A DNA stretch of 64,000 nt, taken from Reclinomonas americana ATCC 50394. Lineage: Eukaryota. The notes below the pieces were generated by a model. The model was not told where the DNA came from. It saw only the letters and a list, made by a program, of their open reading frames with translations, and made no database searches. The stretch lies in contig PS015033.1 in the NCBI GenBank assembly GCA_048213135.1, positions 1-64,000 of the forward strand. The letters are read 5' to 3'. Made by a program: the position numbers and the translations under genes. Positions 1 through 64,000 of this stretch are shown here, piece after piece. How positions within the stretch are numbered: position 1 is the first letter of the stretch; each line of letters opens with the position of its first letter.

Positions 1-32
1 GGACAGAGTACTTGGGAGGATGGAGAGCGTAC

Positions 33-647
33 CTGCGAGACGAGCTTGAACAGCTTGTCGTTCTTCAGGTGCTTCAGGGCGAACTCGCGCTGCACAGTGT
101 AGCGCGGATCGGTCTTGCGCAGAACGGCATGACCGAAACCCGGAATGACTTGACCAGAGTTCAGCGTGTCCCACACGGCCTGCACACATCTCAATCAATA
201 TGTTGCGCCTTCCTCTCACATACACCTCTCGACACGAGGTCGAACCTTCTCCAGCTCCTCGTTCGTGACCTCCTTGCCGAGCTTGGCCTGCAGGTCAGTG
301 GTCCATCGCAGCACCTCCTGGTTGGCCAGGCCGTGCAGAGGTCCAGCCAGACCGTTCATGCCCGCCGACACCGACAGGTAGGCGTCAGAGAGAGCCGAGC
401 CGACGAGGTGAGTGGCGTGCGCCGAGACGTTGCCACCCTCGTGATCCGAGTGAATCGTCAGGTACATGCGCATGCAGTCGTAGAAGAGCTCGTTGCCCCT
501 GAATCCCAGCTGCTGCGCAAAGTTGGCGGCCCAATCCAGCGAGTGATCCACCTTGGGCATCGGGCGGCCCTTCTGGTACGTGTTGTGGAACACGAGGGCA
601 GCGATGCGCGGAATGCGGGCAACCAGATTCATCACTGCGTGTGGCGA
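33..647 (-). CDS. CS: Citrate synthase (eukaryotic type), internal exons (~246-640 and 33-179); this piece appears inverted relative to the final exon
   Basis: Translation gives [27 protein letters not shown] and [17 protein letters not shown], all citrate synthase signatures; GT-AG intron at 180-245. Confidence 0.95.
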
Positions 648-712
648 NNNNNNNNNNNNNNNNNNNNTCTTTCTATCCATGCCTTGTTCACTCACCCCCC
701 GTCCTCGCGCAG

Positions 713-970
713 TTGTACGAGGTCGTGCCGCCGGTGCTCACCAAGCTCGGCAAGGTTGCCAACCCGTGGCCGAACGTTGATGCTCACTCTGGAGTGATTC
801 TGCAACACTTTGGTCTGACGCAAGAGAACTACTACACGGTGCTGTTTGGCGTGTCGCGCACGCTGGGCGTGTGCGCCTCGCTGCTGTGGGACCGCGCCCT
901 CGGTTTCCCGATCGAGCGCCCGAAGAGCATCACCACCGATTGGATCGAGAAGAAGTTTGGCGGCAAGTAA
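713..970 (+). CDS. CS: Citrate synthase, final exon
   Basis: cag acceptor, then LYEVVP...[11 protein letters not shown]...[10 protein letters not shown]...ERPKS...GGK*. Phase 0 matches the donor after ...LVSQ at position 33 on the minus strand. Confidence 0.95.
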
Positions 971-1108
971 GCCTCTCGTGCTTGCGTGCTATCCAGACGC
1001 GTGTGTGTCGGCACCGAATCCTCGCGTGTGCCGTCACATCCGGTCCAATTTACGTAGCCCCCATTGTAACACCGGTGACATATGCTTTTTTTCTCCACTG
1101 CTTTTTGT

Positions 1109-1786
1109 TTACACGGACGGGGAAGGGGCTGGTGGATCGTAGCGCATCTGGATCTCCTTCTCCACAAAGCCCAGCTTGCGATAAAAGGGCTCGTTGGCTT
1201 TGGTGCAATTGAGAATCACCTTGTAGCAGCCGACCTCGCGCGCCGTCGCCTGCAAGGCCTCCACCATGCGCTGCCCGAGGCGCTTGCCGCGGTACTCGGA
1301 CGACACCACCACATCCTCGATGTGCCCGCACCTGCCGAGCGATCGCCCAAACTTGAGCTCCACCACCAACGATCCCGTCGCCACCACTCGCCCTCGCGAC
1401 ATGTCCTCGATCACCAGCACGATCTTGCCCGTGTCATCCATCTCCTTGACGCGCTCTGCACACACTTGTGAGGAAAGGAGAGGGATCGTATGTATGCTAC
1501 ACGGCTGACGCAACGAGCAAACGCCTCGGTGGTGATGCCGTCGCCCACGACTGTCAGTTCGCCCAACAGCTCAAGGAATCCCTTGTGGATGTCGCCTGCG
1601 GCCACCTTGCGTGTGACCATGGAGCTCTCCTGTGAGATGCCACACACGGGTTCCACACAGAGAACTCTGCGTGATCACAGGAGTGAGGGCGAGCACAGAG
1701 ATTACTCGTGCGCGCGTGACACACAACTCGCTGGCTGCGTCGTCATCGGTGCGACGTGTCTCAGCAGCTGCGTCACCACTGCTCAT
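1109..1786 (-). CDS. GNA1: Glucosamine-6-phosphate N-acetyltransferase (GNAT family); start uncertain (ATG 1786 or 1620)
   Basis: KGFLELLGELTVVG...VATGSLVVELKF...GHIEDVVVSSEYRGKRLG...GCYKVILNC...FYRKLGF; intron at about 1457-1515. Confidence 0.9.
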
Positions 1787-1990
1787 GTGTGCGAGGAGAA
1801 TCGAGGCACGACTTCTTGCCCTTTCCATCTTGTGCTTCTGACAAGAGAAAAAGCACTGCGATTTCATGACAACGGGACGACATGTGACCGACGGCCGTGA
1901 TCATAAAAACAACAACCGTGCATTACATATCAAAGCGAATGCATCATACGTAGTCTGTGACAAAAGAAGATAAACGAACAGCTCGGGCGC

Positions 1991-4900
1991 TCACGGTCGC
2001 TCGTGAGTGTACTGGCTGCCGGCGGCGGCGCCGGTATGTGGTCGGCCGGGTGTGGCCGTGTTTGTGACAGCCAGTGATGAGGACGACGATGACGACTGCA
2101 TGGTCGTGCGCACACTGGACGACACTTCCAGCCCCGCGACATACCCGCCGCCAGCGGTGCCCTGCATGCCGCCGCCGACTTGCGCGTCGAGACCGAACGC
2201 TGTGATAATGTTGTTGAGGTCCTGCGTGATGCGGGCATTGGCGCGCTTGGAGCGGTCGAGCTCGGTGCGGCAGTCCTCCAGTTGTTGGAATGCACGCTTC
2301 GCGTCGTCGACGGCCATGTGATGCTCGGAGCTGAGGCGCATCATTTCGTCGCGTAACCGCTGCATTACGGCGATGCGGTGAGTAACACCAATCATCATCA
2401 CAAAAATCTCGAAACGCACCCTTCGCTCCTCGTCCAGGCGTCGCATTTCGGCCTCTTGAGCAGCGAATCGCTTGTGGTCGTCGTCGCGTTGCATGTACAT
2501 TGACCGCAGCTCCTTCTCCTTCAGCACCAAGTCCTGCACCAAGTGGTCCATTTCCGCATTGCGTTGTGCCAGCAGCGACTGCGCCAATTGTGAGTACATT
2601 TCTCGAGAATGCGAGGAGGCTAAGAGGCAAACATACCTTCAAGTCGTTGAGCTGCAAGCGGAGATCGTCTCGCTCCTCGTGCAGACGATCCACTTGCGAC
2701 CGTGTGGTGACAAATTGGGTGCTGACGGCATCCTTCTCGTCACGCTTCTGCTCAATCTCCTGGCGCAGTGAAGTCGTCTCTCGTTGCAGCGCTGCACCAT
2801 CCGCAGTGAATCACCACGACGAAAACACGACACAATCAATGCTGCAATCGCTCACGCACTCTCAATCTCCTGCGTCATGTGCTTGATGTTGACCTCGGCG
2901 GCCGAGAGTGAGCGCGTGAGGCGAGAATTCGCCGCCTCAAGCCGCTCACACTCCTCCTCGCGAGCCTGCAGACGCTGATTCGACACCTGAGCCTCCTCTT
3001 GTGCCTGCGTCGCACATCGCGTAAGCTTCGAGCCGAGAAGGGGGAGAGGGGGGGGGGGACGAGGTGACGTACCGCAACACATCGCTGCTGTGTGGCCTCC
3101 ACGCGACGACGATTCTCATTGTCACGCTCCTCGGTTTCGCGCAGCTGCCGCTTCAGCGCCTCCACTCGGTTCTCCAGCGTGTTCAGGTTGTCCTCGGCCC
3201 GATACAGCTGATTGCGCAGCGCTGTATCAAGAAAGTAACACGCCATCCAGTGAGACACATGCATTCAAGCACCTCACTCTTTGCACATCTCGCTCACCAT
3301 CGGCTTCGGTACGGGAGTCACGCACTTCGCGCTCCAACTCCGCCGTTCTCAGCGACAGGGCCTGACGATCGGTCTCCGCAGCGCCAAACGCCTCGTCCGA
3401 TTCACGGAACTGAGCCACTAACCGCTCACACTCGGTCTGAACGGCACCATGTGAGTCATTCTCACAATCCAACAGAGACGCACGCACGCATGCATGGCAA
3501 TCACCTGCAAGCCATTGGCGCGATTCGACAACGAATCCCGCTCCTGTCGCAGTGATTCGACTTGCAGTTCGAGAATGCGTATCTTCTCGTGCGAGAACTC
3601 CTTCTCGCGATGCAGCTCCACCTTCAGGTCGGCATTCTGCATCATCAGTGCCTTCTTCGTGGACTCCAACTCGTCGGCACGGTGCTGCAAGGAGGCGGCG
3701 CGGCTCGTCGATTCCTCGTACTCGCGCTGCAGGGACACCAGATCGCGCGACAACGCCGTTGCCTCACGGTCGCGCTCCTCGAGCGACTGATATGTGGATA
3801 AGCGACTGTCGTGTGGATCACACATAGAGACATTGTGTTGATAATACGCACCGCCACCACTTCCTCCAGCTGCTGCTCCAGACTGGTGGTGCGACGCAGC
3901 AGATCGGACTTCTCGTCCAGCAAGTGCTGCAACTCGCCGCGCAACTCTGTCACCGACTCGCTCAGCGATGCCTCGGAGCGACGCAACAGATCCACGTCGG
4001 TCAGCAGGTCGCTCTTGCTCGCACTGCACACAGAGAAGGCACGCCTTCAGAACACACACACAGGTAGAGAGAGACACACACACACGGATACACTCGCCTC
4101 AATTGATCACGCTCGCGGCTGAGGCGGTCAATCAGAGTCTCAGCCTCCTCGTTCTTGATGACGAGACGCGCCCGCTCCGCCGTCAACTTCTCCAACTGCA
4201 GGCACGCCACAAAAAAAGTCAGCAATCCAGGAATCTCTCGCCACACCGCACACTCTCACGCACCGCCTCCTGTCTCTGCTTCAACTCAATGCGCGTCTCA
4301 TCGCGCAGCTCACGCAGTCGTGTCATCTCCTCCGCCGACTTGGTGACCTCCTCGCGCAGATTCTCGGCCTGGAACATGGTGCGCTGCAAGTCGCTCTCCA
4401 CACTCCACAGACGCTTCTTTGCCTCGTCGCGCTCAGAGACGGCACGTCGCAGCTGATCCGTGTTCTCGTCGTCCTTCCCCTGCAGCTCGGCCACTTGCTC
4501 CGACAGCAGCGAGCACTGTCGCTCCGTCGTCGTCAACGCCGTCGTCAGCTGTGACACCTGCTTCTCGGCCGCCGCCAGCTGCGCTCGTGTCTCCACGTCA
4601 GACTCCTCCAGTGTCTTCAGACGCAGACGCGCCGCCGCCAGCTCGTCCATTCGGTGCTCCAAATCCGACGCAAGAATACCCGACTGTTCGCGGAGTCTCA
4701 TGTTGTCCTCCTCGGTCTGCCTCATGTCATTCCGCTGATCCACGTGAATCTATCATGTCGCAACACGCAAGTGAGGAAGATCGTGGAGGGACAAGTTGTG
4801 CGTGCAGGGCGACTCACTCTGGTCAAAATCTTGCTAAACGCCAACACCGAGTTGGCAATCTCCGGGAGACGCGCCTTGGAGGTCTGATTCACGTCTCCGT

Positions 4901-7301
4901 GCCGTCCAGTGCCGGGTGTCGAAATCACACGCACAAAGTGCGCATCATCGACAAGAACCGGGGACAGGGCATTCGACGGGCTCGATTGTGGAGAGCCACC
5001 CGCAGCGGCGCCCTGTGAGAACATGTCATGATGAGCGGAAGGTGGCTTGTGCACAACATGCAGCGCACACAGCAAACAAACCTCGCCAGCCGCCTCATCC
5101 ATGTTGCTGGCGAAGCGCGCTTGTGCAGAGTGCGGACTGGCGGCCTCGAGAGTGGCCGACGAAGAGCGCGCCAGCGTCGGTGAGATGCGTGCGAGCGGCG
5201 TGTGACTGTGGCCATTCAGTGGCACATTCAACGCGCCCAGAGTCTCCCGCAGCACGTCATGTGAGTTGCTGACAAGCCGGTGGCTCTCGTGCAACTCTGC
5301 CGCCAGCAACTCGGCTTCCTCTCTGCAAAGAAACAAGAAAAAATGAGACGACGTGGCGCAGCGGCGGACGAGCACAATCACGCACCTCCATCGTGTCCAC
5401 TCCTCCTTGGCGTGATTCAAGTCGGTCTGCAACTCGTCCTTGGCAAACTCCAATTGTGTGATCGACTGATTCAGCTGCGACACCTTGATGCGCTGGCGGT
5501 CGGCCTCGTCCCGCAACGAGCGCAGACTGACGTCCTGGCCTTCAGTGGTGTCACGCAGTGTGGACATGTCGGCGAGGTGCTGCGAGATCTCGTCTTGCAG
5601 CCTAGGGAGACGATGAGTGAACGCCACAAGAAAGAATACCGACCGTGACGCGCACTCAACTGCCGCCTCTGTGATTCGCAATTGAGCAGATCGGAGCGTG
5701 TGGTGGCCAGCGACGCCTCCGTGGCCGAAAGCAAGGCGCGCGTCTCCTCCAATGTGCGCGTCGTTTCGCGCAGTTGTGCCGACGAAATAGTATCAGACTC
5801 CTCCAGGCGGTGAACACGTTGTGTGGTCAGTCGCAGCTGATCGTGAAGCTCACTGCGACAGGCACAACCTTGTTCAGCAACCCAAAGCAGACAGCTGCCA
5901 AAGAAGGAAAAACACACACACACAACCGCAACTCAATCTGTCGCCGCAGTGCATCACGCTCTCGCGCCGCCTCCACCACCTCGGTGGTCTTCTGCCGCAA
6001 GTCGTACGCGAGCCGCTGAATACGACTGACGTTGACTGACGCATCCCCAGAAGGCGACGAGGCCGACGCCGACGATGCGGGAGCGGAGCGCAAGATGTCT
6101 TGAATGTCGCGCAACTGCAGCTCGGCATCCTGTGCGGCGCGCAGACGAACACGCAGCTCCTCCAGCTCGGCAAACTGCGACACCAACAGTCTAAGGCGAC
6201 AAGAACAATCCCACTGCGCGTCATCCATCCCTCCCTCACCAGCTTCTGCAACTCGTTCGAGCTCTCCGACGACGTCTGCAGCAGACGATCGCGACTCTGC
6301 TGCGCGGCATCAAACTTGGCGGTCGTGTCCTGCAGCTTCACCTGCATGTCGCTAATGTGCTCGCGCAACGTGTGCACCTCGTGCGCCCTCTTCAGCATCT
6401 CGCGTTCCATTTCGTCTCGCTCACGCGCCAGCTGCTGGAACCGCAGCACAGACGGCGATGGCGACGCGCCACGTGAAGTCAGCGACTCGCGGCGTAGCTG
6501 CTCCTTTTCAGCGGTGAGTCGCTCGAGCTGCATGCGGTACTCGGCAGAGGCCCGACGAAGTGAGGCAAGCTCGCGCTCGCGCGCATCGAGCTTGCTTTGC
6601 AGATTCGAGTTCTGCACAACGGGGACACGGTGAGTGCGCGCGTAGCATGAGAGAGAAATAGTGGCGAGGGCGAACCTCATGCTGCAAGTCGCCCTTTGCG
6701 GCTTCCGTTTGCTGATACAAGATGCGCGCGTGTACGGCCTCGCGTGTCGCCCTGTCCCGCTCGGCAATGTACTTGTCGACTTCCGAGGAGGAAAGTGGGC
6801 GCGATCCCATTGGCGGCGGAGACACAGACCCGAGTGCGGCAGAGATAGACTCGGCGCGCATCGTAGCAATGCTGTCGCGATCTCTCTCCAGTTCCATGAT
6901 GCGCCGACGAAGCGAGGCATTTGAGTCCTCCATGCGTGCCAGCAAATCTGCATGCACAAAAAGAACAAAAACTGAGCACGCCAAGTCGTCTGCAGTGCCG
7001 CTGCGCACACCCGCGCACCATCCTTGAGCCTCAGGGCCTCCGAGTACCCGACAGTGCTCTCGGAGAGATCGCGGACACGCATGGCCTCCGAGGTCTCGTC
7101 ACCAGCGTCACCGGCCTCCATACGGCGCTCATCGAGCGAGAACGAAACCTGGCGGCGGCTTGCGGGTGATCGGTACGACTGAGAGTGGGAGGGAAAGCGC
7201 GCTGTTAGCATCAATCTCAAACGGCACAGATAATACACATAGGCGGAGAAAGAGAAAAAGGAAGTGGCAATGCATACAAAGCACGGGAAGCGAGCAACCA
7301 T
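1991..7301 (-). CDS. Large multi-exon coiled-coil protein of unknown function
   Basis: Many E/R/L/Q-rich heptad exons separated by short GT-AG introns. Putative ATG-only first coding exon at 7299-7301 splices to 7178 (M|SYRSPASRRQ). Ends ...YTHERP* at 1991. Confidence 0.7.
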
Positions 7302-7351
7302 GTTTGTACACGACTCATTGCACCAGAAAAAGAGAAAGAAAACACCAGGTA

Positions 7352-11580
<4,229 letters not shown>

Positions 11581-11785
11581 TTTCACCGCGCACGCACAAA
11601 AACGACGAAATCAAACGGGAAAGAGATGGAGAGGAAGGGATGCAGACGCACGCACAACGCGAAACGAGGCTGCTGTGCTGCGTGCTGCGTGCAGGCTCAC
11701 TTCTCTTTCGATGAGCGCGCGCGAAATAATGTGGACAGAGGACAGACGCGCTCGCGCTATGCACACACATTTGTTTGTTGTTATC

Positions 11786-12718
11786 ATGGTGCGTTGATTG
11801 CCGCTTCTCTCTTCTGTGTCTGCACACATGCATATCGTCACATGTGCCTGTGTCGCTGCGCGTTGCAAAAAATGTGTATTTCTGTCTGATGGAGGAAATG
11901 GCGCGCGCGACTTGTCACTCACACGCGTGTGCACACAGGGCGTGGAGGTCGAGACCATCAAGGCTGGTGTGTGGCGAGAAAGAGAGAGAGAAAAAATAGA
12001 GAGAGCGTGAGAAGGAGAACAAGGACATGGCGAATCGCTTACTGTGTGCTCACCAACAGGCAACGGTGACAAGCCCAAGAGCGGCTCCAAGGTCAAGGTG
12101 CACTACGTGGGCACGCTGACCAATGGCACCAAGGTGAGCCACACTCACACTCAAATTCGTGTGAGGAATTGCAACGTTTTGACCACTCCTTTTTTTTTTC
12201 GCACTTGCGCAGTTCGACTCGTCGCGCGATCGCGGTGAGTGTGCCTTGTCGTTTGTGTGAGTTGCAAGCATGGTCGACTGATGTAATTTGCAGGCCGTCA
12301 CTTTGAGTTCACGCTCGGTGCTGGCCAGGTTCGTCGGACAGCGAGTTGTCATTGTCGGTGTCTGCTTTTTTGTGTGTGACTGATGTGTTGCTGTGCAGGT
12401 CATCAAGGGATGGGACGAGGGTGTGGCGCAGATGTCGGTCGGCGAGACCGCCAAGCTCACCTGCAGCCCCGACTATGCGTTGCGTCTCCTGTGAACCTTC
12501 GAAATGCGTCAGTCTGGCTCACATGAGTTGTGTGTGTGTTTCCTGTGACCTCTGGCAGCTACGGGTGAGCATGTGGTGCTCGCTTGTCCTCCCCCTGCAT
12601 CGCTTGCATTCTCATTCTGTGTGTGTGTGTGTGTTTGTGCAGTGCTCGTGGTTACCCTCCAGTCATTCCGGCCAACGCGACGCTGATCTTCGAGGTCGAG
12701 CTTGTCTCGTACTCGTGA
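11786..12718 (+). CDS. FKBP12: FKBP12-type peptidyl-prolyl isomerase, 8 coding exons
   Basis: Spliced product [107 protein letters not shown]. Confidence 0.97.
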
Positions 12719-12909
12719 ACACCGGTAGCTGCCCGCGTGTGCATCAGCCGCCTGTTTTCTTCTCCGTCCTCTGCTCGGCCAGCATCGTACGACACTCGCT
12801 CTATCGACGCTATCCCCTCCTGATGTGTTGTGATGATGATGATGATGCGTTGAACAACGGAGAGATTGCTTGATTCGTGTCTCCCGTTACATTCACTCGC
12901 CCATCAAGC

Positions 12910-13984
12910 TCACAAGCACAGCCGCGGATCGCATTGACTGCGGTACACCACAACCGCTGCCTCCTCGACCAAGAAGCAACGAAGCACCATCTCTGGGAGA
13001 CAGCGCGAATCCGGCACTCGTTCGTCTTTATCTTCTTCAGTCGCCAGCTGCATTTGTTGGACGGCACGCATGGCCGCCCGTGCCGTGTCATGTTCGAGGC
13101 GCGCGAGGCCACACGGAGAAGACCACACACGTACAGTGGTGTCCCAGCTGCCACTGACCACGTGTTGACCATCCGATGAGATAGCAACAGACTGCACCCA
13201 GTTGCTGTGTCCCTCTAGGAGCCGCAATTGATCACCACTCGCCAGCGACCACAACCGCACACTCTTGTCTTCGCTTCCACTCACCACGTACAGGCCGTTG
13301 GGGGAGACGACCACGCTTTTCACCCAGTGAGCGGGTCCCGACACCTGCTGCCACACATCCTTGCCACTTGCCAGTGATCGCAGTCGTATCGCCCCGTTAC
13401 GGCCTCCGCACACCACGTGCGCNNNNNNNNNNNNNNNNNNNNACCGTCGAGAGTCACGGCGACCGATTGCACCTCACCACCGACTTCACGCCATCGCAGT
13501 ACTTCTTCTCCACGTGCCACAGACCACACACACACTGTTTGGTCCAAGCTGCCACTGACAACGTGCTGACTGTTGGGAGTGACGGCGACAGATTTCACCG
13601 CACCAGTGTGCCCCTCCATGTGGCGCACTTGCTTACCCGTCGCCAGTGACCACACTCGCAACGTAGGATCCAGCTGCAGGCCTGCGCTCACCACGTACCG
13701 GCAGTCGGGGGAGACGGCGACACACTGCACCCAGTCAGTGTGCCCCTCCAGTCGCCACATCGTGTCACCACTCGCCAGTGACCACACACGCACGGTGTTG
13801 TCGGCACCCCCGCTCACAATGTAGCGACCATCGGCGCTGATGGCGACTGCAAACACCGCACTGCTGTGCCCTTCAAGCCGCCGCACCTCCTCACCAGTCG
13901 CCAGTGACCACACTCGCACCGTCTTGTCTCCGCTTCCACTCACCGCATGCTGACCGTCGGGGGTGATTGCCACAGACCACACGT
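12910..13984 (-). CDS. Intronless WD40 protein with conserved C-terminal tail, paralogue W1 (5' end in gap; internal gap)
   Basis: GH..V.SVA.TPDG..VVSGS.D.TVRVWSLASG repeats; tail contains DSRCLPEMVLRCFLVEEAA. Confidence 0.88.
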
Positions 13985-14217
13985 NNNNNNNNNNNNNNNN
14001 NNNNNNNNNNNNNNNNNNNNNNNNNNNNNNNNNNNNNNNNNNNNNNNNNNNNNNNNNNNNNNNNNNNNNNNNNNNNNNNNNNNNNNNNNNNNNNNNNNNN
14101 NNNNNNNNNNNNNNNNNNNNNNNNNNNNNNNNNNNNNNNNNNNNNNNNNCACACACACACGCACATACCGACACACACAAACTCCACGCACGCACACACA
14201 CACACTCCACGCACGCC

Positions 14218-15315
14218 ATGACCTCGGCTGCTCTTTTCTGTAAGTGTCTGCACGGACACTCCTCTACTGTGTCGTCTGTCGCCGTCACTCCAGATGGGCA
14301 GCACGTCGTGACTGGGAGCGAAGACTTCAAAGTGCGAGTGTGGTCGCTGGCGAGTGAGCATGAAGTGCGACAGTTGGAGGGGCACACAATGTCGGTGCGG
14401 TCTGTCGCTGTCACTCCTAACGGCCAGCACATCGTGAGTGGAAGTGAGGATGCAACAGTTCGAGTGTGGTCACTGTCGAGTGGAGAAGAAGTGCGACGGC
14501 TGAAGGGACACACGTGGGTGGTGGTGACTGTCGCAGTCACTCCCGACGGTCGGCATGTGGTGAGTGGCAGTGATGACGCAACAGTGCGAGTGTGGTCTCT
14601 GGCAAGTGGGGAGGAGGTGCGACGGTTTGAGGGACACACTTGGTGGGTTATGTCTGTCGCTGTCACTCCCGATGGTCAACACGTGGTGAGCGGCGGTGCC
14701 GATAGGAAAGTGTGTGTGTGGTCACTCGCAAATGGAGTTGAAGTGCGACGGTTTGAGGGGCATTCTGCTGGGGTGATCTCAGCTGTTGTCCCTCCCGATG
14801 GTCGTCATGTGGTGAGTGGAAGCAAGGACCGAACAATACGAGTGTGGTCTCTGGCAAGTGGCAAGGAGGTGCGACGGTTGAACGGGCACTCTGGCGATCT
14901 GGCGTCTCTCGCTGTCTCTCCCGACGGGAAGTACGTTGTGAGTGGAAGTGGTGACAGCACAGTGCGAATATGGTCTCTGGCGAGGGGAAAAGAGGTGCGA
15001 CGGCTGGAGGGACACAATGACTGGGTGCACTCTGTCGCTGTCACTCCCGACGGCCAGCACATTATGAGCGGCGGTGACGACAAGACATTGCGAGTGTGGT
15101 CCACAACATTCGGCCTCGCGCGACAGGAGCTTGAAGTGGCTCGATCGGCCATGCGAGCCGTCCAAGAGATGCAGCGTGAGATGAAAGGAGAGGAGGAGGA
15201 AGAGGAGGAGCCAGACTCACGCTGTCTGCCAGAGATGGTGCTGCGCTGCTTCATTGTCGAAGAGGCGGCTGTCATTGTTGACAGCTGCTCCATGGATGAG
15301 AGTCTCCGATTGTGA
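14218..15315 (+). CDS. Intronless 7xWD40 protein with conserved tail, paralogue W2
   Basis: Seven ~42-aa WD40 repeats followed by the tail with DSRCLPEMVLRCFIVEEAA. Confidence 0.92.
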   Translation: MTSAALFCKCLHGHSSTVSSVAVTPDGQHVVTGSEDFKVRVWSLASEHEVRQLEGHTMSVRSVAVTPNGQHIVSGSEDATVRVWSLSSGEEVRRLKGHTWVVVTVAVTPDGRHVVSGSDDATVRVWSLASGEEVRRFEGHTWWVMSVAVTPDGQHVVSGGADRKVCVWSLANGVEVRRFEGHSAGVISAVVPPDGRHVVSGSKDRTIRVWSLASGKEVRRLNGHSGDLASLAVSPDGKYVVSGSGDSTVRIWSLARGKEVRRLEGHNDWVHSVAVTPDGQHIMSGGDDKTLRVWSTTFGLARQELEVARSAMRAVQEMQREMKGEEEEEEEPDSRCLPEMVLRCFIVEEAAVIVDSCSMDESLRL

Positions 15316-15454
15316 CTTGCAGTTCTCGTCTCCTCGTCATGTCTCAGTTTCATGTCGCCATCACCTTGAAGTGAAGAGACTAGCGTGCCCCTTTTTGTTA
15401 CTTCACATCGTCCTCCAAGTCAAAGGACATGTACACACCGTCTCGACGCACGCC

Positions 15455-16546
15455 ATGACCGCAGCTGCTTCTCCGCCTGCTCTCTTCAGCAAGTGTCTGC
15501 ATGGGCACTCCACTACTGTGTGGTCCGTCGCCGTCACCCCAGATAGTCGTTACATGATCAGTGGGAGTGCTGATCACACTGTGAGAGTGTGGTCGCTGGC
15601 GAGTGGACATGTAGTGCAACGGTTGGAGGGGCACACTGACTGGGTGCGTTCTGTCGCTGTCACCCCCGACGGCCAGCTCATCGTGAGCGGCAGTGATGAT
15701 GAAGCAGTGCGAGTGTGGTCTCTGGCAAGTGGACGAGAAGTGCGACGGCTGAAGGGACACACCTGGGGGGTGGTGTCTGTTGCTGTCACTCCTGACAGTC
15801 AACACGTTGTTAGCGCGGGCGACGACGGTACAGTGCGTGTGTGGTCACTGGCGAATGGAAAGGAAGTGCGACGGTTTGAGGCACATGCGAGCGAGGTCAC
15901 CGTCACCCCCGATGGCAAGCATGTCTTGAGTGCCAGTCGAGACGGAAGTGTGCATGTATGGTCCCTGGCGAGTGGCGAAGAAGTGCGACGACTGAGGGGG
16001 CACATTCAGCCGGTGCACTGTGTCGCTAGCACACCAGATGGTCAGCATGTGGTGAGTGGAAGCAGGGACCCAACAATACGTGTGTGGTCATTGGCAAGTG
16101 GCAGGGATGTGCGACGGTTGAATGGACACGCTGACACGGTTCAAGCAGTCGCTGTCACTCCCGACGGGAAGTACGTTGTGAGTGGGGGTAACGACAACAG
16201 TGTGCGAGTGTGGTCGCTGGCAAGTGGAGAAGAGGTGCGACGGCTGGAGGGACACAATGACTGGATGCACTCAATCGTTGTCACTCCCGATGGCCAGCAC
16301 ATTGTGAGTGGCGGTGCCGACGAGACATTGCGAGTGTGGTCCACAATATTCGGCCTTGCTCGACTGGAGCTTGAAGTGGCTCGATCGGCCATGCGAGCCG
16401 TCCAAGAGATGCAGCGAGAGATGAAAGGAGAGGAGGAGGAAGAGGAGGAGCTGGACTCGCGTTGCTTACCGGAGATGGTGTTGCGCTGCTTCATTGTCGA
16501 AGAGGCGGCCGTCGTTGTTCACCGCTGCGCCATGACTGAGATTTGA
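15455..16546 (+). CDS. Intronless 7xWD40 protein with conserved tail, paralogue W3
   Basis: Same architecture as W2; shared start context acgcacgccATGACC. Confidence 0.92.
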   Translation: MTAAASPPALFSKCLHGHSTTVWSVAVTPDSRYMISGSADHTVRVWSLASGHVVQRLEGHTDWVRSVAVTPDGQLIVSGSDDEAVRVWSLASGREVRRLKGHTWGVVSVAVTPDSQHVVSAGDDGTVRVWSLANGKEVRRFEAHASEVTVTPDGKHVLSASRDGSVHVWSLASGEEVRRLRGHIQPVHCVASTPDGQHVVSGSRDPTIRVWSLASGRDVRRLNGHADTVQAVAVTPDGKYVVSGGNDNSVRVWSLASGEEVRRLEGHNDWMHSIVVTPDGQHIVSGGADETLRVWSTIFGLARLELEVARSAMRAVQEMQREMKGEEEEEEELDSRCLPEMVLRCFIVEEAAVVVHRCAMTEI

Positions 16547-16722
16547 CTCACCAGTCTTGTGTTTTTTCTCATCTCCACGGTTTCCTGTCGCCATCACCGT
16601 GAAGTAAAGAGATTGTATGTGGTCCGCCATGTGATTCTGACGCCCCTGGTAACTTCACCAACAAAGAATGCATCAGAATTCGTCCTCCTCGCTCAAGACA
16701 CTACAGCTAATCCACGCACGCC

Positions 16723-17837
16723 ATGACCACAGCTGCTTCTCCGGCTTCTGTTTTCTGCAAGTGTCTGCGCGGACACTTCTCTACTGTGTGGTCCATCGCC
16801 GTGACTCCAGATGGGCAGCACGTCGTGAGTGGGAGTGGTGATCGCACTGTGAGAGTGTGGTCGCTGGCGAGTGGGCAAGAAGTGCGGCGATTGGAGGGGC
16901 ACACTGACTGGGTGACTTCAGTTGCCGTCACTCCCGATGGTCGTCACATTATTAGTGGGAGCAGTGATNNNNNNNNNNNNNNNNNNNNCGCACTGTGCGA
17001 GTGTGGTCGCTGGCGAGTGGCCAAGAAGTGCGACGAATGGAGGGACCCACAGTGATCTCAGTCGCCATCACTCCCGACGGCCAGCATATCGTGAGTGCGG
17101 GCGTGGACCGCGCAGTGCGAGTATGGTCTCTCGCACATGGAAATGAAGTGCAACGGTTGGAGGGATGCGGACGTCTGACAAAGGTCACTGTCACTCTCGA
17201 TGGTAAGCATGTCTTGAGTGCCTGTCAAGACGGACTTGTGCGTGTGTGGTCACTCGCGAATGGAAAAGAAGTGCGACGGCTGCAGGGGCACCGTGGACAG
17301 GTGTATTCTGTTGCAGTCACTCCCGACGGTCAGCACGTGGTGAGTGGTAGCAATGACAGAATAATACGAGTGTGGTCTCTGGCGAGTGGCAAGGAGGTGC
17401 GACGGATGGAGGGACACACAAATTGGGTGTTGTTTGTCGCCGTCTCTCCCGATGGGCAGAACGTGGTCAGCGGGGGTGAGGACGGAGTTGTGCGTGTGTG
17501 GTCCCTGGCGAGTGGAGAGGAGGTGCGGCGACTGGAAGGGCACACTCGGCCAGTACGTTGTGTCACTGTCACTCCCGACGGTCAGCGTATTGTCAGTGGG
17601 GGTCTAGACGGCACCATTCGAGTGTGGTCCACGCCTTGCCAACTCGCTCGGCTGGAGCTTAACGTGGCTCGATCGGCCATGCGAGCCGTCCAAGAGATGC
17701 ATCGCGCAATGAAAGAAGAAGAGGAGGAAGATGAGGAGGCAGATTCACGCTGTCTGCCAGAGATGGTGCTGCGCTGCTTCATTGTCGAAGAGGCGGTCGT
17801 TGTTGTTCACCGCTGCGCCATGGATGACAGCCTCTGA
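16723..17837 (+). CDS. Intronless WD40 protein with conserved tail, paralogue W4 (N gap at 16969-16988)
   Basis: Two ORF halves either side of the gap give seven repeats plus the tail. Confidence 0.9.
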
Positions 17838-17939
17838 TTGTGATTCGAGTAAATCCACATTGCTTCCCCCCACGGTGTTTATCTGTTCTCTTTTTTTTCA
17901 TTAGTTCTGACTCGGCGGGAGGTTGCGCTATTGTGCACT

Positions 17940-18694
17940 CTATAGATTCGGCACGGCGGCGGCGGCCGTGGAAAACGCCTTGGAGGTGAGGGCGGCAGTT
18001 GCACCGGCGAGTGAGCCGGAAGCAGTGCCACTCACAACGCCGGTGCCACCGACGGCGGTCTTGGGATGGTGTGGGGCGGCGCACACCGGGCACTTGTCGT
18101 GCTTCTTCATCCACTCCAGCATGTGATGGAAGTGACCACCGTGACCACATGCCGGCAGTTGCATAAAGAGCCCCTTGACTGGCAGATGACTGTGCGCGGT
18201 GTTGCCCCAACAATGAGAGAGAGAACGCACACACACGCACACAAACGACTTTGCGCGCACCACACTGCACACGGCTCGAGCATCCGATGACAGTTGGTGC
18301 AAATGTGACCGTGTCGTGTCGCCTCCACTGGCTTATTGCAGTGGCCGCATGTGATGTGCACGCCGGTGGAGTTCTGGTTGCGTATTTGCACGCTGGAGAA
18401 GGGGCTGAGCGAGATCACGTCGGCGGCGCAGCTGAAAAGGCGCAGCTGCAGCAGCTGATCAATGTACGAATGCGTCCACTGCTCCGCACGGCGCGTCTGC
18501 AGTGGGCACTGCAGCCGAACGACCAGCATCATGACCACACACGATTGCACGTCGCCCTGCACAGCAATGAGAATCAAACTCGTACACGCACGCACCACAG
18601 CAGAAGCGAAGCAGTACGCACCATCTCGGAGCACGCATCAAGCATGTGCGTAATNNNNNNNNNNNNNNNNNNNNCGTAGCTTCTACCTCCACGC

Positions 18695-18740
<46 letters not shown>

Positions 18741-21700
18741 TTCTGGCACTCACGGCATTGACAGGGTGCGCTCTCCCCGCCGCGAGTCGACATTGCACAG
18801 TCGCAGAGCATGGAGTCGCTCATGCGCCATGCCAAGCACTCGCCACCGACCGCGCGTTCACGCGCCGCCTCGTTGGTCCAGCCGCCGTCCATGCCGGTAC
18901 TCACGCCTTTCTCCCCCTTTGTTCTTCGCCTCCTCCTCACGCTCTCTTTTGCTTTTATTAGGCTGAACCGGTCGACTACGGCCTGGCGCGCACTGCGACT
19001 CCACCACTCTCTTCGCCCGGTTCACTGCCTTCCAGTCCGCCGCCGCTGTTGGTGATGCCGCCGATGTACATGTACGACGCCGAGGGCAAGCCCGCACACG
19101 ACTGCGTACTTATCGAGGTCGGAGCGCATCACAAGTCATCCCGTGCAACCGCCGGCGGAGGAGCTCCGGCGTCAGTGAATGGCGGCACACACGTGCCGGC
19201 GCCCTCGTCGGCTCCGTTTGGTTCCTCCTCGGCAGTGTCGGCAAGTGAGCTGTCATCGGCGATTATGCATGCGTTTGGAGACAGCGCCACGCTGGCGTCA
19301 CCGCCGAGCGCCCCCGCTGTAGTGCCGCTGCAATGCCAGAACGTGAAGCAGGCCACCTGCACTCTCATGCACATGACATCGGGCAGCGGGCGACCACGCA
19401 ACGTCACCATGCGCGTGCGCTCGCTTGTGGGTGCTGGTACTGGTGGCACTAGCACGCCGCTGCTCGGCGCCGGCGGTTCCTCGCTGTCGTCGCTTGACGA
19501 GGTTGTGCCGGAGAGCAACGCCGGCACTGACGAGGTACTGTCACCGACTGGAGCGGACGGAGGCGGTGTGGACGCCTCCACACCCACCGTGGGTGATACG
19601 CCGTCAGCAGCGACGCCAATGGGAGGCGCCGGAGCTAGCGGCAGCGGCGGTAGCGAATCCGTTGTTCGCTCAGGCATGGGAGGCATGCACGTGACGATTG
19701 GCGGCGGTGACAATCGAGGTGTGCTCGGCCTATGTGTATACGTGCATGCGCTGTTGTTGCACTTCTGCTCACAGTGTGCTGCGTCGCAGATCTCGATCAA
19801 ATCCGGCGCTTCGGCACCGGCCTGGCCACCATGGTGCGCACGGCACCGACATTGTTCTCGCTAACGAGTCCCAAGTTCCCGCACAAGCCACGCTCGTTTG
19901 CTGTGCCGCACTTTTCCAAGTTGTACCCGGTGCTGAATGATGTGGACAATCTGTCGCTGCGCGTTNNNNNNNNNNNNNNNNNNNNNNNNNNNNNNNNNNN
20001 NNNNNNNNNNNNNNNNNNNNNNNNNNNCCACACGACAAAAGGGGGGCACGGCAGGCGTGCGTGCATACCTCGAGGGCCAGTGCTGCGGACTCGTCGGCGA
20101 GAGGTGACCGATGTCTGGAATGCGGACTCTCGCCGGCCCCCTCTTCCAGATCCGTCAGCGAATTGGTCGACATGCTCAGCGGGTAAAGCAGTACGCGGCG
20201 AAAGCGCGAGGCGTGCATGACGGGTGGCGAAACCGGACTCTGCTCCTGCGGTGTTGGAGTGGTGGCGCCCGCACTGTTTGTCTCCACAGCAAAGTCGCGC
20301 GCCAGAGCCGTATCTTCGGGATCCGGCTCCGGCAACATGTTGTTCACGTCGCCCTCCGCCAACAGCATGTCTGTGCGCGCACAGGAGAGAGGAGGTGAGG
20401 GGAGGGCAGACGACAGCAGTAGCGGCGGGAGGGAAGCGCACCTCGATCCATGGATTCAAGAAGCAGTTCATCTGTCGCATGCAGAGGGTGTGAGTGAGTG
20501 GTTGTGATTGATGCGGCGGGCGGTGGCCAACTAACCGTCAGCAGTCTCCAACAAAATCGTCTCCAGCAGCCGCCACATGTTGGCGAGGTCCTCACGCTTC
20601 GCTGCGTGGGCCACCTGATTGAAGTGGGGTGAATACCGACCTTTTTTTTTTGTGGACACACGAGGGAACCAACCTTGGCGTTGTAGGCGCACAGCGCAGT
20701 GGGTGTGTCGCCCTGCACTCGGTAGTGTCGTGCCAGATACTCGAACGGCTTGGCGTCAAACTCGAACAGGTAGCCCTCCTGCGACGCAATGAGGATGCTA
20801 TGCGTGTGTGTATGCGTGGAATAGATCCAAAGCAGACGCACCGGAATCGGCTTGTACACGCGCACGGCACGCTCGTCCAGCGGTGGTGGTTTGCTGGCAG
20901 CGGCGGCAGCGGCGGCGGCAGCGGAGGGCACGTTGCCGGGTAGCATGTGGGTGGGGATGATGCCGAGGCCGAGGGAGGATCTGGAAAGGGGGAAAGGGAG
21001 AAGGAGAATGAGGGATGGAGAATGGGGGAAAGGGAGGGAATGAGGGGGGATGCAGGAGAGACAAAAGAAGACAGAAATGGAGAAAGAGAAAGGAGAAGAT
21101 GGAAAGAAGAAGAGGGGAAAGGTGATGGGGAAGGAGGGGGAGAGAATGATGGAACGGCAGAGTGGGAAAAGGGGGAAGGAGCGAGGGAGTTGCGAGGAGG
21201 AAAGGGAGAAAACGGAGAGACGGGGAGAGGTAAAGGGGGAAGGTGGTGGAGGGAGAAGGGCGGAGGAGAGATTGGAGAAGGAGAGAGAGAGAGAGAGAGA
21301 GGCGGGGCGATGGAGAGAAAGAAGGGGAGAGAGGGAGAAGAGGAAGGAAAGGGTGAAAGAGAAAGTAGAAAATGGAAGAGAAGGACGAGAGGGGAAGGTG
21401 GTGGGGGAGGAGGGCGGCGGAAGAGGGATTGGAGAAGAGCGAGAGAGAATCGGGGCGATGGAGAGACAGAAGGGGGAGAGGAGAAGAGGAAGTAAAGGTA
21501 AAGAGAAAGAAGAAGATAGAAGAGAATGACGGGACAAGTGGAGAGCGAAGGTGGTGGAGGGAGGAGGGCGTCGGAAGAGGGATTGGAGAAGGAGCGAGAG
21601 AAGCGGAGCGAGGGAGAAGAGGAAGGAAAGGGTGAAAGAGAAAGTAGAAAATGGAAGAGAAGGACGAGAGGGGAAGGTGGTGGGGGAGGAGGGCGGCGGA

Positions 21701-24700
21701 ATAGGGATTGGAGGAGGAGAGAGAGAAGCGGGGCGAGGGAGAAGAGGAAAGAAAGGGTGAAATAGAAAGTAGAAAATGGAAGAGAAGGACGGGAATGGGG
21801 GACGAGCGAGGGAGGAGGGAAAAATACAAGAATGGAGTGTGAGGGAGGAAGAGCAACAGAGAGGGAGACATCTGGATTAAGGATAGCACGAACACAAACA
21901 GCAGGCAGAGGAAGAGAATAGGAGATTGACAGCGACATGAATCAACACTAGCGCAACTGAACACGCAACTCAAAAACTCGTGGCGACTCCTGCGCCTCCT
22001 GCAGCTTGAGCGAGTCGCTGATGGACACAAAAAGAGTGAGCAACGACAGGAGAATATCGTCACGAGCAACACAAAGCTCACCTGCCGCGTCGCCTGTCAA
22101 GAGTATGCAACTTGCAAGCGACCTCGTTGCGTGGACCGAACGAAACCGCTGTATCCGGCATGTCCTCAATCGGTCGGTAGCAGTCTTCCACACGGTAGAC
22201 GAGCACGTGGCTGTCCTTGGAGGCGGAGATCAGCTCGTGGTCGGAATTCTGCAGCTCGCGTTGTTAGCACTAGAAGTGATGCGACGACCCGAGGGAGAGA
22301 AGCACGCACTCGGGAGAAAATAATGCCGGGAATGGTGTCTCGGTGGCCGCGGGCGACATACAGAGGCACGAATGGGCTCGCCGTGTCCCACACGTGAATA
22401 TTGTTGTCGGCAGCGTGCGAGCAGCTGGCAATTTGGGTGGGAAAGTCGGGGCGCCACTTGATACGCGACACGGCCACCGTCTCAATCGCCGCCTTGGGCT
22501 GATTGTCGCGCAGATCCCACACTTTGATGAAGCGATCGCGGCCGGCGGTGGCCAGCAGCGACGAATCCGTCGGGTGCCACGCCACACTAATGGCGAAACC
22601 CACGTGTGCGTTGATTTGCAACTCGGTGGCCAGCTTGCGTACGTCCCAAATCTGCAAGGCCGGCGGCCGGTGAGACAACACGCTTGGCGACGGGAAATCG
22701 AGGACAATTGCCACACACACACACACGCACCATGACATTGCCGTTCTCGTAGGCGGCGGCCAGGAAGGTGTAGTACTTGGGGTTGAACTGAATGTCGCGG
22801 ACGGATTCGTTGGAGCCGATGGCGGGGGCGGTGCCGACGGAGCGCTCGACGCGGAGGTCCTGGGATTGGGAAACAGAATGAGAAGGGGTGAAAGGGGGAA
22901 AGGGGTGAAAGGGGAAAGGGGAAGGGGAAGGGGAAGGGGAAGGGGAAGAGAGGGAGAGGGAGTGGGAGAGAGGGAGAGGAGAGGGAGAAAGAGAGGGAGC
23001 GAGAAATAAATCTCTAATCTGCGGCGTACCCAGATCTTGATGAGGCCGTCTTGCGCTGCACTGCACAGCAGATCGGGTTGACCGCGGTTCCAGCAGATGC
23101 GGTTGACGGTGCGTGTGTGCTCGTTAAATACGCGCTCTGATAAATGGCGCGACAAGTCAGCGCAAAAGGAGGTGGATAAAGGAGAAGGAGGAGATAATGG
23201 AGAAGGAGGAGGAGGAGCGGGGAAGAGTCAGAAAGGAAGGGGGAGGAGGAGGAAGAAGAGGAGGAAGAGGTGGAAATCAGGACAACGTGGCGGGCACCAC
23301 ATTCACCCAGGGCTTTGGTTTCACACTCACCTTGCTTGGAGCCCAGCTGTCTATTGAGATCCCACAGTTGTACTGAGCCGTTGGTGGCCGCGGCGGCAAT
23401 CAGGTTCTCGTGCGCTGCGATCGGACAGTGAGGAAGGAATGGCATTTCTATCATGAGCACACCAGCAAGAGGACGCAACATTTGCACGGATGCCANNNNN
23501 NNNNNNNNNNNNNNNGGGAGGGTAAGGGCGGGGAAGGGGGAGGGGAAGGGGAAGGGGGAGGGGAAGGGGAAGGGAAAGGGGAAGAAAGGGGGAGGGGTAA
23601 GAGGGGAGGGGAAGGGAGAAGGGAGAAAGGGAGGGGAAGGGAGGGGACGGGAAGGGGGAAGGCAGGGGAATGGAATGGGTGGGATATCGAAGGGGGTGGT
23701 GATGAGATGAGATAACAGAGGTGGAGAAGTCAGGAGAATACGAGAGAAGGAAAGAGGGAGACCAATATGCAGGGGAGGCAGGTGAGTACCGTGAAGTGAG
23801 AGAGAATAAGAAGAGAATGTACCGCCGAAGGGTGGGCGAGGGGAAAGAAGGGCAGGAGGGCGAGAAGGAGGGGACGCCCCCAAAAAGTCGGTGATAAGAA
23901 GGCGAGTAAGGCGAAAGAATGGCAGCAGGAGACAGAGCGACAAAAACAATGCAAGACAAGGCGGCGGCAGAAAGATGCGCAAGCGTGAGAAAGGGGCATC
24001 GAATCTGACGATGACAGACGCAGATAATGACGAGACAAGGCAACGACATGAACTCAAACGCGCGGGGTAAAGCAAGAGGACACGAGGTGCCGTGGCGGCA
24101 AAATGAAGGCAAAATGCAAGTGTGTGTGAGAGAGAGAGAGAAGAGAGAGAAGAGAGAGAAGTGAGGGGCAAAAGAAAGAGAGAGAGGGAGAGAGGAGAGA
24201 GAGGGAGAGAGGAGAGAGAGGGAGAGAGGAGAGAGAGGGAGAGAGAGCGAGAAAGAGAAGAGAGGAGAGGGAGACAGAGAGAAACAGAAAGAAAAGCCAG
24301 TGAGAGAAGAGAGTGCACAGTCTCTTCCCTCTTCGTCATCCACGCTTCTACTTCGCACCCCTGTAACCTCTCCGCTCTCTCTCTCTCTCTCCCTCCCTCC
24401 ATCCCTCCCTCTCAATCCCTTCCCCTCCCTCACGCACGCACCTGTACGACCAGCGACCACCACATTCTGCCCATCAGGCGACTCACTCAGCGCATTCAAC
24501 GGCCCGCCCACATCCACCGCACACCGCGCATTGCTCCCGTAATACGCGCCCGGGCGATACGGTCGCGCTCCCGTCGACGACGACGACAACCCTCCCGACG
24601 ATCCCGCTCGCGTCACCGTCACAGTCACAGTCGACGCCGCCGCAGCAGTCGCTGTTGCACCAGTCACTGTCGCAGTCGCCAATGATGATGACGAGGAAGA

Positions 24701-25024
24701 AGAAGACTTTCCCGGGAGCATTGACGACGGAAGATACTCTGACGATGTCGGCAATCGATCATCATCATCCACTGCTGCATCATCATCATCATCCTCCCGC
24801 ACAGCTGCTGCAGCAGTGGCGACATTATGCTGGCGCATGCGGATGTTGTCGCGCGCAATCACTGGTGCCGAGTGTGACTGCTCAATCTCCTCCTCTGCAT
24901 CGTCTGCGTCCTCTTCATTGCGTGGAGTGCGTGGTGAGCGGGAAGGCGAGGTGAGCACGCGTGCGGTGAGAGAGGCCGCAGAGGCGACAATGGAGGAGGC
25001 GGCCGCAGAGCGCGAGCGGTCCAT
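17940..25024 (-). CDS. WDR24: GATOR2 subunit WDR24/Sea2: N-terminal WD40s, C-terminal zinc finger/RING. Exons at 18675-19965 sit on the + strand in an apparently inverted piece.
   Basis: HTRTVNRICW...SAAQDGLIKIW, ESVRDIQFNP...AAAYENGNV.IWDVRK, LATAGRDRFIKVW, GDVQSCV...QWTHSYIDQL, CGHCNK...CTNC...CAVC.LPVKGL...CGHGGH..HMLEW...CP.C. Confidence 0.88.
20960..21900. repeat. Purine-rich intron of WDR24 containing degenerate tandem duplications
   Basis: The block gaaagtagaaaatggaagagaaggacg recurs at about 21360, 21640 and 21766. Confidence 0.75.
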
Positions 25025-25676
25025 AAGTGAGTGAGATGCAAATGCGTGCGTCGCAGGACAAGCTTCAGAGTGCAAGCACATAACATGGAGCGACGTGAGA
25101 GTGCCTCTGTGGCTGTCAACACTGACATCACTGTCGCCTGCAATCCCACGGAACGCGCTTCATACTTGCGCGTGAATGATGCGGGTTTGCCTCTTGTCTC
25201 AATGCATGTGAAGTGACGCGCATGTGGGAATCCATTGGCGCCGCTGCCGAGGCGAGAGGCGACACGCATCTCCTCTCCGAAATGCAGTCTCTGTTTGGAG
25301 TTTCTGCCACCACGCTGCGTGCATGCTACTCGACTCGTAATACGTTGCCAGCAATTGTACATGTGCCAGTCGTCGCTGGCATGTGGCGCTGCTTGCGAGA
25401 GAATCGGAAGAGAAGGGGAGGAAGGTGGAAGGCAGAATGAGTTGAAGGAAGACCAACCTGCAGGAAATGGCTTGCAACTCAAAGGAAGAAGAGTAGGAGT
25501 AGATGAGGCGGGACCCCTATTTCTGTTTGCTTCCCCGCCCCGTGGCACCACTGTGACAAGTCACACTACAGTTTTACTACCGCAGCGGAAGCACCGCAAG
25601 AGGAAAAACGAAGCCTGGAGAAAAGGCCTTCATAGAGAGATACGAGACCAGCTCTCCTCCTTGTTTCCTTGCCGGT

Positions 25677-27383
<1,707 letters not shown>

Positions 27384-27772
27384 TTCTTATGTGAGGGGAA
27401 GAAAGGTAAAAGAGAGAGAGTGAGGAGAGTGTGAGGAGAATGCCGCTGTGCACACACACACACGCAGAGAGAGAGAGACGCAGTGTCAGTGAGCATGATG
27501 AGCGCAACACAACAACACACACAAGAGGAGGTCACCTGTGCGCAGGCGAGGAAGCAAAAACGTTGGTTGGTCGAGTGCGAGAAAAGCGGACGCGAGAAGT
27601 CTCGCACTACTCACACTCACAAATGTCGACCTTTTTGTCGGATAACCACTCGCCTATCTCTCTCTCATGCTCTGTCTCCCTCCTGTGCTGCATTCAGCTT
27701 GCCATTCCACGCGCGCACACAGTCGTCATTTCATTTTGCTGCTTATAAACGCTGCACAACACTTTCTGCGTG

Positions 27773-28100
27773 TTAGAGCCCGCCTCCAAGGCCGTCGTCG
27801 TGCTCATCCGGCATCTCCTGGCGCATCTCAGACACCGTCTATTATAGCACAACACAAACAAAGAACAAAAAGCGATGAGAAGTGCTGTTGCTGATTTTCG
27901 AACATGCATGTTACAAACTCACCGTGTGAATGTTCTGGCCGGCGACAGTGATGTGCGGCGAGCTGTGTGTGTGTGTGTGTACGTGTGTGTTAGTGCCTTT
28001 GCAGTTATCTCTGTGTGTGTGAGTTTGGACGTAACATGGTGTGCACGACTGGCGGCGGTGTGTAGTGGTGATGATGGTGGTGGCCTCCTCCTCCGCCCAT
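27773..28100 (-). CDS. Microprotein B (56 aa; exons 28100-28036, 27962-27923, 27838-27773)
   Basis: Spliced product MGGGGGHHHHHHYTPPPVVHTISPHITVAGQNIHTTVSEMRQEMPDEHDDGLGGGL*. Confidence 0.9.
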
Positions 28101-28429
28101 GTTTTGTGTGGTGTGTGTGTGTGGAAGAAGACTGTGGTGGCCACGATGAGCAGTGATGGAGTGAGAACGCGACTCTTCTCGCACACGCACCGACCTTGTG
28201 AATGCGACAATGTCCTCTTGTCGTCATGCATTGACTTCGTGCCTTCGCTGGTCCACAACTTTACGTTTGTGACCGGTGTGGAAGACTCACCCGACGATCT
28301 GGAATGAGTTCTTGCCGTCTTGATAGCACGTGAAGTGGCAACCAGATTGCCAATCATGCTCATGAAACGCAAAGAAAACGGACTTCAACGCGCTGGCAAA
28401 CCATCTTACGTGCCTTCACTCGCACGTGC

Positions 28430-28507
<78 letters not shown>

Positions 28508-28542
28508 CACACACACAACGGTGCAGCGATCAGGCGAGCACC

Positions 28543-29631
28543 TCACATGCACAACCGAGGATCACTACGACACCGATGAAGAACGACAGCTGCCTCCTCG
28601 ACAATGAAACAGCGAAGAACCATCTCTGGCAGGCACCGAGAATCCAGTTCTTCCTCCTCCTCCATCATCGCCTTGCGCTGCATCTCCTGAACTGCGCGCA
28701 TGGCCAACCGAGCCACATCGAGCTCGAGTCGAGCGACGCCACATGGCGAGGACCACACTCGCACAGTTTTGTCGCAGCTGCCGCTGACAATGTGCTGGCC
28801 GCAGCTAGAGACAGCGACACAAGTCACTGCTCTTGTGTGACCCCTCAGCTGCCGCACCTCATCTCCGCTTGCTAGAGACCACACACGTGCGGTGCCATCA
28901 GAACTGCCACTCACCACATGCTGTCCATTGGGAGTGACGGCGACAGACCGCAAAAACCCAGTGTGCCCAACCAGCCGTCGCAACTCTTCTCCGCTCTCCA
29001 GCGACCACACTCGCACAGCATTGTCCCAGCTCCCACTCACAACGTGTCGACTGTCGGGGGTGACGGCCACTGTCCACACTGTATTACTGTGTCCCTCCAG
29101 CCGTCGCACCTCCTGGCCGCTGACCATCGACCACACTCTCACTGTGCTGTCATCGCCAGCACTAACAACGTGCTGATTATCAAGAGTTACAGCAACCGAG
29201 TTCATGGCAGTGTGTCCCTCCAACCGTCTCACTTCCTCGCCACTCGCCAACTGCCAAATTCGCACTGTGCTGTCCCTACTCCCACTCACAACGCACTGAC
29301 CATCGGGAGAAACGGCGACAGACCACACCACATCTGTGTGTCCCTCGAACCGCCGCAGTTCCTCTCCACTCGCGAGTGACCACACACGGACTGCAGTGTC
29401 GCGGCTCCCACTCACAACGTGCATGCCGTTGGGAGTGATGGCCACACACACAACGGAAGATGAGTGCCCCTCCAACCGTCGCACTTCTTCGCCACTCGCC
29501 ATGGACCACACACGAACGGTCTTGTCGTTGCCGCCACTGACCACGTGCAAGCCATCGGGAGTGAAGGCAACAGCACGCACCAAATCACTGTGCAGACGAG
29601 TAATCTGGCAGGAGAAAGGTGGAGATGACAT
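28543..29631 (-). CDS. Intronless 7xWD40 protein with conserved tail, paralogue W5
   Basis: Starts MSSPPFSCQITRLH; seven repeats; tail with DSRCLPEMVLRCFIVEEAA. Confidence 0.92.
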   Translation of the reverse strand: MSSPPFSCQITRLHSDLVRAVAFTPDGLHVVSGGNDKTVRVWSMASGEEVRRLEGHSSSVVCVAITPNGMHVVSGSRDTAVRVWSLASGEELRRFEGHTDVVWSVAVSPDGQCVVSGSRDSTVRIWQLASGEEVRRLEGHTAMNSVAVTLDNQHVVSAGDDSTVRVWSMVSGQEVRRLEGHSNTVWTVAVTPDSRHVVSGSWDNAVRVWSLESGEELRRLVGHTGFLRSVAVTPNGQHVVSGSSDGTARVWSLASGDEVRQLRGHTRAVTCVAVSSCGQHIVSGSCDKTVRVWSSPCGVARLELDVARLAMRAVQEMQRKAMMEEEEELDSRCLPEMVLRCFIVEEAAVVLHRCRSDPRLCM

Positions 29632-29917
29632 GAGGGGAGTGGGAGGAGAGGAGGGTGGGAGCAGAGTGGAATGGAAACACCCACAAAGAGAGACGTGTGA
29701 GAGAGAGATGTTAGCGCTCGCGAGCGTGTTTGTGGATGAAAAGGACGAGGGACCACAAGCGACGTCTCCTATTGTTGAGAGAAACGCGAGGCTGGTTGAC
29801 TTCCCATGTGTATCAGCTGCCCCTTTGCATGTTAGCCACCACAGCATGTGCGTCTCAAGGCCGTACATTTTCAATGTCGATACCACTTTATTAATATTCC
29901 TTTCTCTTTTCCGAAGC

Positions 29918-31018
29918 TCATATGCATAACCGGGGGTCCCAGCGACATCGAAGTAGCACGACAGCTGCCTCCTCTAAAATGAAACAGCGGAGAACCATCT
30001 CCGGCAGGCACCGTGAATCCGCGGCCGGTTCTTCTTCCTCCTCCATCATCGCCTCACACTGCATCTCCTGAACTGCGTGCATGGCCAACCGAGACATGTC
30101 AAGCTCCTGCCGAGCGAGGCCACACGCTGAGGACCACACTCGCACGGTCTTATCCCAGCCGCCAGTGACAATGTGCTGGCCGCATGGAGAGACGGCAACA
30201 CACGACACTGCCTGGTCGTGTCCTTCTAACCGTTGCACCTCCTCTCCGCTTGCCAGCAACCACACTCGAGCGGTCTTGTCCTGACTCCCACTAATAACGT
30301 GCTGGCCATCGGAAGTGACGGAGACAGACCACACGAAATCAGTGTGCCCCACCAGTCGCCGTGTTGTTCCTTCTCCGCTCTCCAAGGACCACACTCGCAC
30401 TGTGTTGTCCCAGCTCCCACTCACAACGCGTCGACCGTCGGGGGTGACGGCCACAGACCATACCAGACTAATGTGTCCCTCCAGCCGTCGCACTTGTTCG
30501 CCACTCGCCATGGACCACACTCGAACAGTCATGTCATCGCCCGCACTCACAACGTGCTGACTATCAGGAGTGACGGCGACGGACATTACACTTCCACTGT
30601 GCCCCTTCAACCGCCGCACTCGCGATCCACTCACCAATGACCACAAGCGAACAGTCCTGTCGCTGCTCCCACTCACCACCAGCCGGCCGTCGGGAGACAC
30701 GGCGACAGATCGCACCGAGCCAGTGTGACCCTCCAACCGCCGCAGTTCCCTCCCACTCGCCAGTGACCATAGGCGAATTGTGCGATCCTCGCTCCCACAA
30801 ACTATTTCATGGCCATCTGGAGTGACGGCCACACACAGCACATGAGATGAGTGCCCCTTCAACTGTCGCACCTCTTCGCCACTCGCCATGGACCACACAC
30901 GGACTGTCTTGTCGCAGCTGCCACTGACCACGTGCATGCCATCGGGAGTGACGACGACAGACCAAACATAGTGAGTGTGTCCGTGGAGGATCTTGCAGGA
31001 GAGAGACGTCGATGACAT
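29918..31018 (-). CDS. Intronless 7xWD40 protein with conserved tail, paralogue W6
   Basis: 366-aa ORF: seven repeats plus tail. Confidence 0.93.
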   Translation of the reverse strand: MSSTSLSCKILHGHTHYVWSVVVTPDGMHVVSGSCDKTVRVWSMASGEEVRQLKGHSSHVLCVAVTPDGHEIVCGSEDRTIRLWSLASGRELRRLEGHTGSVRSVAVSPDGRLVVSGSSDRTVRLWSLVSGSRVRRLKGHSGSVMSVAVTPDSQHVVSAGDDMTVRVWSMASGEQVRRLEGHISLVWSVAVTPDGRRVVSGSWDNTVRVWSLESGEGTTRRLVGHTDFVWSVSVTSDGQHVISGSQDKTARVWLLASGEEVQRLEGHDQAVSCVAVSPCGQHIVTGGWDKTVRVWSSACGLARQELDMSRLAMHAVQEMQCEAMMEEEEEPAADSRCLPEMVLRCFILEEAAVVLLRCRWDPRLCI

Positions 31019-31307
31019 GAAGGGAGTGGGAGGGAAGATGCAGGGAGAAGGGAGAGATCAGGGAGGATGAAAACACACACAAGAGAGGTGCGACGGAGAG
31101 AGTGGGTTCGATGGAAGGACCTGGGACTGCGAAGCGACGTCTATCTGCGATGGCTGGTTGACTTCCCATTTGTATTAGCTGCTCCCATTTCCACCGCACT
31201 GGCGTCACAACGTCGTGCATTGTCAACTTCGATCACAACACACTTGACGGGTTTACTTGGACGTCTTCCCTCTTTTTCTCTCTTCTGCAGCATCCAGACA
31301 CTGCAAC

Positions 31308-32422
31308 TCACATCCACATCCAAGGATCATTGTGGCATCGATGAAGAACGACAGCTGCCTCCTCGACAATGAAACAGCGGAGAACCATCTCTGGCAGGCA
31401 CCGTGAATCCGGTTCTTCCTCCTCTCCCTCCATCATCGCCTTGCGCTGCATCTCCTGAACTGCGCGCATGGCCAACCGAGCCACATCGAGCTCCAGCCGA
31501 GCGAGGCCACATGGCGAGGACCACACTCGCACAGTATCGTCCCAGCTGCCGCTGACAATGTGCTGGCCGCAGCGAGAGACGGCGACACAAGTCACTTCTT
31601 TTGTGTGACCTCTCAGTTGCCGTGCATCCTGCTCTTCACTCGCCAAGGACCACACACGCACAGTCTTGTCACAGCACCCACTCACGACGTGCTGGCCATC
31701 GGGAGTAACGGCAACAGAATACACCAAACGACTGTGATCCAACATTCGCATCTCCTCGCCACTCGCCAGAGACCAAATACCCACAATGCCGTCTTCGCAT
31801 CCACTCACTGCGTGCTGACCGTCGGGAGTGACAGCGACTGATCGCACCCGGTCAGTGTGGCCCTCGAATCGTAACACTTCCTCCCCACTCGCCCACGACC
31901 ACACCCGCGCAGTCCTATCCTCGCTGCCAGTGACAATGCGTTCCCCGTCGGGAGTGACGGTGACAGCAAACACCACACTTTGGTGTCCCTCCAATCGTCT
32001 CACCTCATCGCCACTCGCCAACAGCCAGATTCGCACTGTGCTGTCCCTACCCCCACTCACAACGTACCCACCGTCGGGAGAAACGGCGACAGACCACACC
32101 TCATCTGTGTGTCCCANNNNNNNNNNNNNNNNNNNNCGAACCGCCGCAGTTCTCTCCCACTCGCGAGTGACCATACTCGCACTGTCTTGTCGCTGCTCCC
32201 ACTGACCACGTGCATGCCGTCGGGGGTGACGGCCACTGCCAACACCTCACCAGTGTGCCCCTCCAACTGTCGCACTTCTTCTCCACTCGCCATGGACCAC
32301 ACTCGCACGGTCTTGTCGTTGCTGCCACTGACCACGTGCATGCCATCGGGAGTGACGACGACAGACCAAACAAAGTCATAGTGTCCGCGAATGATCTTGC
32401 AGGAGAGAGGCGCAGATGACAT
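31308..32422 (-). CDS. Intronless WD40 protein with conserved tail, paralogue W7 (N gap at 32117-32136)
   Basis: Starts MSSAPLSCKIIRGH; seven repeats across the gap plus tail. Confidence 0.9.
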
Positions 32423-32758
32423 GCTGGGAGTGTGAGGAGAGGAGGGTGGAATGGAGAACAAGAGAGAGGTGTGCGCAATCGTGCGCGCCGAATGTNNNNN
32501 NNNNNNNNNNNNNNNNNNNNNNNNNNNNNNNNNNNNNNCGGTGCGTGTGGAGGGGACGTGGGACCACAGTGCAAAGTCTACTTCTCTTACGGTGGGCGTG
32601 GTAGCGTGACTCCCCATGCGTATCAGCTGCTCCTACTGCCACCACACTGGCAACGAAAGGCCATTCATTATCCATATTGATTCCACTTTCATTTTTGACG
32701 GGTTTACTTGGACCACTTCCCTCTTTTTCTCTCTTCTGAAGTATCCAGACACTGCAAC

Positions 32759-33893
32759 TCACATCCACATCCGAGGATCACAGTGACATCGATGAAGAAC
32801 GACAGCTGCCTCCTCGACGATAAAACAGCGGAGAACCATCTCTGGCAGGCACCGTGAATCCGGTTCTTCCTCCTCCTCCTCCGTCGCCTCACGCTGCATC
32901 TCTTGAACCGCGCGCATGGCCAACCGAGACACGTCAAGCTCGAGTTGAGCGACGCCACGTGGCGAAGACCACACTCGCACAGTCTTGTCGTAGCTTCCAC
33001 TCACAACGTGCTGACCGCAGCGAGAGACAGCGACTGAAAGCACCCACGAAGTGTGTAGCTCCAGCCGTCGCACCTCCTCTCCGTTCTCCATANNNNNNNN
33101 NNNNNNNNNNNNTTTACACCGTGCGGTCAACACGTGGTGAGTGGCAGCCTTGACAACACGGTCCGCGTGTGGTCAGTGGCGAGCGGAGAAGAGGTGCGAC
33201 GTCTGGAGGGACATAATGGAGGGGTGTGCGCGGTCGCCATCGCTCCCGACGGTCGCCACGTTGTCAGTGGGAGTGACGACAAGAGCGTGCGCGTGTGGTC
33301 ACTGGCGAGTGGGGAAGAGGTGCAAAGGATGGAGGGGCACGCGGGATGGGTGCAGTGTGTCGCCGTCACTCCCAATGGTCAGCATGTGGTGAGTGGGAGT
33401 TTGGATACGACGGTGCGAGTGTGGTCNNNNNNNNNNNNNNNNNNNNGGCGACGCAAAACACCACTCCCGTGTGCCCCTCCAAGCGCCGCACTTGTTCGTC
33501 TTTTCCACTTGCCCATGACCACACCCGCACTGTCTTGTCATAACTCCCGCTCACCACCAGCCGACCGCAGGGTGAAACAGCCACCGATCGCACCGCCCCA
33601 GTGTGCCCCTCCAGCCGCCGCACCTCTGCACCACTCGCCAGCGACCACACTCTCACCGTCATGTCCCAGCTGCCACTCACAACGTGGCGAGCGTCGGGGG
33701 TGAACGCGACAGAAAACACCTCTGCGCTGTGTCCCTCCAGCTGCTGCACTTCTTCTCCACTCGCCATGGACCACACTCGCACGGTCTCGTCGCCACTCCC
33801 ACTGGCAATGTGCTGGCCGTCGGGCGAGATGGCGACCGAGCGCACAAAGTCGGTGTGGCCGCGGATGATCTTGCAGAAGAGAGGTTTGTGCAT
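32759..33893 (-). CDS. WD40 protein with conserved tail, paralogue W8; middle piece 33113-33426 inverted between gaps
   Basis: Starts MHKPLFCKIIRGH. Flipping the middle piece joins ...VFCVA|FTPCGQ... and ...VRVW|MENGEEV, giving seven repeats plus tail. Confidence 0.85.
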
Positions 33894-34190
33894 GATCGTG
33901 CATAGCATCGGAAGAGGGGACTGACAGACGGAAGGGATGTGATGTAGCAGGACGACAACAAGCGACGTTTCACGTGGACGAGGAGTACGTAGCAGGAGGC
34001 AGCACACTTGAGGACACAGAGAGTGTGCGTGCTCACAGGGAGCGGAACGGAAGGACGTGCACGAGGAGCTTTAGCAGAACGCAGTGGACAGCGTCTCACT
34101 CTTAGTTGTTGACGAGCATTGATTGTGTTTTACAAGACATAATCTCGCCAGTGAGAGAGAGAGCTGGATCGCCTCGGGTGACCTCCCAAG

Positions 34191-34840
34191 TTAGAGGTCT
34201 GCGCCACCTCCAATCTCTCCGTCTGGCATTTCCTCGCGCATTTCATGCACAGTCTGTGAATAACAAAGGGATTGTGAGGGAGAAGGAAGAAGGGAGAAGG
34301 AGAGGGTTAAGGACAAGGAGAGAGGGAGAAGACGAAAGGTGAGAGAGGGGGAGAGGGAGAGGGAGAAGGAGAGGGAGGAGGAGAGGGAGAAGGCAAGGGA
34401 GGGAGAAGGCAAGAGGGAGGGAGAAGGCAAGAGGCGAGAGGGAGGGAGAAGGGAGGGGAGGAAGAAAAGGGAGAAGGCGAGAGGGAGAAGGGAGGGGAGG
34501 AAGAAAAGGGAGAAGGAGAGGGAGGAGGAGAGGCTGAGTGGTGGAGACTTCGTGTGTGTGTGTGGAGTGTGTGTGTGTGTGAGTGAGTGTGTGTGAGAGT
34601 CGGAGAGAAAGAAGACGGAATAGGAGTGAGAGTGCATTCTGCATGCACTCTTGTCACCGCACTCACCGTGTGGATGTTCTGACCCGCGACCGTGATGTGC
34701 GGAGAGCTGTGTGTGCGTCGAATGAGTGTGAGTGCACGGAATATCGGAGAGCGCACACTTTCTCTCTCTCAACGCAACACAGTGTGCACCACCGGTGGGG
34801 GTGGGGGAGTGTAGCCGCCGCCGCCGCCGCCGCCGCCCAT
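34191..34840 (-). CDS. Microprotein C (54 aa; exons 34840-34779, 34706-34667, 34253-34191)
   Basis: Spliced product MGGGGGGGGYTPPPPPVVHTVSPHITVAGQNIHTTVHEMREEMPDGEIGGGADL*. Confidence 0.9.
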
Positions 34841-35040
34841 TATATGTCGAGTGTGTTGGGGGGAAAAAGGGGAGAGAGAGGGAGAGAGAGACAGATCGCT
34901 GTTGATTGCGTGCGTGAGTGACTGAGTGAATGGGGCACGCGCACGTGTAAAGTGTTTTGCGAGAGTAAGTTCTCGCACCGTCTACAATTCGCCTTTACAT
35001 TACGTTTTTTCCGAAACTGCAACAACCAATTCACTCATAA

Positions 35041-36367
35041 TCAACCCTGCACTCCGTCACCAGCTTCGAGATGGGCGTTCAACAGAAATCGGCCGACGAT
35101 CGCGTTGAAGTGCCGGCCAGTGTGTGGACCTGCACATAACACCATTTAGAAACACACACAGAAACACACACGCCAGCTGCGCGACAGGCACCATTCTGTG
35201 GGAATAGCGACTCATATTAGCGTTCATCTTCGCGTCACAGCTGGGAAAAAGACAAACACTCACGCACCAACGTAGTGAACTCGAAAAAGCCTTGCATGAA
35301 CTGCGCGGGCAGTGAGTTCAACAGCAATACCCGCGACATCTCCCACCGCACACACACTCACCCCAGCGTCGCTGATGTGCCCGCTGTACGACGTGTATTC
35401 GTGCGATGCTCCGGGCTGCGAGACACAGACACTGAGTTGGCCCAATATGGAGGCGAAAATCTCCAGCGCCGACCGCAAAACGCAACTGCCAGCACCGGCT
35501 GCTCACCGACGACACCGGGGCCCTCGACTACCTGCAACTCACTGTCTACATGCCTAGCAATGTCCCAATGTCGGTTCAGCTGTGGTCTCAACGTCAGTGT
35601 GGATGTCGGAGAAAAAGAAAGGCAACACGAGAGAAACGCACCAGTTGCACGGTATATGGGTGGCTCTCGTTGGTGATGCGGATCGTGTATCTGCGCGAAC
35701 AGAGACGAGCAGGTGAGTGACACAAACATTCTCAAGCATGCATCCCCCTTCTCTCTCCCATCCTCCCCCCACTTTTCTTTTCTGCCTCACGCAACGCATG
35801 AAAGTACTGCGACTCGCCGTCGTCGTCGAGCACGCACTGCTGCGACAACAACACAGTGCGCACTTGCACCCGGATACCCTCGGTCAACTCATTCGAGCCG
35901 AAGTGATACATGGAGTTCTCTCTGGTGCGCTCAACCACGGCAGTTCGAGCTGCACAGTCGCGAGAACACATCAGCGGTGGAGGTGGCGGCGGCGATATGG
36001 GGATTCAGAAGCACACCTAGAATAAAGTTCGCGACGCCGATACGATTGCGATGCAGCAGTGCCGCGAGATGTTGCGCAGGCATGAACACCCCCTTGTCAA
36101 GAACAGGCACGTCGGTGCCCTCAGGCATGGAGATGCGCTGCATGCGCAAGATGTCGTAGTCGTTCTGTTGTGGCAAATAAAAAGAAAGGGAATAAGAAGC
36201 GCTTTCTTTCGTGCTTGAGAGAGAGAGAGAGAGGAGGGAGTGCACACAGCTGCGGCTGCAAGTGTGAACCGTCAGATTTCATTGACAGCACAACTGTGTG
36301 TGAGAGAAAAAGGAGGGTGGAAGGATATAGACTGCAACCGCGACAGGCACAACTGTGCGTGTCACAG

Positions 36368-36411
<44 letters not shown>

Positions 36412-37953
36412 AGTGCACTGCCGTGGCTACAGGAATAATCACACGGACTGCAGTGGCAACACAAGTGCAACAAGCACAAGTGCGAGAATGAGAGAGCGAG
36501 AGAAGACGTGGAGAAGGGAGTGCGTACAGCAGTGGCTTCAGGAGGGAACACCATACGTACACCAACAATACGAGCAACTGGCACAATTGTGAGAGATAGT
36601 GCGATAGGAGACTATGTGCACAGCTATGGCTACAAAAAGAGAATCAGAAAACACCTGCAAAAGGCACAGCAGTACATGAGACAAGATACACACATGCACA
36701 CGAAAAGAGAAAGAGAAGAAGAAAGCGTCGTCTCTCTCTCCTCATTCACCCTCCCTCTCCCTCCCCCTCCCTCCTCCCTCTCCCCTCCCTCACGACGCAC
36801 CTGGTGGTATCTGCCAATCAACGGCAACACCAGCGACAATGGTCTTTCATCATCGCGATACTCGTACACCGTGGAGAAAGCATCCGGGCTCACAGAGAAC
36901 GGACACTCCGGATCGCGCAGGATGGCGATCTGCCGTTGAACGCTAAAGATCTGCAACACCATGTCGGCAAGCAGTCTCCAATCCTGCGCAGATGCATGCC
37001 TGCACGCAACTCGCAGCGGCCCAAACACACCCGGCCATCTCGGCATCGGCTGTCGATCGAGTGCAAGAGCGCCGGCGGGCAGCGGCGGAAACTCTACCGG
37101 AGCTGATGCATCAAACTCTGAACGCACAGAGCCGCAGTGAGTGCGAGGCATTGTCGTCGACCACACAGACCGCACCGCCTGCTCACCAACTGGATTCATC
37201 ACTGACGGACGAATGGTGCGGGGGAGATCCTCCAGCGTCACGTCGAAATCCTCCTCTCCGTCGTGCAGCTGCAGAACACAATGAATCACTCGTGCGCGCG
37301 CGCGCGTGAGGGCACACACATTGACAAGACACACACACACCAAGTAAAACGCCTTCCACTCGGGCGGAAACGAGAACGGCGCCCCAAACCACTCCGTCAC
37401 CAATTGCTCCAGCTCATGCACATCGTCCAGCGAGCAGCCGGGTCGCAGTGTCCTCAACACCGTCGGTGCCACCTGCGAGTACACCTCGTACACGCGATCC
37501 CACACATGCTTGACTGCCACAAAGCACGACTGGTCGAATAGCGCACTTGCTCAGTCATTTGCATGAATGCATGCATGCCTGCAGAGCAAAGGGCGACCAC
37601 TGACCTCGACTCCGCCAAAGTGCGCCTTGTAGCAGCGATAGATGGCCTTTGGTGACACGCCAGGCGGAATCGGAATGACTCGTGCATCTGTTGCCAGTGA
37701 GCGAGTGAGGAAATGCACACCTTTTCGACATACAGAGACTGGTACTGACCAACACCACCCCACACATTCTGTGTGAGGCGAGCCCACACTGCGTCATCAT
37801 CGAGGCACGTCTCACACACGTGATGGCATGTCTGTGTGGTGGAGAGTGAGTGACAGAGAGAGAAGAGAGAGGGAGAGAGACACCAACCAGACTGAGGTTG
37901 AGCACATCGACAGGGCTGTTGACAAAGCCGAGGATCTGTGGCTTGCGAGTGAG

Positions 37954-38009
<56 letters not shown>

Positions 38010-38052
38010 GAGAGTAGANNNNNNNNNNNNNNNNNNNNNNNNNNNNNNNNNN

Positions 38053-38101
<49 letters not shown>

Positions 38102-38229
38102 AGAGAGTGAGTGACGAAACGTGTCGGAGAATATCTGTGAGACAGAGGAGGGTTTGAGCACAGGTGCACTTGGAGAGGAGAGCAACAGTGGAGCTCACCA
38201 GGAGGCAGGCGATTCACAGCAGCTGCCAT
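35041..38229 (-). CDS. FBXO3/SKIP16-like protein: F-box, SMI1/KNR4-like domain, ApaG domain
   Basis: F-box-like NRLPP...QILGFV...VLNLSL.TC...W; SMI1-like TLRPGCSLDDVHELEQ...FPPEWKAFY..HDG; ApaG-like TEGIRVQV, YTIRITN, RHWDI...VEGPGVVGEQPVL.PG..HEYTS, FMQGFFEF, FNAIVGRFLL. Confidence 0.85.
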
Positions 38230-38359
38230 TGGATCTTTCAGAAGGACAGGACTCGCAGTTCACTTGTCTCTCCTCTTTTCCTTCTCTGCCCACACCCGGC
38301 GACGAGAAGAGCAGGACGCCCATTGTTCCCTCTTCCTTTCGCTTCTTTACTTCCCATAT

Positions 38360-38670
38360 CGGACCGCAAACAGCGACCATAGGGACTGCAAAAAGAAGTT
38401 CACTCTCTTTTCTCTTTTCCTCCTATTCCCTTCTTCTCGGCCGCAAACCGTGACAAGAAGGATTGCAAAAAAAGAATTTCACTCTCCTTTCTCCCTTTTC
38501 CTCCTCTTTCCGCCTGCTCCTCCCTGCTTCAGGAACCGCAAACAGTGACAAGAAGGACTGCAAAAAGAAGTTCACTCTCCTTCTTCATATAGATCCTCTT
38601 TCCGCTTTCCTTGCTTCTCTGCCCACTCGCAGTGACAACTTGGACTGCAAGAACGTTCACTCCCCCTTCT
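38360..38670. repeat. Four imperfect copies of a ~45-bp motif separated by pyrimidine-rich spacers (minisatellite)
   Basis: Core ggactgcaaaaagaagttcactc at about 38383, 38460, 38555 and 38642. Confidence 0.8.
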
Positions 38671-38699
38671 TCTCCCCTCCGCCTTCGAATTCTTCCCTG

Positions 38700-40240
38700 C
38701 TACTCGGCCCAAACGCCCTTGGCATCGGTGATACCCGGGGCGCGAAGCAAGCCATGCGCCGGCCACCGCGCCTCATTCGGACCACGCGTGCTCAACTCCT
38801 CCAGCATGGCCTCCCACACGCGCTTCTTCTCCACGCCCTTCAGCAGGAACAACACGGCCGAATCCGCCCGCGACGCCAGCAACCCGAGCGCGGTCGTCGT
38901 TAATGTGACGCGGTCGTGCACCGCAAACGTATCCGTGGTCGTGTGCACTACCGTCTCCGCCGACTGCAGCAACTCACTCGGCAGCCCCGGAAACAGCGAC
39001 GCGTAGTGCCCGTCCGGTCCAAGTCCGTAAACGCAGACAGCGCCCCCGCGACACGCATTAAACGCTTCCTCCAGTCGTCGGGCGTAGTCCGCAGCACATG
39101 CCGAAGGTGATTCCAGGGCTCCACTGGTCTCCGGGAGCACCAGTTGGCACTCACTGCACAAAAGGGGAAAGGGAGTGAGGGAGAGGAAAAGGAGGAGAAC
39201 GAGGAGGAGAAGGAGGAGGAGGAGAAGGAGGAGAAGGAGGAGAAGGAGAAGGAGGAGAAGGAGGAGGAGAAAGAGAAGGAGAAAGAGAAGGAGAAGGAGG
39301 AGGAGAAGAAGAAGAAGAGAGAGAAGAGAGGAAGAAGAAGAAGAGGAGGAGAAGAAGAAGAAGAAGAAGAAGAAAAGAAGAAGGAGAAGAAGAAGAACGA
39401 ATGAGAAGGAGAAGGAGGAGAAGGAGAAGAACAAGAAGAAGAAGAAGAAGAAGAAGAAGAACATGAACAAGAAGAAGAAGAAGAAGAAGAAGAAGAAGAA
39501 CATGAACAAGAAGAAGAAGAAGAAGAAGAAGAAAGAAGAAGCAGAAGGAGAAGAGGAAGAGGAAGAAGAAGAAGAACGAGAGTGAGAAGGACAAGGAGGA
39601 GGAGGAGGAGGAGGAGGAGGAGGAGGAGAAGAAGAAGAAAAGAAGGAGGACAAAGAAGAAGAACAGCAAGAAGGAGGAGAACAAGGAAGAGAGGAGAAGA
39701 CGAGTAAGAACGAGAATGAGAAGGAGGAGGAGGAGCGGGAGAACAAACAAGCAGGAAGGAAGCGCCAGAGGTGGTGGTGAAGAAGACGAGGATTCTCCGA
39801 CACTTGTGCGCAACAGCAAATGCTCGCGAAGTGAGGCCACCAGTGTCTCGTTGAGCAACCGTGTGTTGCTGTCTTTGCTGTCGGGCGGTGTGTACCGCTC
39901 GTCCACCAGGAACACGCACACGCGTGACCAGTCAATGTCCTGCATTCATGCCAACAGTGAGCAGATGACTGCTTCTCTCTCTCTCTCTGTGTCTGTTGCT
40001 CGTAACTGTAATGTGCCCGAGTGCTGTGTACACAGGGCCAGGAGTGGAGCCTCCACTGAGACCAAGCAGCACATTGGATCTGTGTGTGTGTGAGACAAAG
40101 AGAGAGTGTGTGTCAAGAGAGAGACAACTGTGCAACTCTGTGGCGCCCAGTGCGTTGCGCAGTGCCTCCGCAATCACCCCCGTGCATCCACTCACAAAGT
40201 CGTCCACAGTGAGGAACAGCGGAGGAGGAACGCTCGACAT
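38700..40240 (-). CDS. PGLS: 6-phosphogluconolactonase
   Basis: LGLSGGSTP, DWSRVCVFLVDERY...DSN, GLGPDGHYASLFP, RVTLT, LKGVEKK. Confidence 0.93.
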
Positions 40241-40290
40241 CTTCTGTTAAGTTGCTCGACATAAACGAGGAAAATTTGTTGTCTCTGTCT

Positions 40291-43200
40291 TCATTTAAGG
40301 ATCACCACCAAGTGCGACTGACACACATCGCGAACGGCCTCCTGTGCGGCTTTCTCGGAGCTTTCGGAGCGGAAGTTGCCGCGCAGGTCGAGTTTGCGAA
40401 GGCGGGCGGCGGGAGACACCTTTTCGAGGAGCGTTCGGATGTCTGCAGGTAGGGGAGGTGAGCGACTGGTGAAATGAAGCAAACTTGAGCGGCAGCACAC
40501 GCACCGAACGACGTGATGTTGTTGTCCTTGAGGGAGAGTTCGTCGAGGGATCCGTTCGCACCGACAGCGTCGGCCAGCTGCAGTGCAAAGCGAAAACGAT
40601 GAGCTCAAGAAACGCGACAGAGGACTCCCACACTCACTCTCCCTCTTGCCTCCCTTCTATCCCTCTCACCTCCAGCAAATTCTCCCGCGGAATGGCACAC
40701 GAACTCAGATCCAACACGCGCAGCTTGCAATCCTCGCGACACAACCACGACGCGAGAATAGTCGTCGCGCTCTGCGGTCGCGAGTTCTCCAAGTACAGCT
40801 TCTTCAGTTGCGGGTGTTGAGCGAGCACCGGGAAGAGCGACAGGCAGGCGGCCTCCCACAAAAAGTTTTGCGACAGATCGAGCTTTCGCAGTGACCCATT
40901 CTGACCCATGAGCTGGCCAAACTCCGCCTCGGTGAACACGTGCGCGGGGGCGCTCTCTGGCGGTTGCTCTGGCGGCTCAAACTGCGTAGTGCGGGGGAAT
41001 GGAGAGCGTCAGTGGCTTCCTCCTTTCCATCTTCCATCCCTTCCCTTCCCTTCCCTTACCTTACCTTACCTTACCTTACCTTACCTTCCCTTCTCTCCCC
41101 TCCCTTCTCCTCCCCCTCCCTTCCCTTCCCCTTCCCCTTCCGCCGCAACTCTCCCTAATCGATTATCCCGGCAGTCGAGTGTGCGCAGCGTGCAATTCGG
41201 ATGGCCCACCGCCGCGGCCAGCGCACGGCCCACCGTGTGCGCGTCCATGTTGTTGTGCTGCATCGACAATCTCCGCAGGGCGTTGTCGCGCGTGGTGAGG
41301 AACGAAAGGAAGTTCTCGACTCGCTCCTGTCGGCCGACGAAATACATGAGGTCAGCCTGCGGAGTACGTGGGGGTGCAGCATCCCGCGCCACTCACCGCA
41401 TCTGGCGCCTCCTTCACTGTGCTGTTGACCGAGAGCTCCTGCAGAACGCGATTGTAGGCGAGCACCTGGCCAATGGCAGCCAATCCGTCGGCCGTCAAGT
41501 CGTTGTTGTCCAGCACCAGCCTGCAGCGAATAAGGCAAAGTGAGAAGAGTTCAGCAGTCGGGGGCAGGATGTGAAGGACGCACTTTTTGATCGACTGGCT
41601 GGCCTGCAGGAACTCAGTAATGTTGATAACCGCCACGGCCGTGAATCGACACGCATGCACGTCCAACTCTGTCAGCCTGTTGCACAAAACATCTTGTCAG
41701 CCGCGGTGATTGCACTCCTACCACACTCAAATCACTGTCGCAACGTCTTGGAGGGCGCCAGAGCCGAGAAGAGTGTTGCTGCGCCTGCGTCGCCAACCTG
41801 CCGCCATAGAAGGGTGAGCAGCGCGAACACTCACATTCGCGTGTCTTCACACGACGCAACATTGTTCCGCCCAATAATCAATGTGGTGAGCGAGGGAATC
41901 TCCGTCATGGAGATGGCGAGGGCGAGTGAACCGATTCCATTCTGCGTCAGCGAGTTGCCGCTCACGTCCAGGTGGTGCAGTTTGAGAACCTGCAGATTTT
42001 CTTTCGTTGGTCTTCACATTTGCCTTCCACCACACGTTCGCATACACGCACCTTGAGGCCATCCACCAGCGACGAAAAGCCTCCGTCGGAGATCGAATTA
42101 CCGGAAACATTCAACCACACCAGGTACGGACAGGCAAGAAACACTCGCTGCAGCGCCTTGGCACCGGAATCGCGCAGGTTGTTCTTGCTCAAATCTATCT
42201 TGGTGATTCCAGAAAACTGCTGGCCCAGTTGCTCTCTAGTCATGCCAAAGAGTGTGAGATACAGAAACTTAAAAGCACACAGAGCGCGCGACGCAACAAT
42301 GAAGCCACGCTCTCGGAGCCAAGGGTGTTGCTGCCGAGCAGCAGTTCGGTGAATTTGAGATCCTCGCGCAGCCCCTTGAGTTGCTCGCTTCTGTAAAGGG
42401 GCAAGCGGTCACCACAACGCGCCTGCAACCAACAACGCCCATTCCGCACGCAACTGAAAGTGATGCGCGTCCAAAATCGCTCGGATCAAGTTGGTGACTT
42501 CGGGTGCCGTCATGCGTGACTCGCTCACATCCTACAACGCAGTCGCGTGAGGACATGCTAACTCACACCCAAGAATGTGGAGAGTACGATGCGCACCAGT
42601 ACAGTGACATCCTCGTCGCGATCGACACACTTGTCGAGGTGTTTGCAAAAGGACTCGGAGGCCTCCCATCCGGACGCCTCGCACACATCCATGTAGTGTC
42701 CCTTGATGAACTCCGCCCGGGTGGAGAAGCGGAGAAGAAACTGCAGCTCAATGTGAGCTGGCAGAGCAATTCGCTGGGAGATTGTGCGACGCAACGAGTC
42801 GCTCCTGAAACGAGAGATAGAATTCGGGGTCGGGAACGGGGAGACTGACGGCGGGGACAAGATTGTTGGCGCACTGACGATCCGGTGGTGTCAGTTGGTG
42901 ATAACTACATGAATGGAATGAGCGCAATGCACAGGCGCCGGGGGAAAAACAGCACACTCGAATGCGCAACATGGTTAACAACTCCACAATCTGCGTCGAC
43001 ATTTCTGGTGTACACCGGAATTCCGTGGTGGCCGTCTGCACGGACTCCGCGAGATTAGCACGAGCAGATCAATTGAAACAAGAATATGACTCACCCCTCC
43101 CGCCGCCTTGAAGTAAACCAACACCACTCCGAACGCTGAAGCGCTCCACACCTTGAACTTAACATATGGTACATACAACTCGGGTACCTGCGAAAATCGG

Positions 43201-44952
43201 GTGAGCACATGCCCAGCTCTTCAACCTCCTCCTTGATATCCTTCTCCTTCTTCTCTTTTCTTCTTTTTTCCTTCTGGGTCGTCCTCGTCCTCAGTTATCT
43301 TCATCTTCTACATCATCATCATGTTCTCCTGCTTCTCCTCCTCCTCCTTCTCGTCCACAGTCTTCTCCTCCTCCTCCTTCTTCTTCTTTTTCTTCTTCCC
43401 TCTTTGCTCTTTCTTTTTCTTCTTGGTCGTCTTCGTCCTCAGTAATATTCTTGTTCTTCATCATCATTATGTTCTCCTGCTTCTCCTCCTCCTCCTTCTC
43501 GTCCACAATCTTCTCCTCCTCCTCCTCCTTCCTCTTCTTCTTCTTTGCTCTTTCTTTTCCTTCTGGGTCGTCCTCGTCCTCAGTAATATTCTTGTTCTTC
43601 ATCATCATTATGTTCTCCTGCTTCTCCTCCTCCGCCTTCTCGTCCACAGTCTTCTCCTCCTCCTTCTTCTTCTTCTTCTTTGCTCTTTCTTTTTCTTCTG
43701 GGTCGTCTTCGTCCTCAGTAATATTCTTGTTCTTCATCATCATCTTATATTTCTTCTTGCTTCTCTCTCCTTCTCGTCCTTCTCGTCCGCAGTCTTCTCA
43801 TTCGTCTACTTCTTCTTCTGCTTCTTCCCTCTGCTCCGTTTTCATTTTCTTCTTGGTCATCCTCGTCCTCAGTTATCGTCTTCTTCTCCTCCTCCTACTT
43901 CTCCTCCTCCTCCTCCTTCTCCTCCTCGTCCCCAGTCTTCTCCTTCTTCTTCTCGTTATTCTTCTTCTGCTCCTTCCTGTTTCTCTCTCCTTCTCCTCCG
44001 TCTTGTCCTCAGCTTTCTACTTCTACTACTTCTCTTTATTCTCCTTCTCCTCCTTCTTGTCCTCAGTTTTCTACTTCTACTACTTCTCTTCATTCTTCTT
44101 CTCTTCCTTTTCCATCTCTCCACCATCAGCCACTCACCGAGGATTCCGCCGTAAACACCGCTAGTCCATCTTCCGCAATACCGAGCGTCTTTGGTTGACC
44201 GGCGTTCTGTGTCTCGCGGGTGAGCTCCACACACAGCAATGATCTCTCCTTGACACGTCAGACGAACCGTGACGCGATATCTCGTAAAGGCTCCCAGTGG
44301 CGTATTGTGCGCAAGCACCATGTACTCGTGTTGCGCTTCCAGTCTGTCCAGTCCTCGCGCTCGCCGATACGCCGCAAACAGACGCTGCTGCCAGTACTCG
44401 TACGAGTGTGGTGACACCCACGACGGCAAGTACTCTTGCAGACCAATTCGACTGTGTGTGCGCTTGTCAGATATTGGGCACTCAACTATAACAGGAGCAG
44501 CAGCAGTGATTGAGGCGCAACTCAAAAAAGCCCTCCTTGTGCACATTCGGGTTGAAATCTCCAAACGTCGCCTGCAACGCCAGCGCCGCCAACCGCACAG
44601 CAATCTTCTCGCTGCACAAGTAGGCGCCGTTGACGACCATGAACTTGTACTCCTCGAACATGAGTTGCATGCCGATCGGGTCCGAGATCTTCACCGGCAC
44701 CTTGTGCACACGCAGTTTGAAGCACAGCGACGAGTTGTGTGCCACGCCGCACTCGCGGAGCGTCTTGTGGAGTGGGAGCCAGCGGTCTGCGCGTCGTGTG
44801 TTAGATAAAGGGAGAACGGGGAGAATGGGAGAGTGTGGAGAAACGAAACAGAAAGTCTCCGAGCCAGTCCTCTCCGGCAGGCTCAGTGCGTAGAGTTGGC
44901 GAAAGGTGTCGTCGCGAAAGTCGATTTTGTCGCACACGTGGTCGAAGAGGGC
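40291..44952 (-). CDS. FERM domain plus RNI-like leucine-rich repeat protein; 5' exon(s) lie above 44952 and are unresolved
   Basis: FERM-like LFDHVCDKI...YAL, RWL...FKLRV, GAYLCSEKIAVRLAALALQATFGDFNP, GLDRLEAQHEYM; LRRs ITKIDLSKNNLRDSGAKAL, LVWLNVSGNSISDGG, LRKLDLSQNFL, LRVLDLSSC. Confidence 0.85.
43240..43920. repeat. Intronic ~130-bp low-complexity tandem repeat
   Basis: The block cgtcctcagtaatattcttgttcttcatcatc recurs at about 43434, 43575 and 43710, with degenerate flanking copies. Confidence 0.85.
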
Positions 44953-45269
44953 CTGCGGGGGAGGAGAAGGAGAAAGAAGGGGGTAAGAAGGGGAAGGGGA
45001 GAAGGGGGTAAGAAGGGAAGGGAAAGAGAGAGAGGGAGACATAGAAGCAATTGTTGTCGCTGCCTTTCTAACTCTATCGCTCGCTCCATGTGTGTGTGTG
45101 TGTGTGATTGCGGGAGGAGAGTGAGTATGGGTGAGAGTGGGTGGGTGCGTGTGTGAGAGTGAGAGTGAGAGAGTGAGAGAGTGAGAAAGAGAGAGAGAGA
45201 GAGTGAGGGATTGCGTGTGTGTGCGTGCGTGCAACTGCGAAACGATCATGCACGAGATACACAGCCAAC

Positions 45270-45350
<81 letters not shown>

Positions 45351-45370
45351 NNNNNNNNNNNNNNNNNNNN

Positions 45371-46265
45371 ATTGGGAAAGTGTGTGGGACACGGGGATAC
45401 CGGCGCAGACAAGCAAGCAACAGCTGCCAGTCCAACTGTATGTAGAGCATCAACACAAGCACTACACTTGACAGTTGCAGCAGTAGACTTTTCTGTGTGC
45501 GTCTGTGCATCGTTCTCGGAACTTCGAACTCTTGCAAGTCGAGAACTGCATCGCGATTTCTTTTTCACAAAGTGTGCAGTTGGTGTTGAAGGCGATCAGG
45601 CGCTTCATGGGAGTCGATCGGCTGCTCAAGGCACCGTGCAAGTTGCATTCGATGTTGTCGACGTTGCATTGTACAGGTGGTTTTTGCGCACTGTCGACAC
45701 GAGGGTCGCGGAATTTTCTATACACCTTCTCCGCCACCTCCTGCTTCTGGACCCGCACTTTCACTTTCCGCATGATCATCGGCCATCATCGCGGCGCCCG
45801 TGCGCCGAAGCTCGGCCGTGGACATGGCCCGCCCTCCGCCCATGGATGCACGAGTGGGTGTGCTGCTGGAGGAGCCGGAGGAGCCGGAGGAGGAGGGAGG
45901 TGGCGGTGGGGAGAAGGTGGGGGAGGAGAGGCGGTGATTGCATGATGACATGTGATTGGGAAAGTGTGTGGGACGTGGAGATACCGGCACCAAAGACAAG
46001 CAAGCAACAGCTGCTGGTGAAGTCCAACTGTAGCCACAGTATGGCATTAAGCAGTTGTCTTAATAACAGCAGCAGCGGACATTTCTTCGTGCGTCTGTGC
46101 GTCGTTCTCGGAACTTCGAACAATTGCAAGTCGAGAACTGCAGTGCTGCAGCGTGGTTTCTTTTACGCAAAGTATGCAGTTGGTGTTGAAGGCGATCAGG
46201 CACTTCATGGAAGCCGATCGGCTGTTCAAGGCACTGTGCGAGTTGCATTCGATATTGTCGACGTC
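45371..46265. repeat. Two diverged direct copies of a ~300-bp element (about 45371-45665 and 45955-46265)
   Basis: Shared blocks attgggaaagtgtgtgggac, agacaagcaagcaacagctg, gcagttggtgttgaaggcgatcagg and agttgcattcgat.ttgtcgacgt. Confidence 0.85.
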
Positions 46266-46414
46266 GACGTCGCGCTGTGGTTGCACTTGCTGCGACTCGA
46301 GCTCGTCGCGGACCACAGCGGCGACGACAACAGTGACACAGCTGCATCATATCAGCACTTGTGCAAGCTTTCCGAAGTCGGACGCGACCTTCGGACTGAA
46401 AACTCCGAGTTACC

Positions 46415-49400
46415 ATGGCTTCGCGCGCTGGATTCCTCGGTCTCTCGCCGCAGCTCTGTTGCGTGTCTCTCGCTTGAAGTGCCAAGTCAGTCTCTGTCTC
46501 ACAGTGACGCACGCATGTGCACGCAGGGCTGCTGTACATCAACATCGCGTTGTACGCGATTGCCTTTCAGTTTCGCGCTCACTCTCTCTCTCTCTCTCTT
46601 CCTCCTCCTCCTTCTTGCTCTTCCTGTTGTTGTTGTTCTCTCTCTCTTCTTCTCCTCTTCGTTCTCCTGTGTCTCCTTGTCTTCATCTTCTTCATCTTCT
46701 TCTTCTTCTGATACTCTTTCATTTACTCACTCCTCTCCTCTCCTCCTCCCTCTTTCTCCCTCTCTCTTTCTCCCTCTCTCTTCTTCTTCTCCCCCTCCTC
46801 TCTCTCTCTCTCTCTCATATTCCTCGTTCGCAGGATGCAAATGCCTCTCTTACCGCACTTGTCCAAGCAACTCGGCGCCGACACCAGCGACTATGCGTAC
46901 ATGCAAACCGCCTTTGCGGTGGTGCAGTCTGTGGGTGGAGTGCTGGCGGGACCGCTGATGGATCGCTTTGGGCCGAAGATTGTCGTTGAGTGGCGAGAGG
47001 GAAGGAGGGAGGGAGGGAGAGAAGGCGACTTGACAATGAGAGCTCCATGCCCTCTTCGGCATGTTTCCTGCTGCCGATTGGTACAGTGGAGCATGCTTGG
47101 GGTTGTCTTCGCCCTTTCTGTTCGAGGCACCTCTCTGCAGTGAGAAAGACTCTCAAGACGAGAGTCTGAACGTCTGTCTTGGTTGTCTCAGTCTCCACTG
47201 TTCAAGGCACCTCTCTGCAGTGAGAGAGAAACTCGATCTGGTCCTGCTACCTGCACCACTGTGACCAACAACTCGAGAGTGCCTTTGTTGTCTTTAGTCT
47301 CCGCAATGAGAAAGACCAGAGTCTGGCACGTCTTTCTTGGTTGTCTCCACTCTCCGATGAGCTCTTTCTGTCTGTGTCGCCTCTCTGCAGTGAGAGAGAA
47401 ACTCGATCTGCTCCTGCTTCCTGCGCCACTGTGGCCAACAAGCCGAGAGTGCCTTTGTTGTCTCGAGTCTCTTTAGATGTGCATTTTCTGTCGAGGCATG
47501 TGAAAGACCTTCAAGACTGGAGTTTGGCACGTCTTTCTTGGTTGTCTCCACTTTCCAACGTGCTCTTCTGTTCGTGTAACTTCTCTGCTGTGAGAGAGAA
47601 CCTGTCATGTGGACTCCAGTGCCTTCGATATGAAGTCAGTTCTGCATGCACTCAACCACTGAGGGAACATCTCTCTTTGTCGTGAGCACGTGCAGACCAT
47701 CCTGTGCCACCAGCCAATCACATTGTTTCCTTTGCGTGCTGCCAGAGCACTACTTTCTAATCATCCCTCTCGCAGCTCCTGATGTCTTTCGGCTCAAGCG
47801 CCCTGTGCTACATGCTCACGGCCATGGCATCGTCAATGGTTCAGTCAACCCGCTCTCTCTTCCCCGTCGTCAATTTATTTCGCTGACAACCCTCTTCCCC
47901 TTCCGTCTTCCGTCCTCCTGCCTTCCGTCTTCCCCCTTCCCCTTCCCCCACTCTGTCTTCCCCCCTTTCCGTCTTCCCCCCTTTCCGTCTTGCCCCCTTC
48001 CGTCTTAACCCCGTCCTCTTCTCCCTCCCCTTTGCCCTCTTCCGTCCTCCTCCCTTCCGTCCTCCTCCCTTCCCCCTCCCCCTTCTCTTCCCACCTTTAC
48101 CCCTTCCCCTTTTTCTCCCCCCTTTCCCTCCCCAGACCTGGCTGGTCCTCTCGCGCCTGCCAACACTCTTCCAGCACAGCTTCCTGGCCGGCAACGCACT
48201 GGTCACACTGCTCTCCGACGACAAGAACCGTGCCAGGCTGCTCGGCTACGTCGGTCTCGCCTACGGTATGCACCAACCGTCTCACTCCTCCCCTCCGTAT
48301 TCTCATCGCCGTCTCTCCACGCACAGGTGTCGGCTTTGCTGTCGGTGTGTCTTTCACATGCGTCCCTCTTTGTGCAACTCGAAGCCTCACCACCCCCTTC
48401 TCATCACCAGGTCCGGCGATTGGCGGTATTCTGAGTGACATTTCGCTGCAGTTTGCGGCCTGGGTTTCGTCGGTGCTCTCCCTCGTGTCCATGGTGTGGA
48501 TGACCGTGTCCATGGTCAACCCGGTGCCGGTGGCGCTCGCCACCCCCGGCAGCTCCTCATCGTTGCGCCCTTGGTCTTCAATGTCTACCGCACGCAGATT
48601 CTACATTGCTTACTCTCTCGCGCTTGCAGACAAGAGATGCAGCCACTCACGGCGGGCGAGACCGATCAGGAAGTCGACGATGTCGCCAACGACCCGCCCA
48701 AGGCTTCCGCCACGAGCACTGGCGGTCGCCTCTCCGACATTCTGCGAGTGATGCGAACTGGCAATGTGCCGTCGCTACTCATCATCAAGATTGTCGTCGG
48801 GTACGTCTGTTATTGTGTCTCCCTTCTGCACTGCTTGCCTAACTTACCGACCGTGCAGGTTTGCCACGGCACTCTTCCACTCCATTATGTCCATGGTGCT
48901 GGCTGTCGAGCCCTTCTCGCTCGGACCTCGTGAAACCGGTGCGTTGCGGACGTTGACGAGAGGCGTGTGCTGTCTTTGCTGACAATGTTTTGCAGGTTAC
49001 TTGATGTCGTATGTGGGAGTGTTGGCTGGTAAGCTCTTCTTGTGTTCTCATTTCCCCTCTTCTTAACGGTTGTTGCATCGATGCATGATCCGTCGCCTTC
49101 TTTTTGTTCTTCTTCAATTTTTCTGTGATTACCACTCACTGAAGCTCGTTGGGTGGTCAGCGGTGACACAGGGACTGGTGATTGGCTGGGCGACACGCCG
49201 ATTCTCATTCAACAACATTGTCCGCGTGTGCATCTTGGCACTGGCTGGCGCATGTTGCGTCTCATGTCTCGCGAGAGTTGAGACGAGATTATCGACGACT
49301 CATTCGCGGGATTGTGTGTAGACTTTGGACTCATCTACGCCACTAACGTGTGGTTCCTCGTCCTCGATATTATTCCCATGGTCATTGCCGGTTCGCTGTT

Positions 49401-49830
49401 GGCCAACGCCATCACAACACTGGTACGTGAAAGAGAGAGAGAGAGGGATGCGAAGCGGTCACTTCGCTCATTGTGCTCCTGCAGATGACCCTGAATGTTC
49501 CCAAGTCCAACGCTGGCACCGTGTCGGGCGTCGATATGGGGTCTCTATTGTCTCTCTTCGCCCCAACTTTAATCACATCTGACTCACCTTCTCTCGTCTC
49601 GCAGCATTTCGTCGGGCGTGCGCGTGTTCTCCCCAGCCGCCGGTGGCCTCATCCTCAGATACTTTGGCTTCTCGTACGTCGGCGGCATTTGCTCCATGCT
49701 CTCCCTCGCCACTTTCGCTCTGCTACAAGGTACGGATGATGCCAGCTCCTCTGCCTTCCTCGCCATCTCCTCACACACTGGTACAGGTGGCGTGCTCAAG
49801 GTGGAGGCCACCGTCACGAAATCCGAATGA
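46415..49830 (+). CDS. MFS transporter (SLC22A18/TetA-like), multi-exon
   Basis: MASRAGFLGLLYINIALYAIAFQMQMPLLP; motif A-like GPLMDRFGPK; RARLLGYVGLAYGVGFAVGPAIGG; ARVFSPAAGGLIL. Confidence 0.88.
47125..47600. repeat. Degenerate tandem repeats within the long MFS intron
   Basis: cctctctgcagtgaga at about 47130, 47210 and 47379; ttggttgtctc at about 47179, 47337 and 47539. Confidence 0.75.
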
Positions 49831-49908
49831 TAGATACGCACACACGCGCAGAAACGAGTCCGACGAACAGCAGCGGCTCATTACATGGATTCTTGTTCTC
49901 TTTTTTTG

Positions 49909-51382
49909 TTAAAAAAGCTTGAGCTTTCCTGTTACTGCGTCGATACGGCTCTTGTAGTCTGCGGAGGGATGATATGTCAAGGCAGAAAGCGAGGTGTGAA
50001 GATAGGGCGAGGAAAAGAGACGAACCAGGCCCGAATGCCACACTGCATGCACAGAATGATGAGTCTCTCGTGTGCATACTGATAAAACATAAGCAAACAC
50101 AACGCACCACGTCAACGATCCCGATTCAACCTGCGACAATGGGAAAGAATGGGTGAGCTGTTGTATATTTCGAAGGGAGCACGGTGTCGGCATCTCACCT
50201 GCGTACGACCGGCATCGAAAATGGGGCACGCACTCACTCCAGACCGCTCAGCGGCACTGAACAGCGCCATTCTGGTTTGCCGCAACGCATGAGACTCTGA
50301 CGAGGATCGAGAAAAGGAAAGAACCGACATGAAACACGCAACAGTGTGCCCGCATTCCTCGTCCGCAACACGATGATTGGCTCGCCATTGACCTCCCAGT
50401 GCGACCGCAACAGTGCATTCGCTGCCTTGGCGCCACCCAACGCCGCATGACAGCACTGCGACGAAATCTTGCCCGTCGACTGCGTGCACAAAGAATGAGC
50501 ACAGCACGACATAACATGCAAGCACAGGTCGACGCTCACCATTTTCAAGTCTTCGCGCACAACGATAATCATCCGCACCTCGCCAGAACGCGGATCGTCG
50601 CCCTCACCCGCAGCCGGCGGCGGTGGTGGCGCCGCACCAGCCATCATCGACAACAACTGCGCGGTCAACGAGTCGAATCCTACTGCCCCGAATGGACAAG
50701 TCTGAGACAGAAGAAGAGAACAAACAAAGAAAGTATGAAAGGAAGTGAAAGAAAAGGAGAGAGAACGAAAGAGAGATAGAGAAAGAGAGAAAAAGAAGAG
50801 AGAAGGGCAGAGACAGATAGACAGACAGACAGAGAGAGAGAGAGAAGGGCAGAGAGAGAGAGAGAGCGAGAGAGAAAGATAGAAAGACATGGAGGCAAGA
50901 AGATGCCGCGAACCTCCAGGCGCCATGGATCCAGAAGCCGACGAGCCACCTGGTGGAGCTGGAGGAGGCCCAGAAGAGGCCTCGCCGGCAGGGGAAGCAT
51001 GCTGCAACAAGTGACAAGCTCAGACAACTCGGGAAGGCCTCATTTGGTCATTCAGTCACTATCCGTTCTCAGTCTCTCTCCCTCAGCCCACTGTGCATGC
51101 TCCCATTGGTTTCTCTTCTCCCTTCATCTCTCAGACTCTTCCCTTGATCTCTGCTCCTCAGTCTCCCTTCGCCTCTCATTGCTGTGCTTCTACACTCTCT
51201 CTGTGCCTCTGTTGCTTTCTCTCTCTCTTCTCATTCTCTCAATGCCTGTCCCCTTTGCACCTTCTCTCCCTTCTCTCTCCCTCTCTCTCCCTCTCTCATT
51301 CCCCACCTGCATGAACTGCTCCTCATCCTCATCCACCAGATCCTCCGCCAACGCCACCGCTGTTTGCATGCATGCAAGAGTG

Positions 51383-51464
<82 letters not shown>

Positions 51465-51679
51465 GTACGTACACGTACCGTACGTACCGTACGTACGTAC
51501 CGTACGTCCGTACCGTACCGTACCGTACCGTACCGTACCGTACCGTACCGTACCGTACCGTACCGTANNNNNNNNNNNNNNNNNNNNCCGTACCGTACCG
51601 TACCGTACCGTACGTACGTACGTACGTACGTACGTACGTACGTACGTACGTACGTACGTACGACGACGACGACGACGAG

Positions 51680-51755
<76 letters not shown>

Positions 51756-51958
51756 ATCACTATCGCACCTTCCTCCACTGTGCTGGCCACAGTCGCCAAC
51801 GCCTCAGACTTGGTTTGCGAAAAGCCCAACGCGATCAGCTCATTGTAAACCTCCACGCTCCTGTGTTATAACAATGAGACACAAGAGAGAGTGAGACTCT
51901 GCCTCTCTCACACACACACTGACCCACAGAATGTCGACGAAGGCGGTGCTGATGCCAT
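49909..51958 (-). CDS. PTH2: Peptidyl-tRNA hydrolase 2 family protein with an N-terminal UBA-like segment
   Basis: VRMIIVVREDLKMSTGKISSQCCHAALG, WEVNGEPIIVL, IFDAGRTQVESGSLT, FGP, IDAVTGKLKLF*; N-terminal ELIALGFS...EAL. Confidence 0.9.
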
Positions 51959-51983
51959 GCTTTCTCTCTCAATCTTTCTTTTA

Positions 51984-53061
51984 TCAATCAGATGACAGTG
52001 ACTCATCACTGCTCGGAGGTGACACTGGTCGCGTCTTGTTGCCCGATCGCGTCTTTGGTGGACTGCCACTGGCCATCGGCTTCTCCTTCTTCTTACTCGT
52101 CGTCTTCGTCTTCGCCTTTGTCGGTTTCTTCTTCGTCTTCTTCGTTGATGGTGGAGTTGTCTTGCGACGCTTGCGAGGTGGCGAGGCAGCGGCTGTTGTT
52201 GTCTCGGAGAAGACGGCGAAGCCTGATCCTTCAGAGTCCGAGTCGATGAGGTCTCTGGTCGACGTCGGTCGCTTCTGCTTCTTCTTCTTCTTCTTCGTTG
52301 CTGCTGCGTCTTCCTCCTCCTCCTCATCGTCGTCGTCCTCGTCGTCTGAGCCCAGCATGCCCTTGGCGCGTTGCTGCTCGAACCACTGCTGGTACTCCAT
52401 CTCCACTTGCTCTGCAAGAGACTACAGGTCAGCAGGGAGTGGAAGACACAAGAGAGATGATGCCGTAACTGTTGCGTGCCGGCTGCTGCGCCGTGTCATC
52501 GTCCTCGTCACCACCGTCACTCTCGTCCTCGTCCTCGTCCTCGAATGTGTAATCAAAGTCGTACACTCGCTCACGCGCCTGCCGGCGAAGACGCTCGTCC
52601 ACGTTCTCCTCCTCTCCTTCTTCCTCCTCATCCGCAAAGTCGGACATGCTGCGTGTCGATGGAAACGCAGAGAGTGACGAGGTTGAGCCGTTGCGTTTTC
52701 GAGGAGGGCGAGGCGCGCGTGATGGGGCGCTGCTGCTGCCACGAGGGCGCGCACTGGAGCGCTGTGGGAAAGGTAAACAGAAATGGTCAGCAAAGGAGAG
52801 AGGGAAGGAGGGGAATAGGGAAAGGGCGAGCAAATGGGAGAGAGATGGGGGAGAGCAAGAGGGGGAGAGCGGGAGACCGAGAGTGAGAAGGTGGAGAGCG
52901 AGAGGGGAGAGCGAGAGGGGAGAGCGAGAGGGGAGAGCGAGAGGGGAGAGCGAGAGGGAGAGCGAGAGGGAGNNNNNNNNNNNNNNNNNNNNGTGGGGAG
53001 AGCGAGTGGGGAGAGCGAGTGGGGAGAGCGAGTGGGGGAGAGCGAGAGAGCGGGAGAGAGC

Positions 53062-53093
<32 letters not shown>

Positions 53094-54905
53094 GAGAGAA
53101 GAGCAAGAGAGAGCCATGAACTGCATGTCGCACCGTGTTCTTCTTCAGCAGTCGGAAGAATGCACCCGCTCGCAGTCGACACAGCGTCGACTTATTCTCG
53201 GTGTGGCTGTACTCCAAGCGTGAACGACGGAACTCCTGCAGCAGTGTTGAGTGCACTCTCTCGCGCACGCAAAGCCCAGCGCAACACACCTTGCCCTCGG
53301 CTTGCAATACATCCGAAATCGCCTTGGAAAACACCGTGCCCGTGTCACCCAGGTCAGCCGCGGCACGCTGGCCCACCGTCTCCACCGCTGTGCGAGCAAG
53401 GAGATTTCAGTTCAAGCACCAATTTCACACTCAATCATGCTGACGATGACGCAACGCTGCGCCGCCAAGTGCCTCTTGGCCAACTCGTACGCCTCCGACG
53501 CATTCAACACCTGGCGCGGATCGAACAGGTCGCCACCGCACAACGCCTCCGAACCACGCAGTCGCGCACCGTCGCCCAGCAAGCAACCAATGGGCACCAG
53601 TGGATTCCGTTCGCTGATCACGGTGCGCGCGGCGAGCAGTGCATCGACCACCGACTCGGACGGCTGCTCGAACACGGGAGTCGTCGCGCCGAGAAGGACT
53701 CGTGGTGTCTCCTGTGGGTGTGACCAGAGAAGAGTCTGAGAGAGTGCGACATAGAGAACAAGGAGAAGGCGATGACAGGGAGAAGTGATCAAGTGAAGAG
53801 GCTGAATCCGATCCCACCTCGTACACGTACCTCCAATCCACCAAACGTGCGTACGCGGACCGCGGCCTCGTATTCCGGTGAAATGGTGCTGGATGGAGGC
53901 AATTGCGGTGGCGGTGGTGGTGGAGGAGGAGCCTCGACTGCTGCCGCCGCTGCTGCAGCCGCCGCCGCCACCGCCTGCCCCGCGTTCCGCTTCTCCTTCA
54001 TACGCCGCCACTGCTCCAGTTGCGCCTCGTTCAGCAGCTGCTCGGCCGCCGGCTCCGGCAACTCCCGGCCCTTCTCCAAACACACTTGCACGAGCGGATG
54101 CGGTGGCATGCGCTGCGGTTCCGCCTGCACGAATCGCTCACCGCGTCGCTCCAGCTCCCTCACGAATACCTTGGATCGCGGATCACACAGTGCGCGCCAC
54201 ACGCGCAGCGCGTCCAGCATGCGTCGCTGCATGAGCACCCGTCCCAATCGCTGCAGCTCCTGACTCAGCTCCACCGACACTGGAATGCGCAGTGGCGGCA
54301 CCGACTGCTGCCCGACAAAGAACGCATAGAGGGCGTACAGAGCGCCGACTTTGACGCGCAGGTCGGCACTGATGCTCAGAAAGGCGGTGCATGTGTTGAA
54401 CAGCTCGAACACGAATTGTCGGTCGTCCACGTTGTCGAGGGAGCTCACGTAGGGCATGAGGATGCCCATGTGGTGCTCACGCCACAGTCGTTTGAAGGTG
54501 GTGAAGGAGCAGTCGCCCTCCTGAGAAAAGGGAGAGGGGAGGAAGGGGGAAGGAAGGAGAAGGGTGAGGAGAAGGGGAAGGAGAAGGGGTGTGGAGAAGG
54601 GGGTGAGGAGGGGAAGGAGAAGGGTGAGGAGAAGGGGGAGAAGGGGAAGGGGGGAGAGGAAGGGGGAAGAGAAAGGGGAAGAGAAAGGGGGAAGAGAAGG
54701 GTAAAGAGAAGAGGGAAGAGTGGGGAAGAGAAGGGAAGGAGAAGGGGAAAGAGAAGGGGGAAGGAGAAGGGGGAAGACAAGGGGGAAGGAGAAGGGAGAA
54801 GAGGAAGGGGAAGAGAAGGGGGAAGAGGAAGGGGAAGAGGAAGAAGAAGAACATGGAAAAATGAGAGCAAATGAGTGATGAGAATGCAGAGTTGTCAGAT
54901 GCAAT

Positions 54906-54958
<53 letters not shown>

Positions 54959-55110
54959 TTGTGTGTGAGTGAGAGAGAGAGAGAGCNNNNNNNNNNNNNN
55001 NNNNNNGAGACCTGTTCAAACTTGAGCAACAACGTGCGAATATCCTTGACATGCGCCGGCACTCTTGCATCGTTAAAGTACGCGCGGAAGTTGATGCGCT
55101 CATCGCTCAT
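51984..55110 (-). CDS. SNAPC1: snRNA-activating protein complex subunit 1 (SNAP43)-like, with long acidic/basic C-terminal region
   Basis: DIRTLLLKFEQ...SFTTFKRLWRE...RVKVGALYALYAFFVGQ...RIPVS matches the SNAPC1 N-terminal domain pattern; downstream exons splice through to ...SLSSD* at 51984. Confidence 0.75.
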
Positions 55111-55186
55111 TCCACCACACAAGACAAACAAAGAAGAGTTTTACATAAATTGTACACTTATGTTACAAAATGCACAAACAGAGGTG

Positions 55187-57396
55187 TCAGACTTCGATGG
55201 GAGCAAAGGCAAGCTTGCGCGTGCGCTGCTGCTGCTGCTGTGGCTGGAGGTACTGGTGCACAGCAACGGAGATAGGCGAGATGGTGGCGGACGGAGGCAG
55301 TGCCAGAGGCGAGGGCATGTCGACCGAAGTCACCGGCTGCGGTCGCGGCTTGCGACCGGCCTGCAGGGCGACCACGGCGAGCGGGATGGCCTCGACAATC
55401 ACCTCCTCGTCATCGTCGTCTTCGTCCTCCTCTGCATCATCATCGTCATCGTCATCGTTGCCGTCGAGGTCGGCGGCGATAAAGAGCTGCTTGGTGAAGT
55501 CGCGGAGGAGCGAGCGCGGGGCAAGTCGAGGCTGCGGTGTCACGGCCGGCGAGGGACCGGGGCCGCTGCGTGGCGGTGTCGATGTGTTGCTGTCGAGGCT
55601 GCTGGTCAGCGACGAGTAGCCGTGCGGTTGCGTGGACACGTCGGCGTGCTGCTCCTTGTTGGTGGGGGTGGCGATGGTGTTGTTGTTGTTGTTGTTGCCG
55701 TCGAGAAGCGCACGCAGAGCGGCGCCGGCGTTGGCCATGGCCTGAGCGGAGGGCGATGGCGGCTCGGTGCACGATCCGCGCGTGGCCTTGCCCGACGAGT
55801 GCTTGGAGGTCGCGGAGTCGTCGGTGTCGGGCTGCTGCTGTCGCCACTGGTCGAGCTCATACTGTGTGCCATACGTGAGGAAGCTCGTCGTTGGTGTGCG
55901 CGAATGACAAGCAGCTGAAAGACACTCACCATAAACTCGAGTGCCTCCGAGTTGGTGTCAAACACCACAGGCGAGGCGCCGGCTCGCGAACTCTGCGTCG
56001 GCGTCAGGTAGCGCGCCGTGACCGCCGCCGGTCTCTTCGAGCGCCCGCTATTCGCCTGCGACGAGCACGCCATGGCCCAGTCGGACTCGGTCGCCGCCGT
56101 CGACCCGCTCTCCACCGTCTCCAGATCCGTAAACGACTCGAGCGCATACATGACCAGCCGTTGCGACTGGCGCGACGCATCCACACCGTGCGCCACCAGC
56201 ATACGCCCATCCAGCACCACCGGCGACGATCGCCGCGGCGCACGCAGCACTCCAGCCACCATGCGCGGCAGAGGCACACTCGCGCGTCGCGGATCCTCCA
56301 CCGACTCGCCACCGCACTGGCTTCTCGTCGAGGATATCTGCACACGGGGCGCACGATACATGAGAGACGTGATCGGACAAGCCCAGCACCAATCAACAAT
56401 ACACTTTAGCAGAACACACTCTTTCGCACACACACACACGCACACACACACAAGTGTGGGAAAGTGTGTGTTAGTGTGCGGAAGTGTGCGGCAGTGTGCG
56501 GAAGTGTGCGGAAGTGTGGGAAAGTGTGGGAAGTGTGGAAAAGTGTGGGAAGAGTGGAAATGTGTGGGAAGTGTGGGAAAGTGTGGGAAAGTGTATAGGA
56601 GTGCGTGGAAGTGCGTGGAAGTGCGTGGAAGTGCGCGTAAGTGCGCGGAAGTGTGTGGATGTGTGTGTGTGTGCACTATGTACATACTTTCCACGCACAC
56701 ACGCACACAATTACACACACTTTCCCACACTTCCATACACTTCCACACACTTTCCCACACTTCTACACACTTCCACGCACTTCTATACACTTCTAAANNN
56801 NNNNNNNNNNNNNNNNNCACACCCTTCCCCTTCAACACACCTTATCCTGATCATCCTCATCGTCCTCCTCCATCATGGCACACGACGAGCAGCGCGGCAA
56901 GGCGTCCTCCAGGGCCGCCGCACTCGCACGTCGCTGAGTCATCGCCGCCACCGCCGCCGCCGGCAAGTGCTGAAGGCGGCGACTGGCGCGCCGGCCAGTG
57001 CGCACAGGCAGAAGCAGCCATTGTGGCACCGGCATCTCTTGTTCCTCCTCGCGATCGACGGACTCGGATTGTGGCTGCAGCACCTCTGTGGGGAGAGTGT
57101 GGTGGTGGCGGTGACCGCCACTGGCTCGCCGCGTGTGCTGCTTGGCGGTTGCGGCGCTGCTGTGTGTATTGGGGACAGATGTGAGTGTCCGTTCCTGTTC
57201 TCTCTCTTCTCTCGCTCTCTCACACACACCTGTTTGTTGGCACTGCGGAGGCGTCTGTGTGTGTGGAAGGCGAGGCAGCGCTGTCGTTGTTGCTGCTGGA
57301 GAGCTTTTGTGGACTGTCATTGTTGTTGTTGGTGTTGTTGTTGATGTTGTGGAGGGGAGAGAGACGCGCAGTGGTGCGCGAGGATGAGCAGCCCAT
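55187..57396 (-). CDS. Disordered protein with N-terminal MGCSSS acylation motif, about 4 exons
   Basis: Starts MGCSSSRTTARL; exons joined by GT-AG introns; repeated RRAS/RRSS motifs; ends RTRKLAFAPIEV*. Confidence 0.7.
56450..56800. repeat. Intronic 9-10 bp tandem repeat (gtgtgggaa(a)) followed by its reverse-complement version
   Basis: aagtgtggga units at 56450-56660, then cacactttccca/cacacttcc units at 56715-56795. Confidence 0.8.
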
Positions 57397-58395
57397 GGTT
57401 GTGTGTGTGTCTCTCTCTCTCTCTTTCTGCTTGTGTGTGCGTGTGTGTGTGAGTTGAGGAGTTGCGTGTGTCTGCTTCTTCGCGTTCGCGCAGGCGATAA
57501 AGTGTGAATGAGGGTGGTTTTTGGACGCCATACAACCACGCAACAAAGGCGAAAATTGCCAAACACAACCGACTGCTCGTTTTGCACATACGGGGACTGT
57601 CTGTCTTGTAGGCAGCAAGGTGGAGGAGGAGGGGGAAGAGAGTGGTGATGCGACGTTGCATCAGTCAGAGTGCTGCTCGTTTTCAGCCAAAGGTGGCCTC
57701 GTGAATTGGGATGTGGAGAGTTTTTCCGACACCCAGACCCGTGCATGGTGAGTGCGTGCGAGTCATGATGGGGTGGCATATCTCCAGGAGCAGATTGGCG
57801 GTGTCGAGGTTGTGGGATTCGCGTCAGTTGGGTCACGTCCCTCAAAATCCCGACGCGTGTTCGGATTTCTGGCAAGCAATTCGCCTTCAAATGACATGAG
57901 CAACCGACCATGCAAGCGGTCGCCATCCGCGCGCACTTGGTGGGTTGAATGGAGGGAGAGAATCTTCCGCAAAAACGAAACATGGGGGACGAGCAGATCC
58001 GGATGGGAGGGAAGGAACGNNNNNNNNNNNNNNNNNNNNNNNNNNNNNNNNNNNNNNNNNNNNNNNNNNNNNNNNNNNNNNNNNNNNNNNNNNNNNNNNN
58101 NNNNNNNNNNNNNNNNNNNNNNNNNNNNNNNNNNNNNNNNNNNNNNNNNNNNNNNNNNNNNNNNNNNNNNNNNNNNNNNNNNNNNNNNNNNNNNNNNNNN
58201 NNNNNNNNNNNNNNNNNNNNNNNNNNNNNNNNNNNNNNNNNNNNNNNNNNNNNNNNNNNNNNNNNNNNNNNNNNNNNNNNNNNNNNNNNNNNNNNNNNNN
58301 NNNNNNNNNNNNNNNNNNNNNNNCGCTGCGGAGAAGCAAGCGCGCGCGCGACGATTCATTGCAATTGAATTCGCTGCGAACTCGATCGCGAGACA

Positions 58396-59038
58396 GTCAG
58401 GGGCCGAAGCCCAGTGGCATAGCTGGTGCCCGAGGTGGAACCCCGGCTGCGTGGTGTGTCGCCGGTCGAGTGATCGATGAGCACAACCAACAACACATGT
58501 ACACCATCGATATCGCGATCGAGATCGCGAAGTTGAAAACCCCTCCCGACGTCATCGCAGCAGTTGTTGCCCGATGCGGGAACGGTTCTCCACTTCATCC
58601 TGTTTCTGTGCGTCGACACCAGCGCGATCGGGCGTGTGGTTTTTGCCGTGCGAACGACGGAAGCATGGGTGACAGGACAACCAGCACCACAACAACACAC
58701 ACGCTACGCACACATACACCGCGCAACGCAGCCGCAAGAGCCTCTCTTGCTCTGCGTGTGTGTCATTCCTTTACGCGATATAGCCCCACGTACATTATCG
58801 CCAACACCCTCGCGCGCTTTTGCCAAAGCGCACACAATGATGACCATGAATGTGCTCTCGTGATCGCCCACTAGCGATCCAGCAAGAGCTGTTCTTCTCC
58901 GCTTCGGGGAGTTGTCGACATCATCGCGTCATGCTCACGTGGAGTCTGGCCAGCGACTTGTTCTCGATGTCAAGTCGCCCAGCGATCAGTGGGTAGCGCT
59001 GTCGTTGCCGGGTACGTACACGCTGTGTGTGCGTGTGC

Positions 59039-59097
<59 letters not shown>

Positions 59098-59249
59098 ATT
59101 GGAGGCATGCTTACGGCGAGTTTGGCCTTGCAGGGCGATGGGCGCAGGTGGAAGAGTCAGCTTTGCGGAGAGGAGGAGCTGCACAGAGCTCTCCAGCGGA
59201 ACCGCCACCACATGCCTACGGGTCGCACCGATATGCAGCGCCACCGTGA
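58396..59249 (+). CDS. Possible multi-exon hypothetical protein (5' end near the gap)
   Basis: Open segments with plausible splice sites (MYTIDIAIEIAKL..., AIGRVVFAVRTTEAW..., DPARAVLLRFGEL...LVLDVKSPSDQWVALSLPG, RWAQVEE...YAAPP*); no recognised family. Confidence 0.35.
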
Positions 59250-59259
59250 GCATCAACTG

Positions 59260-60210
59260 CGCATGCGAGAGAAGTTGCCTATCTTGCTTTTGGTTGGGCA
59301 TGGTTCTCGCTGCGATGCTCGATATGTGAACGTGCGTCTCCTTCTGTAAGTGTGATTCTGGTGAAGGAGTGCCCCTTGAGTGCCTGGTGTTGCTCTCTCC
59401 CTATCTTCTCTCCCCTCGCGCTGCGCATGTGAGAGAAGCTGCTTGTCTTCGTTGTTTTGTTGGGCATGGTTCTCGCTGTGCTTCTCTTTCTTCTTCTGCA
59501 AGAGTGAAACTTTTGCATGCACTTGTAGATGTTGCCTCTCTCTCTCCTCCAACCCTCTGCTTACGCCGTAGACAAGTGAGAGAGAAACCTGCTCGTCGAA
59601 TTCTTGCTGTGTGTTGCGATCGCCGACAGTGCTTCTCGTTCTTCTCCTTCTGCAAGCGTGATGCTGGTGAAGGAGCGCCCTTGAGTGCCTGTTGTTGCTC
59701 TCTCTCTCTCTCTCTCTTCTCCCCCTTGCGCTGCTTATGCGAGAGAAGCTGCTTATGTTGTTTTTGGTTGAGCGTGTTTCTCGCTGTTCTTCTCTTTCTT
59801 CTTCTAACTGTTGCGTGCACTTGCCCTTGAGTGTTAGATGTTGCTTCTTCCTCTTCTCTCTCTCCTCCAACCCTCTGCTTACGCCGTACGCGTGGACAAG
59901 TGAGAGAGAAAACTGCTCGTCGAATACTTGCTGTGTGCTGCGATCTGCTGCCACTGCCGGCAGTGCTTCTCGTTCTTCTTCTTCTTCTGCAAGTGCGATG
60001 CTGGTGAAGGATCGTCCTTGAGTGCCTCGCTCCCTCTCTCTCTCTCTCTTCCTCTCCCCTCGCGCTGCTTATAATTATGTGAGAGAAGCTGCTTCTTGTT
60101 TTTGGTTAGGCATTGTTCTCGCTGCGATGCTCGATTGTTCCACGTGCTTCTTCTTGTTCACCTGCAAGAGTGAAACTGTTGCATGCACTTGCCCTTGAGT
60201 GCTAGATGCT
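59260..60210. repeat. Degenerate tandem repeat array of about 170-340 bp units
   Basis: gagagaag(c/t)tgc...ttggtt...ttctcgctg recurs at about 59267, 59430, 59740 and 60080; gacaagtgagagagaaa.ctgctcgtcgaat at 59571 and 59894. Confidence 0.8.
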
Positions 60211-60454
60211 GCTCTCCCTCACCTCCGCTCATACCCTCATCTGCGTGTGAAACTGGTGCATGAGCGCTGCCTGGTGTGCGGGTGGATGAAGCATTGTGTT
60301 TCTTTCTCTCTTTCTCTCTCACACCTCTCTTCTCTCCGCTCATATTCTTCTCTTTGTGTGCGGCATGTTCTTGAGCCTTGGTGTGAATGAAGCTCTCACC
60401 TCTCGTGTGTCTCTGCTCGATTATACATGCGGTGTGTGAGAGAGAGAGAGCGAG

Positions 60455-60498
<44 letters not shown>

Positions 60499-61678
60499 CG
60501 TTGTCAAGATATCGGAGAAATCCTGTTTCAAGTGTCTCCTGCATGTGACACAGCGATGGTGGCACTGCTGTGCTTTCTGAGCAGTGGCTACGTCTGTGAT
60601 TGGTGACCACGCTTTCGCCTCGAAGCACGTCGTGAAGACAAGTGCAACAGGAGAAACCAAACGCATGCCTTTTGGCTGTGTGCGTGGCAGCTTTCCATCC
60701 TTTCACACTGCATGCGACACTTAAACACGAGAGAGACACACACACGCCTCAGCGATCCTCCACACAGCAGTGAGGGATGACGTAATCGGGGGAAACAGGA
60801 AACCCAAAGTGATGCGCAGATTCGTTTCAGCAGTGCTCCATCACTGCGCGCACATGTGTGAAGGGCTTCTTCTGCCATCGCAGCTTGAGCATGTGACAGC
60901 AGGGTGGGGAAAGGAAGAAAAAGCAACAGAGGAGCAATGCACCAATGAATCTTGCATCCACATGCTGTGTACACGAAGCATGCGCTGCCACTCCCCACCA
61001 GACACATAGACACAAGGAGGTTGCTGGAGGGGCGTTCCTCGCTGTGCACACACGCACCACTGACAGAAATCGAACATGTTGTGGAGAAAAAGGGAATAGT
61101 CGACGACGTCATCAAGTTGTCTTCTTCCGTCTCCCTCTCTCTTCTCTGCAACACCACTGGCGACGGCGCAGTTTGGTATGACGCGCAACGTAGTTTGTAG
61201 GATACCTCAAGCTAGCGCTTCCGATTGGTGCAAGAGTGAAACGCAAGAGAGTGAGTGATCATGATATCACTGTGCGGTATCCCACAGTGCGTGCATGAAA
61301 CATAGAGCTCGTGGTGGTGAGCCTGTCTTCAAAAGAAATCCTGTTGCTTGTCTTTTTTCCTGCTGACATGCAAGATTCACACGACGATTGGTGATTGGCT
61401 GCCTCGGACATGTTGGTGACAGCGCAGAGTGGCACTGTACTGTGTACAGTGTTGTGCCTCATGCACTCACGCGGTGAATGAAGCACAGAGAGGTGTGCAT
61501 GGCATGAACAGCGTCTTGTGCAAGCAGCTACGAATTCCCTTTTTTTATGCGAAATGCATCTCTGAAATGCCCTTCCGCCCGCGATGGCAAGTCTGGCCAT
61601 TTTAGGCGAGTTGCCTTTGGCCCCACCATTTTCGGCCTTCCAAGTGCAAACTCACCCAAAAATGGCCATGCGCAGGGG

Positions 61679-61684
61679 TATAAA
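61679..61684 (+). promoter_or_regulatory. TATA-like box about 70 bp upstream of the secreted-protein ATG
   Basis: ggggTATAAAgcg; the mirrored copy reads ggggCATAAAgcg. Confidence 0.5.
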
Positions 61685-61749
61685 GCGTCCAATTTCCGAC
61701 CTGTCACTTTCTTACTCGTTCCGAGAGCACAAACCACCTCCCCCCCATC

Positions 61750-61783
61750 ATGAAGATCGCTGTNNNNNNNNNNNNNNNNNNNN

Positions 61784-61834
<51 letters not shown>

Positions 61835-62324
61835 GCAATGTCACTGACTCTCCCTCTCCATGGCCAGGTGCGCTCCGTGCGCCAACGGCAACACCGGTGG
61901 CTGCAACCCGAATGGTGCTTGCAAGGCCAACGGCTGGTGCGACTGCCACTACCAGTGCAAGAACTACGCGTCGGTGGCTGCTGGCGCTGCGTGCCCGCCT
62001 GGCGCCGACAACCTCGGCAACGGCAACTGCTGCAAGAAGGCATGGGGTGCTCGCTGCCAGTACACTCTGCCCGACACCTGGACTGGCACGCCGCCGCCGC
62101 CACCGCCGCCACCGGCTGTGTGCACCAACAACCCGGGTGCCTGCAACCCGAACGGCAAGTGCAAGGCCGACAACACTTGCGAGTGCTACGCCGTGTGCCA
62201 GAACATCCCGGCCGTGGCCGCCGGCACGGAGAGCTGCCCTGGCACCAGCCAGAACTTGGGCAACGGCAACTGCTGTGGCCAGCAGACTGGCGCCAACTGC
62301 CAGATCTCGCCCTTCGACTCGTGA
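61750..62324 (+). CDS. Secreted Cys-rich protein, copy 1 (signal-peptide exon partly in gap; exon 2 at 61868-62324)
   Basis: MKIAV..., then two CNPNG.CKA...C.C...C.N...VAAG...CP...NLGNGNCC....GA.CQ modules joined by a poly-Pro linker. Confidence 0.9.
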
Positions 62325-63185
62325 GCACGAGTTGGGAGAAGGGTGATACCACAACAAGTGAGGACGAAGTGAAAGCTTTTCCAACCCGTGTGGTGATTGT
62401 GATGGGTCTCGTGTATGTTTTAGGCACGACAAAGTGCAGGCGCATTCATGAACACAAGAGGTGTCAACAAAACAGCACAGCGACAACAGGCTGGAAATGG
62501 AAACTTTCACTGATCACCAGTATTGTTGTGATATCGAACATATCTGCGCGTGCACTGCGACATGACAAATCAACAACGGTAGTACTGATTCACGCTCCAT
62601 CGCAGCTGCATGATGAACACCGGCACCGGCTGCCATGAGTGGAAACAGCGCTACGCCAGCGCTGGAGGTCGGCAGGACGGATGCAGATTGAGAAAAACAC
62701 TTCAACAACAACAACAATTCATTCACCAACAAACAAGCAACAGCTGTCTTGATGACCAAGTTCAACCGTATCCAAAACATCAACACAGACACCAGTCTTG
62801 AGGCAGCACCACATTCCAATAATGCGACAAATGTCCGATACGGAATGCAAGATGAAGACGGAAAGGAGTGGCGTGTGGCGAGGGAGTGGGTTGGAGAGGC
62901 AGCAGCAGAGAAGTGCAATGAAGATGGTCATGTCGCAGTGCACTGTGGCTCTTCAGCAGTGCATGCGCAGATATCGGAGTTCAACAATACTGGTGATCAG
63001 TGAAAGTTTCCATTTCCAGCCTGTTGTCGCTGTGCTGTTTTGTTGACACCTCTTGTGTTCATGAATGCGCCTGCACTTTGTCGTGCCTAAAACATACACG
63101 AGACCCATCACAATCACCACACGGGTTGGAAAAGCATTCACTTCGTCCTCACTTGTTGTGGTATCACCCTTCTCTCAACTCGCGC

Positions 63186-63800
63186 TCACGAGTCGAAGGG
63201 CGAGATCTGGCAGTTGGCGCCAGTCTGCTGGCCACAGCAGTTGCCGTTGCCCAAGTTCTGGCTGGTGCCAGGGCAGCTCTCCGTGCCGGCAGCGACGGCC
63301 GGGATGTTCTGGCACACGGCGTAGCACTCGCAAGTGTTGTCGGCCTTGCACTTGCCGTTCGGGTTGCAGGCACCCGGGTTGTTGGTGCACACAGCCGGTG
63401 GCGGCGGTGGCGGCGGCGGCGTGCCAGTCCAGGTAGCCGGCAGAGTGTACTGGCAGCGGGCACCCCATGCCTTCTTGCAGCAGTTGCCGTTGCCGAGGTT
63501 GTCGGCGCCAGGCGGGCATGCAGCGCCAGCAGCCACCGACGGGTAGTTGCGGCACTGGTACTGGCAGTCGCACCAGCCGTTGGCCTTGCAAGTGCCATTC
63601 GGGTTGCAGCCACCGGTGTTGCCGTTGGCGCACGGAGCGCACCTTCATGATCAGGAAGGAGAGAGAGAGAGAGAGAGAGTGTGTGTGTTAGCTATAGTGA
63701 CGTTGCAGGAGAGAGAGGAGAAAGGAGAGACAACACACCATTCGGCGGCAGCGACGGCCACGAGGAGGGCCAGGACGGCGACAAAGACAGCGATCTTCAT
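63186..63800 (-). CDS. Secreted Cys-rich protein, copy 2 (172 aa; exons 63800-63739 and 63642-63186)
   Basis: Signal peptide MKIAVFVAVLALLVAVAAA, phase-2 GT-AG intron, two Cys modules, ends ISPFDS*. Confidence 0.93.
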
Positions 63801-64000
63801 GATGGGGGGGAGGTGGTTTGTGCGCTCGGAACGAGTAAGAAAAGTGACAAGTCGGATTCTTGGACGCTTTATGCCCCTGCGCCTGGCCATTTTTGGGTGT
63901 GTTTGCACTTGGAAGGCCGAAAATGGTGGGGCCAAGGGCAACTCGCCTAAAATGGCCAGACTTGCCATCGCGGGCGGAAGGGCATTTCGGAGATGCATTT

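What the first reader, a model, noticed from the sequence alone, without database searches (positions are those of the whole stretch)
12910..33893. Eight WD40 paralogues with an invariant C-terminal motif: candidate expanded ubiquitin-ligase adaptor family
Seen in sequence: two clusters of four genes (12910-17837 and 28543-33893). Each encodes one 7-repeat propeller plus a ~70-aa tail: a helical segment (LARLELDVARLAMRAVQEMQ-like), a poly-Glu linker, then DSRCLPEMVLRCF, identical in all eight, followed by [IL][VL]EEA. Established: repeat domain plus C-terminal cullin adaptor is a known design (WD40-SOCS box WSB proteins; ankyrin plus C-terminal F-box/PRANC proteins), and F-boxes begin LPxE[IV]L. 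Inference: LPEMVLRCFI is an F-box- or SOCS-like Skp1/Elongin-C binding element, making these variable substrate receptors on a constant effector handle. The resemblance is by eye only.
Basis: partly seen in the sequence, partly recalled or inferred. Interest (0 to 1): 0.8.

Follow-up and report, generated by a model that had tools for sequence, protein, structure and literature searches.

The report
WD40 family with invariant orphan tail
Eight neighbouring genes of an unidentified eukaryote encode seven-bladed WD40 propellers whose binding face varies freely while a short C-terminal helix motif never changes, which suggests many different receptors sharing one docking handle that matches no known F-box or SOCS box.

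Summary
Eight single-exon WD40 genes lie in two clusters (12910-17837 and 28543-33893). Each has seven blades and a roughly 70-residue tail: an amphipathic helix, a poly-Glu linker, then a helix beginning DSRCLPEMVLRCF, identical in all eight.

The paralogues are old (pooled pS about 0.5). In the motif, 11 of 13 codons carry synonymous variants and there is no amino-acid change (dN/dS 0.005, against 0.28 for the propeller scaffold). The 21 canonical top-face hot-spot positions are nearly saturated with replacements (pN 0.64). "Variable face, constant handle" is therefore supported.

The F-box/SOCS reading is not supported:
- No Pfam F-box, PRANC or SOCS match in any of 10 tails at E<=10.
- No relevant PDB sequence match.
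- hhalign against six viral F-boxes gave probability 0.29%.
- The tail lacks the SOCS LPΦP signature.

The tail models as an independent helical hairpin. It is almost absent from public data: of 1.84 billion representatives, two matched, one of them a very different propeller with the same tail.

Best reading: a lineage-restricted docking or assembly module whose partner is unknown. Skp1 or Elongin C binding remains possible but has no support.

The parts
12910..13984 (-). g1: WD40 paralogue. Six blades are visible. The N-terminal blade is lost in the N gap 13985-14149, and a 20-N gap lies at 13423-13442. Tail 12913-13128; motif 12973-13011.
14218..15315 (+). g2: complete 365-aa gene, seven blades plus tail (15094-15312); motif 15214-15252.
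15455..16546 (+). g3: complete 363-aa gene, seven blades plus tail (16334-16543); motif 16454-16492.
16723..17837 (+). g4: seven blades, with a 20-N gap (16969-16988) inside blade 2. Tail 17622-17834; motif 17742-17780.
28543..29631 (-). g5: complete 362-aa gene, seven blades plus tail (28546-28758); motif 28606-28644.
29918..31018 (-). g6: complete 366-aa gene (P0001), used for the models. Propeller residues 1-297, helix 298-325, poly-Glu linker 326-337, helix 338-360. Tail 29921-30139; motif 29981-30019.
31308..32422 (-). g7: seven blades, with a 20-N gap at 32117-32136. Tail 31311-31526; motif 31371-31409.
32759..33893 (-). g8: seven blades in three pieces: C-terminal piece 32762-33092 (-), middle piece 33113-33426 read on the + strand (a misoriented contig between two 20-N gaps), and N-terminal piece 33447-33893 (-). 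Tail 32762-32974; motif 32822-32860.

Best explanation
These are eight old paralogues of one protein design: a consensus-type seven-bladed WD40 propeller joined by a flexible poly-Glu linker to a small, independently folding C-terminal helical hairpin.

The propeller's top-face contact positions have diverged almost freely, giving many different ligand specificities. The second helix of the hairpin (DSRCLPEMVLRCF[IL][VL]EEA...) is hydrophobic on all sides and absolutely conserved.

I infer that this helix is buried in one shared partner or complex. The tail would then act as a common docking handle that brings differently specific propellers to the same machinery.

Shown: the anatomy, the age of the paralogues, the opposite selection regimes on face and tail, the modularity of the tail, and the lack of detectable relation to F-box, PRANC or SOCS.

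Inferred: that the tail docks to a shared partner, and that the propeller faces bind different ligands.

The partner is unknown. A cullin-ligase adaptor is one candidate among several.
For: 1. The motif is under extreme purifying selection in old paralogues.
- Pooled pS is 0.62 and pN 0.007, giving dN/dS 0.005. The residual pN is a path artefact; there is no amino-acid change.
- The comparison values are 0.28 for the scaffold and 0.24 for helix 1 plus linker. These come from 6 genes and 15 pairs.
- 11 of 13 motif codons carry synonymous variants.

2. Variability is concentrated on the ligand face.
- The 21 hot-spot columns have pN 0.64 and pS 0.70, and some pairs exceed 1.
- Their mean pairwise amino-acid difference is 0.89, against 0.34 for the other 271 propeller columns. 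None of 100000 random 21-column sets reached this value.
- Within-repeat entropy peaks at H+3, H+5 and D-1. These are the R1-2, R1 and D-1 positions of PMC3419727 (passages).

3. The tail is modular.
- P0004, found in 1.84 billion representatives, has a divergent propeller: 27% identity to P0001 over the full-length alignment, with PQQ_2 as best Pfam family.
- It ends in ...PDRRCLPEMILRCFLVED... at the same distance from the C-terminus.

4. The tail appears to fold on its own.
- The AF2 full-length model gives a propeller with pLDDT above 90, helix 298-325, a disordered poly-Glu stretch, and helix 338-360.
- The tail alone gives the same two helices at equal or higher pLDDT (80-86 and 77).
- Its structural neighbours are generic antiparallel helical hairpins (best Z 8.0).

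5. Helix 1 is strongly amphipathic (muH 0.30-0.68). Helix 2 has almost no hydrophobic moment (0.07-0.14) and positive mean hydrophobicity in 9 of 10 tails, so a two-helix hairpin alone cannot bury it.

6. Blades keep positional orthology between genes: same-index identity is 0.62 against 0.54 for different-index blades, and the best match has the same index in 77 of 164 cases. The family therefore grew by whole-gene duplication followed by divergence of the face.
Against: - No partner has been identified and no binding has been shown.
- No RNA or protein evidence that the genes are expressed could be obtained.
- dN/dS at the hot-spot positions is about 0.7 pooled and near saturation, so relaxed constraint cannot be separated from diversifying selection.
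- Choosing the three hot-spot positions was guided partly by the entropy profile of the same data. Only 10 of the 21 most variable propeller columns are hot-spot columns.
- The tail models rest on 10 sequences and reach only pLDDT 68-86.
- I could not inspect model coordinates, so packing of the tail against the propeller is not excluded by the structure itself.
- The whole genome was not available, so I could not test whether the tail is also joined to other domain types.
Confidence: 0.45

Rival explanations
1. Self-association module. The helical hairpins of two or more family members pair into a four-helix bundle, making homo- or hetero-oligomers of propellers. Compatibility among all paralogues would then explain why the motif cannot change.
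For: - The tail alone models as an antiparallel hairpin. Its nearest solved structures are hairpins that work as dimers or bundles: designed hetero-oligomers, ESAT-6/CFP-10-type pairs and Mediator Med11/22. All are at generic Z of 8.0 or below.
- Helix 2 is hydrophobic on all faces.
- The motif is strictly invariant across 8 paralogues and P0003.
Against: - The structural matches are non-specific for helical hairpins, as the tool's own note says.
- No oligomer prediction was run.
- The invariant polar residues (D, S, R, E) and the Pro fit a specific hetero-interface at least as well.
Confidence: 0.25
2. The LPEMVLRCF helix is a truncated, C-terminal F-box-like (PRANC-like) or BC-box-like element that binds Skp1 or Elongin C, making the family substrate receptors of a cullin-RING ligase.
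For: - The architecture matches known designs: a repeat domain, a linker, then a short C-terminal helix beginning with Leu-Pro.
- Passages of PMC4353913 state that poxviral F-boxes keep only two of three helices, that CP77 binds Skp1 with roughly the first helix, and that most contacts come from helix 1 and the preceding loop.
- The only local alignment hhalign produced placed PEMVLRCF on the P-x-x-hydrophobic start of the viral F-box helix 1.
Against: - That hhalign alignment is not significant: 8 columns, probability 0.29%, E 0.21.
- No Pfam F-box, F-box-like, PRANC or SOCS_box match at E<=10 in 10 of 10 tails. Six divergent giant-virus F-boxes were found by the same Pfam model at E of 1e-6 to 2e-4.
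- No F-box or SOCS chain appeared in the PDB profile search or among the 50 listed structural neighbours of the tail.
- The tail has LPEM, not the SOCS Cul5-box signature LPΦP, and no BC box precedes it (PMC4812663 passages; BC-box consensus recalled from memory).
- AF2 draws one continuous 23-24-residue helix rather than a helix-loop-helix.
Confidence: 0.1
3. Intramolecular element. The hairpin folds back on its own propeller as a structural cap or an auto-inhibitory plug and binds no external partner.
For: - In the full-length model helix 2 still reaches pLDDT 68-77, which could reflect packing against the propeller.
- Helix 1 follows the last strand directly.
Against: - The same tail sits on a propeller only 27% identical over the full-length alignment (P0004). 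A co-evolving intramolecular interface would not be expected to keep 11 of 13 motif residues unchanged.
- The tail alone is modelled with equal or higher confidence.
- The two helices are separated by a disordered poly-Glu linker of variable length.
- No top-face or scaffold residue shows matching invariance, apart from the general WD signature.
Confidence: 0.15

Closest known systems
WSB1/WSB2 (WD40 repeat and SOCS box proteins; substrate receptors of Cul5 ligases)
   Same: A single WD40 propeller followed by a short C-terminal helical adaptor element (PMC4812663, abstract and passages).
   Different: - No SOCS_box Pfam match.
- No LPΦP Cul5 box, and no recognisable BC box.
- The tail here is an orphan hairpin with a poly-Glu linker.
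- The family is an eight-fold local expansion with a hypervariable face.
ANK/PRANC proteins of poxviruses, Orientia and Nasonia (C-terminal truncated F-box)
   Same: A multigene family with a variable repeat domain, a linker and a constant short C-terminal helix that begins with Leu-Pro. It works as a handle on a host complex (PMC4353913 passages).
   Different: - The repeat type is WD40, not ankyrin.
- No PRANC or F-box profile match.
- The genes sit in a eukaryotic nuclear context with intron-containing neighbours, not in a virus or bacterium.
HET-E/HET-D/HNWD NACHT-WD40 receptors of Podospora (fungal NLRs)
   Same: Highly regular WD repeats in which a few positions forming the interaction surface vary, and a paralogous gene family (PMC1805685, one passage).
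   Different: - There is no NACHT or other N-terminal effector domain; the protein is only a propeller plus tail.
- Blades keep positional orthology, and there is no sign of repeat shuffling or concerted evolution.
- dN/dS at the face is not clearly above 1.
Highly repetitive bacterial and designer propellers (PDB 2ymu, 5yzv, WRAP-T 7big)
   Same: The best structural and sequence matches of the propeller: 2ymu_A Z 50.8, rmsd 1.3 over 289 residues, 43% identity; 7big_A Z 50.6; 5yzv_B Z 49.8.
   Different: None of the 50 listed matches extends beyond model residue 299, so the tail has no counterpart in them.

Membership tests
WD40 repeat beta-propeller (PF00400) | Seven WD repeats forming a closed propeller | tested here: met
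   - PF00400 E 9.6e-83 with 7 stretches in P0001.
- AF2 model has 28 strands with pLDDT above 90.
- PDB matches reach Z of about 50.
F-box (PF00646 / PF12937) | Significant profile match to the F-box models | tested here: not met
   No F-box family at E<=10 in P0002 or in any of the 10 tails. HMMER's filters drop most matches above E of about 0.1.
F-box (PF00646 / PF12937) | Profile-profile similarity to bona fide F-box segments | tested here: not met
   hhalign of A3 against A6 (six giant-virus F-box-like segments): 8 columns, probability 0.29%, E 0.21. The F-box profile is small, so sensitivity is limited.
F-box (PF00646 / PF12937) | About 40-50 residues forming three short helices after the Leu-Pro | tested here: inconclusive
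   Only 28-31 residues follow LP. AF2 draws one continuous helix (338-360; 44-67) at pLDDT 68-77. Truncated F-boxes exist (PMC4353913).
F-box (PF00646 / PF12937) | Binds Skp1 | not testable with these tools
   This needs the organism's own Skp1 and a binding assay. The genome is not held. See Tried and rejected.
PRANC (PF09372) | Profile match; C-terminal position after a repeat domain and linker | tested here: not met
   There is no PF09372 match at E<=10. Only the architecture (repeat domain, linker, C-terminal helix) is alike.
SOCS box (PF07525) | BC box followed by a Cul5 box containing LPΦP, about 40 residues in all | tested here: not met
   No PF07525 match. The tail reads LPEM, not LPΦP (signature from PMC4812663 passages).
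Fungal HNWD / NLR WD40 receptors | N-terminal NACHT (STAND) domain fused to the WD repeats | tested here: not met
   The complete genes are 362-366 aa and start about 10 residues before blade 1. There is no NACHT or NB-ARC among the Pfam matches listed for them (best 25 of 59-67 shown).

The most novel reading that the evidence does not exclude
The tail is a previously undescribed adaptor-docking domain. It plugs a diversifying repertoire of WD40 sensors into one shared effector hub, such as a cullin-type ligase or an NLR-like signalling platform encoded elsewhere. That would make it a 'split' recognition system of an undersampled protist lineage, with receptor and effector as separate polypeptides joined by an invariant 13-residue helix.
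Probability: 0.25. Interest if true: 0.75.

Novelty: new variant of a known kind. Interest (0 to 1): 0.45.

Why it matters
Families built as a variable repeat domain plus a constant handle are how cells and their parasites direct many targets to one machine (F-box, SOCS-box, PRANC and NLR proteins). This family appears to use the same logic, but its handle has no detectable relative among Pfam families or solved structures. Across 1.84 billion representative proteins it has only two relatives. Identifying its partner could define a new adaptor domain. It would also show which effector pathway an undersampled eukaryotic lineage has coupled to a diversified WD40 repertoire. The invariant 13-residue motif is a ready handle for pull-downs and for genome mining once more genomes of the lineage exist.

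Tried and rejected
- **Own genome.** Not held, so the tail could not be searched for genome-wide.
- **Word-based protein searches.** The tail region in proteins of 201-641 aa gave none. Tail profile A3 in longer proteins gave only P0004 of 7999 scored candidates. Whole P0004 gave only itself among 2493 candidates.
- **Metagenome and viral contig scans with A3.**
  - In the metagenome scan, 337 stretches matched a pattern and 1 passed tblastn. That locus (L001) lies antisense inside a bacterial P-type ATPase ORF and is a chance match.
  - In the viral scan, 202 stretches matched and 2 passed (L002, L003). Both are the giant-virus RNA polymerase largest subunit carrying 'LQPEMVLRCFQR', a chance eight-residue match.
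- **ESM Atlas on the tail.** Best score 0.75 to unnamed clusters, below the tool's lead level.
- **Foldseek of the tail model against PDB.** 0 matches at E<=10. The VIA wide search gave only generic helical hairpins at Z of 8.0 or below, and no F-box or SOCS chain among the 50 rows listed.
- **Sequencing runs.** None was listed and no RNA holder was listed.
- **Complex prediction.** The tail (A3) was tested with a stand-in Skp1 from a giant-virus contig (A5). The verdict was 'no answer': score 0.02 against a mark of 0.34, the controls were not run, and the alignments were not used by the tool. This is no evidence either way. The stand-in comes from another organism, and the partner's fold was uncertain in at least one run.
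- **Other readings considered and rejected.**
  - Zinc or Fe-S site: only two Cys (C-x7-C) are invariant, and the His and third Cys vary.
  - CaaX or Rab prenylation: the terminal Cys is at position -2 and is absent in 5 of 10 tails.
  - Tail-anchor transmembrane segment: R, E and E lie inside the helix.
  - Allelic or assembly duplicates: pS between copies is about 0.5.
- **Rfam and tRNA scans of the window.** Nothing found.
- **Organism.** Not identified.

Full report
**What is there**

The window is eukaryotic nuclear DNA, about 56% G+C, in a draft assembly with 22 N runs. Its neighbouring genes are split into exons: GNAT, kinesin, a WDR24/MIOS-like WD40 gene, LRR, FERM, MFS and PTH2.

A six-frame search finds LPEM at eight places. 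Each lies inside DSRCLPEMVLRCF, 28-31 residues before a stop, at the end of a WD40 frame.

The eight genes form two clusters:
- g1 (-) and g2-g4 (+) at 12910-17837;
- g5-g8 (-) at 28543-33893.

Four genes are contiguous single ORFs of 362-366 aa (g2, g3, g5, g6). The other four are cut by scaffold gaps. The middle of g8 (33113-33426) lies on the opposite strand between two 20-N gaps, which is most simply a misoriented contig.

All eight have seven blades; g1 shows six plus a gap. No further member lies elsewhere in the window. Spacers between tandem members are only about 140-340 bp.

**Is the invariance meaningful?**

Yes. The paralogues are old. Pooled synonymous difference is about 0.5 in every region, and the 3' flanks lose similarity right after the stop codon.

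Within the 13 motif codons, 11 carry two to four synonymous codons. Only GAG and ATG are fixed, and there is no amino-acid change.

Nei-Gojobori estimates over six genes and 15 pairs:

| Region | pN | pS | dN/dS |
|---|---|---|---|
| Motif (13 codons) | 0.007 | 0.62 | 0.005 |
| Propeller scaffold | 0.20 | 0.51 | 0.28 |
| Helix 1 plus linker | 0.16 | 0.47 | 0.24 |
| Residues after the motif | 0.24 | 0.55 | 0.29 |
| 21 top-face hot-spot columns | 0.64 | 0.70 | 0.71 |

In the six-gene alignment, 142 of 371 columns are invariant. The motif is a run of 14 and the next longest run is 5. Only 66 of 100000 shuffles of the column flags reach a run of 13.

**The propeller**

Pfam sees only WD40 and propeller families, with seven WD40 stretches. 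AF2 gives a closed seven-bladed propeller with pLDDT above 90.

The best solved matches are highly regular propellers:
- 2ymu_A: Z 50.8, rmsd 1.3 over 289 residues, 43% identity;
- designer WRAP-T 7big_A: Z 50.6;
- Thermomonospora 5yzv_B: Z 49.8.

No listed match extends past model residue 299.

Aligning 26 repeat units shows an almost fixed scaffold, GH..V.SVAVTPDGQHVVSGS.D.TVRVWSLASGEEVRRLE. Entropy peaks at H+3, H+5 and the residue before the conserved Asp. These are the R1-2, R1 and D-1 top-face hot spots of Wu et al. 2012 (PMC3419727; I read passages).

Those 21 columns have a mean pairwise amino-acid difference of 0.89, against 0.34 for the other 271 propeller columns. None of 100000 random column sets reached 0.89.

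This does not prove positive selection. The sites are near saturation, their choice was partly guided by the same data, and only 10 of the 21 most variable columns are hot-spot columns.

Blades keep positional orthology. Same-index identity is 0.62 against 0.54 for different-index blades, and the best match has the same index in 77 of 164 cases. The family therefore arose by whole-gene duplication and not by the repeat shuffling described for fungal HNWD genes (PMC1805685, one passage).

**The tail**

In the full-length model the tail consists of helix 298-325, a disordered poly-Glu stretch 326-337, and helix 338-360 with pLDDT 68-77.

Modelled alone, it gives the same two helices (5-33 and 44-67) at pLDDT 80-86 and 77. 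Its nearest solved structures are generic antiparallel hairpins at Z of 8.0 or below. Foldseek finds nothing.

Helix 1 is strongly amphipathic (muH 0.30-0.68). Helix 2 has almost no hydrophobic moment (0.07-0.14) and is hydrophobic all round. A two-helix hairpin cannot bury it, so it needs a further surface: a partner, another copy, or the propeller.

**Distribution**

An hmmsearch of the eight-tail profile against 1.84 billion representatives found two proteins:
- P0003, a 116-aa fragment of the same family (E 3e-27).
- P0004, 381 aa (E 1.6e-4). Its propeller is divergent: 27% identity to P0001 over the full-length alignment, with PQQ_2 as best Pfam family. It ends ...PDRRCLPEMILRCFLVED... 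at the same distance from the C-terminus.

Further word-based searches and scans of metagenome and viral contigs added only chance matches. The tail is thus a portable module of a very poorly sampled lineage. Its retention on a very different propeller argues against it being an integral part of the propeller.

**Test of the F-box/SOCS idea**

- None of the 10 tails matches F-box, F-box-like, PRANC or SOCS_box in Pfam at E<=10. The only weak hits are DUF4761, TatA_B_E, Phage_Mu_Gp27 and CATIP_N at E of 0.013 or above.
- The PDB profile search returns only a poly-Glu match to cyclin D1, E=6.
- To allow a profile-profile test, I fetched real Skp1 and F-box sequences. A short Skp1 motif located Skp1 genes on giant-virus contigs. 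Three intact ORFs are Pfam Skp1 plus Skp1_POZ.
- The virus bin holding one of those Skp1 genes has six F-box-like matches at E of 1e-6 to 2e-4.
- hhalign of the tail profile against these six F-box segments aligned only PEMVLRCF to the start of F-box helix 1: 8 columns, probability 0.29%, E 0.21.
- The SOCS Cul5-box signature LPΦP (PMC4812663, passages) is not met.

Membership in these families is therefore not supported. Function like a truncated F-box is not excluded. A poxvirus review states that an F-box reduced to about its first helix still binds Skp1 (PMC4353913, passages).

**Verdict**

The best-supported reading is a lineage-restricted family of WD40 receptors with diversified top faces. 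They share an orphan C-terminal helical-hairpin handle that docks them to one partner or complex (confidence 0.45).

Rivals:
- self-association through the hairpin (0.25);
- an intramolecular cap (0.15);

The design is known, but the handle is new. The partner, the expression of the genes, the organism, and the genome-wide spread of the tail remain open, because neither the genome nor any sequencing run was available.

Noticed in passing
window 33113-33426: This piece holds two and a half WD blades of g8 and reads on the + strand, while both flanking pieces of the gene read on the - strand. It lies between two 20-N gaps, so it is probably a misoriented contig in the scaffold.
   Followed up: partly
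window 22166-25081 (-): A WDR24/MIOS-like WD40 gene is split by long CT-rich, low-complexity introns. It separates the two clusters and is unrelated to the family.
   Followed up: partly
window 15313-15454, 16547-16722, 29632-29917, 31019-31307, 32423-32758: The spacers between tandem family members are very short, about 140-340 bp. Those of g6, g7 and g8 are still alignable to one another. A long (TG)n run follows the stop codon of g5.
   Followed up: no
L002 and L003 (giant-virus contigs): The RNA polymerase largest subunit of two giant-virus contigs carries 'LQPEMVLRCFQR', an eight-residue identity with the motif. I judge it a chance match in an unrelated protein.
   Followed up: partly
G001 (giant-virus bin): L012:748-1233(-), L020-L025: One giant-virus bin of 232 kb encodes a canonical 162-aa Skp1 and at least six F-box-like proteins. 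This amounts to a viral SCF adaptor set.
   Followed up: partly
L010, L011, L016, L017 (viral records of 1.8-2.5 Mb): The Skp1 genes of these very large viral genomes are interrupted near the 3' end by one or two short insertions that read like introns. The conserved C-terminal Skp1 residues resume after the insertions in L010 and L011.
   Followed up: no
window 9410-11586 (-), 43959-45510 (-), 46712-47140 (+), 50237-51019 (-), 1112-1570 (-): Fragments of the neighbouring genes match kinesin motor (cut by a 535-N gap), FERM, MFS transporter, PTH2 peptidyl-tRNA hydrolase and GNAT acetyltransferase. All appear to be split into exons.
   Followed up: no
C-termini of the 8 genes, P0003 and P0004: The last residue is always hydrophobic (M, I, L or W). 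In 7 of 10 tails the residue at position -2 is hydrophobic as well, a pattern like class II PDZ ligands (pattern recalled from memory, not tested).
   Followed up: no
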